Source: Candidatus Pelearchaeum maunauluense | GTDB lineage: Archaea > Thermoproteota > Nitrososphaeria_A > Caldarchaeales > Caldarchaeaceae | NCBI GenBank assembly: GCA_030059675.1 | Contig: JANVYQ010000003.1 | Span: forward strand, 35,547-99,546 | Direction of reading: 5' to 3' | Length of the DNA stretch: 64,000 nucleotides | In this document: piece by piece, positions 1-64,000 of the stretch | How positions within the stretch are numbered: position 1 is the stretch's first letter | Layout of the letters: every line of letters starts with the position of its first letter | Notes under the pieces: generated by a model | The model's database searches: none | Seen by the model: the letters and a program-made list of their open reading frames with translations, nothing else | Told to the model about the DNA's origin: nothing | Made by a program: the position numbers and the translations under genes

Positions 1-1209
1 CACGTCCCTCACCACGTTTATCGCGTCTTTGATTGAGCGCTCAGCCTCGTCCACTATCCTCTGCGTGCCGCCCCTTATCAGTACTGTGAGAGCCTTCGGG
101 TTCTCGCAGCCCTCTATGAATATCATCTTATCCTCTCCTACGCGCCTCTCCTCTACCAGCTGAGCTTTGCCCAGGTCCTCGCTCCTTAGGTCGTCTATGC
201 GTGTTATCACCCTACCCCGCGTAGCCTTGGCTAGCTTATCCATATCGCTCTTCTTGATACGCCTAACCGCCATGATCCCCTTCTTGGCTAGGAAGTACTG
301 GGCCAGGTCGTCTATGCCCTTCTGGCATAGCACCACGTTGGCGCCTGTCGCGGCTATCTTCTCCACCATCTCGCGGAGCATGTCTTCCTCCTGCTTCATG
401 AACGCGCGCATCTGCTCAGGTGTCTCTATGTTCAGCTTGGCATCAAACTCGGTCTTCTCAATCTCCAGCGAAGCATCCAGCAACGCAATCCTAGCGTTCC
501 TCACAAGCTTCGGCATATCGGCATGAACTACCTCCTTATCAAGAACTATGCCGTCAACCAGCTTGGTGTCGCGGAGAGACTGGCCCTCCTTCTTCTCAAT
601 CTTAACATCATCAAGGTCAACAACCCACTTATCGCCTACCTTCTCGGCGACGCGCGTTACCGCCTCAACTGCTATCTCAGATAGGTAGTCGCTCTCCTCT
701 GCCACGAGCTTGCTGAGCATCGAAGTCTTGGCAACTTTCTTAAGTATCCCCTTGTCGTTGGGGCTTACCTTAATTCCTATCTCGTCGAGTATGTCTAGGC
801 TCTTCAGCGCTGCCTTGCGGTAGCCCTCGATTATAATTGTCGGGTGTACCTCCTTCTCTATCAACTCCTCCGCCTTGGCTAGTAGCTCGCCAGCTAGGAC
901 GACCGATGTCGTTGTACCGTCTCCAACCTCCTCATCCTGAGCCTTGGCGACCTCAACCATCATCTTAGCGACTGGGTGCTCAACATCCATCTCCTTGAGA
1001 ATTGTAGCGCCGTCGTTTGTGATGACGATATCACCGAAACTATCTACGAGCATTTTGTCCATGCCGCGCGGGCCTAGAGAAGACTTCATCGTCTCGGCGA
1101 TTACCTTAGCCACCATGATGTTGGCCGACTGGGTCTCTCTGCCCCGCATGCGGCGTGAGCCTTCCTTAAGGACGATGACAGGTTGGGTTGCGGAACCTAC
1201 CATAGCAGA
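1..1209 (-). CDS. Thermosome (group II chaperonin) subunit; N-terminus [21 protein letters not shown]... at 1209, 3' end beyond window start
   Basis: Manual reverse-strand translation gives [40 protein letters not shown] and other hallmark thermosome motifs. Not in the ORF track because it runs off the edge. Confidence 0.9.
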
Positions 1210-1249
1210 CATAATCTACAACACCTCTAACCAGACGCGCAGCGCCCCA

Positions 1250-1275
1250 CATTATAAACCTTGGCTTATAAAAGG
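1250..1275 (-). promoter_or_regulatory. Two TTTATAA-like TATA boxes 40-65 nt upstream of the thermosome ATG (read on minus strand)
   Basis: TTATAAA at 1253-1259 and TTATAAAA at 1266-1273, in an AT-rich stretch upstream of the start at 1209. Confidence 0.35.
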
Positions 1276-1287
1276 CGATTGAAAACT

Positions 1288-1310
1288 AAACGCGGCGTTT
1301 TTCCGCGTTT
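1288..1310. repeat. Perfect 8-bp inverted repeat AAACGCGG-N7-CCGCGTTT (hairpin or operator candidate) upstream of the thermosome promoter
   Basis: Direct reading of the sequence; the arms are exact complements. Confidence 0.3.
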
Positions 1311-1440
1311 CTGGCCGTTATTTCTCAGGAATTCGGTTATAGATATTCTTATGGCCGCTTACTGATGTGCATTTATTGAGTATGGGGGTGCGCAAGGGAT
1401 TAATTGCGGCGTATTACGCTGGTATGGCTGGTGAGTGTCG

Positions 1441-1584
1441 GTGAAGCTAATATCAGTAAAGTTGCCAGAAGCCTTGATTGATGGTATGGACGAGTTGGTC
1501 AAGAGGGGCGTTTACCCAAGCAGGAGCGCGGTCATGCGCACAGCGGTTAGAGACCTGCTCAGAAAAGAGCTTTGGAAACAATAG
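1441..1584 (+). CDS. Small ribbon-helix-helix (CopG/Arc/MetJ-like) DNA-binding protein, 47 aa, GTG start
   Basis: VKLISVKLPEALIDGMDELVKRGVYPSRSAVMRTAVRDLLRKELWKQ matches the RHH beta-strand and two-helix pattern. Below the ORF-track length cutoff. Confidence 0.55.
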   Translation: MKLISVKLPEALIDGMDELVKRGVYPSRSAVMRTAVRDLLRKELWKQ

Positions 1585-2376
1585 CTATATCCTGAACGGA
1601 AGGTTCTTCACACTGACAACACGGCCATAGACGTACTTTAGGTCTGTCACGAATGGGGCGAAATCAAGCTCCTCCCCCTCGTCGCTCGGCAGGTAGCGTA
1701 TATACGGCCCAGCAGGCTTGTCGCTGAGCTCCATGTAGAAGAAGAGCGGTAGTGTGGAGGAGTCGTAGTAGTCAAAGAATGGGTAGAGTATGCCTAGGAG
1801 ATGTTTCTCTCGTTGTGCTAGGTGCCAGATTGGCGGTGTTGATGTGCTGTCGCTCATCGTGGCCACGAGCCGCATTAATGAAGCAAGGTTCCGCGCCCTA
1901 ACCATTATGGGTTTCTCACCATGCGAAACACTACTACGCTGCTTCACCGCCTCAGCAACGAAATAAGGCGTATCCTCAATCTCAACAACCACACAGTTGA
2001 TATACTTACCAGCCTCAGGGGTCGTTGTGATCTTTACCTCCTCCTTCTCCACATTGGTGTATGCGATGTATGGTGGAGGCCGGTCATTATACCATACATA
2101 GGCTAGTATTGGTATGTTTCCCTTCCAGAAGGGAATGGATGTCATATGAGCTATTACATGCTTCCCGCGTAGCGGGAAGCACCATAGGAGTGGTGGATAG
2201 TCGCTCCGCGTGGTTGCTAGTCTGGCGAGGCTAAGCAGGTCCTCTACCTCCACCGATACGGGAGGTTTTTCATGAAACGTTTTAGCTGCCTGTTTCTTCT
2301 TCAAAGCCGCCGTATCAACATTATCGCTCTGTAATATATTCTGCTCATTCTTTATAAGCCCGCTTGGGCCAGTCAT
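1585..2376 (-). CDS. Hypothetical protein made of two tandem homologous domains of about 95 aa
   Basis: Internal repeat LARLATTRSDYPPLLWCFPLRGKH... / LMRLVATMSDSTSTPPIWHLAQREKH... No family recognised. Confidence 0.5.
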   Translation of the reverse strand: MTGPSGLIKNEQNILQSDNVDTAALKKKQAAKTFHEKPPVSVEVEDLLSLARLATTRSDYPPLLWCFPLRGKHVIAHMTSIPFWKGNIPILAYVWYNDRPPPYIAYTNVEKEEVKITTTPEAGKYINCVVVEIEDTPYFVAEAVKQRSSVSHGEKPIMVRARNLASLMRLVATMSDSTSTPPIWHLAQREKHLLGILYPFFDYYDSSTLPLFFYMELSDKPAGPYIRYLPSDEGEELDFAPFVTDLKYVYGRVVSVKNLPFRI

Positions 2377-2382
2377 ACATGC

Positions 2383-3114
2383 ATGAAGGAACTCTCGGCA
2401 GATGCCTACAAGCTCGCTAAAGAGGCTTTAATGACTAGGATAGCTGGTGAGGTCATCTTCGCCCAGCAGCCTGGTGAGGCTCTTAGGAAGTGGCGTGTCC
2501 TCTTTGAGGAGAGCCAGACAGAGCTCGCGCGGATGATGGGAATAGCCCCATCAGTCTTAAGCGACTACGAGAAAAACCGCCGAAAATCGCCTGGGACCAA
2601 CTTCATAAGACGCTACGTCTCGGCTTTGATAGAGCTTGACGAGAAGCGCGGAGGGGCGCATATACGTAGATTCAGCAACCTTGTTAAAGACTTCAGCAGC
2701 GTCATACTCGCTATAGCGGAATTTACCAAGCCGCGGACAGCCGAAGAGATGGCGCGTGCGTTAGATGGTGTATGGCTAGCTGGGAAGAGCAACATGGACG
2801 CTGCAATATACGGATACACAGTCGTTGATAGCCTCCAAGCAATAATGAACCTAGACTCGCATGACTTTCTACACCTCTTCGGACAGAACTCCATGCGCCT
2901 TGTAGTCTTTACTGGAGTGAGTAGGGGAAGGTCGCCGATAATAGCTGTCAAAATATATCCAATTAAGCCGAAGATGGTTGCTATACACGGGCCGCGGAGC
3001 CCGTCTGAGGTTGACCCGCTGGGTAAGGAGCTGGCTGAGAGGGAGGGAATACCATACGTGCTCTCGCTTAAGAAAGATGTGAATAGCCTGATAGCTGCGC
3101 TCAGTAGGTTGTAG
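2383..3114 (+). CDS. Putative transcriptional regulator, XRE-type HTH near N-terminus plus C-terminal conserved domain (archaeal COG1395-like)
   Basis: HTH segment LRKWRVLFEESQTELARMMGIAPSVLSDYEKNRRKSP. Divergent from the 1585..2376 gene with only 6 bp between the start codons. Confidence 0.5.
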   Translation: MKELSADAYKLAKEALMTRIAGEVIFAQQPGEALRKWRVLFEESQTELARMMGIAPSVLSDYEKNRRKSPGTNFIRRYVSALIELDEKRGGAHIRRFSNLVKDFSSVILAIAEFTKPRTAEEMARALDGVWLAGKSNMDAAIYGYTVVDSLQAIMNLDSHDFLHLFGQNSMRLVVFTGVSRGRSPIIAVKIYPIKPKMVAIHGPRSPSEVDPLGKELAEREGIPYVLSLKKDVNSLIAALSRL

Positions 3115-3553
3115 TGGTTGTCTCCTTACGCACCAGCTTAGCGTTGAGGATACCATTAACGTATCTAATGTCCTTTATAATGACCTCAAACGGTAGGTGT
3201 AGTGTTCTCTTGAAGCCCATCCCCCCTCTGACTATGAGCTTACGGCCCGCGAGCTCTATCTTCACCCTATTCTCAGGGCCTGGCACCTGCGCGGTGAGGC
3301 TCAGGTGGTCTTCCTCCTCACGCAACTCGCAGAGCAGGTCGCTCCAGGCTTTCTTCCTAAGCGCCTTATTCAGCTCGCGTATCCAGTAAAACGCTAGACC
3401 AGCCGTTAGGGCTACGAGAATTATGCCTAGTAGCCCTTTATGGAACCTGAAGAGGAGTGTGGCTATGCCTATGAAGATTAGAGCTATGATTAGGTAGAGT
3501 ATGAAGGAGGACGATATGTCAACGCCTCTACCCCTACCCCTCTGCAGGCCTGG
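3101..3553 (-). CDS. Membrane-anchored alpha-crystallin (Hsp20)-like ORF: two predicted TM helices plus a shortened ACD. No ATG/GTG/TTG until the TTG at 3325. In frame with, and immediately after, the TGA stop of the UPF0182 gene
   Basis: Stop-free frame 3553..3104 encodes PGLQRGRGRGVDISSSFILYLIIALIFIGIATLLFRFHKGLLGIILVALTAGLAFYW...ELREEEDHLSLTAQVPGPENRVKIELAGRKLIVRGG...IRYVNGILNAKL, which resembles sHsp beta-strands and the C-terminal GVL motif. Confidence 0.35.
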   Translation of the reverse strand, partial: PGLQRGRGRGVDISSSFILYLIIALIFIGIATLLFRFHKGLLGIILVALTAGLAFYWIRELNKALRKKAWSDLLCELREEEDHLSLTAQVPGPENRVKIELAGRKLIVRGGMGFKRTLHLPFEVIIKDIRYVNGILNAKLVRKETTTTTY

Positions 3554-6376
3554 TCACCCCAGTATTATGGTCATGTAGCGTAAGACCACCACTCCATCTT
3601 CTACCATTATCGCACCCACATTTAAGCTATCTCCCTCAAGCCAGTAGAGGACCCTGCCCAGCCCCTTCTCAGTGACCCAATTCTGGAGGAACTCGTCCAG
3701 TTTTGCCTTCACGTTCTCCACGTCTCCCTCACTTATTAGGCGCACAGACCCCTCGAAGAAGACGAGGTTGGCGTTTATCTCCTCGGGCTCCTCAACCCTG
3801 AGGCCAGAATCCCTGAGGTGCTTGAGGACTATCTCCAACCACTCCTCAAACGTAAGCTCCCTAGCCTCCGGTGCGCTGGCTCCAGCGAGCTTGTAGAGGA
3901 AGTTCCTGAACGCCTCTTCAACACTATCACCCAGGCCGACGAAATACTGGCCTGTGAAGGCCGCCCCAACCGCTGCCACCGTTCCTATCTGCGTAACTAC
4001 CACGTCCTCAGCCCCCGCTGGAGCAGTGTAGACGGGGATTATATAGACTGGGTGCTGGCCTATGTTGTAGAGTATCCTCTCACCTATGCGTGGCGGGTTC
4101 TTAGGGTCTGTTGTGAGTAGCGTCTTGATTACTCTGAAATCGGGGTCGCGCTCAAGCGCCTGCTGCGCGGCCGTTGGGCCTAGGAGCTTCGTCTCTGACT
4201 CTGGTGGAACGGCGTAGAATATCATCTCACCAGTATAGGGGTAGTCGTTCCTCACCAGGATATAGCCTGCCAAGTTCCTGCCCTGCGCTCCCCTTACTTC
4301 AAGCGAGAGAAGACCAAGAAACTCCATCTTGCTAAAGCCCTGCGGCTTCTCCATAATATAATACACGCTAAGCCCCTGCGGCACCTCGTAAAACTCGCGA
4401 GCCTGGATAAACGTGGCTGGGTCGGTAACGTGATAGATGTTGAACATCTCCACACGCCACCTAAAGAGCTCGGCAGGATACCTAATCTGATTCCTCAACC
4501 ACTCAGGTACCTCCGTAGTTATGTAATCTGAATAAACCGTCTTGAAGAGCTGGGAGAAGAAGTCATCACCAGTTACTATGATGTTTATAGTCCCGTCATA
4601 CGCGTCTACGAGTGCGAAGCCTAGGAGGCGTGTGAAGGGGTTGCTGCGGGACCATGGTAGGTTGTCTGTCTTTAGGGCGACGATTAGTGGTACGAGCCAG
4701 TTGGCGCGCTCGCCGTTGGTTACGGGCAGCATGTCCACCAGCCTCCCGTCTTGCCAGCGGTAAGCGAAGTAGGGAAGTACTAGCTGCACCCGTTCATGGA
4801 CATCGCGGTAACGGAGTAGGTGTATTGTTCTATCAGGGTAGCTTAAGAAGAAGGTTATGTCAAATATCCAGCTCAGTGGCGGGGATACCTTAACCCCACC
4901 ACGCCCATCGTAGCGCACACCACCTATCTCATCTGAGTTCTCCTTTCCCTCAATAATCGCAGCCCAGGTAGTGCTGAACAAGCTATCTGCACCGCCCTCG
5001 CCATAGTATATGCGGCGCTCGCGGAAGAAGAGGCCAGGGTCAACCACGTCACCAGTATGTGCGTTAAGCATTAGGAAGCCCTCTGGAATGTGAGTATAAA
5101 CTAGGTGCTCGTTATACCATAAGTCTGCGGCCGTTACCGTGGGGGGCAGTACAGGCTTCATAGAGGCGCTCCAGTATAGGGTGTTGTTGAACCGTAGAAT
5201 GTCTGAGTCCTCAAACTGGACGTAGGGTATCAATCCTATCTCTGGCTTGAGCTTGGCGAACGCGGCGTCCCAGCCCCAGAGACTGACCCGCGAGAGTATA
5301 TCCATATTGCTCTCTATGTAGCTGTCTATATTCTCAGGGGGTATGGTAACGAGGCTGAAGTTATACGTCATTATCTTTATGTCGTCAAGCCGCGCCAGGT
5401 AGCGGTTTACCGCTATCTCCTGCGAGACATACGGGCCCTGCCACTCAAGCTTCTGGGCATCGGCTATGCTGTTCTGGATTGTTACCGCAGATGCAACAGC
5501 TAGCGCTATTAATATGAGCGCACCTGCCCTGAGGTAGATATTCCGCATAACAGGCATCTTACGCGAGTCCCAGTAAGCGAATAATGCGAATATCGCCGAA
5601 GTTACGAAGGCTGCGGTGATGAATATCTTTGTGTTGAAGTTTATGTAGTTTGAGAAGAAGATGTTAAATCCAGTCCAGGCGAGGCCTAGGCTGATTAATG
5701 CTTCTATCGTTGATGTCTTTATCGTAGCTACGCCTGTCTCTATAAATGAGATTACCGTGTGTGTTATTACCTTGATTATCTGAGTCAGCCCTATCAGGAG
5801 TATGAGTCTTATCCCTATGGCGCTTAGTATAGGTGGTATTAGCAGAGTTAAAGCTGGCGCAGCCTTTATCACCGTCTCAGCCCCCGTTGCTGAGCGCTGC
5901 TCAAACGTCGTGAAGGGCAGGCTGAAAATTCCTGGAACATGCTGGAGGCCAGAATCCCAGCCGCTGATACTTGCTATAAGCGTCATCCCAAAGAGGGCGT
6001 TGGACATTATCAGGGAGCCTATGAGTACCTTGGTTATCTGCCACATGACGAAGGTGGTGGGCTGCAGCCTGAAGCGCTCAAAGTTGAAGGGCCGCGGATG
6101 GAATAGCCCTCCGCGCATGCTGGCGAGGAATGTACGAAGAGCCCATAGAGTGAGGGATTTCCTGTCTCTTATGTTGAAACGGACAAACGCTATAACCGCT
6201 AGAATCAGCCCGCCCACATAGCTGAGGAAGAACGGCCTGATATACAGGTCGCCGAACTCGCTTATGTTTAGAAAGACTTGTAGTAGCTGGTTTCCGATGA
6301 GAGAGAAGAGTAGGGCAAAGATGATGAAAGAGACTATCCAGATAATCGCCCTACCCCTACGCCTATCTTCATACAT
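3554..6376 (-). CDS. UPF0182 family (COG1615) large membrane protein, 940 aa, N-terminal multi-TM region plus large soluble domain
   Basis: Length, N-terminal TM block followed by a long hydrophilic domain, and family-typical overall architecture. Ends with TGA at 3554-3556. Confidence 0.6.
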   Translation of the reverse strand: MYEDRRRGRAIIWIVSFIIFALLFSLIGNQLLQVFLNISEFGDLYIRPFFLSYVGGLILAVIAFVRFNIRDRKSLTLWALRTFLASMRGGLFHPRPFNFERFRLQPTTFVMWQITKVLIGSLIMSNALFGMTLIASISGWDSGLQHVPGIFSLPFTTFEQRSATGAETVIKAAPALTLLIPPILSAIGIRLILLIGLTQIIKVITHTVISFIETGVATIKTSTIEALISLGLAWTGFNIFFSNYINFNTKIFITAAFVTSAIFALFAYWDSRKMPVMRNIYLRAGALILIALAVASAVTIQNSIADAQKLEWQGPYVSQEIAVNRYLARLDDIKIMTYNFSLVTIPPENIDSYIESNMDILSRVSLWGWDAAFAKLKPEIGLIPYVQFEDSDILRFNNTLYWSASMKPVLPPTVTAADLWYNEHLVYTHIPEGFLMLNAHTGDVVDPGLFFRERRIYYGEGGADSLFSTTWAAIIEGKENSDEIGGVRYDGRGGVKVSPPLSWIFDITFFLSYPDRTIHLLRYRDVHERVQLVLPYFAYRWQDGRLVDMLPVTNGERANWLVPLIVALKTDNLPWSRSNPFTRLLGFALVDAYDGTINIIVTGDDFFSQLFKTVYSDYITTEVPEWLRNQIRYPAELFRWRVEMFNIYHVTDPATFIQAREFYEVPQGLSVYYIMEKPQGFSKMEFLGLLSLEVRGAQGRNLAGYILVRNDYPYTGEMIFYAVPPESETKLLGPTAAQQALERDPDFRVIKTLLTTDPKNPPRIGERILYNIGQHPVYIIPVYTAPAGAEDVVVTQIGTVAAVGAAFTGQYFVGLGDSVEEAFRNFLYKLAGASAPEARELTFEEWLEIVLKHLRDSGLRVEEPEEINANLVFFEGSVRLISEGDVENVKAKLDEFLQNWVTEKGLGRVLYWLEGDSLNVGAIMVEDGVVVLRYMTIILG

Positions 6377-6442
6377 CTACTGTTCAGCCAACTTTTAGCC
6401 ATGCTAATTGGCGACATTATAAGGTTTGACCAGAAATAGGGG

Positions 6443-7222
6443 CTATTTTCTCCTGATTTGCGTTGCGTCGTTCCAGAGGTATCCGAAGTAGTTTCTAGCA
6501 TATTTTGCCAGGCCAGGATGGTCTGACCATATAGCTAGGAGAAGGCCGCTCCCATCATCACCAGAGAAGACTATCACAACCTCGCGCGAATCCGCTATAA
6601 CACCGCCTCCAAACATCTGGTCCCTAACACGAACCTCAGCAACATCAAGCAACTTTGTCAAGAAGGACTGCTCAACAGTGTTGGAAACCATTATCTGAAC
6701 CTGACATCCGCGCGTGTGCGCTGCGCCAGCTATTGACTGAATCATCATAACTATCCCCTTGTTTAGCGCTGGTGCTGCTATGAGTAGCTCCTGCTCACAG
6801 CGTGTAGATACGTCGCGGATAGTCTCCATGATGCTGGCCTCGCCCCTCAGTATCCATATATCAGGCCTCTCCTTGGCTCCTCTCTTCTCGTATATCGGCA
6901 TAAGCTCGCTCAGGATGGTCTCCTCATTCCCCCTAAGCCGCTTCTCGAGCCTTAGACGCAGCGACTCCAGCGCCGTGGCTGGGGATTTGGGAACATATCT
7001 AGCGGGCCTACCGCCGTGTGTTTCAATAAATCCCTTCTCGTCAAGCGCACCCAAAACCTCATAAACCTTAGAATACGGCACCTGCGCCGCCTCACTAATC
7101 TCGCTAGCCGTCATCGGGCCATTCTCCACCAACGTTATGTAAGTCCTGCTCTCATACTCAGTAAGGCCCAACTCCTGCAGCGCCTTCCTTACCCGCTCCC
7201 TAACAGAGGATTGCTGTGACAT
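6443..7222 (-). CDS. TrmB-family transcriptional regulator (winged HTH plus C-terminal sugar-binding-like domain)
   Basis: N-terminal LGLTEYESRTYITLVENGPMTASEISEAAQVPYSKVYEVLGALDEKGFIE. Confidence 0.7.
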   Translation of the reverse strand: MSQQSSVRERVRKALQELGLTEYESRTYITLVENGPMTASEISEAAQVPYSKVYEVLGALDEKGFIETHGGRPARYVPKSPATALESLRLRLEKRLRGNEETILSELMPIYEKRGAKERPDIWILRGEASIMETIRDVSTRCEQELLIAAPALNKGIVMMIQSIAGAAHTRGCQVQIMVSNTVEQSFLTKLLDVAEVRVRDQMFGGGVIADSREVVIVFSGDDGSGLLLAIWSDHPGLAKYARNYFGYLWNDATQIRRK

Positions 7223-7296
7223 GGCTGAGCCGCCTCTATCTCACTATCCCACTCAAGCAATTTGTTATAAGGTTAAGGACTTGACAAAACATATGC

Positions 7297-7812
7297 TTAG
7301 GTCTCGATTCTGAAGAAACGTATGACCGCCTTAAGGAGAGCATACCCAGCCAAGACTATCGCTATAATTGAGCCAGTTAAGACGCCGAGCCATGTATAGA
7401 CGATTCCTGGGACGACGATTCCAAAGAGCTGGGTGTCTGGTATGTTGAGGAGTAGCTGTAAGTATGTTCCTACTATGAATGTTATTATGAGCGCCTGCAC
7501 CACGGTGGCGACAAGTAGTTTTCCACGGAAACGAAAGTTCGCGGCCATTTTCCATGCAACGTAGGTGGCGACGAGATTCGCTAGTGTTCCGCCAACTATA
7601 TCCACAACCCCCAGCGGGCTAACGCTGTTAGCTACCAAAGTCCCGATGGTAATCCCCACCACCGCCGGCAGGCCAAAGACCATCGAGAGGGGAAGAAGCA
7701 TATCAGCAACCCTCACCTGCACAACCTCAAAGCTTATCCCAGCCAGCCCTATAACCCCAGCCGCGTATAATGCAGCCAGCAAAGCGGCGGTAGAGATATC
7801 CCGTAGCTTCAT
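7297..7812 (-). CDS. QueT/ECF-S-component-like small membrane transporter (DUF988-like), probable start at MKLRDIS
   Basis: Five or six TM helices. Paralogous to the 36073..36585 ORF (shared ...G.P..LG...G.L..N..SP.G..D.....A... pattern). Confidence 0.4.
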   Translation of the reverse strand: MKLRDISTAALLAALYAAGVIGLAGISFEVVQVRVADMLLPLSMVFGLPAVVGITIGTLVANSVSPLGVVDIVGGTLANLVATYVAWKMAANFRFRGKLLVATVVQALIITFIVGTYLQLLLNIPDTQLFGIVVPGIVYTWLGVLTGSIIAIVLAGYALLKAVIRFFRIET

Positions 7813-7946
7813 ACCAGAAATCCAAAACCATCCAACCAGACCCAAATAAAAAACTGTCTTCTCCCCAGCCGTCTACATACTCTCTTTATCAGGGTTATTC
7901 GTATGGAAATCCTTATTAAAAGCCCCACAGGCCTCGCCGCCTGGAA

Positions 7947-9644
7947 GTGAAGATAGAGATGGCAGTTATAACCGAGTCTGAGATTCTCCAGAAAAGCAAG
8001 AAGAAGCTTGTTACGAAGACTAGAAGTATATGCCCTGAGTGCAACAGGATACTCCCTGCCGACGTGGTAGAGGAGGATGGTAAGATTAAGATTTACAAAA
8101 CATGCCCCAAGCATGGAGAGTTTGACGACCTATACTTCGGAGATGCCGAGATGTACTACAAGTTCGCCCGCTGGCTCCATGATGGCAAGGGCACAGGCAA
8201 CCCGAATGTCGAGATGCCCAAGTGCGCGTGCCCAGCCAACTGCGGGCTGTGCAGCAGCCACCTAAGCCACTCAGGACTAGCCAACCTCGTAATCACAAAT
8301 CGCTGCGACCTACACTGCTGGTATTGCTTCTTCTACGCTGAGAAGGCTGGCTACATCTATGAGCCGACGCTAGAACAGATACGCGAGATGGCCGAGGCGC
8401 TGAAGGCGGAGCGACCAGTTCCAGGCAACTCCATACAAATCACGGGAGGCGAGCCTACGCTCCGCGACGACCTGCCAGAGATAATACGGATAATCAAACA
8501 AGCGGGTGTTGACCATGTACAGCTAAACACAAACGGGATAAGGCTGAGCCATGACTTGGAGTACTTCAGGAAGCTGAAGGAGGCAGGCGTAAGCAACCTT
8601 TACATGAGCTTTGACGGCGTAACCCCGAAGACAAACCCGAAGAACCACTGGGAAGTGCCTAAGGTTCTTGAGAACGCACGTAAGGTGGGCGTGGGTATAG
8701 TTCTGGTCCCCACAGTTATCAAGAGCGTGAACGACCACGAGCTTGGAGACATAATCAGGTTTGGCTTTAAGAATATAGACGTGATAAGGGCCGTGAACTT
8801 CCAGCCCGTCTCGCTCACGGGTAGGATGCCCAAGAAAGAGCGCGAGAAGTATAGGATAACTATACCCGACTGCATAATTAGGATAGAGGAGCAGACTAAT
8901 GGGGAGATACCGCGCGACGCCTGGTTCCCAGTACCAGCATGCACACCGCTGACACACTTCATAGAAGCGCTCACAAGAAGAGCGCACTACGAGCTGAGCA
9001 TCCACTTCGCCTGCGGCGCGGGAACATACGTCTTCAAAGATGGAGACAGGATGATACCGATAACCGAGTTCGTCGACATCGAGGGACTAATCAAATACCT
9101 ACAAGACAAGACAGAAGAGATAGAAGCCGGAAAGAATAGGTGGTGGGTGGCTACCAAAGTTCTATTCAACCTAGGTAAATTCATCAACGAGAAGAAACAG
9201 CCAAGCGGAATGAACCTAAAGCACATGCTCTACGACATCATGATAAAACACGACTACAGCAGCGTGGGTAAATGGCACCTACGCAGTATGTTCCTAGGAA
9301 TGATGCACTTCATGGACAAGTACAACCATGATGAGGAGCGGTTAAGACGGTGTGACATACACTACCTAACGCCAGACCGTCGCATAATACCCTTCTGCGC
9401 CTTCAACGTAATCCCAGAGTGGTATCGTGATAGGATACAAGCCCAGTACGGAATACCTATTGAGGAGTGGGAGCGCAGGACCGGTAGGAAGCTTAAGGAC
9501 GACTTTTACAAGCGTAAGCTACCGACAAAACAAACAACAGTTCCAACGGCCTCCACTAAAACGGCTGGATTCGGAGGAATGAAGCAAATACCAGTAATCC
9601 AAGGAGGATCTTCCGAGGAAGGAGGCTGCGGATGCGGCCATTAA
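7947..9644 (+). CDS. Radical SAM enzyme with N-terminal rubredoxin-like Zn ribbon and C-terminal Cys cluster; resembles the tetraether lipid synthase (Tes/GDGT-MAS, MJ0619-like) family
   Basis: CPECN...CPKHG Zn ribbon, CDLHCWYC (CxxxCxxC) radical SAM motif, C-terminal CGCGH, 565 aa. Confidence 0.45.
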   Translation: MKIEMAVITESEILQKSKKKLVTKTRSICPECNRILPADVVEEDGKIKIYKTCPKHGEFDDLYFGDAEMYYKFARWLHDGKGTGNPNVEMPKCACPANCGLCSSHLSHSGLANLVITNRCDLHCWYCFFYAEKAGYIYEPTLEQIREMAEALKAERPVPGNSIQITGGEPTLRDDLPEIIRIIKQAGVDHVQLNTNGIRLSHDLEYFRKLKEAGVSNLYMSFDGVTPKTNPKNHWEVPKVLENARKVGVGIVLVPTVIKSVNDHELGDIIRFGFKNIDVIRAVNFQPVSLTGRMPKKEREKYRITIPDCIIRIEEQTNGEIPRDAWFPVPACTPLTHFIEALTRRAHYELSIHFACGAGTYVFKDGDRMIPITEFVDIEGLIKYLQDKTEEIEAGKNRWWVATKVLFNLGKFINEKKQPSGMNLKHMLYDIMIKHDYSSVGKWHLRSMFLGMMHFMDKYNHDEERLRRCDIHYLTPDRRIIPFCAFNVIPEWYRDRIQAQYGIPIEEWERRTGRKLKDDFYKRKLPTKQTTVPTASTKTAGFGGMKQIPVIQGGSSEEGGCGCGH

Positions 9645-9699
9645 CTAAATCCTTATTTTCCTCGATAATATAAAAGAATTTTTTGGAGTATTTTCAGCT

Positions 9700-10600
9700 C
9701 TAGGGGAGCTCAACCCAGTCATCTAGGAAGGAACGCGCGTGCTGTGTGTCAACGCGGTAGGCGAATGCGGAGCCCATGCAGTTTGCGTTTAAGACGAATA
9801 AGTTGACGCCTACTATCACTTCTTCTCCTGTTTCTGTTTTGTGGATTACGGGGCCTCCTGAGTCTCCGAAGCATGTTCCTCCTGAGCCTGTTCCTAGTCC
9901 TGGGTCGTTGGTGTATTGTATGTTGAATCCATCGTTGAGCGCGCTGCGCAGGTCTATGAGCATTACTTCACCCACGTAACGGGTTCGTTCTGCTTGGAGG
10001 AATGGCCTTACTGACTGAAGTCCATAGCCTACTACTGTGAAATGAACCTCTTGGAGCCCTCTTCGCGTGGCTAGAGCGTCCAAATAGCCTTCGGGGGCTA
10101 GCTTTCCATATTCTGGCAGATCTATCTCCTCGTCAAAGATTATTAGACCAACATCATGGGTGTCGGGTATGGTTAGTCTTCCCGTCCACTCAGGATGTGC
10201 TATAGGTGTGCCTATCTCTCCTCCGCCGCATGGGTATCCTGCCACATCTGGCGTGCATGGTTCTCCAGGCTCCCAGTCAGGGTCAAGTTCTATGGGTCCT
10301 ACTTCAAACCATACCTGCGCGTGTGTGGGTATTATGTCTAAGTCTGGGTCGTAGCCTGCGCAGTGGCCCGCAGTTAGGAATATGTTGGGCGCTATCTGCG
10401 CGCCGCTACACCTCCAATAGGGGTATTAGGTTTCCTTCCTCGTCGGTGGTGTAGAAGACCGCCAGCCCGACGTATGGGTATCTATTGTCAGAGTCGGGCT
10501 CCCCAAACTGTATAGCCAGGACACTGCCCTGCGCTAGGGCTGCCAACGTCAACGCTGCTATAACAAGCGATATGGGTAGCTGTTTTCCAAAGTTTTTCAT
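9700..10600 (-). pseudogene. Secreted trypsin-like serine protease (S1 family) split by a frameshift near a GGGG run around 10411-10414. Signal peptide ORF 10406..10600, body 9700..10402
   Basis: MKNFGKQLPISLVIAALTLAALAQG signal. In the other frame, IFLTAGHCAGYDPD (His), HDVGLIIF (Asp), GDSGGPV (Ser). The full catalytic triad is present but split across two frames. Confidence 0.65.
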
Positions 10601-10674
10601 ATTAGCTATTTTAATTTCATGAATCCTTTATAAAATTTTATAATAAAACCACAAACTTGATTATCGTTATATTG

Positions 10675-11643
10675 CTATTTCCGCGCTGTATGCCTTTTCG
10701 TGAGAGGCGGTAGGTCTGCTAACGTGGCTAATCCTACTCCTGTTTTGTGTATTAGTTTCGCTACGTTGAGTATTACTGAAGCCGTCGCTATATCTCCTGG
10801 TGTTCCGCTGCTTCTCCACGTTATGCTCGGCTCCCCCTCTATTCTTATCTCATCATACTCCTCGTTATCCAGCCTGGCTACGAATCTAAGCCTTATCTGT
10901 ATATTCTCCTTTGTTATGGCTTCTGCGATTCCCTGAAGACCCAAGGCCCGCCCATCATCGCCCAGCAATGGTTTCTGCTCTTCATGAACATTTACGAGCT
11001 CCAGATTCAGCAGATGTGCGAGAAGAGCTATGGATTCTGCATACCCTACGTGGCCTGTAATCTTCCCAGAGTTCATTAACTCCATCCATTCATTCTCCGA
11101 AAGCCCTATTCCGATTTTCTTTTGGAAGCTTTGCCTACGTCTTGAAGCGTCAAGACTTCGCGTTATGCTAATTGATTTTATCTCGTGGCATGGTGTTGTG
11201 AGTATTGCTGGCAGGTAGTCAAAGAGGAATCCTGGGTTTATGCCAGCTCCTACTATTCTTGCCCCTCCTTTCTTTGCTTCTTCATTAAGCTGTGCTGCTA
11301 GTGATGGGTAGCGATAATAGGGATAGACTAGCGTCTCGCATGTTGATACTACATCAACACCGAGCTTGGCGCATAGGCTTAGCTGCGGATATACCCTATC
11401 CAAGTAGCTGCCTGTGGCGTGTATTACTACGTCGGGCTTGGTTCCTTCAATAACCCTCTCAGCATCACCATCGATTTTAACACCCATATCTCCTATCCTT
11501 AATACTTCACCGACATCTGCGCCCACTAAAGATGGATTAACATCAATCACCCCGACGCATCTAAATCCCTGTCTCAACGCCAGAGCTGTTATAAGCCGTC
11601 CTATCTCACCAAAGCCATACATAACGAAAGTTTGGGGCTCCAT
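10675..11643 (-). CDS. NAD(P)-binding oxidoreductase of the dihydrodipicolinate reductase (DapB)-like/amine dehydrogenase family
   Basis: N-terminal Rossmann MYGFGEIGRLIT, 322 aa, DapB-like layout. Confidence 0.5.
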   Translation of the reverse strand: MEPQTFVMYGFGEIGRLITALALRQGFRCVGVIDVNPSLVGADVGEVLRIGDMGVKIDGDAERVIEGTKPDVVIHATGSYLDRVYPQLSLCAKLGVDVVSTCETLVYPYYRYPSLAAQLNEEAKKGGARIVGAGINPGFLFDYLPAILTTPCHEIKSISITRSLDASRRRQSFQKKIGIGLSENEWMELMNSGKITGHVGYAESIALLAHLLNLELVNVHEEQKPLLGDDGRALGLQGIAEAITKENIQIRLRFVARLDNEEYDEIRIEGEPSITWRSSGTPGDIATASVILNVAKLIHKTGVGLATLADLPPLTKRHTARK

Positions 11644-11922
11644 AACTACCGCTCCACCACACCCTTATTAAATAATAAAAATAATTCTTAACTACGTTGG
11701 AAATCCGCCGTAAGAGAGTTCTCTGGCCTCATCTTATATGGTGGAATCTGAACAGAGTCGTTTTAAGTAGTGATTCTACGTTAAATGGAGTTTTTTTACA
11801 TTTTTTGGTTAAATGCGGGAAAAATCAACTTTGTGATTCTATCTAGGTGTTTTCATGGATAAATTATGGTGGTTGTTTGTTGGTGCGGGATGGTGATTGG
11901 CAAGGAGAAGGCTGGTGGAGGC

Positions 11923-12279
11923 ATGATGCGGGTAGTGGGAAAGCACGTATATGGAAATCTCTATGACTGTGATTCATCCATCATTAATGATGAGCGAAGG
12001 CTTGTTCAGGTGGTTAGAGAAGCGGCCGAGATAGCCAACGCTACACTAGTGGAGGTATATTCATGGAGTTTCGGAGGAGACATGGGCGGAATCTCGGTAA
12101 TAGCGCTGGTCAAAGAAAGCCATATAGCACTACACTCATGGAGCAGATACAATTACGCAACTCTAGACGTATATACCTGTGGAGAGCACACCAACCCAGA
12201 AAAAGGATTTGACTACATAGTTGAAGCGTTAAAGCCCAGGAAAGTAGTTAAACATGAGGCAAAGCGCTCATTAGAGTAA
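11923..12279 (+). CDS. speH: Pyruvoyl-dependent S-adenosylmethionine decarboxylase proenzyme family (SpeH-like; crenarchaeal paralogs can be arginine decarboxylase)
   Basis: MMRVVGKHVYGNLYDCD..., ESHIALHSW...DVYTCGE motifs. ORF-track start 11866 is probably too far upstream. Confidence 0.7.
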   Translation: MMRVVGKHVYGNLYDCDSSIINDERRLVQVVREAAEIANATLVEVYSWSFGGDMGGISVIALVKESHIALHSWSRYNYATLDVYTCGEHTNPEKGFDYIVEALKPRKVVKHEAKRSLE

Positions 12280-12281
12280 TT

Positions 12282-13436
12282 TCACATTATAGCACCTTCC
12301 CTCTTTAAGGCTGTTATCTCCTCATTACCCATGCCGAGCATTCTAAGCACTTCCTCAGTATGTTCTCCGAGTTCGGGAGCATGCGCTGTTATTTCTTCGC
12401 TTCTTATACATGATGGTGTTGAGAGTATCGTAACTGGTCCAAGATTTGGATAATCTTTACTGAATACTATATCCCTCTCAGCTACCAGCTCGCTCTTAAG
12501 CGCTTCATCAAGCTCTAGAACAGGAGCGAAGCACTCCACCTTGGAGTAAAGAATCTCAACCCATTCTTCAAGGCTCTTCGTCCTAAATAGCTGGCGTAGC
12601 TCTTCGGTTGCTTTACTGTCGTATTGTTTTTCTATGAGGTCTTCCCTGCCTACTGTCTTACAGAACTTCTCCCATATATGCGGTTCTAGGGGCATTCCTA
12701 GAGTTATGTATCGCCCATCCTTCGTCTCATATACGTTATAGCATGGTAAGCCACCCATCAATACATGCTCCCCACCCCGCGGCACTTTACCGCTTGCTAG
12801 ATACTCAGCAATGAAGAGAGATATGAATGGAAATACGCTCTCAAACATCGTTATGTCTAGCTGTTTCCCCCTGCCGCTTACTTGCCTCTCCAGAAGAGCT
12901 GAAAGTATTCCCAGCACTGCCGTTAATGCTGTGGCGAAATCAGCCAATAATACACCAGGAACTATAGGCCTGCCGTTCTCCTGTTTCATCATGCCTAAAG
13001 CGCCTGTAAGCGCCATGATGTTTATATCGTGAGCGGAAAGCCCAGAATACTTACCTCCATAACCAAATGCGGAGATTGAGCAGTAAATAATCCGTTCATT
13101 CAGTTTCCTAATTGATTCATAATCAATCCCTAGTCGTCTGGTTGTGGATGGATTAAAACCAATGATCACTATGTCCGAAACTTGGCATAACCTATAGAAT
13201 ATGTCGCGCCCAGCTTTTGATTTTAAATTGATGGCTATACTCTTCTTACCCCTATTAACAATAAGATGTAAGATACTAACATCTCCACGTATTGCGAGTT
13301 TTCTAGTTGTATCGCCGACTCCTGGTTGCTCTATCTTTATAACCTCTGCACCAAGCTCTGCAAGAAGTAGTGTAGCGTAACTCCATGGTGGCATGTTTGT
13401 AAGGTCCAGCACCCTCACCCTGCTAAGCGGCCTCAT
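12282..13436 (-). CDS. CoA-transferase family III (CaiB/BaiF-like)
   Basis: VRVLDLT...LLAELGAEVIKIE N-terminal signature, 384 aa. Confidence 0.8.
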   Translation of the reverse strand: MRPLSRVRVLDLTNMPPWSYATLLLAELGAEVIKIEQPGVGDTTRKLAIRGDVSILHLIVNRGKKSIAINLKSKAGRDIFYRLCQVSDIVIIGFNPSTTRRLGIDYESIRKLNERIIYCSISAFGYGGKYSGLSAHDINIMALTGALGMMKQENGRPIVPGVLLADFATALTAVLGILSALLERQVSGRGKQLDITMFESVFPFISLFIAEYLASGKVPRGGEHVLMGGLPCYNVYETKDGRYITLGMPLEPHIWEKFCKTVGREDLIEKQYDSKATEELRQLFRTKSLEEWVEILYSKVECFAPVLELDEALKSELVAERDIVFSKDYPNLGPVTILSTPSCIRSEEITAHAPELGEHTEEVLRMLGMGNEEITALKREGAIM

Positions 13437-13547
13437 GCGAGATGAATCAGTAACTACTATCGCATATTAGCATAATGAAAATTAACAGCGTTATTTCTCT
13501 ATAGTTGGAGTCTAAATACTTAAAGCGTATAAGACATTCCACACTTA

Positions 13548-15473
13548 TTGATTAGTCCTATGCCCAGCGTAATCTTGGGTGAGTCTGGTAAGTCTGATTT
13601 TCTGATGGGAAACGAGGCAATAGCACGGGGAGCTTTGGAGGCAGGTGTCGCTGTCGCTGCAGGTTATCCTGGAACGCCTTCATCCGAGATAATAGATACG
13701 TTGCTGGAGGTAGCTGAGGAGTTTGGGATTTACGTAGAGTGGTCTGTTAATGAGAAGGTCGCTCTAGAGATAGCTCTCGCGGCAAGTTTCTGCTGGGCTA
13801 GGTCGCTCTGCGCTATGAAGCACGTAGGCCTAAACGTTGCCCACGACGCTCTAGTGAATGCCTGCTACATAGGAGCGCGAGGAGGCTTCGTAATAGTCTC
13901 CGCGGAAGACCCTGGAGCATGGAGCTCGCAGAACGAGCAGGACAACAGATACATAGCCATGCAGGCCTACATGCCAGTCTTTGAGCCCTCAGACCCGCAG
14001 GAAGCAAAAGACATGATCGTCTATGCTTATGACTTCTCTGAGCAGCTGAATACTCCAGTCCTGCTCAGAACCGTGACGTGCGTAAGTCATTCTACGGGGA
14101 GTTTTGTCTTCGGCGATATCGTAAAGCCTGAAAGGCGGGTATATTTTGAGAAGCGGCCAGACTTGCTCATATACGATTCCGCCGGAGCTCGTAGGAATCG
14201 TCTAGCATTAATTAAACGATTCGAGAAAGTGCGGGAGGCAGTAAATAGCGTCCCCTTCAATAAGATGATGTTAAACGATGGCAGTGTGGGGGTTATTGTT
14301 TCAGGGGTAGCATACCGCTATGTGATGGAAGCTCTCAAAATTCTAGACAGAAAGGATAAAGTCTCTCTTCTGAAGATAGGTACACACTATCCCCCTCCAA
14401 GGGAAGCGATAGTAAGGTTCCTAGGCGCTGTTGATAGCGTCATGGTTGTTGAGGAGGTTGAGCCCATTCTAGAAACGCTTGTAAAGAGTATAGCTTATGA
14501 GGAGGATATAGATGTAGAGATTTGCGGACGGAGTATTCTTCCTAGAGGTGGCGAGCTAACCCCGCGCATAGTCTTGGAGGCGTTATCCAGCTTTCTAGAC
14601 ATAGATAATCCGCTTGATGCTGATGCGCTGGATAAGGCATGGGGCTACAGTAATAGCCTGCCACCACCTAGGCCGCCTACCCTGTGCCCAGGCTGCCCAC
14701 ACAGGGCAAGCTTCTACTCAATCTCCACAGTGGCTAAGAGGCTTGACAGGAATCCCAAGCTCTACGGGCTGGACCAACTATATGGGGAGAAAACAGAAAC
14801 AATACTGCCTGGCGATATAGGGTGCTACGGCCTGGCTTACCTACCGCCGTTCAAGGCAATAGACACGATAATCTGTATGGGCGCAGGCCTGGGGTTTGCC
14901 AACGGCCTAGCCAGGCTAGTAAAACAGCCAATAATAGTAAGCGTGGGAGATTCTACATTCTTCCACGCAACAATACCAGCTCTGATAAACGCCGTCTACA
15001 ACAACGCGCGGATAGTTCTGGTAGTGCTGGATAATGACGTAACAGCTATGGCTGGGGAGCAGCCCCATCCAGGTAGTAGCATCGTTTCCCAAGAGGGTAA
15101 GAGGCTTATAAAGATAGAGGACGTGGCCCGCGGATGTGGTGTGGAGCTGGTGCGCGTGGTCAATCCAGGAAACTTTGAAGAAACTCAAAAAGCGCTGGTG
15201 GATGCTCTGAAACATGATGGGCCGTCTGTCATAGTTCTTAGACGGCCTTGCGAGCTTCTACGAGTGCGTGAAAGGCTGCGCAAAGGAGAACCCCAGTCCC
15301 CATACATGGTGCTCACCGAGAAATGTACTGGCTGCATGATATGCATCAACCAGTTTGGATGCCCTGCTATAGTCAAAGCAGGTGATAAAGTGATGATAGA
15401 TTCCTCCATCTGTACTGGATGCGGGGACTGTGCTAAGGTCTGTGTTCCTAAGGCTATTGTGACGTGTGGTTAG
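13548..15473 (+). CDS. iorA: Indolepyruvate:ferredoxin oxidoreductase alpha subunit (IorA)
   Basis: GNEAIARGALEAGVAVAAGYPGTPSSEI TPP-enzyme N-terminus; C-terminal 2x[4Fe-4S] CTGCMICINQFGCP...CTGCGDCAKVC; 641 aa. Confidence 0.8.
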   Translation: MISPMPSVILGESGKSDFLMGNEAIARGALEAGVAVAAGYPGTPSSEIIDTLLEVAEEFGIYVEWSVNEKVALEIALAASFCWARSLCAMKHVGLNVAHDALVNACYIGARGGFVIVSAEDPGAWSSQNEQDNRYIAMQAYMPVFEPSDPQEAKDMIVYAYDFSEQLNTPVLLRTVTCVSHSTGSFVFGDIVKPERRVYFEKRPDLLIYDSAGARRNRLALIKRFEKVREAVNSVPFNKMMLNDGSVGVIVSGVAYRYVMEALKILDRKDKVSLLKIGTHYPPPREAIVRFLGAVDSVMVVEEVEPILETLVKSIAYEEDIDVEICGRSILPRGGELTPRIVLEALSSFLDIDNPLDADALDKAWGYSNSLPPPRPPTLCPGCPHRASFYSISTVAKRLDRNPKLYGLDQLYGEKTETILPGDIGCYGLAYLPPFKAIDTIICMGAGLGFANGLARLVKQPIIVSVGDSTFFHATIPALINAVYNNARIVLVVLDNDVTAMAGEQPHPGSSIVSQEGKRLIKIEDVARGCGVELVRVVNPGNFEETQKALVDALKHDGPSVIVLRRPCELLRVRERLRKGEPQSPYMVLTEKCTGCMICINQFGCPAIVKAGDKVMIDSSICTGCGDCAKVCVPKAIVTCG

Positions 15474-15477
15474 AGCT

Positions 15478-16593
15478 ATGAAGGTGGATAAAATCATCTC
15501 GAGTGTCGGTGGTCAGGGAACTATGCTGGCCGCCCGCGTGTTGGGCAGAGCCGCCTGCCGAGCAGGGGTAAACGCCCTAGGAGCAGAGCTTCTTGGACTC
15601 TCACAACGCGGCGGCTCGGTAGTAAGCCATATACGAATAGGAGACGATACATACTCACCAGTGATAATGGAAGGCACGGCAGAGGGAGCTGTGGCGGCCG
15701 TCCCCAAGCTAGCCGCCGCGGGAGTTCAGATAATAGTAGGCCCTCTAGCAACCATTGAGACCAAAGCCGTCTTGGATTTCCTGAACTCTAGGAAGATAGT
15801 TGCGATAAGCCCATCAAGCACGGGAACCGCCGCGCGTGTTAAGGATGACTTCGTATTCAGGATGCCGCCCCCAGACGTTTATCAAGCCCCAGCAATAGCT
15901 AGGATTGCGTGGGAGGTTGGTATAAGAAATCTGGTCATACTCGCTAGGAATGATGATTATGGTAAGGGGCTTGCCGATGGTGTTGAAGAGACGTTCATAC
16001 AGCTCGGTGGTAAGGTTACCAAGCTGCTCTACGACTATACTCAGCCAGACCTGAGCGCGGATGTTGAGCGAGCAAGCGCGGCTGTGGCTAACTATGGGGC
16101 TAACGAACAAACGGGCGTGGTCGTGATAGGGTTTGACGAGACGGTCAAAATATACGACAGGGCCAGGCTTGACCCCGTGCTATCTGAGGTTAGGTGGTTC
16201 GGTAACGACGCCGTAAAGAGGCCGACCTTCCTACCTCCCGAATCCAAGGAGGAGATAGCCGAGTTCCAGAGACAGGTACGCATACTCGGAACAGCCCCAG
16301 CGGTAGGGCCTGAAGACAACCTATTAGTCAAGAGATTCGTTGAGCGTTATAAGGAGAGATTTGGCGAGGAACCAAGCCTCTACTCATACTACGCATACGA
16401 CGCAGCCATGGTTGCGATGCATTACTACGGCGTAACTGGCTGGAAGCTGCTGGACGAGTATGGAGACAACGCTACTCCCCTATATGACATATGGACTGTA
16501 GTTAAACAGCCAGACGGAACATGGACCTTCAAGGTAGTCGGACTATACGACGGGGCTACGGGCTCCATCAAATTCTACGAAGAAGTTGGATGA
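15478..16593 (+). pseudogene. Chimeric ORF: first ~80 aa of IorB (indolepyruvate oxidoreductase beta) fused in frame to a LivK/LivJ-type branched-chain amino-acid binding protein that lacks its signal peptide and first ~90 residues
   Basis: N-terminus MKVDKIISSVGGQGTMLAARVLGRAA...SQRGGSVVSHIRIGDDTYSPVIMEG is IorB-like. From ...IIVGPLATIE...SPSSTG...FRMPPPD...ARNDDYGKGLADGVEETF...QPDLSADV onward it is type-1 periplasmic binding protein. No alternative frame continues IorB. Confidence 0.55.
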
Positions 16594-16675
16594 CCTAGCA
16601 AAACCATTACTCCCATATCTCCTCTTCTATTATTTTTGGCGTTAAGATACATAAACACCCAATAATGTTGGGCGA

Positions 16676-17449
16676 GTGTGCGGTATGGCTGAGATACTGG
16701 CGACACGCGAATTAACAAAAAAGTTCGGCGGCCTCATAGCAGTGAATAACGTAACTATGAGCATTAATCGCGGTGAGGTAGTAGGTCTAATAGGCCCTAA
16801 CGGGAGTGGGAAAACAACACTAATAAACGTAATATCAGGCCTTTACAAGCCTGACGCTGGGAAAGTTTACTTCAATTGAGAGGATATAACTGGTCTTGGT
16901 GCTTGGGATGTTTTTAAGAAGGGGTTGGTGAGAAATTTCCAAGTACCCAGACTTTTTGGCGGTATGCTGGTCTTTGAGAATGTTATGACTGCTTTCCGCG
17001 GCCAGAGGGGTGAGAACCCTATTCTGGCTCCGTTTAAATCCATGTGGGGGGAGCAGGAGATTAGCCTAGCTAGAGACGCGCTAAACATACTCTCACAGCT
17101 ACAGCTGGCCCATGTAAGGCTTAATTGGGCTACGGAGCTAAGCGGCGGGCAGATGAAGCTCGTTGAGATGGCCCGCTCACTAGCCTCGCAGCCCCAGATG
17201 CTACTCCTAGACGAGCCAGCGGCTGGAGTAGCTCCCAAACTAGCCCACGAAATATTCAAAAACATAATAAAACTAAACAAAGAACTGGGAATAACATTCA
17301 TCATAATAGAACACCGCCTGGACATACTATTCTACTACGTGGAACGCGTATTAGTCATGAACAATGGAAAACTAATCTTTGACGGAAGGCCTGAGGATGT
17401 TTACAAGGATAAGCTGGTCATAGAGGCTTATCTTGGTGAGGCTGAATGA
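16676..17449 (+). pseudogene. livG: LivG-type ABC ATPase with an in-frame TGA at 16877-16879 (GKVYFN-stop-EDITGL; the position is normally Gly/Asp)
   Basis: Walker A GPNGSGKTT before the stop. Q-loop, signature and Walker B follow in the same frame (16880..17449). Confidence 0.6.
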
Positions 17450-18165
17450 GTAATGCCATAATCGAGGCTAGGGGAGTTACTGCTGGTTATGGTAAGTCGG
17501 TGATAATTGAGGATAATGATATAGTTATTGAGCGGGGTAAGATTACCTCTATAGTTGGGCCTAACGGCAGTGGGAAGAGTACGCTTCTAAAAACGATTGT
17601 CGGGCTTACGCGTCTTTTTGCGGGGCATATAATTTATGATGGCCATGAAATAACGCGTATGCAGCCTGAGGAGAGGAGTAGGATAGGTATTGGATACGTG
17701 CCGCAGATTGCTAACATCTTCCCCAACCTCACGATAATTGAGAACCTTGAGATAGGCGGCTACATGAGGAAGAGTAAGGAGGAGGTTAAGCACGATATTG
17801 ATGAGGTGATGGATATCTTTCCTGTTTTGCGTGAGCGTGCGCGGCAGAAAGCTGGGACGCTAAGCGGAGGGGAGCGGCAGATGCTTGCTATGGCGCGCGC
17901 TTTGATGGCAAAGCCGAACATACTCCTGCTTGACGAGCCTGCTGCCGCTCTAGCTCCTATAGTGGTTTCACGCATCTTTGCGAAGATTCGCGAGATTGTT
18001 AGTAAGGGGATAACCGTAGTGCTCGTTGAGCAGCACGCAAAACGCGCATTAGAGTTATGCGACTACGGGTATGTAATGACTAGTGGAAGAATAGCCATGC
18101 GGGGAAGCGGCAGGGAAATACTCTCCGACGAGAAATTTGTAGAGGCCGTCCTAGGGAGGAGGTAA
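17446..18165 (+). CDS. livF: LivF-type ABC ATPase, apparently intact
   Basis: GPNGSGKSTLLKTI, LSGGERQMLAMARAL, LLLDEP; 239 aa; 4-nt overlap with livG. Confidence 0.8.
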   Translation: MSNAIIEARGVTAGYGKSVIIEDNDIVIERGKITSIVGPNGSGKSTLLKTIVGLTRLFAGHIIYDGHEITRMQPEERSRIGIGYVPQIANIFPNLTIIENLEIGGYMRKSKEEVKHDIDEVMDIFPVLRERARQKAGTLSGGERQMLAMARALMAKPNILLLDEPAAALAPIVVSRIFAKIREIVSKGITVVLVEQHAKRALELCDYGYVMTSGRIAMRGSGREILSDEKFVEAVLGRR

Positions 18166-18179
18166 GGCGCCCCCTGGCT

Positions 18180-19112
18180 ATAGACCTCACCCTACCTCTT
18201 CTAAACTCACTCGCCCTAGGGAGCCTCTATACCCTAATGGCCCTTGGGCTAACTATAACGTTCTCAGTAACAAGAATACCCAACTTCGCGCACGCGGAGT
18301 TGGTTACAGTGGGCGGATACGTTACCGCCGTGCTCGTTAATTTCATGGCGTTCCCCCCATATCTGGCTCTACTGTCCGCTTTCATAGCATCGGCAATACT
18401 AGCCCTAGGCATGGACGAGCTTGTCTTCAAACCACTATACAAACGAGGCTCCAGGCCGTTATTCCTATTGGTGGCTAGTATAGGTGTGGGCCTGATAGTG
18501 CGCTACACACTCTTCTCCCTTGCCGACGCTACAGGAAACATAACAATACAAACTAATGTGTCGGTAAACCCAATAATGAGGTTTGGTCGCGCATACATAA
18601 CCATGTTCCACGCCATAGTTATACCAGTAACAATAGCCATAGTCATAATCCTACACATACTCTTCCATTACACGCTCATGGGAAAGGCTCTGAGGGCTAT
18701 TTCGGACAACGAAGACCTAGCTAGAGTCTCTGGAATACGGATATACAGGCTACGGCGAGTAGCGTGGCTGATAGCTGGAGGGGCGGCTGGACTAGCGGGA
18801 GGCTTGTGGTCAATAAGCCTGATTATAGACCCCAACTTTGGATGGGACACACTTCTACGGATATTCGCATCCTCGATACTCGGCGGATTAACAAGCTTCT
18901 GGGGGACGATAATAGGCGGATACATAGTCGGCTTCGCAGAGAATATGGGAATAGCGACGCTCAATACCTGGTTTGGAATAAACACAGCATATAGGCCACT
19001 CATATCCTTCACCATCATAGTCGCGGTATTCCTGATAAGACCGCGCGGCTTCGCTGGTATAGATGTGAGAAGTATAATGTCTCGGTTGGTGGTGAGCAGG
19101 CCACGGTCCTAG
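18180..19112 (+). CDS. livH: LivH-type permease. The conserved N-terminus (I/M)DLTLPLLNSLALGSLYTL begins at an ATA codon (18180) where ATG is expected. The first canonical start (ATG 18237) would remove about 19 conserved residues
   Basis: In-frame stop-free extension upstream of 18237 matches the LivH consensus N-terminus (MDLLLQQLLNGL...). No ATG/GTG/TTG in that extension. Confidence 0.55.
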   Translation: MDLTLPLLNSLALGSLYTLMALGLTITFSVTRIPNFAHAELVTVGGYVTAVLVNFMAFPPYLALLSAFIASAILALGMDELVFKPLYKRGSRPLFLLVASIGVGLIVRYTLFSLADATGNITIQTNVSVNPIMRFGRAYITMFHAIVIPVTIAIVIILHILFHYTLMGKALRAISDNEDLARVSGIRIYRLRRVAWLIAGGAAGLAGGLWSISLIIDPNFGWDTLLRIFASSILGGLTSFWGTIIGGYIVGFAENMGIATLNTWFGINTAYRPLISFTIIVAVFLIRPRGFAGIDVRSIMSRLVVSRPRS

Positions 19113-19216
19113 ACCAGCTATACAGCATAACACCATTCATAACAACACTACTAACGTTCTACGCCGTCTATCTAATACTAGCCCTAAGCCTAAACCTAAT
19201 CTACGGATACTGTGGA

Positions 19217-20188
19217 GTGCCAAACTTTGGTCATGTATTCTTCCAGTCGGTAGGTGCTTACGTGGCTGGGAACATGACGGCCAACGTGCTTTACATGGTT
19301 GCGGTAGCTGGTGGTGATATATGCTCCGTAGCAACCGCAGAGGTGAGGCGTAACCTAGCTATAACCAGCCCACCACTTGCTATAGGTATGTTCGTAGCCT
19401 CGCTAGCTTTAGGCGCCGTCGTGGGCGGATTGCTCGGATATATAGCAAGCTACCCAGCACTCAGGTTGAAAGAAGACTATCTCGCAATCACGCTGATATT
19501 CATAGGCGAGATAGGCAGGATAATAGCGCGAAACGAAGAAGGAATAGCCTGCGGCCTAGTCGGCCTAACAGGGGTACCAAACCCCTTCATATGGCTAGGC
19601 GACCCCAACCTATCGCTAATAGCATACACCATTATGTCAATAATCATAGCAGGCCTCATCTTCATATTCCCGCAGAAGCTCTCCAACTCCCCCTTCGGAA
19701 GACTGCTGAAGAGTGTTCGCGACGACGAGACAGCCGCGATGAGCTTGGGCAAGAACGTAGCCAAGGCGCGGGGCTGGGCCATGATAGTAGGAAGCGCAAT
19801 AGCAGCAGTTGCAGGCGTGCTCAAAGTCTTCTACGCACAGGGAGTATTCGCAGACGACTACATACCATTAACAACGTTCGTAGTCCTCTCCATGGTAATC
19901 CTGGGAGGAATGGCTAACAATAGGGGAGTAATCCTAGGAGCACTAATCATAACACTGCTGGACTTCCTAATAGCGCCCTCACTCTTCAGACTGATGGGAA
20001 TAACAATACAATTCGACATAACATACATCAAATACATCATAACAGGCCTAATCATAGTCCTAGTCCTCCTATTCAAGCCGCAGGGAATATTACCCGAAAA
20101 ACCAATAGAGACGCCTGCCTTAAGCTTGGTTAAAAAGGAAGATAAGTCATTAAGCAATAAATCCTTACAGAAAAACAGAATGAGCTGA
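19217..20188 (+). CDS. livM: LivM-type permease. Conserved N-terminal TM region (LDQLYSITPFITTLLTFYAVYLILALSLNLIYGYCG) lies upstream of the GTG at 19217 in a stop-free frame with no canonical start
   Basis: GLN-like LNLIYGYCGVPNFGHVFFQSVGAYVAG motif; 323 aa from the GTG; upstream frame is open back to 18995. Confidence 0.55.
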   Translation: MPNFGHVFFQSVGAYVAGNMTANVLYMVAVAGGDICSVATAEVRRNLAITSPPLAIGMFVASLALGAVVGGLLGYIASYPALRLKEDYLAITLIFIGEIGRIIARNEEGIACGLVGLTGVPNPFIWLGDPNLSLIAYTIMSIIIAGLIFIFPQKLSNSPFGRLLKSVRDDETAAMSLGKNVAKARGWAMIVGSAIAAVAGVLKVFYAQGVFADDYIPLTTFVVLSMVILGGMANNRGVILGALIITLLDFLIAPSLFRLMGITIQFDITYIKYIITGLIIVLVLLFKPQGILPEKPIETPALSLVKKEDKSLSNKSLQKNRMS

Positions 20189-20253
20189 TAAACGCTCTGC
20201 GGCGTTTAGGCTAAATTAAGGCTTTATATAACGTAGATAGCAGGTGGCAGGGT

Positions 20254-20772
20254 TTGGCAAATATAGTAGGTGGTTGGAAGGGGAGGTTCTACGAGGACTT
20301 TACGGTTGGTGATGTGTATATACATCCTTATGGGAGGACAATAACCGAGGCGGACAATATCTGGTTTACCTTGCTGACCATGAATATGAATGAAATTCAT
20401 TTTAACGCTGATTATGCTGCTGAGACTGAGTGGGGTAGGCCGTTGGTTAATAGCGCGCTTACTCTAGCTGTTGTTCTTGGTATGAGCGTCATGGATGTGA
20501 GCCAGAATGCGATAAACCTTGGGTGGGAGGAGATAAAGCTACCCAACCCCGTGTTCGCTGGAGACACCCTATACGCCCAGACGGAGGTGCTGGAGAAACG
20601 CGAGTCCCGCTCGCGCCCGCACATGGGGATAGTCAAGCTAAAAACAATAGGCTATAACCAGGACGGGAAGATAGTGCTGGAAATGAAGCGGACAATAATG
20701 GTTTGGAAGAAGGCTTATGCCCCAAGGTCTAAGATTGAGGAGAAGCGTAGGAAGATAGCTGGCGAGAAATGA
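20254..20772 (+). CDS. MaoC-like (R)-specific enoyl-CoA hydratase / hot-dog fold dehydratase
   Basis: 172 aa, hot-dog pattern with the conserved ...EIHFN... (H not D) region. Confidence 0.7.
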   Translation: MANIVGGWKGRFYEDFTVGDVYIHPYGRTITEADNIWFTLLTMNMNEIHFNADYAAETEWGRPLVNSALTLAVVLGMSVMDVSQNAINLGWEEIKLPNPVFAGDTLYAQTEVLEKRESRSRPHMGIVKLKTIGYNQDGKIVLEMKRTIMVWKKAYAPRSKIEEKRRKIAGEK

Positions 20773-21851
20773 TAGGCAATAGATTCGCCCCTCTTGAGGG
20801 GATACGCGTGATAGAGATAGGCCACTTCGTAGCAGCGCCCAACCTTGGGGCGTTGTTGGCCTATTTCGGGGCTGAGGTCATCAAAATAGAGCCCCCCAGC
20901 GGCGACGAAAGCAAGAGAGTAGCCCCGTGGGCATACTACATATTCTCACAAAACAAGAAGAGCATAGCTATAGACCTGACAAAACATGAGGGGCTTGAAC
21001 TATTCAAAAACATCATCAAAACCTGCGATGTTCTAATTGAGAATCTCTCACCTAAGGCGATTGAAAAGCTGGGCATTGGTTATGATGCTCTTTCAGCTCT
21101 CAACCAGCGCTTAATATACTGCTCCATCAAGGGGTTTGCAAGCGATAGCCGAGACTGGAGGAGACCAGCTTTTGACACCGTTGCGCAGGCCGAGTCTGGC
21201 CTCTTAGCCGCTCTAGGCCGCGAGGGTGAGGAGCCCATAAGGATAAACAACCCCTGCATAGACATGGGGGCCGCCGCCTACGCGCTCGCCGCAATAGCTA
21301 TGGCGATAATGCAGCGCGCAAAAACGGGTAGGGGCGCGTATATAGAAGTCCCATTACTGGATGTGGCTGTATATTGGAACGGTTACTGGATAGCATACTA
21401 CTCATTAACAGGCCGTGAGCCAGCTAGGCTAGGGGCTGGACATGCTGGATACTCCCCCTACGGCATATATAAAGCGCGGGATGGCTATGTATTCATAGGC
21501 GTAATAACCGACGAGCAATGGCTAAAATTATGTGAGCGGCTTGGAATAACTCCGCCAGAGAATCTGAGGAGCATGCAGTCAAGGATAGAGAATCGTCTAG
21601 AGGTGGACAGGCTTGTTGGGGAGAGCGTAGCTAGGTTGAGTGTTGAGGAGGTTTTAAAGAGGCTGCGGGACCTAGTTCCAGCCTCGACTTTAAAAAGTGT
21701 AAAGGATGTTGCTGAAGACCTAGAGCTGGAGAAACGAGGCGTGATAGTGCCCGCTAAGGTTGATGATAAAGTCGTAAGAGTAGCCCAACCACCTATAAGA
21801 ATAAACAAAAACAAGCCCAGTACAAATTATTGTGATAGACAGCAGAGCTGA
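20769..21851 (+). CDS. CoA-transferase family III (CaiB/BaiF-like), second copy; 4-nt overlap with the MaoC gene
   Basis: IRVIEIGHFVAAPNLGALLAYFGAEVIKIE signature. Confidence 0.8.
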   Translation: MIGNRFAPLEGIRVIEIGHFVAAPNLGALLAYFGAEVIKIEPPSGDESKRVAPWAYYIFSQNKKSIAIDLTKHEGLELFKNIIKTCDVLIENLSPKAIEKLGIGYDALSALNQRLIYCSIKGFASDSRDWRRPAFDTVAQAESGLLAALGREGEEPIRINNPCIDMGAAAYALAAIAMAIMQRAKTGRGAYIEVPLLDVAVYWNGYWIAYYSLTGREPARLGAGHAGYSPYGIYKARDGYVFIGVITDEQWLKLCERLGITPPENLRSMQSRIENRLEVDRLVGESVARLSVEEVLKRLRDLVPASTLKSVKDVAEDLELEKRGVIVPAKVDDKVVRVAQPPIRINKNKPSTNYCDRQQS

Positions 21852-21861
21852 TGTGCATAAA

Positions 21862-22482
21862 CTATTGGAAGAGCTGGGCTATAGTGTTGATGAGATAGCG
21901 CAACTGTATAAGAAAGGTGTTATAATAAACATAAAAAATATTATAATTTATTTTCGTTAAGGGCTCAACAACTATCTTGCCGAACATCCCCTTCTCTTGA
22001 TGGAGTACTGGGAATGTCCCTCCTGCTCTCTGACACACATACCAGTAGGTTCCCGGCTCGTCTATGGTAAATTCAATAACACGCATTTCGTCAGGCTCTA
22101 CCTCGGCCTCTATTTCGTTATAAGCCATGTCAATCTCCTCCATCATCATGGCTATTCTCTCATCTGCTTCCTCGGGGTCTGTTATCCCCTGCTCAAGTAG
22201 CTTCTGCGCCATTTCTTTCATCATCGTAAGAGCCTGGTCCTTATCCTTTACCACCATAAACTCGTGAGGATGCGAGCCTGCGTTTGTGAGCGTTATTCTA
22301 ACAAGTTGGCCTGCTTTGATTGTTAATGTTGGGCCGAAGCCTGGCCTATCAAAACCATAATCCACCATAGTCAGCTCAAACACAGCAACCTTCGGCTGAA
22401 GCATCGGCACTACGACAAATATGGCCGCACCAGCTACTACAGCTACGACAACTATAACAGCTATTAAAGGGCCTGCTTTCAT
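21862..22482 (-). CDS. Membrane-anchored type-1 copper protein (sulfocyanin/plastocyanin-like cupredoxin) with an acidic helical insertion
   Basis: N-terminal TM; Cu ligands GSHPHEF ... YWYVCQRAGG..H...GMFGKIVV. Confidence 0.6.
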   Translation of the reverse strand: MKAGPLIAVIVVVAVVAGAAIFVVVPMLQPKVAVFELTMVDYGFDRPGFGPTLTIKAGQLVRITLTNAGSHPHEFMVVKDKDQALTMMKEMAQKLLEQGITDPEEADERIAMMMEEIDMAYNEIEAEVEPDEMRVIEFTIDEPGTYWYVCQRAGGTFPVLHQEKGMFGKIVVEPLTKINYNIFYVYYNTFLIQLRYLINTIAQLFQ

Positions 22483-22565
22483 CGGCTAGCGGATTCAAAA
22501 ATATAATCTTAAAACGATTAACCGTACCAGTTCGGTAATTTTTATAACCTTCATTAACAACAACT

Positions 22566-23291
22566 ATGATGAAGATGGCCGGGCGCGTCTTCGAGGTCAA
22601 TATTTTACTCGACCTAGACTCGCTGCCGGACCCTGAAAAGAAATGTACAGCTCTCAAGTTGGTTAAAGATGGTAAGGGTCCGCTTGAGTGTCTTAATCCG
22701 ATGTCTGATGTTCGTCATTTTATTCGGCTTAAGGATGGTCAGATTACTATTGGAACCCAATCGCCTGATTCCTGTCCATTCTATAAGATATACTCGTCTC
22801 TACACATACATGTGGTCAAATGCAGCGTTTTTCATAATCATAGTCTAGCCACTATAATATGTACGGAGAGCGCGTTGGATGGTTTTTATAAGAGGCTGGA
22901 GGAGCTTGGCGCCAATTATAGGTTAGTTTCGGTCAGACAGTTATCAACCGCTGCTCAGCGTAAGCAGAAAATGACTGCTAACCAGATGTTCGCGCTCTTT
23001 ACAGCGCATAGCTTGGGCTATTTTGAGAGCCCATCAAAGGCAAGCATTAGAGATGTAGCTACCGTTCTTGATAAATCGCCCTCAACCGTGTCTGAGCTCA
23101 TTAAGAAGGGTGTGAAAAACTTGTTGGATATAATTAAGGAGAGAAAAGACTTTAAGGATCTACTAAATCTCGCTATATTTCCTCGTACTTCATTCTTATT
23201 GGTTGGCTGTCCAAAAGTCAATAGTCATTTTAATTTAATACTATGCGCGTTCTACTGTGCTATGACTATTCCGCACATGTTCGGTTTATGA
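22566..23291 (+). CDS. Putative regulator with C-terminal HTH_10 (Bat/DmsR-type) helix-turn-helix
   Basis: MTANQMFALFTAHSLGYFESPSKASIRDVATVLDKSPSTVSELIKKG. Confidence 0.4.
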   Translation: MMKMAGRVFEVNILLDLDSLPDPEKKCTALKLVKDGKGPLECLNPMSDVRHFIRLKDGQITIGTQSPDSCPFYKIYSSLHIHVVKCSVFHNHSLATIICTESALDGFYKRLEELGANYRLVSVRQLSTAAQRKQKMTANQMFALFTAHSLGYFESPSKASIRDVATVLDKSPSTVSELIKKGVKNLLDIIKERKDFKDLLNLAIFPRTSFLLVGCPKVNSHFNLILCAFYCAMTIPHMFGL

Positions 23292-23333
23292 ATTTAAGAG
23301 AGCTTCTAAACGGCTAACCGCTGGTCGAAACAA

Positions 23334-23999
23334 ATGGCTGCGCCAGCTCCATCCGCGGAAATATGGAATTCTCTATTCATGATGTATGTAACATCTGCAG
23401 TTGTAATCTCCGCAGTAGTGTTGGCAATTCTAGGATATTTCGTACTACGTTATAGACAGCCATCAAGCAGTCTAGCCGATGGTGGGCAGGACGAACCTGA
23501 GTTTAGAATAGGCGCGGAGCCCACTAGGGGTAGTGCTAAAGTTGCCATAGCTCTCAGCGTAATATTGGGGCTGCTCTTCGTTGGCCTCACGGCATCAACC
23601 TTCAGCGCTATGGAGTTCATGGAAGAAATACCCGAAGACAACCCAAATGCTCTGCACATTAAGGTAACAGCATTCCAGTGGGGATGGCAATTCACCTACC
23701 CCAACGGCCGGACAATAACAGGCGAGCTCAGAGTGCCCGTAAATACTCCTATAGTATTGGAGATAACCAGCAGGGATGTCTTTCATACATTCGCTATAGC
23801 TGCGTTCAAGGTTAAGAAAGACGCCATACCAGACAGAATTAACTTCGCATGGTTCGAGGCTAAAGAAGCAGGAGAATATAGGATACAATGCTACGAGCTC
23901 TGTGGAACAGGGCACGCCAAGATGATAGCAACTCTCCTAGCGATGGAGACGGAGCAGTTTGAAGCGTGGTATGGTAAGTTGAGTGAGGAGAAGGGGTGA
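23334..23999 (+). CDS. Heme-copper oxidase subunit II (CuA-type)
   Basis: FQWGWQFTYPNG, ITSRDVFHTF, CYELCGTGHAKM CuA ligands. Confidence 0.85.
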   Translation: MAAPAPSAEIWNSLFMMYVTSAVVISAVVLAILGYFVLRYRQPSSSLADGGQDEPEFRIGAEPTRGSAKVAIALSVILGLLFVGLTASTFSAMEFMEEIPEDNPNALHIKVTAFQWGWQFTYPNGRTITGELRVPVNTPIVLEITSRDVFHTFAIAAFKVKKDAIPDRINFAWFEAKEAGEYRIQCYELCGTGHAKMIATLLAMETEQFEAWYGKLSEEKG

Positions 24000-24005
24000 T
24001 TATGG

Positions 24006-26459
24006 GTGGCTCATGCAAACAATAAACCAAACCCACTTGTAGTCTGGCTTTTTACAACAAACCATAAAAACGTGGGAATACTCTACCTAGTGACATCCCT
24101 CTACTTCCTTGTGGTTGCTGGTATTCTAGCTCTCACGTTTAGGATGCAGCTGAGCGCGCCCAACATGGTATTCCTCGCAGCAGACTCTTACAACCAAGCG
24201 GTTACGCTGCATGGTCTCTTCATGCTTCTCTGGGTAACCACGCCGCTGGCCGCTGCTTTTGCCAACTACGTGGTTCCAATCCAGATAGGCGCTAAGGATA
24301 TGGCGTTCCCGCGCCTTAACGCGCTGAGCTACTGGCTCTACCTAGCAAGCGGCATAGTTGCGCTAAGCAGCTTCTTCGCCCCAGGAGGCACGGCTGACTG
24401 GGGATGGACAACATACGCGCCTCTAAACACGCTACAGTATAGCCCGCAAGCAGGAGGCTCGCTAATGGGCCTAGCAATACTGCTCCTACTCAGCTCCACG
24501 ATAGTAGCGACCTCAAACTTCATGGTAACAATATTCAGGCTACGCGCCCCTGGTATGAAGCTCTCATACCTCCCACTATTCTCAATATTCTGGCTGGTAA
24601 CCCAGTTCCTGCTACTATGGGCTTTCCCAGCCTTCGCCGCCCCCCTGCTCATGCTGGTCTCCGATAGGGTCCTTGGAACAGTATTCTTCACAGCAGCGGA
24701 AGGAGGAGCGCTACTCTGGGACCACCTACTATGGTTCTTCGGCCACCCAGAGGTTTACATACTCGTCCTACCAGGCCTGGCTATAGCTGGAGACGTCCTA
24801 GCAGTGTTTAGCCGAAGGCAGCTCTATGCCAAGAAAGTCATAATCATAGCAGTAAGCGTAGCCGCGTTCCTAAGCTACGTCGTATGGGTACATCACATGT
24901 TCATGACTGGCATACACCCAGGGCTAAGGGAGGTCTTCAACATAACGACAGAACTAATCTCAATACCCTTCGGAGCTATAATGCTCTCATATATCCTAAC
25001 CCTCTTTGGAGGCAGGATAAGGGCGACGACACCTTTCCTATTCGCTCTAGGCTCTGTGATACTCTTCATAATAGGTGGGGCCTCAGGCGTCTTCAACTCT
25101 TCGGTAGCCCTTGACGTGGGGATGAGAGGAACCTTCTGGGTGGTAGGGCACTTTCACTACACCATAGTGGGCGGCGGGATAACTGGCCTGATAGCTGGAC
25201 TATACTACTGGTGGCCGAAGATGACTGGAAGAATGTTCAGCGAAAAACTGGGCAAACTACACTTCGCAATCTACATGATAGGCTTCAACCTACTCTACTT
25301 CCCGATGCACCTACTCTACGACATGCCGAGAAGAATATTCTTCTACGACGCCACAACGGGCTGGGGCCCGATAAACATGCTCATAACCATGGGCTCCTGG
25401 ATCTTCGCGTCATCATTCATAATACTGTTCATAAACCTCATCAACAGCCTTCGCCATGGCCCTAAGGTGGGCGACGACCCGTGGGGAGGTGCCAACTACT
25501 CGCTTGAGTGGAACGTTCCTTCTCCGCCTCCAGAGTTCAACTTCCCGAAAGGCGTTCCGGTGATAACCGCGCAGGGCCTTGAGTTTAGGCAGCCTTGGGA
25601 GATTAAGATGGGCATAACAACAACTGGCGGCCAGCAGCTATACGGCACCACAGCCCTCCCTACAAACGGCGGGAGCCATGTGGCTGAGCACGGCGAGGAG
25701 CATGGGCCGCATCTAAGCCCATGGCCCTTCATACTCTCAATAGGTGTTGCACTAACCATGATCGGCCTGGTGTTTGGAGTGCCTCTACTGCTGCAGGGAG
25801 TGGTGATATTCATCGCCTCCATAGTGGGCTGGGCTTGGGAGGATGTTAAAGAGAAGTTCCACGTAGCTATTGAAGCGCTGGGCGAGAAGTGGCCATTTGA
25901 CAGGGTTGAGAACGTGCCCCTAGGGATGTGGTTCTTCCTCTTCGGTGAGGTGGCGCTCTTCGGCCCGCTCTTCGCAGCCTACTTCTTCGTCCGCGCCAAC
26001 AGCGCCTACACAGGCTTCGCGTGGCCTCTGCCAGGTCAGATACATAGCACAGTCATGGGAGCAATCTCCACAATAATCCTACTAACAAGCGGCCTCGCAA
26101 CATCACTGGCGCTAGTGGCGATAAAGAACAACAACCAGCGCGGCCTCAAGGCAGGGCTCCTCACAGCATTCATACTAGGCCTAGCCGTGCTGTTCATAGA
26201 GGGATTCCAGTGGGCTGAGCTCTTCGCAGAGGGCTACACGTTCGGAACAGACATAGCGGCCAGCATCTACTACCTAATAACGGGCATCCACGGTGCGCAT
26301 ATACTGGCTGGCCTGCTGATAATAATCTACCTACTGGCAAAAGCCTACAAGGGAGGCTACAACGCGGAGAAGCACATGGGCGTATATGCATTCGCCATAT
26401 ACTGGGGCTTCGTGGTGGGCGTATGGCTATTCACGTTCCCACTATTCTACCTAATATGA
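24006..26459 (+). CDS. Heme-copper oxidase subunit I fused to subunit III (SoxM/AoxB-like)
   Basis: GHPEVYILVLPGLA, 817 aa, C-terminal ...HGAHILAGLLII... subunit-III-like block. Confidence 0.9.
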   Translation: MAHANNKPNPLVVWLFTTNHKNVGILYLVTSLYFLVVAGILALTFRMQLSAPNMVFLAADSYNQAVTLHGLFMLLWVTTPLAAAFANYVVPIQIGAKDMAFPRLNALSYWLYLASGIVALSSFFAPGGTADWGWTTYAPLNTLQYSPQAGGSLMGLAILLLLSSTIVATSNFMVTIFRLRAPGMKLSYLPLFSIFWLVTQFLLLWAFPAFAAPLLMLVSDRVLGTVFFTAAEGGALLWDHLLWFFGHPEVYILVLPGLAIAGDVLAVFSRRQLYAKKVIIIAVSVAAFLSYVVWVHHMFMTGIHPGLREVFNITTELISIPFGAIMLSYILTLFGGRIRATTPFLFALGSVILFIIGGASGVFNSSVALDVGMRGTFWVVGHFHYTIVGGGITGLIAGLYYWWPKMTGRMFSEKLGKLHFAIYMIGFNLLYFPMHLLYDMPRRIFFYDATTGWGPINMLITMGSWIFASSFIILFINLINSLRHGPKVGDDPWGGANYSLEWNVPSPPPEFNFPKGVPVITAQGLEFRQPWEIKMGITTTGGQQLYGTTALPTNGGSHVAEHGEEHGPHLSPWPFILSIGVALTMIGLVFGVPLLLQGVVIFIASIVGWAWEDVKEKFHVAIEALGEKWPFDRVENVPLGMWFFLFGEVALFGPLFAAYFFVRANSAYTGFAWPLPGQIHSTVMGAISTIILLTSGLATSLALVAIKNNNQRGLKAGLLTAFILGLAVLFIEGFQWAELFAEGYTFGTDIAASIYYLITGIHGAHILAGLLIIIYLLAKAYKGGYNAEKHMGVYAFAIYWGFVVGVWLFTFPLFYLI

Positions 26460-26470
26460 GGTGGTGAAAG

Positions 26471-26764
26471 ATGCGAGAAGAATGGCAGCTTGTAGCGATT
26501 TACACAGTAATAATAGCGGCGCTGGTTGCTGAGGTCATAGTGGGCTCCAGCTGGATGACGCTGGGGCAGACAGCCCTGATAGGTGTGCTGGTGATAGCAA
26601 AGCTACAGGCGGCTCTAGTCTTCACATTCTTCATGTTCGGCAAATACGGCACACGCTCAGTGGCTTTAATAATGCTCATATCAGTAAGCACGCTGCTCCC
26701 ACTATTCCTGGCATTCGCCTTCTCCATAGAGTTCCCACCACATGCGGTTGCTGGAGGACGCTGA
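26471..26764 (+). CDS. Small three-TM oxidase subunit (subunit IV-like)
   Basis: 97 aa, hydrophobic, position within the oxidase operon. Confidence 0.4.
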   Translation: MREEWQLVAIYTVIIAALVAEVIVGSSWMTLGQTALIGVLVIAKLQAALVFTFFMFGKYGTRSVALIMLISVSTLLPLFLAFAFSIEFPPHAVAGGR

Positions 26765-26775
26765 GGAGGTGATGC

Positions 26776-27240
26776 GTGTTGGCTGAGCAAGAGTCCCGCG
26801 CCCACATAAACGCTGCGATAATAGCGGGCGTCGTAGGCCTGGTGTGGCTGATTGGAATCTGGGTAGTCCTAGTCTTCCCGCCGCAGGTGGAGGCAGCCGC
26901 GCCAGGGGGAGAGCAGCAAATCCTCACAGGAACCTCGATAAACCTAGTCATGCAGGAATGGGGCTTCAACCAGAAGAGGGGAGCGCCGATAATAGAGATA
27001 AAAGCAGGAACCGAAGTAACCTTCACAGTCGTAAACCAGGGACGAAACCTCCACTCATTCCAGATACTAACACCAGACGGAGAGCATGTAGCTGGCTGGA
27101 CCAAGGACGAGGTTATAGATGTGGGAGAGACACGGACATTAACAGTAGTCATAGACGAGCCAGGCGAGTATATCTACATATGCCCAGTAGAAGGGCATGA
27201 AGAAGAGGGCATGAAGGGAATCCTTAGAGTTGTCGGCTAG
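26776..27240 (+). CDS. Second membrane-anchored cupredoxin (sulfocyanin-like)
   Basis: TM anchor; NLHSF ... YIYICPVEGHEEEGMKG Cu-ligand pattern. Confidence 0.6.
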   Translation: MLAEQESRAHINAAIIAGVVGLVWLIGIWVVLVFPPQVEAAAPGGEQQILTGTSINLVMQEWGFNQKRGAPIIEIKAGTEVTFTVVNQGRNLHSFQILTPDGEHVAGWTKDEVIDVGETRTLTVVIDEPGEYIYICPVEGHEEEGMKGILRVVG

Positions 27241-27320
27241 AGAGGCCCAGTTTAAATCTCCCATTCCTATTTTCGTGATAGACTTTAACTATTATCATGT
27301 TGTTATATTTAGCCTGATAA

Positions 27321-28439
27321 GTGATGGAGAAGAATGCTGAAGCTGTCTCATGCGTTGAGGCTCGCTTACAAAACTATGACGCGCTGGCAATTCTAGGGCT
27401 CACCCGCAGGGAGGCAGAGCTTTATCTCTCCCTACTCCAGCTCGGCGAGGCTTCTGCCCACACGCTGATGAGGATACTCAACATCCAACAACCACACCTA
27501 TATAGCCTCCTAACAAACCTCAAGAAAAAAGGCCTAATAGGATGGAAGCATGGTAGGCCAAAGATATACTTCGTGAAAAACCCAGCCCACGTCATGGAGG
27601 AGAAGATAGAATCCATAATGAGCTCGCTGGATAGTCTCAAAAATACCCTAAAAGAAATCTACACAAGCTCCCAGAAGTGTTGTGAGCATCCTGTCGTGGA
27701 GGTTGTTAGAGAGCCGCGGAACATCTTCAAACTAATCAAGAGCGTCATTAGTAAAACCTCGCATGAGCTCTGCATACTTATGAGCGGTAATTATATGGCG
27801 CGGCTTGTGGATGATGTTGTCGAAAAAGCGGGCTTAGGTGTTCGAGTCTATGCGCTAACCTTTCCAGATCTTCGGCAAGGGTTGATTAACGCCCTCATGG
27901 AGGGGGGCGTCCGCGAGCTACGGAGCACCGCCCTAGGAAGGTTTATGCTAGTCTCCTCAGACTGCTCCCAGACGATATACATCCCCAGGTCAACCATGAG
28001 CGGCGGAGAAAGACAGAAATACGCATACTTCTTCACAGGAATAGAGATGCCAGCCTTCTTCACCCACTGCTTCTACTCTGAGTGGTGTAAATCAAGTCAA
28101 GTATTCTCCCAAGCAATACCCTTAGAAAACAGACTCTTCTCCCATAGAATGTTCGTATATGAATTAACCAGCTTAAAGTCTATTGGTAGTCAGGAGATAG
28201 TTGTTCGTGTAACGGGCGTAGATACGCGGACGGGTAGGGGGCTTACTGTGAGGGGTAGAGTTGAGGATGTATTTACGGAGGACGCGAATACCGTTTATTT
28301 CACAATAAGGACATCAGAAGGAAAGCGTTATAGTGTCGGTGGGTATGATGCAATAACCGAGGATATCGAGGCTGAGAATATAGTCATAGAATCCATAACG
28401 CCGTCACGCCAGTCATCAAAGCTCCTTGACATAGCTTAA
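27321..28439 (+). CDS. TrmB-family transcriptional regulator with extended C-terminal domain
   Basis: LGLTRREAELYLSLLQLGEASAHTLMRILNIQQPHLYSLLTNLKKKGLI. Confidence 0.55.
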   Translation: MMEKNAEAVSCVEARLQNYDALAILGLTRREAELYLSLLQLGEASAHTLMRILNIQQPHLYSLLTNLKKKGLIGWKHGRPKIYFVKNPAHVMEEKIESIMSSLDSLKNTLKEIYTSSQKCCEHPVVEVVREPRNIFKLIKSVISKTSHELCILMSGNYMARLVDDVVEKAGLGVRVYALTFPDLRQGLINALMEGGVRELRSTALGRFMLVSSDCSQTIYIPRSTMSGGERQKYAYFFTGIEMPAFFTHCFYSEWCKSSQVFSQAIPLENRLFSHRMFVYELTSLKSIGSQEIVVRVTGVDTRTGRGLTVRGRVEDVFTEDANTVYFTIRTSEGKRYSVGGYDAITEDIEAENIVIESITPSRQSSKLLDIA

Positions 28440-28514
28440 TATTCCTAACTACAACAAATCAAGTAGTATGTAATGTATTGTATAATTTATTGTCATTTAA
28501 GCACGTAGTCGTAG

Positions 28515-29970
28515 GTGGATGTTTTGAATCCTCTAGACATATCCTACATGGGGCCATATTACCCAAGCTTTGCGCCAGAGTGGAGCAGCAGCGGAATATA
28601 CGGCCTCCATTACTATAAAGGGGCTCTTCTCTACGCCGTTGCGTTTGACGCGCTCACTATAATATACCATAAAGGAAGAGTCAAGGAGTACAGATATGAG
28701 CTTATTGGAGGACCCCCGCGAAGTGGAGGAGACACATACGGCGCAGCCGTGGGGGTTGATGATACGTTATTCTTTGGAGGCTGGGTACACGCCCCCGCAT
28801 ATTATGACCCGCCAAGAGAAAGATAACTTTCCATCACAAATATTCACATTTACACAGAATAGACCTTAATGATATGGAGATTAAGCTTCTATACAAGGAT
28901 GGGCCTGGGCGGGAAGATACCTGGAGCGCCGAGGTCTCAGACATACTATACAATCCCCTAGACGATTCCATAATACTCTTCAGAGGTGATGGACATTTTG
29001 GACATGGAGTATATTCCCTAGACAGGGGAGGAAAGACAGTCATGCGGCTCTCATCAATTCCAGTACTGAGGGGGACCTTCTTCCTTGACCACTTAATCGC
29101 TGGGATATTCTGTCCCCAGGCTTTACAGTTCCCTCCCCCTCACTCCAGCTATTCAATATAGAAAACAAAGAAACAAAAATTACCAGGTACAATATCGCAG
29201 CGTCTGCTGTTGGAAATCCTTCTCAGGGTAAGTCTATAGTAGCTGTAGCACCTCTCAGAAACCAGCTCTACGCCTTCGTTGATGATGGCGTCTTCGTCGG
29301 CGATCCGACTGGAACATACAACTGGACTCCCGATAGTGTTTTTGTGAGGCTCTTCGCGACGGGGCATGGTGTTGCGCGTTATGCTCCCTGTAGGAGGGTT
29401 AAAGTAGTGAGCTTTGGTGGTGGGTTGCTGGTTCCCATAACGAAATCTGATATAGAAAACTCTCCAGTCCCAGCTACTTCGGCTTCAGGAATACTACTCT
29501 TCATGGATGAATCATGTGTAAAGATAATACACGCTAGCGGGAGGATAACGGGATTGGCCGTAACGCCAGATTCCATACAGCTGGCAACCGTGACGTCAGA
29601 AAATACGCATACCTCCACACGGATAGATTACTGCTTTAAACAACTGCTCAAGCTACCCCATGACATCATAAACAAGCATCCACCACCCCTATCATTAATC
29701 CTAGCTAAACGCCTCACAGCAGGCGAGCAATTAGGTGGGATACCTCTGAATGGATACCATAAAAAACGCGTAGTCACAACTTCAAATAACGACAACATAT
29801 TGATGGTAAGGGAATACGATACATCAGCACCAGAAAATAGCGCAGACGAAGAAAAATACACGCTAAAGAAGGGCCGTAACGAGATAGACTTGGATGGATT
29901 CGGGAGAATCGTCTCGTTCAAGTTTGAGAAAAACGACCAAGCAGGACACCTCTATCTTTACCTCACATAA
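28515..29970 (+). pseudogene. Hypothetical gene, about 480 codons, spread over three reading frames (frame changes near 28808-28826 and 29089-29161). Lower GC than its surroundings
   Basis: Each ORF is continued stop-free in a neighbouring frame across the junction; an 85-codon open stretch precedes the 29344 start. Confidence 0.35.
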
Positions 29971-30064
29971 TTAATTATACTACCTAAAGTTAATATTAAA
30001 AGACTATATCCCACCAGCCTAACATTTAGGATGAACATATCATGAAGAGAGAAAATCTGCACAA

Positions 30065-31397
30065 ATGAAATCTACAACTGCTGGACTGTTGGCGGTTGTC
30101 CTCCTAGTTATGGGGATTATCGGTGGATATTTCGCTGGTGTATCAACGGCTCCCGTTGCTGAGACTGTGACTGTAACACAAACAGTCGAAGGCGGTGGTA
30201 TGGCTACAACCATAACAAGAACCGTAACGAAAACAGTCCAAGCGCCAGGTGAGGTTCACGAGCTTACAGTCTACGCCCTATGGAGCGGCGTAGAGGAGGA
30301 AAACTTCGGGATGGCTCTAGGCGCCTTCTCAATGATGACAGGCATAAAGATAAACTATGTATCTCAGCCAGAGCTTCGGGATGTGTAACAACCCAACTAG
30401 CTGCGGGAACTTCTGAGGTTGACTCAATAATCGCGCCCTGGCCCACTTGGATAAAGGACGAGCTGGGAGCGGCTGGTCTATTGGAAGATGTTACGGATAT
30501 ACTTAATAAGGATGGCAGGGACAAGTCCCCATCAGCATATCTGAGTGTAGTTTCTGAGAACGGAAAGTTCTATGCCGTGCCCTTTAAGGCCTGGGCTAAG
30601 CCAGGCTTCTGGTATAATAAGCAGGTTTTTGACGAGTTAGGGCTTAATCCACCCACAACATGGGACGAGTTTATGAATGTTCTAGACACACTCAAGGCTG
30701 GTGGTATAACACCCATAGCCAGCGGTGACGGTGTAGGCTGGCCACTCTCAGACCTCGTGGAGGCGTTCATAATAGGCCTCGGAGGCCCAGAGCTTCAGTT
30801 GAAGCTGATAAACCACGAAATAGCCTGGACAGACCCGCAAGTGAAGGAGATATTCGGAAGAATACAACAGTTGCTGAAGGGCGGGTACTTCGACGAGGCG
30901 CGCGAATGGACGATACAAATAGACCGACTAATGGAGAGGAAGGTTGGTATATACTTCATGGGTAACTGGATAAACCTGATGCTCCAAGAGAAAGGCTACA
31001 GGCCTGGGATAGATTATGATGTCTTCGCCTTCCCAGGGACTGGTGGGATAGTTGCCGGCGGCGACTGGGCTTTCATACCGAAGTTTGCCAAGAATAAGGA
31101 AGCTGCTAAGAAGCTTCTGGAATTCCTAGCAGGCGCTGAGGCTCAGACGATTATGTGAAGCTTAAGGGATTCCTAGCGACCAATAAGGACGTTCCTAAAG
31201 AGGCTTACGGTGCAGCTGACAGGAATATCGTGAATATGCTGGGAACCCTAGCCGTGCTTCCAGACCTGGACGACTCAACACCATCCGAGTTCCAGCGGCT
31301 CTTCCGGGACAAGCTTAAAGAGCTGTGGGCAAACCCAGACGCGTTAGACAGCATATTGGAGGAGCTTGAGCAAAAAGCCTCTGAGGTCATCGGGTAA
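30065..31397 (+). pseudogene. CUT1-type sugar ABC substrate-binding protein (MalE-like, TM anchor plus Thr-rich linker) broken by two frameshifts (about 30385 and about 31150)
   Basis: Three consecutive ORFs in different frames jointly cover a full family-1 SBP (...GIKINYVSQPELRDV / VTTQLAAGTSEVD... / ...AEAQTI / VKLKGFLATNKDV...). Confidence 0.65.
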
Positions 31398-31402
31398 AAG
31401 AA

Positions 31403-32143
31403 GTGAAGACTAAAGGAACAACCATAATTATTTTTCTCCTCCCATCTATACTATTCCTAAGCCTATTCGTAATATATCCGATGCTGTATAACTTCTACAT
31501 AAGTCTCTTCAAGTGGAAAGTGGTCAGAATAGAATCATTTATCGGCCTGGATAACTATGTCAAGCTACTTAACAATCCCCAATTCCATAGGGCGTTCATA
31601 AACAACCTAATCTGGATACTTATTCACGTACCCACAACAACAGTTTTAGGACTTCTCCTAGCTGTTCTCCTCAAGCGCGTCAAGGGCTCTTACATAATCA
31701 AGTCCGTAATCTTCCTAGGTATGGTCATACCCCAGATAGTTGTCGGCATAATGCTGCTCTTCATGTTCGACTCGGATGCACTGGATTCGCGGTAGTAGGT
31801 TATTCCGCTGGGCTTGAAGGAATACCCAAAGACCTATACGACGCCGCGGTTGATGGAGCTTCTCCTTTCAAAACATTCTGGCACATAACTATACCCATGT
31901 TGAGGCCCGCAACAATAGTTGTGGTTACTATGACCCTAATCTGGGTTCTAAAGATATTCGATATAGTTTATGTAGCCACGCGCGGAGGGGCCTGGAGGAG
32001 CTACAAACGTAATGGCTTATATGATGTATGAGCAGGGTTTCGTCTTCTATAAGTGGGGGGTAGCTGCCGCTATAGCGACGATATTCACCGTGATAATACT
32101 GGTGTTCTCAATATATCTGGTGCGCTCTATGGTGAGAAGATGA
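31403..32143 (+). pseudogene. MalF/UgpA-type ABC permease broken by two frameshifts (about 31780; GGGG run about 31986)
   Basis: Conserved segments MLLFMF / SAGLEGIPKDLYDAAVDGASPFKTFWHITIPMLRPATIVVV...VATRGG / GGATNVMAYMMYEQGF... lie in three frames. Confidence 0.65.
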
Positions 32144-32967
32144 GACTCTCGTCGATATTGATACATGTGCTCGCGTGGGCTATAGCCTCGCTGTGGATTA
32201 TACCGTTCATGGGGGTTTTATGGCCTCTATAAGGCCGTTAAGCGAGATACTAAGCGGCTGGTGGAACTTTCAAAACATGAACATAACACCAGATAACTAC
32301 ATCAACGCATGGACCAACGAGCAGGTTCCAATAAGTAGGCACATGATTAACTCAATCCTAATAGCCATACCATCTACGATAATCCCAATATTCACTGCTT
32401 CGCTTGCAGCATACTGTTTCGCCCGTTTCAGCTTCCCTTTAAAAACATGCTATTCCTAACAATAGTCTTATTACAAACACTCCCACAGCAATCGGTGGTT
32501 ATCCACTCTTCATCATGCTGAGTCAAATGGGACTCCTTAACACGCTGCTCAGCCTAGTCATAGTGCATACGGCCTTCGCAGCTCCATGGACTATTTTCTT
32601 CTTCCGCAACTTCTTCGCCACACTGCCTGCTGAGGTTGAGGAGCAGGCACGCGTGGATGGAGCTTCAGATTTCAAGATATATTATAAGATAGTGCTGCCC
32701 ATGTCCCTGCCTGCATTATCCTCCGTCGCCGCGCTACAGTTCGTATGGGTTTGGAATGATTTCTTCTTCGCCTTAATATTCCTATCGGGAGCGCGTGAGC
32801 TACAGCCCCTTACCGTTGCTATATCCCTACTTAGGGGGAGATACTTCGTGGATTGGGGGCTGCTTACCGCAGCATCTGTTCTAACTATGGCAATCCCTCT
32901 ACTGCTCTACGCGCTATTACAACGATACCTCATGAGGGGAATAGTCGTTGGCGCGGTGAAAGGATAA
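32140..32967 (+). pseudogene. MalG/UgpE-type ABC permease broken by three frameshifts (GGGGG run 32213-32217, AAAAA run about 32440, about 32500)
   Basis: MRLSSILIHVLAWAIASLWIIPFMGV / MASIRPLSEIL...FARFSFPLK / MLFLTIVLLQTLPQQSVVI / PLFIMLSQMGLLNT...EAA-loop EVEEQARVDGAS. Confidence 0.65.
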
Positions 32968-32969
32968 TA

Positions 32970-34063
32970 TTATACTATAAGCTCCTCGGTCTTAGCGTCA
33001 AAGATATGCACCTTATCACGTCTAAATCCAACCCAGACACGCATACCCGCATGGAACTCGGTAGTAGGCTGTATGACCGCCTTAATAATATCATCACCAA
33101 GCTTAAGGTCAATAATCATATTAGAGCCCATGGGCTCAACCACGTAAAACTCTGACTCAAACACAGAATCATCACCCTTATGCGTGGAGAGTAGTATATC
33201 CTCTGGTCTAATTCCTATGTATATTTCGCTGCCAGTTCTGTCTCTTAAGATGCTGCTAATGTCCTTAGCGTCGTATAGGAAGTATCCAGCGTCAAGCATT
33301 ACCTCGCCGTTCTTCTCTGTTACTGAAGCCTTAATCATATTCATGGGCGGGCTTCCTATAAAAACACCTACAAACGTGTTGGCTGGCTTATTGTATATCT
33401 CAATAGGCACATCATACTGCTGTATCTTGCCACGATTCATGACAGCTAGCCTGTCAGCCATCGCCATAGCCTCAGCCTGGTCATGGGTTACGTATACGGT
33501 GGTTATCTTGAGGTCTTTCTGAAGCCGCTTTAGCTCAGCTCTCATATAGACGCGGAGCTTTGCGTCTAAGTTGCTCAGCGGCTCATCCATTAAGAAAGCC
33601 TTAGGCTGCCGCACTATCGCTCTTCCCAGCGCCACACGCTACTGCTCGCCGCCGCTGAGCTGTTTCGGCCTTCTGTTCAAGAGATGCTGTATATTGAGGA
33701 GACGCGCAGCCTTCTTGAAGCGGCGGTCTATCTCATTCTTAGGGAGCTTCCGCATCCTTAATGGGAAAGCCATATTATCATAAACCGTCATGTGGGGTAT
33801 AGGGCGTAGTTTTGAAAGACCATAGCTATATCACGGTCTTTTGGTGGGAGACTATTAACGACATTCCCATCAATGTATATGTATCCCTCGTCGGGGGTTT
33901 CAAGACCAGCTATACATCTAAGCGTAGTAGTCTTTCCGCATCCAGAGGGGCCAAGTAAAACTACAAACTCCCCATCATCAATATTCAAGCTAACTCCATT
34001 TACTGCGAGTGTTTTATCAAACCGCTTAACCAGATTTTCTATACGTATATCACTCATAACCAA
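32970..34063 (-). pseudogene. MalK/UgpC-type ABC ATPase with one frameshift (CCCC run about 33793-33796) and an in-frame TAG at 33639-33641 that replaces the conserved Gln of the ABC signature LSGGQQQRV
   Basis: Walker [10 protein letters not shown] (33788..34063 ORF), ...LSGGEQ-TAG-RVALGRAIV..., Walker B LMDEPLSNLD, C-terminal TOBE-like domain. Confidence 0.7.
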
Positions 34064-34111
34064 CTATGTTTATCATTGTTTGGATTAAAAATTTTATGGC
34101 TAGAACAAGTC

Positions 34112-35047
34112 TTATCTAATCATCTCTTTTATTACCGTATTCCGTAGAAGGCCTATTTTCTCTATTTCAGCCTCAACTATATCGCCGTGCTTTAGATATG
34201 GCTTCCCCGCTGCTGCAACTCCCGCTGGTGTCCCAGTAGCTATAATATCGCCTGGCTCAAGAGTCATACCATCAGACACATATTCTACCAGCTGGCCTAT
34301 CTTGAAAATCATCTCCTCAGTATTCCCTTCCTGCCTCACCTCTCCATTAACTCTTAGAGTAAGTTTTAGAGGATATGGAGAACCAATCTCATCCTTAGTT
34401 ACTAGATACGGCCCGCATGGGGCGGCGGAGTCAAGGCTCTTACCAAGAATCCAGTTCATGCCGTATGAGCTTTTCTTCTCAGGCCAGCCAGGTGGAAACT
34501 GTTTATCTCTAAAACTAACGTCATTAAACACCATATAGCCAGCTATGTACTCATCAACATCATTAGAGCTTATGTATTTGCCGCGCTTACCTATCACGAC
34601 AGCCAGCTCCACCTCATAATCAACCTTCGTGGAAGACTTTGGTATGATTATATTCTCCCCATGACCTATGAGGGCGTTGTTATATTTTCCAAAGAAATAC
34701 GGCGCCTCAGGCACCTCAGAGCGTAGCTCCCTAGTATGTGAATAGTAGTTAGCCGCTACGCAGAGTATCTTCTGCGGGTCGGGTATAGGTGCTTTGAACC
34801 CGACCTCCTCATAACTGCAGTAGAGTGCGCGTTGGTCATTCATTTTGGGTGCTTCCATAATCAGCTTCATGATTGTATTATAAGCTTCATCGCCTTTGCA
34901 GAGTATCTCCTTAACTGAGAGAAGATAACCAGGCACAGTATCGCCGCCAATTATCTCGGTATATGCCTTGGATAAGTCTAATATCCCATATTCGGTGAGC
35001 GCTCCCACTTTGATTGAACCATGAATAGTGATTGTTGCCAGCTTCAT
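34112..35047 (-). CDS. Fumarylacetoacetate hydrolase (FAH) family protein
   Basis: 311 aa; conserved ...KILCVAANY...E.ELAVVIG...DV.....GYMVFNDVS.R... pattern. Confidence 0.8.
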   Translation of the reverse strand: MKLATITIHGSIKVGALTEYGILDLSKAYTEIIGGDTVPGYLLSVKEILCKGDEAYNTIMKLIMEAPKMNDQRALYCSYEEVGFKAPIPDPQKILCVAANYYSHTRELRSEVPEAPYFFGKYNNALIGHGENIIIPKSSTKVDYEVELAVVIGKRGKYISSNDVDEYIAGYMVFNDVSFRDKQFPPGWPEKKSSYGMNWILGKSLDSAAPCGPYLVTKDEIGSPYPLKLTLRVNGEVRQEGNTEEMIFKIGQLVEYVSDGMTLEPGDIIATGTPAGVAAAGKPYLKHGDIVEAEIEKIGLLRNTVIKEMIR

Positions 35048-35124
35048 CTCTGCAACATTTCTTGCAAAACCTTTTTCTTAATTAAGATAAAGGTTTAAGC
35101 ACTGGCTCTTATCATAACGATGAT

Positions 35125-35634
35125 ATGAATAACGTAAATCTGGAGAAGATAAAAGAGTTCGTCCAAGCGGTGGAGAAGGACCCGACAGAGGCCAAGAAAC
35201 ACAAAATCGTTAATGGTAGCTGGGTGTTTGAGGAGGGAAAGCCGCAGTTTACCGCTATGCTAGAGTATCAAAATGGGAAGGTATCGCTGAACTGTGAGAT
35301 GCCGCCGTTCGCTGGCGGATGGGGAACAAGCCCAGACCCAATACAATACTGCCTCTACGGCCTAGCTGCGTGCTTCGCGGTAACATTCGCGGCAACAGCA
35401 AGCTCTGAGGGGATACAGCTAAAAAAGCTAGAAGTAACCGCGGAAAACTGGATAGATCTGAAAAAACAAATAGGCCTATCCAAAGACCCGATAATTGAGC
35501 GTATCAAGCTAACGGTGCGCGCAGAAGGCGCTTCGCGCGAAGTTTTGGAAAGATTGTTGAAGATATCTGAGGAGCGTTGTCCTGGTGTTGAGTGCGTTAC
35601 GCGGAGTATTCCATTTGAGACCGTGTTAGGCTAA
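35125..35634 (+). CDS. OsmC/Ohr-family protein
   Basis: ...GGWGTSPDPIQYCLYGLAACF...; 169 aa. Confidence 0.7.
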   Translation: MNNVNLEKIKEFVQAVEKDPTEAKKHKIVNGSWVFEEGKPQFTAMLEYQNGKVSLNCEMPPFAGGWGTSPDPIQYCLYGLAACFAVTFAATASSEGIQLKKLEVTAENWIDLKKQIGLSKDPIIERIKLTVRAEGASREVLERLLKISEERCPGVECVTRSIPFETVLG

Positions 35635-35662
35635 TCTTCCTTATAACGTCGTAGTTTATTAT

Positions 35663-36064
35663 TTATTTTTCCAGTTGTTTTATTGCCTCTAAAGCTATTT
35701 CTTCGTCTTCCTCTGAGGTTGCCCCGCTCACGCCTACAGCGCCTATTGTTTCATCGCCGCGTTTTATGGGAACGCCACCACGGCCGAAGAGCATACGCCC
35801 CCCGCTCATCACGGATATGCCAGCCCAGAATGCAGGGTTTTCCTGTATGCGCTGCTGAAATTCGCCCGTTCTTCTCCTAAAGATTGCCGACGTTGTTGCT
35901 TTCCCCCACGCTATTTGGGGTGATGCAGCTATAGCGCCGTCCATCCTTGCCAGAAGTATGAGCTCTCCATGCGCATTTACGACAGCTATAGAAACCTTAA
36001 CACCCATAGACTCAGCCTTCCTTATACCTGCTTCGACAATCTGCTTAGCCTGCTCCAGATTCAA
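35663..36064 (-). CDS. GlcG/HbpS-like (DUF336, possible heme-binding) protein
   Basis: VSIAVVNAHGELILLARMDGA...AWGKATTSA...GGVPI family pattern. Confidence 0.7.
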   Translation of the reverse strand: MNLEQAKQIVEAGIRKAESMGVKVSIAVVNAHGELILLARMDGAIAASPQIAWGKATTSAIFRRRTGEFQQRIQENPAFWAGISVMSGGRMLFGRGGVPIKRGDETIGAVGVSGATSEEDEEIALEAIKQLEK

Positions 36065-36072
36065 ACCCAGTA

Positions 36073-36585
36073 CTACCTCCTCTCGTACTCACTATAATGA
36101 TGTTGTTCTATGCTTTGTGCGTGTATTGGTCTGAATGGCTCTAGTCTGCGTAGCCACGAATATACTAGATACCCTGCGATTACCGTGATGAGTTGGCCTC
36201 CAACCGCTGCCATTAACGCCTCGCTTAGCAACGCGCCTGTTACTGTAGAGATTAGATATGCTGTCCATATCCCTGTGAGAACCGCGTATATCAGAGCTCC
36301 CAGCAATACGCTCTGACGGCGCATAAGGTATATGGCCAGCAGGCCGGCTAATGCGAAGATCGTTGTGAGGAGGTCCATAGGTCCAAACGGTGAGGCGCTG
36401 TTGGTCATGAACTGGCCGAATAGGAATCCCAGCAGCGCTGGCACGCCGAAGAGAGCTATGAGCGGGCTTACTATTTCGCCAGGCTTGATGAAAAGTCCCG
36501 CGATCTCAATCCTTCCTATGGCTGCTGTTCCAGCTACGTAGAAGCCAGCCATCAGCACAAAAACGGCAAAATCGCTATACCTCAT
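36073..36585 (-). CDS. QueT/ECF-S-like small membrane protein, paralog of 7297..7812
   Basis: Shared motifs with the first copy (IKPGEIVSPLIALFGVPALLGFLFGQFMTNSASPFGPMDLL). Confidence 0.4.
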   Translation of the reverse strand: MRYSDFAVFVLMAGFYVAGTAAIGRIEIAGLFIKPGEIVSPLIALFGVPALLGFLFGQFMTNSASPFGPMDLLTTIFALAGLLAIYLMRRQSVLLGALIYAVLTGIWTAYLISTVTGALLSEALMAAVGGQLITVIAGYLVYSWLRRLEPFRPIHAQSIEQHHYSEYERR

Positions 36586-36603
36586 CTAGCCATTCACCTC
36601 AAG

Positions 36604-37440
36604 CTACCATAGGAAGGCGCCTTCCCAAATTATGAGGAATAGCATGAGCCATATGAGGTCAACGAAGTTCCAGTAGAGGCTTACTGCATCAAGGAATCCA
36701 TGGCTCTTGGGTTTGAAGTGTCCCAGCTTGGCCCTCCCTGCGGCTATTGCGAGGACTATTATTCCCCCTACAACGTGGGCTCCGTGAACGCCTGTTAGTA
36801 TGTAGAAGCTGGAGCCGTAGAACCCGCTTGCTGGCGTGAAGCCAAGCTCGTAAATCAGGCGAGGCCACTCAATACCGAGCTTAAGCCCCATGAACACTAT
36901 ACCCAAAACCATAGTAGCTAGAATGCCCGCTAAAACGCCTCGGTTATTCCCCTTCTTAGCAGACCATACGGCCAGTTCTATGGTAACGCTGCTGGTTAGT
37001 AGTATTATCGTCTGGATTCGTGGGATGAAGTTTTCTAGGTGAGGAGCTCCTGGCGGAGGCCAGACAGGGAAGGTGGAGCGTATAAGGAAATAAGCTCCAA
37101 ATGCTGAAGCGAAGAACGCCGTCTCAGTGAGGAGGAAGAGCGCGGTTGGGAAGCCGACGCTCCCTACCTTCTCAGGCTCGGCGGGTATTGGCGTCTTCTG
37201 AAGCCTCTCAAAGAAGCTGGAAATCACGTGCTGCCACTGCCTAACCTCAAACACCACAAAAACCACTAACAAAGCGATGAAGTAGAAGACTAGAATTAAG
37301 CCTACTGTTGTGTATATCCCTTTAAGCAGGAGAATTAGGCCGGCTATCAGCGCTATGGTGTTCAGCCCAACGATAGCAGGCCAGATGCTCCCCTCCTCAT
37401 GTTCTTCATGAGCCGCGTGAGCGTTAGTTTCTGCGCTCAT
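36604..37440 (-). CDS. Stand-alone heme-copper oxidase subunit III homolog
   Basis: GVHGAHVVGG...YWNFVDLIWLMLFLIIW subunit-III signature. Confidence 0.7.
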   Translation of the reverse strand: MSAETNAHAAHEEHEEGSIWPAIVGLNTIALIAGLILLLKGIYTTVGLILVFYFIALLVVFVVFEVRQWQHVISSFFERLQKTPIPAEPEKVGSVGFPTALFLLTETAFFASAFGAYFLIRSTFPVWPPPGAPHLENFIPRIQTIILLTSSVTIELAVWSAKKGNNRGVLAGILATMVLGIVFMGLKLGIEWPRLIYELGFTPASGFYGSSFYILTGVHGAHVVGGIIVLAIAAGRAKLGHFKPKSHGFLDAVSLYWNFVDLIWLMLFLIIWEGAFLW

Positions 37441-37491
37441 GATAGTAACAGCTCCTGCAAACCAGCCTAAAAAGCATATTATTAAGTTTCG

Positions 37492-38490
37492 TTATCCTAC
37501 TCTCCCAACAGCTCTAACTGCCTTCCTTATACAGCCCACGCGCGGGCTAAATACCAGCGTAAAAACGATATTCGCCAAAGAGACTGTGAAGAGGAACAAC
37601 GAGGCTACGCTCTCTGGATTTCTTATCATCATGAGCAACGCGGCAGATAGCGGAGCCAGCATAGACGCGAGAGGGCCAGCTAGATACATCATCGCATAAC
37701 CAAGCCCGCCCGCCGCGCTGGAATCTCTATCTATGCGCAGGCCTAAAACGATGGGGAGAAGCTTAGCTCTACGCGGGAGTATTACAACAATATTGGACAA
37801 ACCCACATAATAAAACTTGAATCTCACACCAGTTAAGAGCCCTACTAATAAATGCGCCAGGTCATGCGTAAAGAACCATAGCAAAAAGAAAACCCCAAAG
37901 GAGATGATTAGGTCTATGACTGGAATATTAGTAGGCAATAGTGCGAGGAGCCAGAGCCCTACCGCGATTCCTATAGCGGATAGGATGGAGCCGCTCAAAA
38001 GGCTCATAGTAAAAACGTACCCAAACTCTGGGAGTCTAGCCTCACCCGTTATGAGAGACCGTAAAACGGCATTACGATAATCAAACACGCGCCCAATCAT
38101 CCTTATTGCAAGAGAATCAAATAACGGGCCCTGGAATGACTGTATTTCAATAATATCCTCCAACGTGGTAAAGCCATGATTTTCATGGCTTAGTATGTGT
38201 GTATGAGACCACTTCTTGAAAGGCGAGTCTATCGCAACTAGTTCAATCTTATTTGGCCGCTCATACCCAATTACACGAAACTTAACGCGAAATGGTTGGT
38301 GGAGTATGTGTAGCTTTAGTTCTATATCGGCTCCTAAATACAGTGTAGAGGGAGCATCTATAACTTTAACGCGCATCTCAGGCGGATAGAGCTTAGCCAT
38401 ATTATCGGGCGTCGTGATAATGTTAAACACGCGCTCCTGCTCGGCCTCTATCCGAGTCTTAACTGCCAGCCTAGCCATACCATCTCCCAC
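37492..38490 (-). CDS. Fusion of an N-terminal SRPBCC (START/polyketide-cyclase-like) domain to a C-terminal multi-TM domain
   Basis: About 150 aa soluble N-terminus followed by four or five hydrophobic helices; no specific family recognised. Confidence 0.35.
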   Translation of the reverse strand: MGDGMARLAVKTRIEAEQERVFNIITTPDNMAKLYPPEMRVKVIDAPSTLYLGADIELKLHILHQPFRVKFRVIGYERPNKIELVAIDSPFKKWSHTHILSHENHGFTTLEDIIEIQSFQGPLFDSLAIRMIGRVFDYRNAVLRSLITGEARLPEFGYVFTMSLLSGSILSAIGIAVGLWLLALLPTNIPVIDLIISFGVFFLLWFFTHDLAHLLVGLLTGVRFKFYYVGLSNIVVILPRRAKLLPIVLGLRIDRDSSAAGGLGYAMMYLAGPLASMLAPLSAALLMMIRNPESVASLFLFTVSLANIVFTLVFSPRVGCIRKAVRAVGRVG

Positions 38491-38551
38491 AAGAGAGGCC
38501 CATCTTTATATTGAATCAACAGACGCAAACCATGGAAGAAGGAGAGGAAAT

Positions 38552-40177
38552 AAAATGGCGACCCAATGCAACCAACAGCTAAGCCTCCACTGGCTTGAAA
38601 AGCTCGTCTTGCTCGCTCTAAACGAGCTTAATAGGCCAGCCATCTACGAAGAGCTGGCTCAAAAAGCCGTAGAGCTGGTAAATAGAGCCCAGACGGCACT
38701 AAGCCGCGAGTCCTTCACAACAACAGCACGGAAGCCATCTGCCATAGCAAAAGCATGTGGATGGCTACAACAGAAACAACTGATAGAACAGTATGAACAT
38801 GGAGAAACTACTAGGATAATATCGCTGGGCAGGGAGGGATTAAGATACGCGTCAGAGGGTCTGCCAGAGAGGAGGCTGGTTAATTTCCTGATAGAGAGAG
38901 GCGGAGAAGCCACGGTGGATGAAGTATCAAGTGCCGTCAACGATTATACGATTGCCCTAAACTGGGCTAAACGTAACGGCTGGATAGCATTTGATAAGAA
39001 AAACTCGGAAACCTATGTGAGGATTGTATCTGAGCCTCCCAGCATGACGGTAGCAGAAGAGCTGCTCCAACGCTTAATGCTTGAGGACACTATACCCATG
39101 GATTCTCTACCCGAAGAGATGAAGAACATAGTTGAGCAAATGATAACTAGGCAGGATGTAATTCGGATAGTTGAAAAACGGGAACGTAGAGTAGGACTGA
39201 CGTCAAAAGGGAAAGAACTCGCCTCGCAGCTTGCAGCGGTAAAGCTTGAAGACATACTGAGTGAGATAACACAGCTCACGCCTGAGATACTGAAGACGGG
39301 AAAATGGAGGCATCTAACCCTAAGCAAATACGACATAACCGCGGCGGTGCCACCAGTATTCGCAGCTAAACGACATCCACTCGTAGAACTAATACGCTTA
39401 GTCAAACAAGTCTATGTGGAGATGGGCTTTGAAGAAATACAAGGCCCAATCGTAGAGCTTGCCTTTTGGAATTTTGACGCCCTATTCCAGCCGCAAGACC
39501 ATCCAGCACGCGAGATGCAAGACACTTTCTACGTTGATTTAGAGGAAAAAGGAGAAATTCCCAGAGAGTATGTGGATGAAGTAAAGAAGGTTCATGAAAA
39601 CGGTGGAAGAACAGGCTCTAAAGGTTGGCGCTATAATTGGAGTGAAGACGAGGCGCGGAGGCTCGTGCTAAGAACGCATACAACAGCTACAACAATTAGA
39701 CATTTGGCAGAAGTTAAAAAACCACCAATAAAAGTCTTCTCTGTAGATAGGATATATAGAAATGAGAAAGTAGATTGGAAACACCTAGCGGAATTTCACC
39801 AGATAGAAGGTATAGTTATGGAGAAGGGAGCTAACTTCAGGCAGCTTATGGGAATAATAAAAGAATTTTATTCTAGGCTGGGGTTGCGCGAGGTTAGGTT
39901 TAGGCCCAGCTATTTCCCATACACCGAGCCATCAGCGGAGGTTGAGGTTTTCCTAGGTGGCAAGTGGCTTGAGCTGGGTGGTATGGGTGTGTTCAGGCCA
40001 GAAACCACCGCCCCATTCGGAGTCAAGTATCCAGTTCTGGCATGGGGGCTTGGGCTTGAAAGACTAGCCATGGCTATCTACGGAGTTGAGGATATAAGAA
40101 CCTTCAGCAGAAACGACCTCGCATGGCTTAGACGCACCTCACCACTAACCCCATACCGCGTCGCGGGAAGAATCTAA
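38552..40177 (+). CDS. pheS: Phenylalanyl-tRNA synthetase alpha subunit (archaeal type); start taken at MATQCNQQLSL...
   Basis: Class II motifs, e.g. FRPSYFPYTEPSAEVEVF, GMGVFRPE; the upstream in-frame extension to 38414 overlaps the neighbouring gene. Confidence 0.85.
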   Translation, partial: KMATQCNQQLSLHWLEKLVLLALNELNRPAIYEELAQKAVELVNRAQTALSRESFTTTARKPSAIAKACGWLQQKQLIEQYEHGETTRIISLGREGLRYASEGLPERRLVNFLIERGGEATVDEVSSAVNDYTIALNWAKRNGWIAFDKKNSETYVRIVSEPPSMTVAEELLQRLMLEDTIPMDSLPEEMKNIVEQMITRQDVIRIVEKRERRVGLTSKGKELASQLAAVKLEDILSEITQLTPEILKTGKWRHLTLSKYDITAAVPPVFAAKRHPLVELIRLVKQVYVEMGFEEIQGPIVELAFWNFDALFQPQDHPAREMQDTFYVDLEEKGEIPREYVDEVKKVHENGGRTGSKGWRYNWSEDEARRLVLRTHTTATTIRHLAEVKKPPIKVFSVDRIYRNEKVDWKHLAEFHQIEGIVMEKGANFRQLMGIIKEFYSRLGLREVRFRPSYFPYTEPSAEVEVFLGGKWLELGGMGVFRPETTAPFGVKYPVLAWGLGLERLAMAIYGVEDIRTFSRNDLAWLRRTSPLTPYRVAGRI

Positions 40178-40190
40178 GAAGGGTGATAAG

Positions 40191-41864
40191 ATGCCAGTAG
40201 TTAATATAAGGTTAGAGAAGCTTTCAAAACTTATAGGAAAAGAACTAACAGCCGAAGAAGCAGCACAACATCTAGCAGCAGCGGGCTTGGGAATAGAGGA
40301 AACAACAGAAAACGAAATAAAAGTCGAATACAATCCAAACAGGCCTGACTACTCCAGCATACACGGAATAGCCAGAACACTCAAGGGAATACTCGGGAAA
40401 CAACGCGGCCTACCACGCTTCAAGCTAAGAAACCCGAAGATAATCGTGAATGTAGACCCAAGCGTTCAGGGTGTCAGGCCGTATATAGTATGTGGTGTGG
40501 TAAGGAATCTGAGCCTAACCGAAGAAGACCTTGAGGAGCTAATAGCGATGCAAGAAGATCTTCACTGGATTCTGGGAAGAAACCGCAAGAAAGTCGCAAT
40601 AGGTCTTCATAATCTAGACGTTCTCACACCGCCTTTTGTATATAGGGCTGTAAAACCCGAAGAGCTACAATTTATCCCTCTTAAGAGCTCTACGAAAATG
40701 ACACCTAAACAAATTCTTGAAGAGCATGAGATAGGGAGGAAATATGCGCATTTGCTAGAGAGTTATGATAGGTATCCCATGATTTTAGATGCCCGTGGAA
40801 ACGTGCTATCCATGCCTCCAATAATAAACGCAAGCCTCACGGAATTGACCTCTGGCGTTAGAAATATATTCATAGATGTAACGGGAACCGACTGGGAAAA
40901 GATAAACCAAACGCTGAATATACTGATGACTTCTATGATTGATTCTGGCGGCTCTGGAGAGGCAGTAATAGTAAGGTATCAACGAAAACGTTATCTTACA
41001 CCATTAATGAAAAACGAATACCTTACGCTGAAAAGCTCGCTGGTAAATGAGCTTCTAGGATTAAACCTCTCAGATAAAGCAATAATAGACCTCTTACGAA
41101 TGATGAGGTTTGACGCCACACCTTCTAGAAAGGGTATGCTGAAAATCACAGTCCCACCATATAGAACTGATATAATGCATCCAGTTGACCTTGTGGAGGA
41201 AGTAGCTATAGCTTACGGGTATTCGCGGATGGAGTTGGAGCTCCCTAAGGCTCGGATTTTCGGCTCTGTGAGGAGAACTACAATTATTCAGGAGATTATT
41301 CGCGAGATAATGATAGGGCTTGGTTTCACCGAAGTTCTTAACATCCTACTGACGAATGAGGACGAGCAGTACAGGATGATGAACGTTAATGAACATCCGC
41401 ACATACGTGTTCTTAATCCCGCCACGCGAGAATACACCATGATGCGGACATGGCTAATTCCCTCCCTTCTCCGCAACTTAGCTGACAACCAGCAGCATCT
41501 TTATCCACAGCGGCTTTTCGAGATTGGGGACGTAATAGTTCCAGACCCTACGCAGCCAGAGAAGGCGCGGAGACGCTTATCACTAGCCGCTGTATCGTGT
41601 CATGCTGACGCGTCGTTCAGCGAGATGAAAGGAATAGCTGAAGAGCTGTTTAGGCTGCTGGGTCTCAATATAATCTTCACCCCAACAGCACACACGTCAT
41701 TCATAGACGGCCGCGTGGCAGAGCTATGCGTTAGAGACAGCCCAATAGGAATAATGGGCGAGGTCTCCCCATCTGTTTTAGAGTCATTCGACCTCCCCAT
41801 GCCCACAACGGCGTTTGAGGTTGATGTGGAGCAGGCCCTACAATACCGACTGGAGAAGGATTAA
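40191..41864 (+). CDS. pheT: Phenylalanyl-tRNA synthetase beta subunit (archaeal type)
   Basis: 557 aa; the N-terminal B3/4 domain gives MPVVNIRLEKL...; adjacent to pheS. Confidence 0.85.
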   Translation: MPVVNIRLEKLSKLIGKELTAEEAAQHLAAAGLGIEETTENEIKVEYNPNRPDYSSIHGIARTLKGILGKQRGLPRFKLRNPKIIVNVDPSVQGVRPYIVCGVVRNLSLTEEDLEELIAMQEDLHWILGRNRKKVAIGLHNLDVLTPPFVYRAVKPEELQFIPLKSSTKMTPKQILEEHEIGRKYAHLLESYDRYPMILDARGNVLSMPPIINASLTELTSGVRNIFIDVTGTDWEKINQTLNILMTSMIDSGGSGEAVIVRYQRKRYLTPLMKNEYLTLKSSLVNELLGLNLSDKAIIDLLRMMRFDATPSRKGMLKITVPPYRTDIMHPVDLVEEVAIAYGYSRMELELPKARIFGSVRRTTIIQEIIREIMIGLGFTEVLNILLTNEDEQYRMMNVNEHPHIRVLNPATREYTMMRTWLIPSLLRNLADNQQHLYPQRLFEIGDVIVPDPTQPEKARRRLSLAAVSCHADASFSEMKGIAEELFRLLGLNIIFTPTAHTSFIDGRVAELCVRDSPIGIMGEVSPSVLESFDLPMPTTAFEVDVEQALQYRLEKD

Positions 41865-41890
41865 GAATAACTAGTGAAGTAGATATAGCT

Positions 41891-41970
41891 GCCCCGCTAC
41901 CCGCCTTAAGCTCCACCGAGACACGGTGCACCACCCGTCAATGAGGGTGGAGTGTTGGTGGCGGGGCACA
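41891..41970 (+). ncRNA. Candidate H/ACA-like guide sRNA / structured RNA: 11-bp GC-rich lower stem, asymmetric internal loop, 7-bp upper stem, apical GA-rich loop, ACA triplet immediately 3' of the stem
   Basis: GCCCCGCTACC pairs with GGTGGCGGGGC; CTCCACC pairs with GGTGGAG; ACA at 41968-41970. It is not a tRNA (no T-arm, no U8). Confidence 0.3.
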
Positions 41971-42039
41971 TACCAACTCTCACGTTGGAAAAGTTAAAAA
42001 TTGTTCCTCATGCGCAATTTAGGTAAAAGGTGCTTATGG

Positions 42040-43134
42040 ATGGACATAGAAACAAGGATGGAGCTGATACTTAGAGAACCGACGGAGGAGGTCATAACCG
42101 TTGAAGAGCTACGCCAACTTCTGGAGACCGAATCACATCCCGTAGCTTATGACGGGTTTGAGCCTAGCGGGCTGGCCCACATCCCCTTCGGCATACTTAG
42201 AGCAATAAAGCTCCGCGACATAATCGAGGCAGGCTGCAGATTTAAGCTCCTCCTAGCAGATTGGCACGCCATGATAAACAACAAAATGGGCGGTGATTTG
42301 CAGAAGATTAGACGCGTGGGGGAATATTTTATAGAGGTGTGGAAGGCGTCTGGAATAGATGTCGCTAAAGTCGAGATTGTGTGGGCGAACGATTTGGCCA
42401 GCGACCCAGATTATTGGTGGCTTGTAATACAGGTGGCCCGAAACTCAACGCTGAAGAGAATCCTAAGATGCTTGCCAATAATGGGGCGGCGCGAGGGAGA
42501 GCTACAGGAGGCGGCGCAGATAATATACCCAGCAATGCAGGTAGCGGATATCTTCAAACTAGAGGCAAAGATATGCCAGCTAGGGCTAGACCAGAGGAGG
42601 GCAAACATACTCGCGCGAGAGCTGGGGCCGAAGCTGGGATATTGGAAGCCCGTAGCAGTGCATCACCACATGCTGATGGGGCTCTCAGGCCCTATCACTC
42701 CTGCTGGTCTTGAAGATGAGAGCGAGGAGCTTGATGTGGAGATTAGCTCGAAGATGAGTAAGAGCAAGCCCGAAACAAGCATCTTCGTCCATGACGACCT
42801 AGAGACTATAAGGAGCAAGCTCATGTCGGCATATTGTCCGCCAAAGCAGACCGCGGGAAACCCAGTATTGGAGTACTGCAAGTATGTCATATTCAGGATG
42901 AATAGAGAGCTTGACGTTGATAGGCCAGCGAAATACGGCGGGCCGGTACAATATAGTAGCTATAAAGAACTTGAGCGGGACTATATGGAAGGCCGATTAC
43001 ATCCCCTAGACCTTAAGAATGCTGTGGCGGAGGCGCTTTATAAGATACTCGAACCAATACGGGAGCACTTTAAAAAAGACCCAAGGGCACGAGAGCTGTA
43101 TGAGTTTGTCAAATCCCAGGAAATAACTAGATGA
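42040..43134 (+). CDS. tyrS: Class I aminoacyl-tRNA synthetase of the Tyr/Trp subfamily, most likely tyrosyl-tRNA synthetase
   Basis: YDGFEPSGLAHIPFG (HIGH region), LLADWHAMINNK, KMSKS; 365-377 aa. Confidence 0.6.
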   Translation: MDIETRMELILREPTEEVITVEELRQLLETESHPVAYDGFEPSGLAHIPFGILRAIKLRDIIEAGCRFKLLLADWHAMINNKMGGDLQKIRRVGEYFIEVWKASGIDVAKVEIVWANDLASDPDYWWLVIQVARNSTLKRILRCLPIMGRREGELQEAAQIIYPAMQVADIFKLEAKICQLGLDQRRANILARELGPKLGYWKPVAVHHHMLMGLSGPITPAGLEDESEELDVEISSKMSKSKPETSIFVHDDLETIRSKLMSAYCPPKQTAGNPVLEYCKYVIFRMNRELDVDRPAKYGGPVQYSSYKELERDYMEGRLHPLDLKNAVAEALYKILEPIREHFKKDPRARELYEFVKSQEITR

Positions 43135-43320
43135 AGCTTTCCAATGGCCGAGGGGTTTAAAATACATCCAACTAAAGTGATAAAGTATGCGCCTTTACCT
43201 AAGCTAATCACCACACAGTGATAACAAAACAATAATTAACCCCGAATAGATTTAATAGTTGTAGGGTAGGGGTAGTGTTTCTTTTGGAGTCAAAACATCT
43301 AGAACGAGTGGAACAGAATC

Positions 43321-45960
43321 ATGAACCAGGTAGTTGAAATTCCTAGGAAAGTAATTAAGAGAGACGGCCGCGTGGTCGACTTTGACCAGAGCCGTATACG
43401 CGAAGCTGTAAGGAAGGCCATGCTTTCCGTGGGCGAGGTTGACGAACAGAAGCTAGCCGAGGTAGTGAATTACGTGCTTAGGGTTTTGGCGGAAAAATAT
43501 GGTACGGCCAAGATGCCTCATGTGGAGGATATACAGGATATAGTCGAGCTAGCCTTAACCAAGTTTGACCTCTATGAAGTAGCTAAGGCGTACATCCTCT
43601 ACCGTAAGGAGCGAGAGCGAATACGTGAAGAGAAGAAGCGTATTCTGGAGCGCGACTATGTGGATGAGGTGGATAAGAAGTTCTCGATTAATGCCATCCG
43701 CTTAATGGCTTCACGTTATTTACTCCGCGACAACACGGGAAGGCTGATTGAAGGGCCTAAGCAGCTTTTCCAAAGGGTAGCGGCGCTCATAGTAATCCCA
43801 GACATACTTTACGACTCGCGTATATTTGATAAGGATGGAAAGCAGCCCAGATGGGAGCTTGATAACTTCAACCCAGTGGAGTATGAAGGTAAGCTGGGGC
43901 TTGGAAGAACAGAAGACGGCTCTTATGAGGTTACGTGGAATAAGCATCATCTTGAACGTATGAGAAGCCTTTACGAATATCTAAACGACCAGGGGAAGAT
44001 GCGCGTATCGTGGAGTCAGTTTATAGAAAAGCTAAAGAATGGAGAGTTTGAGGAATATTATAAGAATTATAGGGAATATTACGAGCTAATGGTTGATAAG
44101 AAGTTCATGCCCAACAGCCCCACGCTCTTTAACGCGGGGGCTAGATTAGGGCAGTTGAGCGCCTGTTTCGTACTGCCTGTTGAGGATGATATGGAGAGTA
44201 TTATGAAGTCTGCCCGCGACGCTGCCATGATATTCAAATCAGGAGGAGGAATCGGAATAAACTATTCTCCACTCAGGCCTGAGGGAGACACCGTTTTTTC
44301 AACATTTGGAGTAGCATCAGGTCCCGTGTCTTTCATGCGCATAATAGACGTAGTAACAGACGTTGTAAAACAAGGCGGGAAAAGACGCGGCGCCAACATG
44401 GGAATACTAGAGATATGGCACCCAGATATAGAGAAGTTCGTAACCGCGAAATCTAAGGAAGGCTTTCTAGAGAACTTTAACATCTCAGTCCTCATAACAC
44501 CAGATTTCTGGAGCTACTATCATGCGAATAAGCCATATCCGTTGATAAACCCGCGTGATAAGAGCGTATGGCGAACTATAGACCCGAAACACTTGTTCAG
44601 GGAAATCGCAGACATGGCTTGGAAGACGGCAGACCCAGGGGTATTATTCTTAGACAACATAAACCGCAGGAACCCGCTGAAGAAGATATACGGCGATATA
44701 CGCTCCACCAACCCCTGCGGCGAACAGCCTTTATACCCATACGAGTCGTGCAACCTAGGCTCAATCAACCTATATGCATTTGCTAAAAACGATGGCGGGA
44801 AGCTCTTTATTGATTGGAGCGAGTTAGAGAAGGCTGTAAAAATCGCCCTACGCTTTCTCGATAATGTGATTGATGTGAATAATTATCCAATACGCGAGAT
44901 TGGGGAGATGACAAAGAAAACACGAAGAGTTGGCCTGGGAATAATGGGGTTGGCTGATTTGCTCTATGCCCTACGAATACCCTATAACAGTGAAGAAGGC
45001 TTTGCGTTGATGAGCAAACTCATGGAGTTCATATCCTATCACGCTATTAAGTCTTCTGTAGAGCTTGCTAAGGAGCGTGGTTCTTTCCCCGACTATCATA
45101 AATCAGCGTATGCAGAGGGCAAGCTACCCATAGAGGGCTACTATCATCGTGAGTGGTGGACCATGGATTGGGATTCTCTGGCCGAGGACATACGGCGATA
45201 CGGCATACGTAACTCTCACACAACAACCGTAGCGCCTACAGGAAGCATATCCATGCTGGTTGATGTTTCATCAGGGCTGGAGCCCCAGTTCGCCATAGTA
45301 TTTGAGAAACGGGTTAGCGTAGGAACGTTCTACTACACCGACCTAGAGTTTGAGCGTCAGATGAAGGAATTAGGTCTCTACAAAGAGACCTTACTAAAGA
45401 AGATATCAGATAATGGCGGCTCTCTTCAGGGTATTGAAGAAATACCAGAAGAGCTAAGGAGAGTATTCCTAGTTGCGTATGATGTGCCATGGTGGGACCA
45501 TATACGTGCTCAGTATGAGATACAGAAGTGGGTAGACGCGTCCGTGAGTAAGACGATAAACATGCCGAGCTGGGTTACTGTTGATGATGTTATGAAAGCA
45601 TACTTATTCGCCTACAACCTAGGCCTTAAGGGCATCACAATATACCGCGACTCATCCAAAAGTGCGCAAGTGCTTGTAACACCTTCGCAGAGACTCAGCC
45701 GTTACATAGCAGTAACGCCGAATAAAACTCTGCAGATGATGGAGAAGCTTGGAGTAAAACCCTCTATCGGTACCGAAGACTTACAGCAGGAAGCCGCTCA
45801 GAAAAAACAGATATCACTAGTCACGTCTGTTGAGGGTCCGAGTGTCTCTGAAGATAGACAAGATGAAGCTTGTCCATCTTGCGATAGTACAAACTTAGTA
45901 TATCAGGAAGGTTGTATTAAATGTCTTGATTGTGGATGGTCAAGCTGTGTAGTGGCTTAG
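43321..45960 (+). CDS. nrdJ: Class II (adenosylcobalamin-dependent) ribonucleotide reductase with N-terminal ATP-cone and C-terminal Zn ribbon
   Basis: VIKRDGRVVDFDQSRIREAV ATP-cone; NPCGEQPL active-site region; CPSCDSTNLVYQEGCIKCLDCGW; 879 aa (no intein). Confidence 0.85.
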   Translation: MNQVVEIPRKVIKRDGRVVDFDQSRIREAVRKAMLSVGEVDEQKLAEVVNYVLRVLAEKYGTAKMPHVEDIQDIVELALTKFDLYEVAKAYILYRKERERIREEKKRILERDYVDEVDKKFSINAIRLMASRYLLRDNTGRLIEGPKQLFQRVAALIVIPDILYDSRIFDKDGKQPRWELDNFNPVEYEGKLGLGRTEDGSYEVTWNKHHLERMRSLYEYLNDQGKMRVSWSQFIEKLKNGEFEEYYKNYREYYELMVDKKFMPNSPTLFNAGARLGQLSACFVLPVEDDMESIMKSARDAAMIFKSGGGIGINYSPLRPEGDTVFSTFGVASGPVSFMRIIDVVTDVVKQGGKRRGANMGILEIWHPDIEKFVTAKSKEGFLENFNISVLITPDFWSYYHANKPYPLINPRDKSVWRTIDPKHLFREIADMAWKTADPGVLFLDNINRRNPLKKIYGDIRSTNPCGEQPLYPYESCNLGSINLYAFAKNDGGKLFIDWSELEKAVKIALRFLDNVIDVNNYPIREIGEMTKKTRRVGLGIMGLADLLYALRIPYNSEEGFALMSKLMEFISYHAIKSSVELAKERGSFPDYHKSAYAEGKLPIEGYYHREWWTMDWDSLAEDIRRYGIRNSHTTTVAPTGSISMLVDVSSGLEPQFAIVFEKRVSVGTFYYTDLEFERQMKELGLYKETLLKKISDNGGSLQGIEEIPEELRRVFLVAYDVPWWDHIRAQYEIQKWVDASVSKTINMPSWVTVDDVMKAYLFAYNLGLKGITIYRDSSKSAQVLVTPSQRLSRYIAVTPNKTLQMMEKLGVKPSIGTEDLQQEAAQKKQISLVTSVEGPSVSEDRQDEACPSCDSTNLVYQEGCIKCLDCGWSSCVVA

Positions 45961-46071
45961 AATAGGAAATACCGCTAAATCATATTTTAGGTTTTTGAAT
46001 TTAATCCAGCTTCTCAAGGATTAATAATTAGCTTGCTTCTCTGGCCGACGACTAGTGGGCGGTGAAGCTGT

Positions 46072-47544
46072 ATGTCATTTGACTTTACACCCACGCTAAA
46101 CACATTGATAATACTAACTGTAATATCGCCCTTGTTCTCCTATGCTTCACGTAGGACGGGAGTCAGGCTGCTTGCCGATGCATACGCTATAATGGCGTTT
46201 GCGGCAAGCCTCATAATAGCTCTCACACAGTTCTCAGAAGTAGCTACTAACGGGCCTATAATTAGAGTAGCTGGGGAAGATCCCCTAACATCTACGGTAA
46301 TTTACGTGGACCAACTCGCCATGTATGTTGCGGGAATTTTCATATTCATAGGCCTGCTGGCTGCGATTTTCTCGGTTGGATATATTGAGGAGAGGAAGCC
46401 GGAGTATTATCCGCTTCTTCTCACCATGGTTACGGGAATGGTTGGGGTGGCGTTTGCAGGCGACCTCTTTCTACTCTTCATCTTCTGGGAGATGATGTCA
46501 ATCTCGTCATACTTGCTTGTGGCTTTCAGGTATAGAAACTGGGAGGCCGTAGAAGCTTCCTTCAAATATCTAATCATTAGTGCTGCTGGCGCGGCGGCTA
46601 TACTGTTTGCTATGTCCTTCCTCTATGGAATGGTGGGTACGCTTAATATAGCTATACTCGCAGAGACCCTAGCTACTGGCGTTGCCGCTGGCGAGTTCTG
46701 GAGCTACGTCATCATAGCTCTGCTAGTGGCAGGGTTCGGCGTCAACGCGGCCATGTTCCCATTCCATTCATGGCTTCCAGACGCGCACCCAGCAGCCCCA
46801 AGCCCCATAAGCGCTATGCTGTCGGGAGTTGTCATAAAAACGGGAATATACGCGCTATTCAGAATCATGACCTTCGTATTCCCAGCAACGCTGTTCGACT
46901 GGAGTATAGTTCTCGCCATCTTCGCCGTACTAACCATGACCGTGGGAAACCTTATGGCATTATTGCAAGAGGACATTAAGCGCCTCCTAGCGTTTAGCTC
47001 AATAGCCCACATAGGGTATATACTGCTTGCCCTATCGATATTCAGCGTAGGCGGCCTAGCTGGGGGGCTCCTTCATATATTAAACCACGCCAGCATGAAG
47101 GCGCTTCTCTTCCTTGCCGCGGGAGCTTTTATCCACGCCACTGCCACGCGAAACATAGACGAGCTAGCTGGAATCGGTAGGACGATGCCCATCTCAGCGG
47201 TGGCGTTCACGATAGGAGCATTCTCGCTAGCTGGAATACCAGGTCTAAACACATTTTGGAGCGAAGCCCAGATAATAATAGCTGGAATAGAAGCAGGCTT
47301 TACAGTATTCGTTGTGATAATGATAATTAACATATTGATAAGCGTAGCCTACTACCTACGGCTTGTTCAGACAATCTTCTTTAAGCCACCGTCGGAGAAA
47401 GCTATGAAGGCTCACGATGGAAGCGTCAGCATGATAACGCCATTGATACTCCTTTCAATACTCGCGATAGTAATCGGAGTTTATCCAGCACCATTCTTTA
47501 AAACGGTTTTCAACATAGCCCGAATACTCATAGCCAGCCCTTAA
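46072..47544 (+). CDS. nuoN: NuoN/MnhD-family proton-pumping antiporter-like subunit, isolated from other nuo genes
   Basis: 14 TM helices, FLLFIFWEMMSISSYLLVAF and other NuoN-type motifs. Confidence 0.65.
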   Translation: MSFDFTPTLNTLIILTVISPLFSYASRRTGVRLLADAYAIMAFAASLIIALTQFSEVATNGPIIRVAGEDPLTSTVIYVDQLAMYVAGIFIFIGLLAAIFSVGYIEERKPEYYPLLLTMVTGMVGVAFAGDLFLLFIFWEMMSISSYLLVAFRYRNWEAVEASFKYLIISAAGAAAILFAMSFLYGMVGTLNIAILAETLATGVAAGEFWSYVIIALLVAGFGVNAAMFPFHSWLPDAHPAAPSPISAMLSGVVIKTGIYALFRIMTFVFPATLFDWSIVLAIFAVLTMTVGNLMALLQEDIKRLLAFSSIAHIGYILLALSIFSVGGLAGGLLHILNHASMKALLFLAAGAFIHATATRNIDELAGIGRTMPISAVAFTIGAFSLAGIPGLNTFWSEAQIIIAGIEAGFTVFVVIMIINILISVAYYLRLVQTIFFKPPSEKAMKAHDGSVSMITPLILLSILAIVIGVYPAPFFKTVFNIARILIASP

Positions 47545-47606
47545 AATTATCCCTCTCACGTTTTTAAGATACTTCCACCTTACATACAATAGACAGGTGA
47601 CGCATA

Positions 47607-48731
47607 TTGCCGCGGCAAACAAAGAAGAAGGAACAGGAAGACGGGAAAAAACAATACTCGGTACTAAAGGTACGTGAAGAAATAGTTGGAAAGCTCAAGA
47701 AATTGGGAGAACGTGTGCTCTCGTATCTGGAGCGTGGCGAGTTCCCAGAGATAGAGCTCCCCTCACGAACCACAACAAACATAGAATACAATAGCGAATT
47801 AAGACAATACGTGCTCGGCTCAAAGACGGTAACGCGCACTACACGCAATATAAAGCATCTAAGACCATTTACACAGCTTATGTGGATGGCTATGTTCGCA
47901 AAGCAGCTTGTTGAAACGAGGAAAACCAGCACACTTAGGGATGCGTTTTATAACGCTATAGGTTTCGGAATAGATTTTGAAGACCAGCAGGAAAGCGATG
48001 AAACGGTAACTGAGTTGGAGACGTTGGTAGGAACTGTGCGGGAGGACTTTAACATATATCCCGAAGAACGTTCAAGCGTATTTGGGAGGCTAGTTATAGA
48101 ATATACCGTCCCAGGATATGAGGGTAGGCGCCTTGACCTAACTACAATACCTGACGGCGCTATGATTGGGCCCGCTATGACTACTGCAGAATTTGTTAGA
48201 TGCGATGCTGAGCAGGTATTTGTTGTTGAGAAGGGCGCTGTCTATCAGAGATTTTTAGAAGAGAACGTAAGCGATAGACATAAGGCTATAATAATTCATA
48301 CGGCTGGTCAGGCTCCCAGGGCTACGCGCAGGTTCGTCAGAAGACTTAACCAGGAGCTCAACCTTCCCGTCTATATCTTCACCGACGGAGACCCATGGGG
48401 TATGCATATTGCGAGTGTGTTGATTTACGGCTCGGCGTTGGCGGCTCACGTGAGGGAGCTCAACGTGCCAGACGCTATATGGGCAGGCCTATGGGCAAGC
48501 GACATCAGCAAATACAAACTACCAGCTATGCGGTTTAATGACGAAGACGCGAGGAGAATAGTCGAGTTGGAGCGCGACCCGCGATACGTCTCCGACCCGT
48601 GGAAGAGGGAGATAGCTGTCTTCAAGAAGATCCAAAGGAAGGCGGAGCTTGAGGCCTTGAGCCGCTATGGACTGGAATACATAGTCACAGATTACCTGCC
48701 AGAAAAGCTGGCCGAGGTGACAAAAAGATAA
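47607..48731 (+). CDS. top6A: DNA topoisomerase VI subunit A (Spo11 family)
   Basis: 5Y-CAP STLRDAFYNA, Toprim VVEKGAVYQRF and FTDGDPWG; TTG start. Confidence 0.85.
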   Translation: MPRQTKKKEQEDGKKQYSVLKVREEIVGKLKKLGERVLSYLERGEFPEIELPSRTTTNIEYNSELRQYVLGSKTVTRTTRNIKHLRPFTQLMWMAMFAKQLVETRKTSTLRDAFYNAIGFGIDFEDQQESDETVTELETLVGTVREDFNIYPEERSSVFGRLVIEYTVPGYEGRRLDLTTIPDGAMIGPAMTTAEFVRCDAEQVFVVEKGAVYQRFLEENVSDRHKAIIIHTAGQAPRATRRFVRRLNQELNLPVYIFTDGDPWGMHIASVLIYGSALAAHVRELNVPDAIWAGLWASDISKYKLPAMRFNDEDARRIVELERDPRYVSDPWKREIAVFKKIQRKAELEALSRYGLEYIVTDYLPEKLAEVTKR

Positions 48732-48777
48732 CTGTAAGCATCAGGAAGATACATATACAGAGAGGGCGGGCTCTTAA

Positions 48778-49563
48778 TTGCTGAAACTCATAGAAGGCGC
48801 TCCCGCAATAACCCTTGACAAGCCCAAAAGGACACTAGTAGTCTCTGATCTTCACCTAGGCTTTGAGGAGGAACTGCTGGCTCAGGGGATTAAGGTTCCG
48901 CCACAGAGCTGGAGGATAATACAAAACATAGCGCAACTCGTTAAAAGAGTAGATGCAAGCCGTCTAATAATCTTAGGTGATGTGAAACATCAGTTTACAG
49001 GACCTTCTAGGCTTGAATGGAGGATGCTTCCTCGTCTTTTTGATGAGCTATGCGCGGTAGTTAAAGAGATTATGATTCTTCCTGGAAATCATGATGGTGG
49101 GATAAGGAAAATATTGAGTGATAAAGTCATCTTTTTACCCACACGGGGCTATTTCGTTAAGGAGGAAAAAATCGGGCTAGTTCATGGGCATGTATGGCCC
49201 TCTAAACAGCTTCTTGACGCTGAGATAATAATCGCGGGACATTTGCACCCGTTTATAGCCTTTCACGGAGAGGCTGGGACTGTTAAAAGACGCGTCTGGC
49301 TTAGAATGAGAGGCAGCAAAGCCGCGCTAGCTGAGAAGGTACTCAAGAAACCAGTAAAAAGATACCGTGGAGAGATTACGTTGCTCATAATGCCCAGCTT
49401 TAATGACCTACTCTCAGGAACTACGGTAACGAACATTGAGGAGATAAGCAGAGGCCATGGACCTCTCCTCAGGTCTGGTATCTTCGACTTAGCCAGGGCT
49501 GAGGTTATAACTATAGATGGGGCTAGTCTTGGTTGTTTAGCATCACTTGAGCTGGAGGCATAA
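48778..49563 (+). CDS. Calcineurin-like metallophosphoesterase (ICC-type, COG1407-like)
   Basis: VVSDLHLG, ILGDV, GNHD, VHGH motifs. Confidence 0.7.
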   Translation: MLKLIEGAPAITLDKPKRTLVVSDLHLGFEEELLAQGIKVPPQSWRIIQNIAQLVKRVDASRLIILGDVKHQFTGPSRLEWRMLPRLFDELCAVVKEIMILPGNHDGGIRKILSDKVIFLPTRGYFVKEEKIGLVHGHVWPSKQLLDAEIIIAGHLHPFIAFHGEAGTVKRRVWLRMRGSKAALAEKVLKKPVKRYRGEITLLIMPSFNDLLSGTTVTNIEEISRGHGPLLRSGIFDLARAEVITIDGASLGCLASLELEA

Positions 49564-49566
49564 GAC

Positions 49567-49917
49567 TTGAGCGACCCCGCGGAGACGCTTCAACAACTCG
49601 CACGGGAATATCCATCTCTCTTTGACGAAGCATATCAGGCTGTTAGAGAGGGAAAGGTAAAGAAATACTGCTTCTATCCAAGCGGTAAGGTGGAGTGGAT
49701 AGTAGTAGGGAGAAACCGCGACTACCTCATACTCCCAGAAGCCAACTACTGTAGTTGTGAAGATTTCTTCTTCCGCGTACTAAGCCAAGAAAAACCCATG
49801 TGCTACCACATACTGGCCGTCAGAATAGCAACGCTAACAGGCAGATACGAGGAAATACAAGAAGCAGACCACTGGCGTAGAAGACTGATAAAAGAATGGA
49901 TACCCAGAGAGGAATAA
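49567..49917 (+). CDS. Small SWIM zinc-finger protein
   Basis: YCSCEDFFFRVLSQEKPMCYHIL = CxCx15CxH SWIM signature; 3-nt gap after the phosphoesterase. Confidence 0.5.
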   Translation: MSDPAETLQQLAREYPSLFDEAYQAVREGKVKKYCFYPSGKVEWIVVGRNRDYLILPEANYCSCEDFFFRVLSQEKPMCYHILAVRIATLTGRYEEIQEADHWRRRLIKEWIPREE

Positions 49918-49921
49918 ACTC

Positions 49922-49930
49922 TAAAATAGG
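49922..49930 (+). promoter_or_regulatory. TATA box (TAAAATA) about 25 nt upstream of tRNA-Ser
   Basis: Position and composition typical of archaeal tRNA promoters. Confidence 0.4.
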
Positions 49931-49952
49931 AAACAACACATAGTGTTTTGGG

Positions 49953-50065
49953 GCCGGGGTCGGGTAGTCCGGCTAGCTCGCCGGCCTCGAGATCCGCTCT
50001 ATTAAGCTGGTCAGGATAGCCGGTGGCCTTCTCGGGCCGCGTGGGTTCAAATCCCACCCCCGGCG
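49953..50065 (+). tRNA. tRNA-Ser (anticodon CGA), type II with 17-nt variable arm and a 26-nt intron at the canonical 37/38 position (about 49992..50017)
   Basis: Acceptor GCCGGGG/CCCCGGC, G73, D-arm GGGT-AGTCCGGCTA-GCTC (A14, G18G19, A21), anticodon stem CCGGC/GCCGG flanking CTCGAG-intron-A, T-arm GTGGGTTCAAATCCCAC. Length 113 = 87 + 26. Confidence 0.75.
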
Positions 50066-51240
50066 TTTTTCTTATGTGTTCGTCTTTTAAGGAATAGGTA
50101 TAATGGTAGAGCAATCGTTGCCAGCGGTGCGCTGCCAACTACTAGTATTAAGAGTCCTCTCAGGATGGTGTAGAGTAGTGTCACGCCGGTTATGAAGGGC
50201 TCTGTTGGGTCTATGTCGTGTAGCGTGGGTTTTGCGGGTTGTAGTATGCTGACAGTTATCTGTGATGTATCTGAAGTTTTTGTCTCCATATTACGTGTCT
50301 CCCCCAAAGCTGTTATCTTGGAGATAAGCTCATCAAAAATATCCGCAGGGACGTTAGCCACGATTTCGCCTGACCATCTCTCATTAGCAACTCTAAGTGA
50401 AGACCTTACCACATACCCTCCAGAATCGCGGGCTAGCTTTTCAATAACCGCGAGTGTGTTTGCCACATCTTGGCTCTCTAGGATTATGAACGCGGAGCGC
50501 GGCTTTGTTGGTAGCTGAGCCTGTAGTAGCTCAACCCTAATAGTAGAGAAACTGACTGTATTCTCGAGATAGTTTATCCTGCCAGTTAGACGTTCTATCT
50601 CTCCCCTCACCCTCTCCAGCTCCCTCTCCATACTCAGCAAATCATCAACGCTGGCTGCAAGCCTCATGGTTTCCAGTAATCTCTCTTCTTGACGCAGTAG
50701 ATTATCACGGCGGGCACGTAGGTCTATATATTCCTCGGTAACATCATCGCTCTGAGTATTCTTTTCCACCACTCGTCCAAGGGTCTCTATGTCAGCTATG
50801 GCCTGGTAGAAACTGTTACGTGGAACCCGTATTGTGATCGAGGCTACTTGTTTTCCATTAATTATAGTTGATGAGGTACCTGCAACGTATCCACCCAATT
50901 CTTTAGCCACATTAGCAATCTCATCCATTACATCCCCAACGTTATTTACCTCTAGCTTAATATTGGCCGTGAACGCTATCATCCTACCCAAATCACCAAC
51001 TTGATTATCTCTTCTCACAGCATACTCAAGTTGCTCCATTATGGTAGTGGCTGTTTGAATACGCGTAACTGTTGTAACACCCGATACGGGTTGTCCACTC
51101 ATCACAAAATCATCTATAGATGCTGGGCGGCTGGCTTGTGGTTTTTGCTAGGTTAAACTCCCTGCTACCATGCCAACAATTATCAAAATCGTTATAACTA
51201 CTAGCAGCTTTACATGCTTATTCTTAGCCAACCTGCGCAT
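50047..51240 (-). pseudogene. DUF4349-like membrane-anchored protein (TM anchor, two repeated domains, coiled coil, C-terminal TM) with an in-frame TAG at 51148-51150 between the N-terminal anchor and the body. Its 3' end overlaps the tRNA-Ser 3' end on the opposite strand
   Basis: ATG at 51240 gives MRRLAKNKHVKLLVVITILIIVGMVAGSLT, then TAG, then in the same frame QKPQASRPASIDDFVMSGQPVSGV... (the track ORF starts at 51105). Confidence 0.45.
50066..50070 (+). terminator. Oligo-T tract directly after the tRNA-Ser 3' end
   Basis: TTTTT immediately downstream of the discriminator. Confidence 0.35.
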
Positions 51241-51355
51241 GTACTCTGATTGGTTTATGGAGTTGTATAGTTCTAGCGTTTAGAACGAAATGTTCTAGCT
51301 GTGTGAGTTGATGCTAAATCCATAAAATACCGCATATAACTATAGTCCCTCTAGA

Positions 51356-53401
51356 ATGTCTCCCAACAGACTAATAAACGAAAAAAGCCCATACCTACTG
51401 AAGCACGCCCATAACCCCGTTGATTGGTATCCCTGGGGAAGTGAGGCTTTTGAAAGAGCGCGTAGAGAGAATAAGCCTATCCTTCTTAGTATAGGATATT
51501 CTACCTGCCACTGGTGTAGTGTAATGGAAAAGGAATCGTTTGAAAATGAGGAGATAGCCGAGCTAATAAACAGGAACTTTATTCCGATAAAGGTGGATAG
51601 AGAAGAAAGGCCAGATATTGACGAGATTTACATGAGAGCGGTTCAGCTTATGACGGGAAGCGGTGGATGGCCTTTAACTGTTTTTCTTACGCCAGACCTC
51701 AAACCCTTTTTTGGAGGTACTTATTTTCCACCAAAGAGGCGGGGCGGTCTCCCAGGTTTTGATGAGATACTTAAAGCAGTAGCTGAAGCATGGAAGACGA
51801 AGCATGAAGAGATAATAAAATCAGCCAGCGACGTGACCATGTTTATCCGACAGTTGTATGACCACAAACAAACTACGCGGCAGCTCTCTCCTGAACCCGT
51901 GAATCAAGCTTATGATGCCCTAGTTTCTCTTTATGACAGTAATTATGGCGGGTTTGGGGGAGCTCCCAAGTTCCCCATGCCCACCTACCTATTCTTCCTC
52001 CATAGATTCTACTGGAGAAATAAGGATAAAGTTGCCCTGCGTATGGCGCAGCATACTCTAACCCGCATGGCTCGCGGGGGAATACACGATCAACTCGCAG
52101 GAGGTTTTCATAGATACTCAACCGATAGATATTGGATAGTTCCACATTTTGAGAAGATGCTTTATGATAATGCTCTTCTTGCTAGAGTTTATCTTGAATC
52201 ATATCAGCTCACTGGAGATAACTACATGCGTAGTGTGGCAGTAAAGACTTTAGAATGGATGTTGGGCGATATGAAGAGCAACGAGGGAGCTTTTTATTCT
52301 GCCGTTGATGCGGATAGCCCAGAAGGCGAAGGAATATACTATACGTGGAAACGTGAGGAGGTTCTAGAAATACTTGGGAAGGAAGTGGGTGAGATTATCT
52401 GTAAATATTATGGAATAACATATGAAGGGAACTTTGAAGAGAAACGGAATATACTAACCATTAGTAGAGAAATAGGCTCTTTAGCTACTGAGTATAAAAT
52501 GGATGTTAGTGAGATGATAGATGTAATCGAAGAAGCGTCTAGGAGGTTATTGGATGAGCGCAATAAGCGTCCGAAGCCCGCGGTGGATGATAAGATTCTT
52601 ACATCGTGGAATGGTTTAGCTATTTCAAGCTTTGTATACGGCTATAGAGTAATAGGGGCGGTAGAGTATTTAGAATCCGCCAAAAAGGCAGCAGATTTCA
52701 TCTTGTCAAAACTTTACGAATCAGATGGTCTGCTCCATAGATATAGAGGTGGTGAAGCATTAATAAACGCCAAGCTTGACGACTATGCATATCTAGTTGC
52801 TGCCCTTCTCGACATATATGAGTCATGTTTTGAAGAGCGGTGGATAGATTGGGCTATACAATTAAATCAAGAAATGATAGAACGATTATGGGATAAAGAA
52901 AATGGGGGATTTTACTTTAATCAAGAAGAGGTAGCTGGAATATCACGTATTAAAGATGGTTATGATGACGTAGTTCCATCAGGCAACTCCATAGCGGTAT
53001 ACAATCTATTAAGACTCGCGGAGCTAACTGGAGAAACCTCTTTAGAGGAAATGGCTGAGAAGACCATTAAGGCTTTCTGGGATAGTATAGAACAGGAACC
53101 AATAAACTACACTTATATGCTAACGGCTCTCGACTATCTATTTAATGAACGACGCGAAATCGTTCTAGTTGGCCCGATGAATGAGCTCACGCCCTTTATC
53201 AGGGAGGCGCATAAACGCTATTTGCCCAACAGCGTTATAGCTGCTTATGATGATAAGGAAAGCGCTGATTTAACGCGGAAGCTTGCTCTCCTCCAAGGAA
53301 AGACATCTAGGGGAAAGCTGGCCGCTTACGTGTGTAAAAACTTCACATGCCATAACCCTGTAGATACTGTGGATGAATTTCTAAAACTACTGGATGAATA
53401 A
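51356..53401 (+). CDS. Thioredoxin-domain protein of the YyaL/SSP411 family (COG1331; thioredoxin-like N-terminus plus alpha/alpha-toroid domain)
   Basis: [42 protein letters not shown]...[12 protein letters not shown]; 681 aa. Confidence 0.8.
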
Positions 53402-53418
53402 CACAAATAGTAGCTTGC

Positions 53419-54597
53419 TTGGCGGCCTATCTGGTAAATTTGAAAAAAGCCCGCGAAGGCTTCATAGTGCTGCCAATATGCTGGCTCTCTTGGATGTGGA
53501 ATCATGGTACTCGCGTTGCTGTCCCAGTATTGGCACCGTATCTCACCGAGAAATATTCACTTACAGTGTTTGAGGCCGCGGTTCTATCTGGAATAACCTA
53601 CCTAAGTTTTTACGGCTTCATGATAGTATCTGGACAGGCGGTAGTGCGTATAGGTTATAAGCGGTCTGTCGCATTAAGTACTCTTGGAGCTGCTTTTCTC
53701 TTCGCATTCGCTGGCTATGCTCCTACTACACTAATGCTCTTCCTTCTACTCTTCTTAACAGGGTTCAGCCTCTCACTATACCTGCCAGCAGCTATTCCGT
53801 GGTTGTCAGGATTATTCAATAGTAGTAAACGTGGTCTTGTGGTGGGTGTTCATGAATCCGCCGCTCCCACAGGCCAGACCCTAGGGCCTGTCTTTGTGGC
53901 TGTGGCAGCTGCTATGCTAGCTTTAGAGCAGGTATTCGTAGCTTGGGCTGTAATAGCAGCCCTGGCAGGCGTCTTAATCATACTCCTGGCAAAACCAACA
54001 CCCTCTATGACCGTCCAGGCAGCGCGCGATGCGCAGCTTATGAGCATAAAGCGGTTAGGCATTATAATAATAGTAACCCTGGGCGTGCTTATCGGAAACC
54101 TGGGCGTTCTCCCAATTATCCCACTCTACCTAGTTAATGTCTTCGGGCTTGAGAGAGGTTTTGTCGCCACTCTAGTTGGTTTAAGTCGTCTACTTGGGCT
54201 CATAGGCCAGCCAGTAGGAGGATACCTATCAGATAGATTCGGCAGACTAACTCTCATAACAATACTCACGATACTAACTTTCCTCTCAACGGCATACATA
54301 GCATATGCACCATTTAACATTCTATACATAATCTTCCTAGTGATACAAGCCACGGCCACAGCAATGTACTTCCCCGTAGTATACGCACTAATATCCGAGG
54401 AAGCAAGAGCCTATGCAAGCATACAGATAGGACGTTTGCTCTTTGTCAGTGGTCTTTTGGGACCGACCCTAACAGCTTTCGTAATGGGCTACATGGCTGA
54501 AACATTCAGCTATACAATCGCATTCACATACCCGCTAATATTCACCCTACTAAGCGTTGCAGCGGTACCATGGCTGAGGAAATCTCCAAATAAATAA
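53419..54597 (+). CDS. MFS-type transporter
   Basis: 12 predicted TM helices, 392 aa. Confidence 0.65.
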   Translation: MAAYLVNLKKAREGFIVLPICWLSWMWNHGTRVAVPVLAPYLTEKYSLTVFEAAVLSGITYLSFYGFMIVSGQAVVRIGYKRSVALSTLGAAFLFAFAGYAPTTLMLFLLLFLTGFSLSLYLPAAIPWLSGLFNSSKRGLVVGVHESAAPTGQTLGPVFVAVAAAMLALEQVFVAWAVIAALAGVLIILLAKPTPSMTVQAARDAQLMSIKRLGIIIIVTLGVLIGNLGVLPIIPLYLVNVFGLERGFVATLVGLSRLLGLIGQPVGGYLSDRFGRLTLITILTILTFLSTAYIAYAPFNILYIIFLVIQATATAMYFPVVYALISEEARAYASIQIGRLLFVSGLLGPTLTAFVMGYMAETFSYTIAFTYPLIFTLLSVAAVPWLRKSPNK

Positions 54598-54675
54598 GCC
54601 AAAAAATGTTTATTCGGTCAATAGATTTATCCTAGCAGATATAACAATACAATAAGGGACGCAGGTGAAATCTCT

Positions 54676-55932
54676 TTGCTGAGCTTTGCCTCACTCAAAG
54701 TATGGGAAAAACCAGAGATAAAACGCAACCTCTGGTGGTATTATGAAGTAGCTAACAATCGAAAACCCGCAAAATACCTCATATGCAGGCGCATACCAGT
54801 TGAGATAAGTCCAGCAAAAGCCGACGAAAACACATTATGGGATGTGCATGAAAAACTATCAAAGGAATTCCAAGATTTATTCAATAATATAGTCGAGGGA
54901 AAGCTATCCCTTAAAGAGCTCCCTACAGCAAAACCAAATTTTCTCGACATAAAAGTAGAACTCACCAAAAGAATGTTGAAGCACTGCAATTTCTGTCGGT
55001 GGAACTGCAGAGTTGATAGAACGCTAGGTACAAAACATGGTACCTGCCAGTTGGAGAGTGAAAGCAGGGTATCAAGCTACTTCCACCACAGGGGCGAGGA
55101 ACTACCAATAAGGGGAACAGGTGGAAGTGGAACTATTTTCTTTACGTCATGTAATATGCGCTGCGCGTTCTGCCAGAATGGTGATATTTCGCATGATAAG
55201 TATAATGGGGTAATATTCACTCCGTATATGGTCGCGCTTGCTATGTGGCAGCTTAGATTGGAAGGCTGTCATAACATAAACCTAGTAGGTGGTGAGCCCA
55301 CGATACACCTGCATACGATAGTTGAGGCTATAAGCTTGCTAAAGTTCTTTAATGATAGAAAAACCCTCCCGCAGATAATTGTAGCTAAGGCGGACGGCTT
55401 TCTACCGTATAGGATGAATAAAGGCAACGCCCTATATGATGGTGAGTTTAACACACCAATATTATGGAACTCCAACATGTTCATGAGCCGTGAAACGCTC
55501 ACCATACTTCGTGAGATAGTTGATATCTGGCTACCGGATTTCAAATTTGGAAATAATAAATGCGCAGTACGACTTTCTAGGACTCCGTGGTACTTTGAGA
55601 CCGTATCTAATAATCATAAAACAATTTACGAGTGGGGGGAGAATATAGTGATAAGGCATCTAGTGATGCCTAACCATGTAGAGTGCTGCACTAAGCCCGT
55701 TCTTAGATGGATAGCAGAGAACATGCCAGGGGTTCTCGTCAATGTGATGGACCAGTATCACCCTGACTGTGCATGCAACCCAAACGACCCAAATTATGAC
55801 CCGCGGTATAGTGATATGGCCAGATACCCAACGCGGGATGAGGTGTTGGAGGCGTATAGGTATGCTCGGGAGTTGGGAATTCCGTTTGAAGAGATAACTT
55901 TTGAGAGGTCGGTGTATGGATATAATGTTTAG
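54676..55932 (+). CDS. Radical SAM protein of the PflX/pyruvate-formate-lyase-activase-like family with about 100-aa N-terminal extension
   Basis: GTIFFTSCNMRCAFCQNGDIS (CxxxCxxC), 418 aa. Confidence 0.55.
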   Translation: MLSFASLKVWEKPEIKRNLWWYYEVANNRKPAKYLICRRIPVEISPAKADENTLWDVHEKLSKEFQDLFNNIVEGKLSLKELPTAKPNFLDIKVELTKRMLKHCNFCRWNCRVDRTLGTKHGTCQLESESRVSSYFHHRGEELPIRGTGGSGTIFFTSCNMRCAFCQNGDISHDKYNGVIFTPYMVALAMWQLRLEGCHNINLVGGEPTIHLHTIVEAISLLKFFNDRKTLPQIIVAKADGFLPYRMNKGNALYDGEFNTPILWNSNMFMSRETLTILREIVDIWLPDFKFGNNKCAVRLSRTPWYFETVSNNHKTIYEWGENIVIRHLVMPNHVECCTKPVLRWIAENMPGVLVNVMDQYHPDCACNPNDPNYDPRYSDMARYPTRDEVLEAYRYARELGIPFEEITFERSVYGYNV

Positions 55933-57257
55933 GGATGTAGTCGGAATCTGTCGCGTGGGAATAATATGGTCTCGCGTATGTTTGTTCTTCTGGTTATGAC
56001 CATCATCAGCCGCTCAAACCCAAGCCCCCAGCCGGCATGTATTGGCATGCCATAGTCATAAACCTCCAGATGGTACTTAAATGACTCTGGATTAAGTCCC
56101 TGCTCTTCCAGCCGCCTCATGAGCAGCTCCTTCTCCCAAATCCTAGTACCACCAGAAGCCAGCTCAAGCCACTGATACATCAGGTCAAAAGACTCGCTTA
56201 TCTCAGGCTTATCGCTCCGCGGCTGTATGTAAAATGGCTTTATCCGCGTGGGAAAGTCGGTTATAAAGTAATAGCTAGTGTGCTTCTTTGCAAGCGCTCT
56301 TAGGTGAGGTGTTCCAAAATCCTCGCCCCACTCTAGAGGCTGGCCCAAACCGTTGAGCTCGTCAAGGAGCTGCTCATAGGTATATCGTGGAAACGGTAGG
56401 GATGGAATCTTAAGACGCACATCGAGGGATTTAAGCTCCTCAGAATTATTCCGCTCTATCCACCTATATACATAAACTATGAGCTCTTCAAGAAAACGCA
56501 TAACATCATCCATATCAGCAAATGCAATCTCTATATCGACTGAAGTAAATTCGCTTATATGTCTGCGCGTATGTGATTCTTCTGCCCTGAAGAATGGCCC
56601 CATCTCAAATACGCGCTCAAAGACCGTGGTGAGCTCTTCTTTATAGAGCTGGGGGCTTTGCGCCAGGTATGCTGTTCTATCAAAATACCTGACCTCGAAG
56701 AGGGCTGCTCCTCCTTCTGTGGCAGTCCCTATTATCCGCGATGTTCTAACCTCGGTGAATCCATGCTCATGGAAGAAGTCGCGTATAGCCTTGTTTACGC
56801 TACTGGCAAGAGTGAATACCGCCCTATTCTCGGGTTTTCGTAGGTCTAAAATCCTATGCCGCAGTCGCGTCTCCATACCTGCGGAGACTTTTCCCGTTAC
56901 GTCGTAGGGTATTTGCTTGGCCGCCCTGCTCAGTATAGCGAGTCTGCTCGCTTTAACCTCTACACCCAACCTAGCCTTTGGCTCCGCTGAGACTCTACCA
57001 TTAACATAAAGCACAGACTCCAGCCCTATCTCTTCAAGCACCCGCTTCGTATTTTCGTCAACCTCAGATTTGCGGATGGCTACTTGGCATATACCCGAAG
57101 AGTCCCGCAAAAGTATGAAGACGAGCTTTCCTAGGTCTCTTATCTCATGAACCCAGCCCAAAAGATGGACTTCCTTACCATCGTTCTCTGGCCTTACATT
57201 CCGCGCCATAGTGCGCTGTGAGATTATCTTCTTTAGGTCTGGTCTACCCAAGCCCAA
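55929..57257 (-). CDS. aspS: Aspartyl-tRNA synthetase (archaeal type; may be non-discriminating)
   Basis: OB-fold N-terminus; class II motifs FERVFEMGPFFRAEESHTRRHISEFTSVDIE, GGTRIWE; 442 aa. Confidence 0.85.
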   Translation of the reverse strand: MGLGRPDLKKIISQRTMARNVRPENDGKEVHLLGWVHEIRDLGKLVFILLRDSSGICQVAIRKSEVDENTKRVLEEIGLESVLYVNGRVSAEPKARLGVEVKASRLAILSRAAKQIPYDVTGKVSAGMETRLRHRILDLRKPENRAVFTLASSVNKAIRDFFHEHGFTEVRTSRIIGTATEGGAALFEVRYFDRTAYLAQSPQLYKEELTTVFERVFEMGPFFRAEESHTRRHISEFTSVDIEIAFADMDDVMRFLEELIVYVYRWIERNNSEELKSLDVRLKIPSLPFPRYTYEQLLDELNGLGQPLEWGEDFGTPHLRALAKKHTSYYFITDFPTRIKPFYIQPRSDKPEISESFDLMYQWLELASGGTRIWEKELLMRRLEEQGLNPESFKYHLEVYDYGMPIHAGWGLGFERLMMVITRRTNIRETILFPRDRFRLHP

Positions 57258-57281
57258 CGGGTTAAGTTGAATAGAAGTCAG

Positions 57282-57830
57282 CTAATGAGTCTTACTCCTC
57301 CTATAGCCTCTTGACCGCCGTTCAAAATCTATCCTCAGATTTATGCCCTTAACCTGCTTAGCCACAACGGCAGCGGCCTCGGGACTTATCTTGAGATTCC
57401 GCTCCTCATCAAGTATTATGCGCGTCTCCTCCGTTTGGTCAGGTAGCCATATCTTATTTACCGCCATAATCCTAGCAGGTGCTACCAAAAGTTGGAGAAA
57501 CTTATTACTATCTTTAGAATCCTCAAGAAGCTTAACCTGGAGCTTGGTTAAATCACTTATCCTTTTCCTTAGGTTGGATTGTTGAGGATATGGAATTTTT
57601 GAAAGGTCGCCTTCTTTAAAAATAATGAAGAGCAGTGTGTTGTATTCTACGCTTTTTTTGTATGTTATTCCAGCCAGCTGTGGTATCTGCTTCTCCATGT
57701 CCATTAACAACCGCATTACCTTTAGGTCTGCCTCTGTTATCTCGCCGCGGCGTATTTTATCTTCACACTTCGGGCAGAATATACCTGACCTTAGGTCGAA
57801 TGAGCAGACTGGGAACTCCACGCCGTGCAC
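57282..57830 (-). CDS. RNA-binding protein with N-terminal C4 zinc ribbon and KH-like domain(s) (NusA-like)
   Basis: CSFDLRSGIFCPKC; KH-like segment VAPARIMAVNKIWLPDQ...GINLRI. Confidence 0.35.
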   Translation of the reverse strand: MHGVEFPVCSFDLRSGIFCPKCEDKIRRGEITEADLKVMRLLMDMEKQIPQLAGITYKKSVEYNTLLFIIFKEGDLSKIPYPQQSNLRKRISDLTKLQVKLLEDSKDSNKFLQLLVAPARIMAVNKIWLPDQTEETRIILDEERNLKISPEAAAVVAKQVKGINLRIDFERRSRGYRRSKTH

Positions 57831-57864
57831 CCTTCAAGGCTCCCCAGGCCCCCGTCAGCTAAGG

Positions 57865-58146
57865 TCAGCGCGAAACAGTAATCTCTATTGTACTAACGTT
57901 CAGCGTCTGCCCTGTCTGGCTCTGAACCTGCTCTGTACCTATCTTTATGTCCTTCACCTTAAGGTCTTTGAAGAACCTGTTTTGCAGTATCTGGACGACA
58001 TCTACGGCCCTGCTTATTGCCCTGCCTCTGGCCTTGATTACAACCTCGTTTGAGCCTGACTGGATTGTCGCCAGACAGGCTAGAACATAGTTCATTATCG
58101 GTTTCTTGCCCACCAACACTGTTGTAGCTAATTGCCGACTCTCCAT
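57865..58146 (-). CDS. albA: Chromatin protein Alba
   Basis: [43 protein letters not shown]. Confidence 0.9.
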
Positions 58147-58277
58147 ACACCATCACCGTCTTACCAATAGGGGCGCAACCCACTTATTAAACTCCTGAAT
58201 AAATAGGTTACGTACAGCCGGGGGAGTAACACCTTTAACCGAGAACTTCACGCAGTAGGCAAGAGGTGCTTGGAAAT

Positions 58278-58439
58278 TGCCGAGAAGGGATGCCGCCCTC
58301 CTCCAAATAGCGCAGAGAAGAAGGTTGTTGGTCAAGATTTGCAGAGAATGCGGCGCTAGAAACGCTCCTACGGCCGAGAAATGCAGAAAATGCAAGAGCT
58401 ACAACCTTAGATGGAAGAGGCGCGAGATTAAGCGCTGAC
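58278..58439 (+). CDS. rpl40e: 50S ribosomal protein L40e (53 aa, TTG start); absent from the ORF track
   Basis: Manual translation gives MPRRDAALLQIAQRRRLLVKICRECGARNAPTAEKCRKCKSYNLRWKRREIKR, matching the archaeal L40e consensus (MPLTD..[29 protein letters not shown]...NLR.KKK). Confidence 0.75.
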
Positions 58440-58457
58440 GGCCAAAAACCGCAGGAC

Positions 58458-58470
58458 ATTATTTATTAGA
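58458..58470 (+). promoter_or_regulatory. TATA box (TTATTTATTA) about 25 nt upstream of tRNA-Val
   Basis: Sequence and spacing. Confidence 0.4.
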
Positions 58471-58492
58471 CTAGCAAGAATGAAGAGAAGAT

Positions 58493-58585
58493 GGGGCCGT
58501 GGTCTAGTGGCTATGACGCCGCCCTTACACGGCGGAGAGCGGCAAACATGCCCGCAAGCCGTGGGTTCGAATCCCACCGGCCCCA
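58493..58585 (+). tRNA. tRNA-Val (anticodon TAC) with an approximately 20-nt intron at a non-canonical site in the variable-loop region (about 58538..58557)
   Basis: Acceptor GGGGCCG/CGGCCCC, U8, D-arm GTCT-AGTGGCTA-TGAC, anticodon arm CCGCC-CTTACAC-GGCGG, T-arm GTGGGTTCGAATCCCAC. 25 nt lie between position 43 and the T-stem where 5 are expected. Confidence 0.7.
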
Positions 58586-58589
58586 CCTT

Positions 58590-59426
58590 CTAGTCTTTTT
58601 TGTATGCTCTGATGACCAGCGGAAGAGCTGTCATGAGATATGCGAGCTGTATTGCTAGTCTCCCTATCTCGGCTTTTACCGTATAGCCGAATAATACCGC
58701 AAATATCGAGCCTATGACGTTTTTGTCGTGTAGTAGGCTGTCTGTTGGTATAGGTAGCGCGTATGCCGTTTGTGCGAACCAGCCGAGTGAGATTCCGCTA
58801 TCCTCGGCAAATTCTATAAGCTCATGCGTCCCGTAGCCAGCTAGACCACCGGCCAAAAGTACCAATAATATGCTGGTTATGTAAAAGAACCGTCTTATGT
58901 TTAGACGCATTCCTATGAAGAATAGAGCATATGCTAACGCGACTGCTACAGCTGCTCCTAAGAAAGAACCTATTGATGATGATAGTGGGTTTCGGACTAG
59001 GAATGGAATTATGAAGAGCACTGTTTCAAGACCTTCGCGGAATACTATTACGAATGAAAATGCTGTAAGTCCTATCACTGTTCCGCGCGTAGTAATCTGT
59101 TCCACCCTGCTCTCGATTTCTGTTTTTATTGATTTAGCCTTGGTGGCCATCCAGAGTATCATGGTTGAGAGCACGACAACTGCCAGCCATGCGGCTACTC
59201 CTTCAAACAGTGCCTTTGTAGCACCACTAAGAGCGCCATATAGCATCCAGCTTAGCGAGCCCAACAATATGCTTGCGAATAGAGCAGTATAGACGCCGTA
59301 CTTAACGTATTTCGTGAGTATTTTCCTGCCTGTTTTTGAGAGATACGCGAGAATTATTGAGACGATGAGCGCAGCTTCAAAACCTTCACGCAGTGTTATG
59401 AGCGCTTCTGCGAATACCATTCTCAT
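58590..59426 (-). CDS. FTR1/OFeT-family high-affinity iron permease
   Basis: Two REGxE motifs (REGFEA, REGLET), 7 TM, 278 aa. Confidence 0.8.
   Translation of the reverse strand: MRMVFAEALITLREGFEAALIVSIILAYLSKTGRKILTKYVKYGVYTALFASILLGSLSWMLYGALSGATKALFEGVAAWLAVVVLSTMILWMATKAKSIKTEIESRVEQITTRGTVIGLTAFSFVIVFREGLETVLFIIPFLVRNPLSSSIGSFLGAAVAVALAYALFFIGMRLNIRRFFYITSILLVLLAGGLAGYGTHELIEFAEDSGISLGWFAQTAYALPIPTDSLLHDKNVIGSIFAVLFGYTVKAEIGRLAIQLAYLMTALPLVIRAYKKD
58595..58601 (+). terminator. Oligo-T tract after tRNA-Val (overlaps the last codons of the convergent FTR1 gene)
   Basis: TTTTTTT 10 nt past the tRNA 3' end. Confidence 0.3.
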
Positions 59427-59492
59427 CTACACCTTGTGAGCCAGTTTTTGCCGACCACGTCTATAACGGTGTTATAGTTCTATTTAACCTTC

Positions 59493-59520
59493 ACTTTGTG
59501 AAATAATTATTTCACAAAGT
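59493..59520. promoter_or_regulatory. Perfect 28-bp palindrome ACTTTGTGAAATAA|TTATTTCACAAAGT in the divergent FTR1/regulator intergenic region, flanked by further GTGAAA/TTTCAC half-sites and a CTATAAC-N3-GTTATAG inverted repeat (59461-59477)
   Basis: Direct reading of the sequence. Located between divergent starts at 59426 and 59596. Confidence 0.5.
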
Positions 59521-59595
59521 TACTCACAAGGTATTTAATTACCGTGAAATATAGGTAATCTTCACACCGTTAAATAGTTAATCGCGGTGTGAAAA

Positions 59596-60339
59596 TTGAT
59601 GATGAACCTGAGGGCGGAGAAGATAATTCCAGGAGTTAGGGCTGTGCTTGCCCGTCTTTTGGTTGAGAAGTATGGCTTGAAGAAGGTTGAGGTTGCTAGA
59701 GCTCTTGGCTTGAGTCCGCAGGCTGTTACTCAGTATCTTACGGGTGCGCGTGCTGGGGATGCGGCGGAGATGCTAAAGCACCAACAAGTATTGACGTTGA
59801 TAGAGGATTTGGCAGCCAAGATAGCGGCAAGAGGAGGCCAGCTTATGCAGGCCGAGATAATAGACCTGGCTTTCGAGATAGCTTCGATAATCCAGTCAAA
59901 GCCTGAGGAAGAAAAGGCAGAAGCTATTCCAACTGATGTTAGAGAGAAGTTGCTGAAGACCCTACGAGCAAGGCTTCAGGCCGAGCAGGAGGCTGCCGAG
60001 CTGTTTATGGGTGTTGCGGCGAAGATGCGTAATGATTTGAGCAGACTTCTATTTAGGCAGATAGCCAGCGACAGCATAAGACACGCAGACATAGTAATGG
60101 CCACAATATCAGCGATAGAGCGGGGTGAAAACACCCCAGTAGATTTCCCAGAAGAGAAAGAGCTTAAGAAATTGCTAGAGAATGAAGAAACGGCTCATGT
60201 CCATAGTCTTGAAGATGTTAGGCACCTAATACAGAACGATGTCATAGGGCTGCTCATAGATTCTATTGAGGCTGACGAGGAGAAGCACGCGAAGATACTG
60301 GCTAAACTGATTAGCATTAAACAGCAGAAAAAGCAGTAA
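59596..60339 (+). CDS. Putative regulator: N-terminal HTH plus C-terminal ferritin-like (ExxH-containing) helical domain
   Basis: KKVEVARALGLSPQAVTQYL HTH; C-terminal DSIRHADIV, ETAHVH, IEADEEKHAKIL motifs. Confidence 0.4.
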   Translation: MMMNLRAEKIIPGVRAVLARLLVEKYGLKKVEVARALGLSPQAVTQYLTGARAGDAAEMLKHQQVLTLIEDLAAKIAARGGQLMQAEIIDLAFEIASIIQSKPEEEKAEAIPTDVREKLLKTLRARLQAEQEAAELFMGVAAKMRNDLSRLLFRQIASDSIRHADIVMATISAIERGENTPVDFPEEKELKKLLENEETAHVHSLEDVRHLIQNDVIGLLIDSIEADEEKHAKILAKLISIKQQKKQ

Positions 60340-60343
60340 ATAT

Positions 60344-60574
60344 CTACTCTTCTGGGGTTTTTAGGCCGAGCTTCTGCCGTAGCCTAACTATCCTCTCCCT
60401 ATGCTCGCGTACGAGGGGCCCGATATCTTTGGGTGCCTCATAGCCATGCTTCTCGCGCATAGAAATCTTGAACAAAGCCCATCTGCGGGCCAGCTCGTCA
60501 AGCTCCTCTGAAGTTATCTCAGCCCGTAGAATCTCTTTAGCTATGCTATCAAACTCGTCCCTACCATCTTGCAT
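60344..60574 (-). CDS. Small hypothetical protein (76 aa)
   Basis: ORF only; charged and helical composition. Confidence 0.25.
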   Translation of the reverse strand: MQDGRDEFDSIAKEILRAEITSEELDELARRWALFKISMREKHGYEAPKDIGPLVREHRERIVRLRQKLGLKTPEE

Positions 60575-60643
60575 ACCCTGTACCTCTATGTCCAGACTCA
60601 GATTTAAATACGCGGTAAAAACAGATTCGCAAGGTGCCTAAAC

Positions 60644-61000
60644 ATGGCATCATATGACGCGCTTATAATCTACCTAGTTCTAGTAGTGATACTCCCTCTA
60701 CTATTCTGGGGTATGAACAAGCTTCTGGGCCCCCGTAGGCCCCAGAGAAAGAAGAGTATAGCCTTTGAGTGTGGGCAGGAGCCTATGCGATGGAGGCCAT
60801 CTCCCTTCCCATTTGAATATTTCCCATACGCCATAATCTATGTGGCTTACGCGGTTTTGGCTGTTGTTGCGTTTCTCACATCGGTAACGCTGATAGATAG
60901 ACCAGACGCGGCTCTTCGCGTGATATTGATACTCGCTATAATAAGCGCCTCGTCAATCTATTTGGCGCTAAACCTTAGAGACCTAGGGCAGAGGTTGTAG
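60644..61000 (+). CDS. nuoA: NADH-quinone oxidoreductase subunit A
   Basis: FECGQEPMRWRPSPFPFEYFPYAIIYV ... three TM helices. Confidence 0.7.
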   Translation: MASYDALIIYLVLVVILPLLFWGMNKLLGPRRPQRKKSIAFECGQEPMRWRPSPFPFEYFPYAIIYVAYAVLAVVAFLTSVTLIDRPDAALRVILILAIISASSIYLALNLRDLGQRL

Positions 61001-61004
61001 TGAT

Positions 61005-62042
61005 ATGCCACTAACAGCTCAAATCCTTCCTCCACCAATCGAGCAGCTCATAAACTTCATCGCAAGTGACGCGTTTGTTAAAGCAGTTATATTTCCAGGC
61101 GTCATATTTGTATCAGTCTTTGGGCTTTTTACTGTCTGGTATGAGAGAAAGTTGCTGGCGCGTGTGATGTTGCGTATAGGTCCTCTGCATGTCGGTAAGT
61201 ATGCTGGTCTTCTGCAAGTTGTAGCGGATACTGTAAAGTTCCTAGCCAAAGAGTATATTGTCCCAGAAACTGCTAGACGCCGTTTATTCGTACTAATGCC
61301 GATGCTCGGCGTGGTTATTAATGCGCTTCTATTTGCATTCCTCCCCTTCGGCCCTATGTGGCTCATATTCCCATCAGACATAAGCATACTCCTCTTCTTC
61401 GTCTTAGTGGCTATCTCTCCTCTACCGCTCATACTGGCTGGCTGGGCGTCTGGAAACAAATACAGCCTGATAGGCATCGTTAGATTCGCCTTCCAGATAT
61501 TCGCATACGAGATACCGTTGTTCCTAGCTCTTACTGGTGTTATCGTGATGGCTCGTTCATTTGATATAGTTAAGATAGTTGAAGCCCAAGCATCCATGCC
61601 GTTCATCGTACCGCAGATAATTGGGTTCTTGGCTTTCTTCATAACCTTGGTGAGCGAAGTAGAGCGGATCCCCTTTGATATGCCAACAGCCGAGCAGGAG
61701 CTTGTAGAGGGATGGATGGTGGAATTCTCCTCCTATGGATTCTTAATGCTTCAGTTAGCAAATTACCTAAAGCTAGACGCGCTAGTAGTACTAACGGCCC
61801 TCCTATACCTAGGTGGGTGGTACGGGCCAGCCATACCTGGAATACCAGACTTCATACTAGCTCCCCTCTGGGTTCTCCTAAAATCCCTAGTCATACTAGC
61901 AGCCATACTCCTCCTAAGAGGAACTTATCCACGGATAACGATTAAGAAAATATTAGACCTGGGTTGGCGGGTTCTCATACCGATGACGTTGCTAAACCTG
62001 CTCATAGTAAGTGTTATTATGACTATTCCCCAGCTCCTCTAA
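61005..62042 (+). CDS. nuoH: NADH-quinone oxidoreductase subunit H
   Basis: WYERKLLARVMLRIGPLHVGKYAGLLQVVADTVKFLAKEYIVPE. Confidence 0.8.
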   Translation: MPLTAQILPPPIEQLINFIASDAFVKAVIFPGVIFVSVFGLFTVWYERKLLARVMLRIGPLHVGKYAGLLQVVADTVKFLAKEYIVPETARRRLFVLMPMLGVVINALLFAFLPFGPMWLIFPSDISILLFFVLVAISPLPLILAGWASGNKYSLIGIVRFAFQIFAYEIPLFLALTGVIVMARSFDIVKIVEAQASMPFIVPQIIGFLAFFITLVSEVERIPFDMPTAEQELVEGWMVEFSSYGFLMLQLANYLKLDALVVLTALLYLGGWYGPAIPGIPDFILAPLWVLLKSLVILAAILLLRGTYPRITIKKILDLGWRVLIPMTLLNLLIVSVIMTIPQLL

Positions 62043-62431
62043 CGGCCTGCTATTCTCTCCGCCGCTATCTTCAGAATAACTCTAGTCTCTCTACCCTTCC
62101 ATGGATATTTTTCCTTCCCTAGATACTTCTTGGCAAGCGAGTCTATATGCTCGTCAGCGCCATCTGTGGTCTGCTCAATCACACGGCCACGTATCATATA
62201 CGCTTTATACGGATTATTCCAGTCCACTATCGCTATAGCAACACGCGGGTCTCTGCTAACGTTACGTTGCTTCACTCTCCCCACCGCGGTATTCACGCGT
62301 ATTGTGTCGTCTTCTCTATCAATCCATACAGGCGTAACCTGAGGCGAGCCGTCAGGCATTATTGTTGCCAGAAAAGCAAAATTCTTACTGTCTATCATCT
62401 TCTTTAGTTCTTCGGGCAGTTCCAATACCAT
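62039..62431 (-). CDS. Pyridoxamine 5'-phosphate oxidase-like FMN-binding split-barrel protein
   Basis: NFAFLATIMPDGSPQVTPVWI..., 130 aa. Confidence 0.7.
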   Translation of the reverse strand: MVLELPEELKKMIDSKNFAFLATIMPDGSPQVTPVWIDREDDTIRVNTAVGRVKQRNVSRDPRVAIAIVDWNNPYKAYMIRGRVIEQTTDGADEHIDSLAKKYLGKEKYPWKGRETRVILKIAAERIAGR

Positions 62432-62472
62432 GCAATATAATTAATGAGGGGTGAAAATATGGTTTTCGTATA

Positions 62473-62850
62473 CTACCCCTTCCGCATTCGCTTCAGCTTG
62501 AATTCTAGGCCAGTGGCTATAAGGTTGGCGCGAGTTATAGCATATACCACCTGGTTTGATATGCGGGCATGTAACATGCTATCCACGTTACCGCCATTCT
62601 CACGCCATTTGCTATATATTGATACAATGTTATTGTTCAAGTCATCATAGCCAGCCATAATTTTCAAAAATTCCTGATTATTCTTGAGTTGTTCATTTGT
62701 CTGATACGCCTTTTCTATGTATGAATAGTCTTCCTCGTCAAGAAACTTTCTTAAGTAGTAGATTAGCTCCTTAATCTTTGTACGGCATTCAAGCATGGTA
62801 GCACGTTGTGACGCTGTTATTTCATGCGAAGCGCTCATTCTATCCGCCAC
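62473..62850 (-). CDS. Hypothetical helical protein in a lower-GC patch
   Basis: ORF only. Confidence 0.3.
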   Translation of the reverse strand: MADRMSASHEITASQRATMLECRTKIKELIYYLRKFLDEEDYSYIEKAYQTNEQLKNNQEFLKIMAGYDDLNNNIVSIYSKWRENGGNVDSMLHARISNQVVYAITRANLIATGLEFKLKRMRKG

Positions 62851-63760
62851 CTCGTAGTATTAGATGTAGTCTTTCAAACCAGCCAAGCTCGGCAGGCGGC
62901 TGTGTTCTCGGAGGACTGGCCAGCTTCCTCGGGTCATAATAGAGAGAGATACGGTCTGTTGCTGACAGCTCATATTCGGGAGACATTTCCAAGGCGTAGA
63001 ATGGGCATGCATCAACACAGAATCCACAGAATACGCATCTACCATAATCTACAGATGGGAAGTATGACTTCTTATTCTGGGGCATACCCTCATCTATCTT
63101 TACGACTCCCAGTCTTATCTTTAAGTCGTCACGGGTTATCTCGTGATACTCGTCTTCTTTATCGGCTCCCTCAACAGTGACGGGCTTAACGCTCCAACCA
63201 TTCTCAGAGCACCAGCGTAGGAACTCGGAGAAATGCTTCTCTATCACCGCCTCGGAGCGATAGTCATATATGGGGTCTAGGTTTAGCTTCCACACATAGC
63301 TGCTATCCTTCTGCTGTACGCTGCGAATGTCAGACCATGCGACTGGGATAACTGGGTGAGATACTGATAGGTTATGCTCACTATGCTGCTTAGGCGATAA
63401 GCTATCCACCAAAGCCTCCATAAGCTCCACAACAGTCTTCTCCCCCCTCTTTAGAGCATCGTAGAAAGCCTTATCAAAATGCAGTAAGACATTAAACCCA
63501 TACACCATAGTTATTGCCTCTGAAATATTCTGGCACGCTATATCACAAAGACTACAACCCGTGCATTTATTCATGTGTAGGACGTGTCTCCCCTTAAAGC
63601 CAGGGTAGGCTATGCCCGCCTTTGGGTCGTATCTAAAGTTCTCTCCTGTAACGTTTTCTATCCTCTCATAAGGATACTTGACAGTCACGGGTGTCATGAA
63701 TATGTGTTTTACCGCAACTACAAACGGCTTAATTACACGCGAGACTTGGCTGAGCGACAC
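62840..63760 (-). CDS. nuoI: NuoI-like 2x[4Fe-4S] ferredoxin subunit with an approximately 130-aa insertion between the two cluster motifs
   Basis: CTGCSLCDIAC ... (about 150 aa) ... CVFCGFCVDACP; N-terminus VKYPYE like NuoI; 306 aa versus about 160-180 typical. Confidence 0.5.
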   Translation of the reverse strand: MSLSQVSRVIKPFVVAVKHIFMTPVTVKYPYERIENVTGENFRYDPKAGIAYPGFKGRHVLHMNKCTGCSLCDIACQNISEAITMVYGFNVLLHFDKAFYDALKRGEKTVVELMEALVDSLSPKQHSEHNLSVSHPVIPVAWSDIRSVQQKDSSYVWKLNLDPIYDYRSEAVIEKHFSEFLRWCSENGWSVKPVTVEGADKEDEYHEITRDDLKIRLGVVKIDEGMPQNKKSYFPSVDYGRCVFCGFCVDACPFYALEMSPEYELSATDRISLYYDPRKLASPPRTQPPAELGWFERLHLILRGGG

Positions 63761-63823
63761 GTCCTAAACACCTACTACGCAGCTGCCAGACTTGGGTTTT
63801 CCCTCCCTAAATAGATAGCCTAG

Positions 63824-64000
63824 CTAGTCGGGGCTTTTGCTCTCCGAGCCCATCTTGGCGTGGGCTATTATGCTTATCTGGCCAGCAACCTGGCGGCACA
63901 GAGCTCTAAACGCATCGGCTGACGACGAGTCTGGCTTAGCTATAACAATGGGCGTTCCTAGGTCATGGTGCTCCCGTATTTCTGGATTGAGAGGAAGCTC
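63824..64000 (-). CDS. Mrp/NBP35/ApbC-family P-loop ATPase (Fe-S cluster carrier), C-terminal fragment; 5' end beyond the window
   Basis: C-terminus ...NPEIREHHDLGTPIVIAKPDSSSADAFRALCRQVAGQI. Confidence 0.5.
   Translation of the reverse strand, partial: ELPLNPEIREHHDLGTPIVIAKPDSSSADAFRALCRQVAGQISIIAHAKMGSESKSPD

Follow-up and report, generated by a model that had tools for sequence, protein, structure and literature searches.

Has the archaeon behind the MAG 'Pelearchaeum maunauluense' lost its sugar importer, or do the broken transporter genes of this locus only appear broken? The MAG represents an uncultured member of the Caldarchaeales (formerly Aigarchaeota) from a Hawaiian fumarole. In the 64-kb stretch of its genome analysed here (the window), the four genes of a CUT1 transporter, coding for an SBP, two permeases and an ATPase, each lie in 2-4 pieces at 30065-34063, as seen from the ORF listing and Pfam. 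An earlier note had read this region as a recent multi-hit pseudo-operon. This reading was supported by the derived state of the lesions, their confinement to one cassette and the intact neighbouring genes.

Cassette and reference genomes

The sister-species reference consisted of three independent assemblies (L001, L040 and L041; mutual identity 99.5-99.7%), which are all intact and collinear at this locus. The window is about 90% identical to the sister species at the cassette on the nucleotide level. L002, L125 and L126, with about 81% identity to the window, served as the outgroup, in which the cassette is intact and lies in different genomic surroundings. Lesions were placed at base level by BLAST/MAFFT alignment of the window to intact L001/L040, which is the comparison with close homologues proposed before, and their polarity was read from L125/L126.

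The ancestral-type cassette contains six genes, namely a TrmB regulator, DUF2139, the CUT1 SBP, two permeases and a convergent MalK-type ATPase. Five of them (DUF2139, SBP, permease 1, permease 2 and ATPase) are broken in the window, and TrmB alone is unbroken. The components of the four-gene CUT1 unit described in the earlier note were thus correctly named, but the decayed unit comprises five genes.

TrmB is the first cassette gene in the window, the sister species and the outgroup. It codes for a TrmB-family sugar-responsive transcriptional regulator (27321..28439, + strand; Pfam TrmB and Regulator_TrmB, PF01978 and PF11495, E 3e-40). The ORF of 372 aa is intact, its orthologues in L001 and L002 have 371 aa and are collinear, and no frame-breaking indel was found in the alignment to sister species and outgroup. 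The window and the sister species also differ by 3 bp at 27335, where the sister species, and not the window, has lost sequence. The intergenic block between TrmB and DUF2139 (28440..28514, + strand), which contains ACTACAACAATCAAGTAGTATGTAATGTATAATTTA, is a putative promoter/operator. In the three-way alignment two insertions are window-specific, an additional A at 28456 and a tandemly duplicated TGTAT (5 bp) at 28474-28478, and the block is otherwise identical to that of the sister species and outgroup. A strict pattern search for the TrmB operator palindrome TACTAC-N-GTAGTA gave no match. Only the conserved block with its 5-bp inverted arms, a putative regulatory element, is left.

Lesions in the five broken genes

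The decay starts upstream of the four transporter genes. DUF2139 (28515..29970, + strand; orthologues of 482-485 aa) is split into three ORF pieces that match consecutive parts of PF09910. Two 1-bp deletions, at 28811 and at 29113 (the latter in a C6 run), change the frame from 0 to 2 and then to 1, and no additional in-frame stop was found in this gene. The SBP pseudogene (30042..31397, + strand; orthologue of 452 aa) is recognized by PF01547 SBP_bac_1 (E 3e-36) on a 292-aa fragment and shares 95% amino acid identity with the L001 orthologue. It is of the archaeal type with an N-terminal membrane anchor and a linker rich in Thr and Val. The two frameshifts reported for it were found as 1-bp deletions at 30385 and 31155, and a further 1-bp deletion upstream, at 30052, throws the conserved upstream ATG (30042) out of frame. 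The count of nine lesions in 4 kb given by the earlier note was therefore right, but the extent was not, since the decay also reaches DUF2139, with its two frameshifts, and the start of SBP.

The MalF-type permease 1 pseudogene (31403..32143, + strand; orthologue of 295 aa) has PF00528 on both fragments. Two frame-breaking lesions were expected and two were found, but the first is not a plain frameshift. It is a 145-bp deletion at 31779/31780 (48 codons plus 1 base), which removes residues ~127-175 and shifts the frame; the second is a 1-bp insertion at 31986. A 3-bp deletion at 31842 is in-frame and harmless. Permease 1 is full-length in the outgroup. Since 48 of its codons are deleted in the window, not every segment survives, which qualifies the earlier statement that every conserved motif is still recognisable. 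The MalG-type permease 2 pseudogene (32140..32967, + strand; orthologue of 276 aa; PF00528, E 3e-17, on the C-terminal piece) carries the three frameshifts described, which are 1-bp deletions at 32214, 32441 (A6 to A5) and 32503. Apart from these frameshifts it has 4 amino acid differences from the orthologue. EAA-loop regions were seen in the permease translations.

The MalK/MsmX-type ATPase pseudogene (32970..34057, - strand; orthologue of 362 aa; ABC_tran, OB_MalK and TOBE_2) is convergent with the permeases. Its frameshift and its nonsense codon were both located, as a 1-bp deletion at 33794/5 (G5 to G4 on the + strand) and a TAG at 33636-33638. The TAG had been assigned to the Gln of the LSGGQ signature and to a CAG-to-TAG change, and neither is correct. 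The fifth position of the signature is Glu in the window, the sister species and the outgroup, and the stop replaces Gln140, two residues later (LSGGEQ[Q->*]RVALGRAI). Codon 140 is CAA in the sister species and outgroup, so two base changes were needed to reach TAG, and this two-step change agrees with the view that the stop is not a homopolymer artefact. As judged from their reading frames, none of the five broken genes is able to give a full-length protein.

Lesions are derived and confined to the cassette

Alignment of the window to the sister species placed all 12 frame-breaking indels within 5.5 kb of cassette. These indels and the TAG are window-specific, and the outgroup has the same state as the sister species at every site. 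By this polarity all cassette lesions arose in the window lineage, because none of them occurs in L001, L040 or L041, or in L002, L125 or L126 of the outgroup. The window-derived indels of the cassette show a deletion bias (12 deletions versus 3 insertions). The mononucleotide runs at the lesion sites are at most 6 nt long, and of the 11 coding indels of a single base, 9 lie where the sister or the window sequence has a run of at least 3 bases.

The flanks were aligned over about 20 kb (20383-28500 and 34100-46589). Zero frame-breaking indels were found inside genes in these flanks, and the indels whose length is not a multiple of three are all intergenic or at extreme gene ends. Taken together, about 26 kb were aligned, and the cassette is the only part of them with frame-breaking indels. 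No other fragmented genes were seen in the 64-kb window. With 12 of 12 frame-breaking indels in 5.5 kb and the genes of the aligned flanks clean, the clustering of the lesions is not due to chance.

Exact-protein look-ups for further copies of the lesioned genes returned the source contig or nothing. Among JGI metagenome contigs, a 34-nt sequence across the junction of the 145-bp deletion had no match, and a protein-based scan gave only relatives of at most 61% identity.

Substitution pattern and timing

Pairwise dN/dS was 0.015-0.064 for the broken genes and 0.036-0.127 for the intact neighbours, so that the broken genes were not higher. When substitutions were polarized by lineage, the broken genes had 65 N / 171 S on the window branch versus 29 N / 179 S on the sister branch (Fisher p = 5e-4), and the controls RNR, TyrRS and TrmB had 38/126 versus 28/131, which was not significant. 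On the window branch itself, N/S was 0.38 for the broken genes versus 0.30 for the controls, again not significant. Permease 2, with its 3 frameshifts, had 2 N / 22 S and no replacement excess. No replacement excess was observed for ATPase either (12/32 on the window branch versus 8/24 on the sister branch). The substitution data show at most weak relaxation of selection, and from this pattern the loss would be very recent. Relaxed selection was not accepted as a proof of decay, since the excess appears against the sister branch and none is significant against the same-branch controls; it is compatible with a very recent loss. The recent decay claimed before agrees with these data, as dN/dS is like that of intact neighbours and the lineage-specific N/S is only slightly raised.

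The cassette-specific replacement excess was about 25 ± 13, and tau was about 0.006 substitutions per site. This excess would imply about 33 neutral substitutions. With 13 coding indels, the ratio of indels to substitutions is then near 0.4, which falls between the mesophile and thermophile rates tabulated by Drake (2009, PMC2688765). For S. acidocaldarius, genomic rates of 0.00053 for indels versus 0.00011 for substitutions are given there, and 84 of 95 indels were single-base. The cassette ratio is higher than that of about 0.09 in flanking intergenic DNA (a rough hand count).

Our results make it likely that the sole CUT1 importer detected in this MAG has undergone real and recent pseudogenisation. 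We infer that the cells themselves carry the lesions and that these do not stem from the assembly, that relaxed selection is their cause and that they are young. Under this explanation, selection for sugar import via the cassette would have ceased in the window lineage, and neutral changes would then have built up in the five non-regulatory genes. Most of these would be losses of one base at short mononucleotide runs, with the 145-bp deletion and the nonsense codon in addition. Measured against the age of the split from the marine-vent sister species, the loss would be very young, falling in about the final few percent of that time, and this would account for the still conserved look of the protein sequences. 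TrmB would have been kept intact, presumably for the regulation of other genes.

Alternative explanations

The lesions could be real and still not be found together in any cell. If they were on separate haplotypes of a decaying population and the majority alleles were stitched into one consensus, no cell would carry all 13. The MAG was indeed assembled from an environmental population, and the many indels relative to the excess substitutions would be easier to explain if independent lineages had contributed. However, every lesion must then be the locally dominant allele. At a read depth of about 11x, collapsed bubbles have left no traces such as contig breaks, and the contig is continuous over 202 kb through the locus. 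We regard such a mosaic as improbable.

It is likewise improbable that the organism has intact genes and that the indels come from a local low-coverage short-read assembly. The k-mer coverage of the source contig is low, just 5.5x. The substitution signal of relaxation is weak, being absent for permease 2 and ATPase, and the preference of the single-base indels for runs of at least 3 bases would also fit an artefact. However, errors should spread over the equally low-coverage contig, and about 58 kb of the window, with about 20 kb of aligned flanks, has no broken gene, the lesions ending at the cassette boundaries. The 145-bp deletion, the 5-bp tandem duplication and the two-step CAA-to-TAG change are unlike base-calling errors. 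Illumina data have a very low indel error, substitution errors being far commoner, and the opposite was observed here. According to the MAG paper, trimmed paired reads were assembled with metaSPAdes; Illumina NextSeq libraries are detailed there for the Chilean samples only, and the platform of the Hawaiian MAG was presumably Illumina as well. A low indel error is expected for such short paired reads, which makes homopolymer base-calling error unlikely, and long-read homopolymer error was rejected on the same ground.

Programmed -1 frameshifting is known in archaea from fucA1 of Saccharolobus solfataricus, and some of the lesions lie at short homopolymer runs. Recoding by frameshifting, transcriptional slippage or stop read-through, by which the proteins would still be made, has nevertheless a negligible probability and was rejected: 0 of 12 sites are common to the sister species or outgroup, where the genes are uninterrupted, the contexts are heterogeneous with no common slippery motif, a shift of +1 would be required at ten sites and of -1 at one, permease 1 has lost 48 codons altogether, and TAG is an ordinary stop elsewhere in the window (e.g. 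41862-41864).

The pseudogenised cassette may also be read as a natural mutation-accumulation record of a thermophilic archaeon, in which single-base deletions dominate and about one indel occurs per 2-3 substitutions. We propose this tentatively and consider it doubtful, as well as its variant of a locally raised indel rate. In the stronger version, a raised local indel rate, e.g. transcription-associated in a derepressed useless operon, may have driven the fast multi-hit decay.

Relation to known transporters

In gene content the locus has what defines CUT1 (TC 3.A.1.1), i.e. a family-1 SBP, two MalF/MalG-type permeases and a MalK/MsmX ATPase with OB/TOBE. Full-length functional subunits are lacking, since all four genes are interrupted. 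Judged by its predicted products, the locus is what is left of a CUT1 system and not a working member. Among PDB entries, the ATPase orthologue matched P. horikoshii 2D62 (E 6e-122) and T. litoralis MalK 1G29 (E 7e-120), and GlcV (1OXS) was a clear homologue (E 2e-69). For the SBP orthologue, the nearest solved structures, at E 5e-29 and weaker, were those of sugar-binding proteins from ABC transporters.

The cassette resembles the TM cluster of Thermococcus litoralis and Pyrococcus furiosus (malE-malF-malG-treT-trmB-malK), in that a TrmB-family gene adjoins SBP, two permeases and MalK, MalK has a C-terminal OB/TOBE regulatory domain, and one additional cytoplasmic gene is embedded. The TM cluster is known to have moved laterally, which may be likened to the differing genomic context of the cassette in the outgroup. 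In contrast to the TM cluster, the regulator comes first and the ATPase is convergent, the embedded gene is DUF2139 (an uncharacterised beta-propeller family) instead of TreT, and the best PDB sequence relatives of the SBP are 5XPJ/5DVF, AcbH 3OO6 and 2B3B; TMBP was not among the PDB sequence hits of the SBP orthologue. Five of the six cassette genes are also inactivated. In some Thermococcus loci, DUF2139 and homologous transporters are linked. Generic CUT1 'multiple sugar' importers, such as GlcSTUV of Saccharolobus solfataricus, have the same four components and Pfam families, but the cassette genes are predicted to be non-functional in the MAG.

The frames broken relative to intact orthologues, with lesions derived in this lineage, agree with unitary pseudogenes formed by mutational decay. 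Frameshifts, deletions and a nonsense codon in still-alignable genes are also found in multi-hit pseudogenes of Mycobacterium leprae and host-restricted bacteria and in split genes of Saccharolobus solfataricus, and the deletion bias is that of relaxed-selection pseudogenes. Unlike in relaxed-selection genomes, the decay in the 64-kb window is limited to one functional cassette, and it is very young, with dN/dS indistinguishable from intact genes.

Implications

In the MAG paper the fragments were entered as separate transporter genes, with no mention of pseudogenes, and its tables assign them K02027/K02025/K02026/K10112 and KEGG_TC 3.A.1.1. The search for an intact paralogue suggested before was carried out on 1999 of the 2086 gene rows (96%) of the published KO table, where K02027, K02025, K02026 and K10112 are assigned in the cassette locus only, K02026 being additionally a weak second-best hit for the neighbouring gene _71, and K10111 is absent. 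Since these KOs are confined to the cassette locus, the whole CUT1 capacity appears lost, and any inference of CUT1 sugar import in the MAG organism is probably wrong. Elsewhere in the MAG, the gene of aldehyde:ferredoxin oxidoreductase is likewise split, into three adjacent pieces.

The main use of our results is a caution for metabolic predictions from this MAG. The loss itself is ordinary recent gene loss; it is ordinary biology, with nothing surprising to a specialist. For an uncultured thermophile, the locus offers a set of neutral mutations that is small but can be dated and, if the reading as a mutation record is true, it would extend to the Caldarchaeales the laboratory finding that thermophiles suppress substitutions far more than indels. 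The decay of DUF2139 along with the transporter is a functional lead for this uncharacterised archaeal family. The window lineage lives in a terrestrial fumarole and the sister species at a marine (deep-sea) vent, and the fumarole lineage apparently has just lost a sugar importer that the vent species retains. Together with the fragmented aldehyde:ferredoxin oxidoreductase, this loss hints at a move away from sugar heterotrophy.

Gene content of the cassette and its lesions

The ORF listing of 28.5-34.1 kb contained short overlapping pieces, and long ORFs were found elsewhere in the window. Pfam assigned the pieces to a DUF2139 gene, a family-1 solute-binding protein (SBP) and permease 1 (BPD_transp_1), each in three pieces, permease 2 (BPD_transp_1) in three or four, and, on the opposite strand, an ABC ATPase with MalK-type OB and TOBE domains in three. 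The fragments are flanked by two intact genes, a TrmB-family regulator directly upstream (27321-28439) and an FAA hydrolase downstream. Shortly before the cassette, at 24006-26459, the window encodes an 817-aa fusion of cytochrome oxidase subunits I and III; a 97-aa small ORF and a cupredoxin gene come next. The fusion gene is intact and has a collinear counterpart in the sister species.

Scanning species-representative genomes and looking up contigs yielded two sets of relatives. One is the sister species, WAQC01 sp015520425, a deep-sea vent lineage with three independent assemblies (L001, L040 and L041) that have 99.5-99.7% mutual identity and about 90% identity to the window. The other (L002, L125-L128) serves as outgroup, carries the label Ca. 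Caldiarchaeum subterraneum and shows about 81%. In all assemblies of both, the six genes occur in identical order, with one uninterrupted ORF per gene: TrmB (367-371 aa), DUF2139 (482-485), SBP (444-458 as called), the permeases (295 and 276; permease 1 called at 280 in one outgroup assembly) and the ATPase (362). The outgroup cassette (L125 1-18387, L126) has unrelated neighbours (Hdr, DsrE, TusA and lipoate-ligase genes), so the cassette behaves as a discrete unit. It shares 78-84% nucleotide identity with that of the sister species, and RNR and TyrRS (window 42040-45960) show only 71-72% to L129, probably from the same outgroup population as L125. If L125 and L129 are one organism, these identities suggest that the cassette has been exchanged laterally between Caldarchaeales.

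Alignment to homologues, as the earlier note had proposed for placing the indels, was carried out globally against the sister species (L001 and L040), and the changes were polarised with the outgroup (L125 and L126). Outgroup and sister species agree at every lesion site, and all changes listed here are window-derived. DUF2139 (28515-29970), which decays jointly with the transporter, has lost single bases at 28811 and 29113. The SBP has −1 events at 30052, which throws a conserved upstream ATG (30042) out of frame, at 30385 and at 31155. Permease 1 carries a 145-bp deletion at 31780 (48 codons plus one base), an in-frame 3-bp deletion at 31842 and +1 at 31986; permease 2 has −1 at 32214, 32441 and 32503, and the ATPase −1 at 33794/5. 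Another base is missing from non-coding sequence at 32970. Mononucleotide runs of 2-6 bases, present in one relative or more, contain or adjoin most of the single-base events, and several events have a substitution beside them. Once the frames were corrected, the only extra in-frame stop was a TAG at 33636-33638 in the ATPase.

The tally of the earlier note for 30065-34063 (two, two, three and one frameshifts in SBP, permease 1, permease 2 and ATPase, plus one nonsense) was exact, except that the first permease 1 lesion is the 145-bp deletion and not a simple frameshift. The four transporter genes are broken as described, and the damage extends further, to DUF2139 and the upstream SBP start. 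The nonsense codon had been placed at the Gln of the ATPase signature as CAG->TAG. It is in fact at Gln140 (LSGGEQ[Q]RVALGRAI); all three lineages have Glu as the fifth residue of the signature. Both relatives have CAA at this codon, so the stop took two base changes.

The TrmB-DUF2139 spacer (28440-28514) hardly differs between lineages whose overall identity is about 81%. It contains ACTAC-N9-GTAGT followed by TGTATAATTTA. Only the window has a 1-bp insertion between the inverted arms (28456) and a 5-bp tandem duplication of TGTAT just before the TATA-like element (28474). This putative promoter/operator may likewise have been hit. The DUF2139-SBP spacer (29971-30041) has a conserved block, TACTACCTAAAGTTA.

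Decay, artefact or recoding

In about 20 kb of alignable flanks (20383-28500 and 34100-46589), indels of non-triplet length were all intergenic or at the extreme end of a gene, and the rest of the window carries ordinary separate genes, e.g. thermosome, Alba, NuoA/H and ferredoxin. The 12 frame-breaking indels fall within <10% of the coding sequence, and their boundaries are those of a conserved functional cassette. Uniformly distributed error cannot explain this clustering.

Substitution patterns provided an independent test of real decay against artefact. In pairwise comparison of the window with the sister species, the five broken genes had dN/dS of 0.015-0.064, against 0.036-0.127 in four intact neighbours, indicating that the divergence of the broken genes mostly accrued under purifying selection. 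Polarised with the outgroup, the broken genes had 65 non-synonymous and 171 synonymous changes on the window branch versus 29 and 179 on the sister branch (p = 5e-4). The control genes (RNR and TyrRS, polarised with L129, plus TrmB) showed no significant asymmetry (38/126 versus 28/131), and within the window branch the N/S of broken and control genes (0.38 versus 0.30) did not differ significantly. The excess sits in DUF2139, SBP and permease 1; branch-polarised counts gave none for permease 2 and ATPase. After subtraction of the control asymmetry, about 25 ± 13 extra replacements remained over ~4100 non-synonymous sites. Per site this is ~0.006 substitutions, a few percent of the dS of ~0.2 on the window branch, and it implies ~33 neutral substitutions against 13 coding indels. 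The resulting indel-to-substitution ratio (~0.4) exceeds that of the flanking spacers (~0.09, a rough hand count) and lies between the mesophile and thermophile rates compiled by Drake (PMC2688765), who gives 0.00053 indels versus 0.00011 substitutions per genome for S. acidocaldarius, with 84 of 95 indels single-base. About one nonsense change is expected among ~33 substitutions, and one was observed. These numbers, too small to serve as proof, are coherent with genuine and very recent neutral decay.

The recent multi-hit pseudo-operon of the earlier note is supported. We consider it highly probable that the cassette is really pseudogenised; this covers the case of a consensus that combines the lesions of several decaying haplotypes. 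A second assembly of the species was not found in the collections searched.

An assembly or sequencing artefact is improbable. Coverage is low: the contig is NODE_43_length_202821_cov_5.535789 in the tables of the source paper, and the SPAdes k-mer coverage was 5.5-6.5x in the bin contigs seen and 24x in the other Hawaiian MAG of that sample. Read support for the type genome of the named species is thus thin. However, low coverage is bin-wide, yet within the window only the cassette is affected. The paper describes trimmed paired reads and metaSPAdes assembly, and details Illumina NextSeq libraries for the Chilean samples only (PMC10547907), so we infer Illumina for the sample of this MAG, which comes from a fumarole in Hawaii. 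Short-read assemblies rarely create indels, and substitution errors would far outnumber them. The 145-bp deletion, the 5-bp duplication and the two-step stop codon are not base-calling errors. Programmed recoding across the frame changes is excluded for practical purposes, as the relatives share none of the sites, the sequence contexts are heterogeneous and 48 codons are absent.

Nature of the transporter and DUF2139

The ATPase orthologue is closely homologous to archaeal proteins of the MalK type (2D62, 1G29). In a sequence search of the PDB, the SBP matched ABC-transporter sugar-binding proteins (5XPJ/5DVF, AcbH and 2B3B; E ~1e-24 to 1e-29), and its counterparts in Thermococcus MAGs are 45-50% identical. 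The overall arrangement is similar to the TrmB-controlled trehalose/maltose cluster of Thermococcales, but TreT and the TMBP-like binding protein of that cluster are both missing. Many distant metagenome relatives of permease 2 (L045-L124) match the 276-aa query over ~1160-1230 nt rather than ~830, which could reflect an insertion or domain, or joined tblastn segments.

DUF2139 (PF09910, archaeal) is uncharacterised and hardly mentioned in the literature searched. The model of an intact orthologue (P0260, pLDDT 92.5) predicts a seven-bladed beta-propeller with a C-terminal beta-sandwich, and it matched generic propellers only. Invariant motifs include GGDTY and FGGW. The gene is within the cassette in all three Caldarchaeales lineages. 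Of six Thermococcus loci, two have it ~1.2 kb downstream of the homologous SBP-permease genes (sites in MAG loci: L004 13998-15434; L007 3781-4221). In Pyrococcus sp. ST04 and Staphylothermus it is a stand-alone gene.

Consequences for the genome

The cassette fragments appear in the GhostKOALA table of the source paper as Prodigal genes _74 to _86 of NODE_43, several of them with separate annotations as K02027, K02025, K02026 and K10112. An intact paralogous transporter, which the earlier note had proposed to look for, was not found: among 1999 of the 2086 gene rows, these CUT1 KOs are assigned only at the broken locus (K02026 is also a weak second-best match of neighbouring gene _71), and K10111 is absent. 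The sole recognisable CUT1 importer of the MAG is thus the broken one. The describing paper does not mention pseudogenes (PMC10547907).

It does call three of four aldehyde:ferredoxin oxidoreductase (AOR) genes 'fragmented' (PMC10547907), and in its Table S4 one AOR (K03738) appears as three adjacent pieces (NODE_280 _48-_50), which adjoin a peptide ABC transporter ATPase and pepQ. The gene count is also high for the genome size (2086 CDS in 1.79 Mb). The split AOR and this count make further pseudogenes likely.

The pseudo-operon is a fresh example of a well-known phenomenon, and its interest is modest. Its main value is as an annotation caveat; it also offers a small view of the mutation spectrum of an uncultured thermophilic archaeon and of gene loss related to its niche.

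What the first reader, a model, noticed from the sequence alone, without database searches (positions are those of the whole stretch)
47607..49917. top6A without top6B, co-oriented with a Mre11-like ICC phosphoesterase and a SWIM zinc-finger protein
Topo VI genes are usually adjacent (B then A). Here the Spo11-family A subunit follows an isolated nuoN-like gene and is followed, with gaps of 46 and 3 nt, by a calcineurin-type phosphoesterase and a small SWIM (CxCx15CxH) protein. A Spo11-like DNA-cleaving subunit next to a phosphoesterase echoes the eukaryotic Spo11/Mre11 pairing and could be a DNA-break processing module.
Basis: inference. Interest (0 to 1): 0.5.

Follow-up and report, generated by a model that had tools for sequence, protein, structure and literature searches.

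The report
Topo VI-A operon with repair nuclease
In one order of hot-spring archaea, the DNA-cutting subunit gene of topoisomerase VI has left its usual partner gene and is fixed in an operon with a small DNA-repair nuclease and a zinc-finger protein that other archaea keep beside a repair helicase; this is a real, conserved gene-order variant made of known parts, with no evidence yet for a new break-processing machine.

Summary
Window 47607-49917 encodes Top6A, a 261-aa metallophosphoesterase (PE) and a 116-aa SWIM protein, co-oriented with gaps of 46 and 3 nt. No Top6B lies in the 64-kb window.

The organism is a Caldarchaeales ('Aigarchaeota') archaeon, not a classical Thermoprotei.

The order nuoN/MrpD-like, Top6A, PE, SWIM is intact in every Caldarchaeales locus examined. 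That covers 12 species representatives plus further MAG and metagenome contigs. Genes often overlap by 4 nt, and flanking synteny is largely lost.

Three other lineages keep the canonical overlapping Top6B-Top6A pair.

PE and the SWIM gene form an independent, widespread pair: 55 of 71 non-Caldarchaeales loci have both, often beside the Lhr helicase, and none has Top6A nearby. The SWIM family looks like Shu2/SWS1, but that comparison used a sequence recalled from memory, so it is only a lead.

Best reading: a lineage-specific operon joining canonical Top6A to a relocated MPE-SWIM repair pair. A direct role in clearing Topo VI-DNA adducts is possible but unsupported. I could not locate Top6B in these genomes.

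The parts
46072..47544 (+). NuoN/MrpD-like membrane subunit (Proton_antipo_M). It is the invariant upstream neighbour of the operon in Caldarchaeales and is probably a separate transcription unit.
   Evidence: Pfam PF00361 at 1.1e-71. NCBIfam best hits are MrpD-like and NuoN. It lies directly upstream and co-oriented in all 20 Caldarchaeales loci.
47561..47569 (+). TATA-box-like element (TTTTTAAGA) in the 62-nt spacer upstream of top6A. A GGTGA Shine-Dalgarno-like motif follows at 47596-47600.
   Evidence: Read from the sequence. TTTAAGA/TATAAGA-type elements sit 25-45 nt upstream of the Top6A start in 10 of 12 representative Caldarchaeales loci. Promoter function is inferred, not shown.
47607..48731 (+). 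top6A: the catalytic (DNA-cleaving) A subunit of topoisomerase VI, full length and intact.
   Evidence: Pfam TP6A_N plus Toprim. It aligns end to end with M. mazei Top6A 2q2e_A at 4.5e-58. Y115, E208, D260 and D262 are invariant in 120 homologues. dN/dS is 0.005.
48778..49563 (+). MPE/PdeM-clade binuclear metallophosphoesterase (TIGR00024/COG1407 family), a predicted Mn-dependent single-strand DNA endonuclease.
49567..49917 (+). Small SWIM zinc-finger protein (CxCx14CxHxxA), the conserved partner gene of the phosphoesterase. Possibly Shu2/SWS1-like.
   Evidence: C62, C64, C79 and H81 are invariant and A84 is at least 90% conserved in 34 family members. Pfam SWIM is weak: 0.0024 here, and 14 of 34 members score E<=0.1. 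The gene lies next to PE in 55 of 71 non-Caldarchaeales loci and in all Caldarchaeales loci.
49953..50065 (+). Intron-containing tRNA (anticodon reads CGA, Ser) followed by T5. It marks the 3' boundary of the operon.
   Evidence: Rfam tRNA at 38.4 bits. The same tRNA lies downstream of the SWIM gene in L012, L013 and L015. ARAGORN missed it.

Best explanation
This is a Caldarchaeales-specific operon. In the ancestor of the order, top6A was separated from top6B and became fixed upstream of a pre-existing two-gene repair module. That module is an MPE/PdeM-type metallophosphoesterase plus a small SWIM zinc-finger protein, and in other archaea it sits beside the Lhr helicase.

Top6A most likely still works as the catalytic subunit of a canonical Topo VI, with a Top6B encoded elsewhere (inferred). 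The phosphoesterase is most likely a Mn-dependent single-strand DNA endonuclease like P. putida MPE. The SWIM protein is most likely its DNA- or protein-binding adaptor (both inferred from homology and gene linkage).

The three genes are read from one TATA-type promoter in front of top6A. Their stop and start codons overlap in most relatives, so they are co-expressed. The link is therefore co-regulation of DNA-metabolism genes, kept in place by tight packing, and not a dedicated break-making and break-processing machine.
For: - The gene order is intact in all 12 Caldarchaeales species representatives and in the other MAG and metagenome loci.
- 4-nt overlaps between genes are common in relatives.
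- A conserved TATA-like element lies upstream of top6A, with no comparable spacer inside the operon.
- Flanking synteny is largely lost while the block is kept: 0 of 15 flanking genes are shared between the window and L008 or L013.
- Top6A has all catalytic residues. Its N-terminal region is as conserved, relative to the rest of the protein, as in lineages with an adjacent Top6B. Its dN/dS is 0.005.
- Top6A is 57-63% identical to bathyarchaeal Top6A, which pairs with Top6B.
- PE-SWIM(-Lhr) is a widespread neighbourhood without Top6A.
- The MPE-Lhr linkage is already described (PMC8301817).
- MPE is a single-strand DNA endonuclease (PMC7826289, abstract).
- Topo VI is near-ubiquitous in Archaea (PMC9348778).
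Against: - Top6B was not located in any Caldarchaeales genome.
- Retention of the block while the flanks scramble could mean selection for a functional coupling stronger than co-regulation.
- No Lhr was seen within 10 kb in Caldarchaeales, so the module's usual helicase partner is unaccounted for.
- Promoter and operon structure are inferred from sequence only.
Confidence: 0.6

Rival explanations
1. Direct functional coupling. The MPE-like nuclease and its SWIM partner act on Topo VI's own by-products. They would nick DNA next to trapped Top6A-5'-phosphotyrosyl adducts to release them. This would be functionally analogous to Mre11 complex/Sae2 acting on Spo11 or Top2 adducts, and co-expression would scale repair capacity with the enzyme that makes the lesions.
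For: - The operon has been kept across a deep order while the flanks are shuffled.
- Overlapping codons suggest coupled expression.
- PE belongs to a nuclease clade of the same superfamily as Mre11/SbcD.
- MPE cuts single-strand DNA (PMC7826289).
- Spo11 adducts are removed endonucleolytically by MRX-Sae2 in eukaryotes (PMC12203943).
Against: - The association arose once and is limited to one order. 0 of 71 PE loci elsewhere carry Top6A, and the Top6A loci of three other lineages carry no PE.
- The module's general partner is Lhr, not Topo VI.
- No biochemical or interaction data exist.
Confidence: 0.22
2. Spo11-like stand-alone break maker. This Top6A works without Top6B, together with the phosphoesterase and the SWIM protein, to make and process programmed double-strand breaks.
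For: - There is no Top6B within the window or within 10 kb in any Caldarchaeales locus.
- SPO11 dimers can cut DNA without partners in vitro (abstract of PMC11922746).
- The SWIM protein may be related to SWS1, a recombination mediator (the comparison sequence was recalled from memory).
Against: - Top6A is an extremely constrained, canonical orthologue: dN/dS 0.005 and full-length alignment to M. mazei Top6A, including the N-terminal region.
- These archaea need a type II topoisomerase, and Topo VI is the near-universal one (PMC9348778).
- No second Top6A type carrying a Caldarchaeales name was seen among the best 120 homologues.
Confidence: 0.04
3. A mobile or anti-phage defence module built around a Toprim nuclease, of the Wadjet JetD or Gabija type, with a phosphoesterase effector.
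For: - Top6A's Toprim region hits JetD models in PADLOC at 1.1e-10.
- PE has a marginal NCBIfam hit to 'anti-phage phosphoesterase' at E 0.0086.
Against: - The JetD hit is the known remote Toprim homology and covers only part of the protein.
- PE and SWIM have no PADLOC hits.
- There are no JetABC or other defence genes nearby.
- The locus is a universally present, single block among housekeeping genes in every Caldarchaeales genome sampled, under strong purifying selection.
- GC content shows no anomaly.
Confidence: 0.02

Closest known systems
Archaeal topoisomerase VI A subunit (Top6A; e.g. M. mazei 2Q2E, S. shibatae 2ZBK)
   Same: - Same two-domain architecture.
- Full-length alignment.
- Catalytic Tyr (Y115) and Toprim E208, D260 and D262 are present.
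- 57-63% identity to bathyarchaeal Top6A that is paired with Top6B.
   Different: - The gene is not preceded by top6B.
- It heads an operon with two repair-type genes.
- The partner Top6B has not been located.
Pseudomonas putida MPE / bacterial PdeM (ligase-associated DNA damage response endonuclease), in the Lhr-Core-ligase-MPE-exonuclease cluster
   Same: - Same metal-binding motifs.
- Both nuclease-specific histidines are conserved.
- Archaeal relatives also sit next to Lhr (PMC8301817).
   Different: - About 22% identity only, and below the NCBIfam cut-offs.
- It carries an extra conserved C-terminal region of about 70-80 residues.
- Here it is linked to Top6A and a SWIM protein, with no ligase, exonuclease or Lhr nearby.
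Mre11/SbcD nucleases (and the eukaryotic Spo11-MRX relationship)
   Same: Same calcineurin-like phosphoesterase superfamily and catalytic core. The idea of a nuclease encoded beside a Spo11-family protein echoes Spo11 removal by MRX-Sae2.
   Different: - There is no capping domain, no Rad50-binding region and no adjacent rad50.
- The family's usual genomic partner is Lhr.
Shu2/SWS1 (ZSWIM7) SWIM-domain recombination mediators
   Same: - The CxC...CxHxxA motif (PMC6316741).
- The family profile aligns over 119 columns with human ZSWIM7 at 98% hhalign probability. The N-terminal half alone gives 88.9% and the reversed control 0.45%.
   Different: - No Rad51/RadA paralogue was seen next to the gene.
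- The archaeal partners by gene linkage are an MPE nuclease and the Lhr helicase.
- No confident structure is available (single-sequence model pLDDT 53.5).

Membership tests
Topoisomerase VI subunit A (Top6A/Spo11) | Winged-helix/CAP (TP6A_N) plus Toprim domain architecture | tested here: met
   Pfam PF04406 at 1.1e-13 and PF21180 at 3.7e-51, both above gathering scores. Full-length alignment to 2q2e_A.
Topoisomerase VI subunit A (Top6A/Spo11) | Catalytic tyrosine and Toprim acidic residues (E, DxD) | tested here: met
   Y115 (LRDAFY), E208 (VVEKG) and D260/D262 (DGDPWG) are invariant in 120 homologues.
Topoisomerase VI subunit A (Top6A/Spo11) | A Top6B (GHKL ATPase plus transducer) partner encoded in the genome, typically immediately upstream | tested here: inconclusive
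   Top6B is not in the 64-kb window or within 10 kb of Top6A in any Caldarchaeales locus. It is adjacent in Bathyarchaeia and two other lineages. A genome-wide search was not possible. The literature says Topo VI is near-ubiquitous.
MPE/PdeM clade of binuclear metallophosphoesterases (TIGR00024/TIGR04123, COG1407) | Metallophosphoesterase motifs DxH, GD, GNH(D/E), H, GHxH | tested here: met
   D24, H26, G67, D68, G103, N104, H105, D106, H136, G137, H138, H155 and H157 are invariant in 22 homologues.
MPE/PdeM clade of binuclear metallophosphoesterases (TIGR00024/TIGR04123, COG1407) | The histidines needed specifically for DNA cleavage in P. putida MPE (His81, His113) | tested here: met
   H71 aligns with His81 and H105 with His113 in the phmmer alignment to 6nvp_A. 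H71 is at least 90% conserved and H105 is invariant. Their roles come from PMC7826289.
MPE/PdeM clade of binuclear metallophosphoesterases (TIGR00024/TIGR04123, COG1407) | Fold closest to MPE among solved structures | tested here: met
   [not shown]
MPE/PdeM clade of binuclear metallophosphoesterases (TIGR00024/TIGR04123, COG1407) | Score above the curated NCBIfam cut-off | tested here: not met
   TIGR00024 scores 101.7 bits against a cut-off of 115.2. TIGR04123 scores 71.8 against 150. The protein is therefore a divergent member or sister group of the curated models.
MPE/PdeM clade of binuclear metallophosphoesterases (TIGR00024/TIGR04123, COG1407) | Genomic association with an Lhr-type helicase | tested here: not met
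   There is no Lhr in the window or within 10 kb in Caldarchaeales. Lhr is present in 17 of 71 PE loci of other archaea.
MPE/PdeM clade of binuclear metallophosphoesterases (TIGR00024/TIGR04123, COG1407) | Mn-dependent single-strand DNA endonuclease activity | not testable with these tools
   This needs biochemistry.
Mre11/SbcD | Nuclease domain plus capping domain and Rad50-binding region, with an adjacent rad50/sbcC | tested here: not met
   [not shown]
SWIM zinc finger (PF04434) | CxCxnCxH zinc-binding signature | tested here: met
   C62, C64, C79 and H81 are invariant in 34 family members.
SWIM zinc finger (PF04434) | Pfam gathering score | tested here: not met
   17.8 bits against 19.6. 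Only 14 of 34 members reach E<=0.1.
Shu2/SWS1 family | Extended motif CxC...CxHxxA and similarity beyond the zinc finger | tested here: inconclusive
   A84 is at least 90% conserved. hhalign gives 98% probability against a human ZSWIM7 sequence recalled from memory. That sequence could not be verified, the alanine is also common in other SWIM domains (own knowledge), and no reliable structure is available.
Shu2/SWS1 family | Works with Rad51/RadA paralogues | not tested
   No RadA-like gene was noted in the neighbourhoods, and no dedicated search was made.
Wadjet JetD / Toprim defence nucleases | JetD architecture with JetABC partners | tested here: not met
   There is only a partial Toprim hit to JetD at 1.1e-10, over residues 171-347. 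No JetABC genes are present in the window.

The most novel reading that the evidence does not exclude
The operon could be a true functional unit. In that reading the Spo11-family cutter (Top6A), an Mre11-superfamily nuclease (MPE clade) and an SWS1/Shu2-like SWIM protein cooperate in making or clearing protein-linked DNA breaks. That would be an archaeal counterpart of the eukaryotic Spo11 / Mre11 / Shu-complex trio.

More broadly, the small archaeal SWIM family would be the prokaryotic ancestor of Shu2/SWS1. Its original partners would then be an MPE nuclease and the Lhr helicase, rather than Rad51 paralogues.
Probability: 0.12. Interest if true: 0.75.

Novelty: new variant of a known kind. 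Interest (0 to 1): 0.4.

Why it matters
If the link is only regulatory, this is a tidy case of lineage-specific operon reshuffling of housekeeping DNA genes. It is also a warning that an 'orphan' top6A does not imply a Spo11-like function.

If the link is functional, it would name the first candidate archaeal factors dedicated to repairing topoisomerase VI cleavage complexes.

Separately, the MPE-SWIM(-Lhr) neighbourhood is seen across Bathyarchaeia, Nitrososphaeria, Odinarchaeota and Baldrarchaeota. It gives the poorly understood Lhr/MPE repair pathway a third conserved component. If the SWS1 resemblance is confirmed, it also ties a eukaryotic recombination mediator family to an archaeal nuclease-helicase system, which can be tested directly with recombinant proteins.

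Tried and rejected
- **Exact look-up of the window's Top6A** found nothing. A 99% relative did work.

- **Finding a Caldarchaeales Top6B** did not succeed.
  - A homologue search with a bathyarchaeal Top6B returned only Bathyarchaeia.
  - A search of the 50%-identity cluster representatives gave 150 unnamed hits.
  - Cluster look-ups gave few names.
  - Two candidates, P0357 and P0360, turned out to have canonical Top6B-Top6A pairs in other lineages.
  - One candidate, P0545, is a Top6B without an adjacent Top6A, but I could not assign its taxon. Ribosomal-protein cluster look-ups gave no names. Its tetranucleotide profile matches no Caldarchaeales locus. No genes are shared with the Caldarchaeales loci.
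  - The single metagenome scan, run with P0545, returned only the same contig.

- **The first PE alignment** was too diverse for a pattern scan. A narrower one worked.

- **Literature.** Searches for a described SWIM-MPE-Lhr link, or for Top6B in Aigarchaeota, gave nothing specific. Godin 2015 and McClendon 2016 are not held.

- **Defence-system reading** rejected.

- **Bacterial-type promoter and terminator scan** was uninformative for an archaeon.
Full report
**1. What is in the window**

The ORF list confirms four co-oriented genes on the + strand:

| Coordinates | Length | Product |
|---|---|---|
| 46072-47544 | 490 aa | NuoN/MrpD-like membrane protein |
| 47607-48731 | 374 aa | Top6A |
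| 48778-49563 | 261 aa | calcineurin-type phosphoesterase ('PE' below) |
| 49567-49917 | 116 aa | Cys/His protein |

- Pfam gives Proton_antipo_M (1.1e-71), TP6A_N plus TOP6A-Spo11_Toprim (1.1e-13, 3.7e-51), Metallophos (2.3e-8) and a sub-threshold SWIM hit (0.0024).
- The zinc motif reads C62-x-C64-x14-C79-x-H81, which is x14 and not x15.
- Nothing in the 64-kb window is a Top6B. The large ORFs are other enzymes, and tblastn with a bathyarchaeal Top6B finds nothing.
- GC content is unremarkable across the region.
- An intron-containing tRNA (Rfam 38.4 bits, anticodon CGA) sits 36 nt after the last gene and is followed by T5.

**2. Whose genome**

- The best Top6A homologues are named Ca. Caldarchaeum, Aigarchaeota, Caldarchaeales and archaeon HR01.
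- The nearest species representative is a Ca. Pelearchaeum MAG, with 93% PE identity.
- The lineage is therefore Caldarchaeales ('Aigarchaeota'), not Thermoprotei in the narrow sense.

**3. Is the gene order conserved?**

Yes, across the whole order.

- Contexts fetched through Top6A relatives at 99%, 77%, 64% and 62% identity all show antiporter, Top6A, Metallophos, then a protein of about 110 aa.
- A scan of one genome per species with a PE alignment kept the 80 best loci.
- My HMM scan of their ORFs shows Top6A-PE-SWIM in all 12 Caldarchaeales representatives (L012-L023). It shows the arrangement in none of the other 68 loci.
- The antiporter-like gene lies directly upstream in all 20 Caldarchaeales loci.
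- Stop and start codons overlap in most of them, for example in L003 and L005.
- Flanking genes are largely different between sublineages. The window shares 0 of 15 flanking genes with L008 or L013, while the four-gene block is intact in 10 of 10 representatives.
- A TTTAAGA/TATAAGA-type element lies 25-45 nt upstream of the Top6A start in 10 of 12 representatives. In the window it is TTTTTAAGA at 47561-47569, with GGTGA at 47596-47600.
- I read this as a promoter for a Top6A-PE-SWIM transcript, with the antiporter gene as a separate unit. This is inference.
- Against the close relative L012, dN/dS is 0.005 for Top6A, 0.052 for PE and 0.094 for SWIM, so all three are functional genes.

**4. 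Top6A itself is canonical**

- It aligns end to end with M. mazei Top6A (2q2e_A, 4.5e-58), including the N-terminal segment.
- Y115, E208, D260 and D262 are invariant in 120 homologues.
- The N-terminal region is conserved to the same relative degree within Caldarchaeales (0.54 against 0.72-0.74 for the other domains) as within the bathyarchaeal group (0.57 against 0.77-0.78), which does have an adjacent Top6B.
- That fits a retained Top6B partner.
- Three other lineages keep the overlapping Top6B-Top6A pair: Bathyarchaeia L007, a 'Nitrososphaeria archaeon' group L092-L094, and a further unnamed lineage, L098-L101.

**5. Where is Top6B?**

I could not find it.

- The homologue search with a bathyarchaeal Top6B returned only Bathyarchaeia.
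- The cluster-representative search returned unnamed sequences.
- Of the three candidates whose contexts I could read, two had canonical pairs.
- The third (P0545, L095-L097) is a Top6B with no Top6A within 10 kb, but nothing ties it to Caldarchaeales.
- The literature states that Topo VI is missing only from Thermoplasmatales (PMC9348778).
- It also states that Topo VI is present in all thaumarchaeal genomes analysed; that paper treats Ca. C. subterraneum as a deep-branching thaumarchaeon (PMC4824112).
- 'Top6B elsewhere' is therefore an inference, not a result.

**6. The phosphoesterase is MPE-like, not Mre11-like**

- NCBIfam places it nearest TIGR00024 'SbcD_rel_arch' (4.8e-29) and PdeM (5.1e-20). 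Both scores are below the curated cut-offs.
- All metallophosphoesterase motifs are invariant in 22 homologues.
- H71 and H105 align with His81 and His113 of P. putida MPE. Those two histidines are required for DNA cleavage (PMC7826289, abstract).
- An alignment-based AlphaFold model is confident (pLDDT 92.6).
  - LpxH follows at 11.8 and Mre11 (9bi4_B) at 11.1.
  - YfcE scores 10.9, and other Mre11/SbcD chains score about 9-10.
- The archaeal protein has a conserved C-terminal extension that MPE lacks.

**7. PE and SWIM are a module of their own**

- The SWIM-type gene is recognisable next to PE far outside Caldarchaeales.
- Of 71 non-Caldarchaeales PE loci, 55 carry it close by:
  - 31 have it downstream with one gene in between; that gene is HSP20-like in L009.
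  - 7 have it immediately downstream.
  - 17 have it upstream and divergent.
- 17 loci carry an Lhr helicase, typically as Lhr-SWIM facing PE.
- The lineages include Bathyarchaeia, Nitrososphaerales, Odinarchaeota (L030) and Baldrarchaeota (L061).
- The MPE-Lhr neighbourhood in archaea and bacteria is already published (PMC8301817). I found no description of the SWIM partner.
- Each Caldarchaeales assembly appears once among the 80 best PE loci. This suggests the Lhr-type module was relocated, not duplicated (inference).

**8. What is the SWIM protein?**

- In 34 family members, C62, C64, C79 and H81 are invariant and A84 is at least 90% conserved.
- That is the CxC...CxHxxA pattern used to define Shu2/SWS1 (PMC6316741).
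- Pfam SWIM is weak: 14 of 34 members reach E<=0.1. No solved structure matches by sequence.
- A profile comparison with human ZSWIM7/SWS1 gives 98% probability over 119 columns. The N-terminal half alone gives 88.9%, and the reversed sequence gives 0.45%.
- The single-sequence structure model is too poor to use.

**9. Interpretation**

- The parts are known kinds. The arrangement is new only in that Top6A occupies the position next to an MPE-SWIM pair in one archaeal order.
- The association has a single origin and is absent from every other lineage sampled. Gene linkage therefore gives weak evidence for a shared function.
- The tight, long-lived operon gives good evidence for co-expression.
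- My preferred reading (0.6) is a lineage-specific operon of a canonical Topo VI subunit with a relocated repair pair.
- A dedicated role in removing trapped Top6A-DNA adducts is plausible (0.22) but untested.
- A Top6B-independent, Spo11-like role is unlikely (0.04).
- A defence or mobile module is effectively excluded (0.02). PADLOC gives only the known Toprim-JetD remote hit.

**10. Verdict**

- Novelty: a new variant of a known kind.
- Interest: moderate (0.4). It comes mainly from the operon's strict conservation and from the possible SWS1-MPE-Lhr connection, which deserves a proper check.

Noticed in passing
window 49953-50065 (+): A 113-nt tRNA (Rfam 38.4 bits). It has an insertion of about 30 nt after the anticodon loop, which I read as an intron, and a long variable arm. 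The anticodon reads CGA (Ser). ARAGORN did not report it. It overlaps the 3' end of the minus-strand DUF4349 ORF by 19 nt. The same tRNA follows the SWIM gene in L012, L013 and L015.
   Followed up: partly
L095:10001-11749, L096, L097 (ENA ERZ27262635 k141_92148; JGI Ga0256838_1000831): A 582-aa Top6B with no Top6A within 10 kb, the mirror image of the finding. Its context is a KH (PNO1-like) gene, a 1943-aa PA14-domain protein, Top6B, then a ribosomal-protein cluster. The taxon is unknown, and the tetranucleotide profile matches none of the other loci.
   Followed up: partly
PE-SWIM-Lhr loci, e.g. L011:2178-6843, L055:5997-10795, L061:6184-10825, L030:5-1302: A conserved three-gene neighbourhood (Lhr helicase, small SWIM protein, MPE-like phosphoesterase) in Bathyarchaeia, Odinarchaeota, Baldrarchaeota and others. 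The SWIM family may be the archaeal counterpart of Shu2/SWS1. I found no paper describing the SWIM partner.
   Followed up: partly
window 46072-47544 and 61005-62042: Respiratory complex I-type genes are scattered, not in one nuo operon. A lone NuoN/MrpD-like gene is always glued upstream of top6A in Caldarchaeales, and a lone nuoH (NADHdh) lies 13 kb downstream. In L005, nuoJ/K-like genes lie about 4 kb away on the other strand.
   Followed up: no
window 24006-26459 (+) and 36604-37440 (-): An 817-aa fusion of cytochrome oxidase subunits I and III (COX1 plus COX3), preceded by COX2 (23334-23999). A second, separate COX3 gene lies about 10 kb away.
   Followed up: no
L005:12518-14107 (+): In the P0025 lineage, a 16S rRNA gene (Rfam 1457 bits) starts 276 nt after the SWIM gene. 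The operon's downstream boundary is therefore an RNA gene in several sublineages: tRNA in some, rRNA here.
   Followed up: no
window 15466-16593 (+): The ORF combines a short pyruvate:ferredoxin oxidoreductase gamma-like N-terminus (POR, residues 15-83) with a periplasmic-binding-protein domain (Peripla_BP_6/ANF_receptor). This is either an odd fusion or an over-extended ORF start next to the 2-oxoacid oxidoreductase gene at 13548-15473.
   Followed up: no
L074 (DASPWZ010000031.1): A contig labelled 'Candidatus Dormiibacterota bacterium' carries the archaeal-type Lhr-SWIM-PE neighbourhood, closely resembling the bathyarchaeal loci. It is probably a mis-binned archaeal contig.
   Followed up: no

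Follow-up and report, generated by a model that had tools for sequence, protein, structure and literature searches.

A candidate metal-responsive HTH-ferritin-like regulator and its palindromic operator array at an archaeal FTR1 iron permease gene

In Candidatus Pelearchaeum maunauluense, a gene for a predicted iron permease and a gene for a predicted HTH protein diverge from a short intergenic region that contains a long perfect palindrome. This arrangement raises the question of whether the HTH protein controls the permease gene, through which DNA sites it would do so and to what signal it would respond. The window referred to below is the whole stretch of DNA that was analysed (64 kb). The presumed target gene (58590-59426, minus strand) encodes a 278-aa protein of the FTR1/EfeU family. 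This protein has the Pfam domain FTR1 (PF03239; E-value: 1e-65, 222.3 bits against a cut-off of 25.3), covers it at full length (profile positions 2-281 of 284) and matches the NCBIfam EfeU/Ftr1 subfamily with an E-value of 2.6e-58, below the curated equivalog/subfamily cut-offs. It has two REXXE motifs (REGFE at residue 13 and REGLE at residue 130) and, in a crude hydropathy scan, approximately seven hydrophobic segments. With the Pfam match and both REXXE motifs, the first-pass annotation of this gene as an FTR1 iron permease is solid, and the protein is a clear member of the FTR1/EfeU permeases. The gene is monocistronic and lies between the operator region and a tRNA-Val gene directly next to it. 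No EfeO/EfeB, multicopper oxidase (ferroxidase) or P19-type partner gene adjoins FTR1. An adjacent partner gene is typical of characterised FTR1/EfeU systems, but is not strictly required for membership of the family.

The divergent gene (59596-60339, plus strand) encodes a 28-kDa product of 247 aa if translated from TTG, or 246 aa if translated from the ATG at 59599; the latter form corresponds to a public protein (P0001). The protein has three parts: an XRE-type HTH (residues ~7-52), a linker of two helices (63-100) and, at the C-terminus, a helical domain of rubrerythrin-like type (113-246). The HTH has the conserved domain Pfam HTH_3 (PF01381; residues 22-52, 28.4 bits against a cut-off of 23), and its helices are placed at residues 30-37 and 41-49 in an AlphaFold2 model. 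The family profile matches the lambda-repressor-like structure 28tn (E-value: 5e-4). The recognition helix, xPxAVTQYxKGxR, is nearly invariant, with Y47 and R52 found in 56 of 56 members. Judged by its sequence, the regulator is a member of an uncharacterised archaeal transcription-factor family in which an XRE-type HTH is joined to a rubrerythrin/ferritin-like domain. Literature searches gave no published description of an HTH-rubrerythrin regulator; COG1395 turned out to be unrelated.

The C-terminal domain is the likely sensor. In isolation it matches Pfam Rubrerythrin (PF02915) by a small margin (24.3 bits against a cut-off of 22.8), while the full-length protein falls just under this cut-off (22.0 bits); the same Pfam family matches 15 of 16 family members (E-value ≤0.01). 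The family profile aligns with mini-bacterioferritin 9qq4 over residues 115-240, such that E130, H163 and E228xxH231 fall on ligand positions, and it also aligns with designed 4-Glu/2-His bundles. The top 50 Foldseek matches in the PDB are ferritin, bacterioferritin, Dps or rubrerythrin proteins, except for one de novo 4-Glu/2-His helical bundle. Pfam, profile alignment and Foldseek therefore agree on the ferritin-like domain that was originally proposed for this HTH protein. The AlphaFold2 model gives no global superposition on closed ferritin bundles (TM ≤0.41), and the connection between helices B and C is only ~10 residues long.

Within this domain, all 56 members share E130, D159, S160 and H163, and 53 of them also have E197, E228 and H231, which three members from Micrarchaeota lack. 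Two ExxH motifs are present as first described (E198xxH201 and E228xxH231), but of these E228xxH231 alone is conserved among family members. One of the six ligands of the canonical di-iron set is missing: the helix-B ExxH is replaced by D159-S160-x-R-H163, with the invariant Ser160 at the position of the canonical Glu, and so a classical di-iron site is not guaranteed. The invariant residues R126, R154, R162 and K230 are near the putative site, which is unusual for a site that binds cations. Pfam identifies no rubredoxin-like Cys4 domain in the regulator, and there is no conserved Cys in the alignment.

One alternative is that the same regulator and operator respond to O2, H2O2 or redox state through a bound di-iron centre, tuning Fe/Mn transport to limit Fenton chemistry. 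The best family match is to the rubrerythrins, which are peroxide-reducing di-iron proteins, and both rubrerythrin and hemerythrin centres react with oxidants. The Nramp and ZIP (Mn/Fe) partner genes discussed below would also fit the logic of PerR, in whose regulons Fe is swapped for Mn under oxidative stress. Redox sensing is nonetheless considered unlikely: true rubrerythrins carry a rubredoxin-like domain that this protein lacks, the canonical ligand set is short of one residue, and the conserved neighbours in a comparison set of 67 related loci from several archaeal lineages include no genes for peroxidase, superoxide reductase, thioredoxin or other antioxidant proteins.

The gap between the FTR1 and regulator genes is 169 bp (59427-59595), or 172 bp if the regulator starts at ATG 59599. 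It contains a perfect 28-bp palindrome (59493-59520; arms ACTTTGTGAAATAA and TTATTTCACAAAGT), with coordinates and symmetry exactly as reported in the first-pass annotation. With 14-nt arms, this is the sole even perfect palindrome in the 64-kb window with arms of at least 9 nt; the longest arm in 100 first-order Markov randomisations of the window is 10 nt. GTGAAA/TTTCAC hexamers are also concentrated here (4 of 23 window copies inside the 169-bp gap, against ~0.06 expected), as is GTGAAATA (three of four window copies). At least three further hexamers had been claimed beyond the palindrome, an over-count of one, as only two strict copies are present (59544 and 59589); at 59490 and 59561, TTCAC/GTGAA pentamers provide additional half-sites. 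CTATAAC/GTTATAG (59461-59477) is the second, 7-bp inverted repeat of the earlier description. The array is thus real and non-random, and its characterization as dense and operator-like is upheld. Because an Rfam scan found no families in the gap and a terminator scan found no terminator-like sites there, a riboswitch or terminator reading was ruled out and dropped. A sigma-70 promoter scan produced nothing exceeding shuffled controls, this model being inapplicable to an archaeon.

The predicted recognition unit is neither GTGAAA nor the 28-mer, but a 13-bp palindromic box, TTMAC-N3-GTKAA (where M = A or C and K = G or T). At YGTKAW sites (Y = C or T, W = A or T), the neighbouring sequence shows a mirrored TAAC half, and the 28-mer itself is made up of two boxes, B and C. 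The nearly invariant recognition helix matches such a conserved DNA box. Five boxes (A-E) are found in the intergenic region, positioned over and just downstream of two TATA-like elements, which were assigned by eye at both promoters; each of these elements is bracketed by one pair of boxes.

On the permease side, the putative FTR1 TATA element (59480-59488, minus strand) reads GTTAAATAG on that strand. Its position places the FTR1 transcription start near 59457. Box A (ATAACGGTGTTAT; 59463-59475; 12.6 bits) is the core of the 7-bp inverted repeat and lies between this element and the predicted start. A box is also found at this position in the closest relative (locus L001) and in the Caldarchaeum loci, which have a TATTTAA(A) element at the equivalent place between boxes A and B. 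A weak box (TACACCTTGTGAG; 59428-59440; two mismatches) is located in the presumed FTR1 5' leader (59427-59461, minus strand), together with a GGTG that resembles an SD motif (plus-strand CACC, 59430-59433). Box B (TTCACTTTGTGAA; 59490-59502; no mismatches, 14.2 bits) abuts the BRE side of the FTR1 TATA-like element, and Box C (TTCACAAAGTTAC; 59511-59523; one mismatch, 10.6 bits) follows it at 21 bp start-to-start. The palindrome spans most of these two boxes plus the AT-rich spacer. An isolated half-site (CGTGAAATA; 59543-59551) has no partner half-site at the N3 spacing.

On the regulator side, Box D (TTCACACCGTTAA; 59561-59573; no mismatches, 17.7 bits) is the best-scoring box of the window and overlaps both the regulator BRE and the putative TATA element (TTAAATAG; 59570-59577, plus strand). 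The centre of this element is ~26 nt upstream of ATG 59599, which fits a leaderless transcript. Box E (ATCGCGGTGTGAA; 59581-59593; two mismatches) lies between the element and the start codon, and boxes D and E form a 13-nt inverted repeat that brackets the element. The two TATA-like regions are themselves related, as 59480-59488 and 59569-59577 make up a perfect 9-nt inverted repeat.

The regulator is designated a repressor because of the positions of the boxes relative to these by-eye TATA elements. Boxes A and E are each placed between a TATA-like element and the corresponding predicted start, Box D overlaps a TATA-like element, and box A of Caldarchaeum is only 4 nt from the start codon of a binding-protein gene; these positions are typical of repression by occlusion. 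The sign could be opposite to that of a Fur/DtxR-like model, with the protein working chiefly as an activator, or repressing in its apo form and being released when metal binds. Boxes B and C would suit an activator, as they lie upstream of the putative FTR1 TATA element and some archaeal activators use sites upstream of TATA. Given the positions of the remaining boxes, and the fact that a metal-loaded sensor normally represses uptake genes, this arrangement is distinctly unlikely.

The boxes are not peculiar to this locus. Sites with at most two mismatches total 120 in the regions upstream of regulator genes (14.4 per kb, compared to 1.0 per kb elsewhere) and are present in 43 of these 54 regions. 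Those scoring at least 11 bits number 74 in 8.1 kb of regulator-upstream DNA and 49 in 517 kb elsewhere, a ~96-fold enrichment, with several of the 49 in truth lying upstream of regulators with uncalled ORFs. Twelve of 68 upstream regions have no box of at least 8.5 bits. Of 70 pairs of adjacent boxes, 28 have a spacing of 21-22 bp; this is the modal value in the family and is seen across Caldarchaeales, Nitrososphaerales, Micrarchaeota and Methanomassiliicoccales. Locus counts given here are not counts of independent events, because many of the loci are closely related. Absence of the palindrome from orthologous promoters, together with a lack of other genomic copies, had been named in advance as evidence against the original reading. 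The 28-mer itself is confined to the window and L001 among the related loci, but related boxes are present in orthologous promoters, including all five of the other FTR1-paired loci.

The palindrome core TGTGAAATARTTATTTCACA was also tried as a regulon predictor and rejected: none of its 16 metagenome-contig matches is accompanied by the regulator or any of the transporters, and these matches are chance occurrences in AT-rich DNA. A PWM scan of the window gives seven matches against 3.8 expected, which is not significant outside the FTR1/regulator locus. Three matches of at least 10 bits are found elsewhere in the window (7619, 13482 and 53755). Those at 7619 and 53755 are within long ORFs, are probably due to chance and were rejected as regulon sites; that at 13482, a single box, is the only intergenic one.

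The distribution of the boxes bears on whether they belong to the neighbouring HTH protein at all. They could instead be sites for another factor, or structural DNA such as a cruciform or recombination site: the palindrome can fold into a single-stranded hairpin (-10.2 kcal/mol, z = -5.9), and the region borders a cassette-exchange junction beside a tRNA gene. A hairpin, however, requires the 28-mer alone and not five dispersed boxes. The boxes follow the regulator across archaeal lineages whatever the neighbouring gene, at the enrichment given above, and their 21-22 bp phasing and the conserved recognition helix fit a cognate pair. An origin unrelated to the regulator is accordingly regarded as very unlikely.

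The divergent genes provide information on the signal. Within 400 bp of the regulator, the divergent neighbour is ZIP-like in 15 loci, Nramp in eight, FTR1 in five (in addition to the window), FeoA in three and SBP_bac_8 in one; these families were confirmed by Pfam, with most of the ZIP-like matches below threshold. The predicted role of the family in metal homeostasis is independently supported by these ZIP-like, Nramp, FTR1, FeoA or binding-protein genes, found in 32 of the 67 loci. The first-pass annotation had proposed a metal sensor controlling iron uptake. The metal-transporter genes favour the first part of this proposal, but specificity for iron is uncertain, as the divergent partner in the 14 nearest relatives (Caldarchaeales loci, including L001) is a PhnDCE-type ABC importer (NCBIfam PhnE, 241 bits against an equivalog cut-off of 216.7; PhnD subfamily, 162 against 112). 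The PhnD/PhnC/PhnE-type importer is assigned by NCBIfam to an oxyanion or phosphonate family. In L035 and L038, further box pairs precede a ZIP gene and an ABC permease gene, respectively. In Caldarchaeum, no boxes were found at the promoter of an ABC-3 metal-transporter operon convergent with the regulator gene, and three loci have a divergent phosphoesterase gene without boxes.

The comparison with L001, whose regulator is 97% identical at the amino-acid level, shows how the partner has changed. In a blastn alignment with the window, the flanks are ~90% identical, stop at 58597 and resume at 59462. The window-specific cassette (58598-59461) thus comprises FTR1 and its 5' leader, and in its place L001 has a 2.45-kb phnD/phnC/phnE-type ABC operon (identified using Pfam and NCBIfam). 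The whole operator is kept at ~90% identity despite this exchange of the transcribed cassette, and the L001 palindrome differs by a T-to-C and an A-to-G change at one pair of mirrored positions, which preserves the symmetry.

It could be argued from this pairing that the sensor recognises a ligand other than a metal, such as an oxyanion (phosphite, phosphonate or phosphate), perhaps with a metal bound alongside it, and that the PhnDCE-type importer is the ancestral target and FTR1 a secondary accident of cassette replacement. The boxes are paired with this operon in all 14 loci, including the 97%-identical orthologue, the phosphoesterase gene is divergent in three others, and there are invariant Arg and Lys residues next to the putative site. 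The phosphoesterase-paired loci, however, are those without boxes, and outside Caldarchaeales cation transporters of five families are found in the 32 loci, which span several archaeal lineages. The putative ligand residues are identical with any partner, and a His/Glu/Asp set on a ferritin-like scaffold is the signature of a metal site. A sensor for a non-metal ligand is therefore quite improbable.

The model preferred here, in which we have moderate confidence, is that the regulator represses its own gene and turns off metal uptake once its His/carboxylate site is filled with Fe(II) or Mn(II); both the effector and the direction of regulation are inferred. The proposed steps are as follows. 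The regulator probably binds the 13-bp palindromic boxes, presumably as a dimer. The site formed by E130, D159/S160, H163, E197, E228 and H231 probably binds Fe(II) or Mn(II), and its occupancy would favour the DNA-binding form. The bound regulator would block recruitment of TBP/TFB or RNA polymerase at both promoters. Metal sufficiency would in this way lead to repression of FTR1-mediated iron uptake and of the regulator's own gene.

A broader proposal is offered more tentatively, as conceivable but short of probable. The family may be a new structural class of metalloregulator, in which a ferritin-like di-metal site, possibly built across two subunits through a hairpin swap, couples Fe(II)/Mn(II) occupancy directly to dimerisation and so drives phased, cooperative binding of the XRE-type HTH to TTMAC-N3-GTKAA arrays. 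It might then be the main switch for iron/manganese uptake in Nitrososphaerota (Aigarchaeota, Conexivisphaerales and Nitrososphaerales), Micrarchaeota and some Thermoplasmata and Bathyarchaeia, with the operator serving as a fixed 'socket' for exchanged uptake cassettes (FTR1, PhnDCE-type ABC, ZIP, Nramp and FeoAB). To our knowledge, what is understood of archaeal metal sensing comes almost entirely from work on DtxR- and Fur-type proteins of a few cultivated euryarchaea. If the family senses metal, it would add a class of sensor built on the ferritin-like fold, and would provide a defined DNA motif with which metal regulons could be predicted in lineages represented mainly by metagenomes, among them relatives of ammonia-oxidising archaea, for which iron supply limits growth. 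A promoter-operator module that stays intact while its transporter cassette is swapped is also a clear example of regulon rewiring.

The logic proposed for this system is shared with Fur and with DtxR/IdeR/MntR/TroR, in which a metal-loaded dimeric HTH protein acts on palindromic operators overlapping the core promoters of uptake genes. Regulators of these types often control their own gene, as is proposed here. Archaeal DtxR-type metalloregulators include Idr, SirR and TroR (PMC5737653, PMC10783522, PMC3074139). The regulator has no sequence relationship to Fur/DtxR proteins and no above-threshold Pfam or NCBIfam match to them; no Fur or DtxR match is found in these scans at an E-value ≤1, and a comparison of the family profile with solved structures gives a weak match (E-value: 0.17) to the HTH region of the DtxR-type protein ScaR (3hrs). 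Its DNA-binding domain is XRE-type and not winged-helix, its sensor is a ferritin-like helical bundle, and its 13-bp operator box is neither a Fur box nor a DtxR box.

The sensor is most comparable to the rubrerythrin, bacterioferritin and ferritin-like bundles (PF02915, PF00210) and to de novo 'due ferri'-type bundles, which carry E...xxH / E...ExxH ligands on two helical hairpins, as the regulator does. It differs from these in being fused to a DNA-binding domain, in having Ser160 (beside the invariant Asp159) in place of one canonical Glu, and in having neither a rubredoxin domain nor any sign of cage assembly. A di-iron helical bundle also serves as a module for iron status or handling on an effector domain in FBXL5, which has a hemerythrin domain, and in erythrin-VIT1 (MbfA) fusions. 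The effector is an F-box ubiquitin-ligase adaptor in FBXL5 and a membrane iron exporter in MbfA, neither of which binds DNA, and the hemerythrin fold is distinct from the rubrerythrin type.

Bacterial XRE-cupin factors share the modular plan of the regulator, in which an XRE-type HTH is joined to a small domain that senses a ligand or metal; they are local repressors of a neighbouring gene, which is often divergent (PMC7901475, PMC10965056). Their sensor is a beta-barrel cupin, whereas that of the regulator is all-helical and ferritin-like. The XRE-cupin factors are bacterial, and the effectors known for them are metabolites (PMC7901475, PMC10965056), whereas the regulator described here is archaeal.

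The regulator gene (59596-60339, + strand) has a 247-aa product, an identical copy of which is annotated as a "hypothetical protein" in an Aigarchaeota MAG. The gene is separated by 169 bp from a divergent FTR1/EfeU-family permease gene (58590-59426, - strand; Pfam E-value: 1e-65), whose product carries the motifs REGFE (residue 13) and REGLE (residue 130). The perfect 28-bp palindrome that the first-pass annotation had placed in this gap is present at 59493-59520 (ACTTTGTGAAATAA followed by TTATTTCACAAAGT). It is the sole perfect palindrome with arms of at least 9 nt in the 64-kb window, and when the window was randomised 100 times the palindrome arm was never longer than 10 nt. The gap also holds three of the window's four GTGAAATA octamers and four of its 23 GTGAAA/TTTCAC hexamers. 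The dense half-sites described in that annotation are therefore real, although two strict hexamers, not three, lie outside the palindrome; its second 7-bp inverted repeat corresponds to CTATAAC/GTTATAG (59461-59477).

The repeated unit was defined using 67 loci that encode relatives of the regulator (from Caldarchaeales/Aigarchaeota, Conexivisphaerales, Nitrososphaerales, Bathyarchaeia, Thermoplasmata, Methanomassiliicoccales and Micrarchaeota). TGTTAA, CGTTAA, GTGTTA, TGTGAA and similar hexamers are 9- to 20-fold enriched 5' of the regulator gene. Because the aligned flanks show a mirrored TAAC five bases upstream of YGTKAW sites (where Y = C/T, K = G/T and W = A/T), the unit can be described as a 13-bp palindromic box, TT[A/C]AC-N3-GT[G/T]AA. 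With two or fewer mismatches, 120 boxes are found in 43 of 54 regulator-upstream regions (14.4 per kb, versus 1.0 per kb in the remaining locus DNA). At a position weight matrix score of at least 11 bits, 74 boxes occur in 8.1 kb of upstream DNA versus 49 in 517 kb outside (~96-fold), several of the latter actually preceding regulator genes missed in ORF calling. The most common spacing between boxes is 21-22 bp, or about two helical turns (28 of 70 neighbouring pairs, in several lineages). A strong lone box, TTAACAGCGTTAT (13482-13494, 15.5 bits), is also found between a CoA-transferase-like ORF (12282-13436, - strand) and an indolepyruvate-ferredoxin-oxidoreductase-like ORF (13548-15473, + strand); it may belong to the regulon as a second site or have arisen by chance.

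Five boxes are found in the gap: A (59463-59475, ATAACGGTGTTAT), B (59490-59502, TTCACTTTGTGAA), C (59511-59523, TTCACAAAGTTAC), D (59561-59573, TTCACACCGTTAA) and E (59581-59593, ATCGCGGTGTGAA). The gap further contains one weak box (59428) and an isolated half-site (59543). Boxes B and C, with the AT-rich spacer between them, make up the 28-bp palindrome. A perfect 9-nt inverted repeat (CTATTTAAC, 59480-59488; GTTAAATAG, 59569-59577) is predicted to provide one TATA-like element for each gene. The putative regulator TATA is centred ~26 nt from the ATG at 59599, a distance that fits a leaderless transcript; given a predicted start near 59457, FTR1 mRNA would have a ~31-nt leader containing a GGTG Shine-Dalgarno-like element. 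Box D overlaps the putative BRE and TATA of the regulator and box E lies between this TATA and the start, while box B adjoins the putative FTR1 TATA on its BRE side and box A lies between that TATA and the predicted start. These positions, with TATAs and starts read by eye, favour a model in which both promoters are repressed by occlusion. The Caldarchaeum loci repeat this order (box A, TATA, box B, box C 21 bp on, box D with a second TATA).

The genes presumably controlled from such promoters were surveyed as partners, defined as divergent genes no more than 400 bp upstream of the regulator. These encode ZIP-like proteins (15 loci), a PhnD-type binding protein from the first gene of a PhnDCE-type ABC operon (14), Nramp (8), FTR1 (5, plus the window), FeoA (3), a phosphoesterase (3) or an SBP_bac_8 binding protein (1), and a convergent ABC-3 permease gene lies 3' of the regulator in 11 loci. 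The families are confirmed by Pfam and NCBIfam, with the ZIP-like proteins mostly sub-threshold and the ZIP protein of locus L035 above threshold. Boxes are present at all five of the other FTR1-paired loci, and additional box pairs precede two transporter genes, for ZIP in L035 and for an ABC permease in L038. Five unrelated cation-transporter families thus recur as partners in distant lineages, which is the main argument for a role in metal homeostasis.

Some loci differ in arrangement. L028, L030, L032 and L035, mostly partnered by a Phosphoesterase-family gene (PF04185), lack the 13-bp boxes 5' of the regulator and share the element CACAAAGGATTTAGCG there; the L035 box pair is 2 kb away from the regulator, 5' of the ZIP gene. 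In L021 and L023 the divergent partner (~2964-3923) encodes a protein of the TackOD1 type (Thaumarchaeal output domain 1), whose Cys pairs resemble a zinc ribbon. In Caldarchaeum (L008, L012-L020 and L026; ~4700-7250, - strand) the 3' end of the regulator gene either overlaps the final gene of an ABC-3 operon of the Tro/Znu/Mnt metal ABC type or lies right next to it, and no boxes are found at that operon's own promoter.

The closest relative, L001 of Candidatus Pelearchaeum, is collinear with the window on either side (regulator 97% identical in protein, flanks ~90% identical in DNA). In place of FTR1 and its leader (58598-59461), L001 has 2.45 kb (1419-3867) encoding PhnD-, PhnC- and PhnE-type proteins. 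The left junction is 10 nt beyond tRNA-Val and homology restarts on the right at 59462, near the predicted FTR1 transcription start; these positions indicate that the promoter-operator module was kept whole while the transcription unit was exchanged. No mobile-element genes or repeats were noticed in passing at either junction. The tRNA-Val(UAC) gene marking the left edge (58493-58587, + strand) is 93-95 nt long, ~20 nt over the 71-position tRNA model, and the extra bases, 3' of the anticodon stem, are probably a non-canonical intron. Beyond the regulator, a 76-aa ORF (60344-60574, - strand) converges on it across a 4-nt gap, is kept beside the regulator in L001 and L006, and has no family in Pfam or NCBIfam. 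By inspection of translations alone, 60644-63760 contains NADH:quinone oxidoreductase-subunit-like genes, with NuoA-like (118 aa), NuoH-like (345 aa) and ferredoxin-type (306 aa, two CxxCxxCxxxCP motifs) ORFs, and in addition a pyridoxamine-phosphate-oxidase-like ORF (130 aa), in an order syntenic with L001.

The palindrome of the orthologous L001 promoter is ACTCTGTGAAATAG followed by TTATTTCACAGAGT: one substitution is accompanied by a change in its mirror partner, and one central base is changed singly. The mirrored change suggests selection for symmetry, the probability of its arising by chance being estimated at merely ~0.03-0.05. As boxes are paired with a PhnDCE-type importer in all 14 Caldarchaeales relatives, FTR1 is probably the derived partner in the window. 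Annotations of this importer family name phosphonate, phosphite and phosphate, and its pairing with the boxes is what speaks most strongly against strict iron specificity. The putative ligand residues are unchanged whatever the partner gene.

The regulator has an HTH_3 domain above the Pfam cut-off (residues 22-52), and a 25-member family profile matches lambda-repressor-like HTH proteins. The recognition helix (xPxAVTQYxKGxR) is almost invariant across the family, which fits a conserved DNA target. The ferritin-like assignment has support from sequence: the C-domain alone matches Pfam Rubrerythrin (24.3 bits; cut-off 22.8), as do 15 of 16 relatives, and residues 115-240 of the profile match, with weak E-values of 0.007-0.1, mini-bacterioferritin 9qq4, the Pyrococcus rubrerythrin-like 2fzf and designed 4-Glu/2-His bundles. 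The AlphaFold2 model (pLDDT 89.9; C-domain 93.1, pTM 0.81) comprises the HTH, two linker helices and four long helices. While the sequence signature is ferritin-like, the chain as modelled does not appear to form a closed ferritin bundle; as the B-C connection is just ~10 residues, the C-domain may fold as a simple up-down bundle or pair up as a domain-swapped dimer. Some rubrerythrins are known to domain-swap.

Among 56 aligned members, R126, E130, R154, D159, S160, H163 and D227 are invariant and E197, E228, K230 and H231 occur in 53. One of the two ExxH motifs noted previously, E228xxH231, is conserved, but the other is not. In the bacterioferritin alignment, Ser160 occupies the helix-B Glu ligand position, so the canonical six-ligand di-iron site is incomplete. 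The Nramp-paired Micrarchaeota regulators (L059, L061 and L066, at ~4001) carry E197A, E228D, K230E and H231Q and retain E130, D159, S160 and H163; their loci have the best box pairs of the data set. These proteins may be half-site sensors or sensors of altered metal specificity.

When 1.84 billion representative proteins were searched with a profile, 52 clusters with the two-domain architecture (E < 1e-30) were recovered, as well as stand-alone N-terminal and C-terminal domain proteins. Annotations at source go no further than "hypothetical protein", "helix-turn-helix domain-containing protein" or "predicted transcriptional regulator/rubrerythrin", and no description of such an HTH-rubrerythrin regulator was found in the full-text literature covered by one collection.

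The proposed model is as follows. The regulator and the boxes are, with good confidence, a cognate transcription factor/operator pair, and the regulator very likely controls both its own gene and the divergent transporter gene. With moderate confidence, the effector is taken to be a divalent metal, for example Fe(II) or Mn(II), with the metal-loaded form repressing. Judged from sequence, the regulator joins an XRE-type HTH to a sensor that is a divergent member of the rubrerythrin/ferritin-like superfamily with an incomplete ligand set, and there is a real chance that the family constitutes a structurally new class of metalloregulator. The system is proposed to work like Fur and DtxR, although the regulator belongs to neither family.
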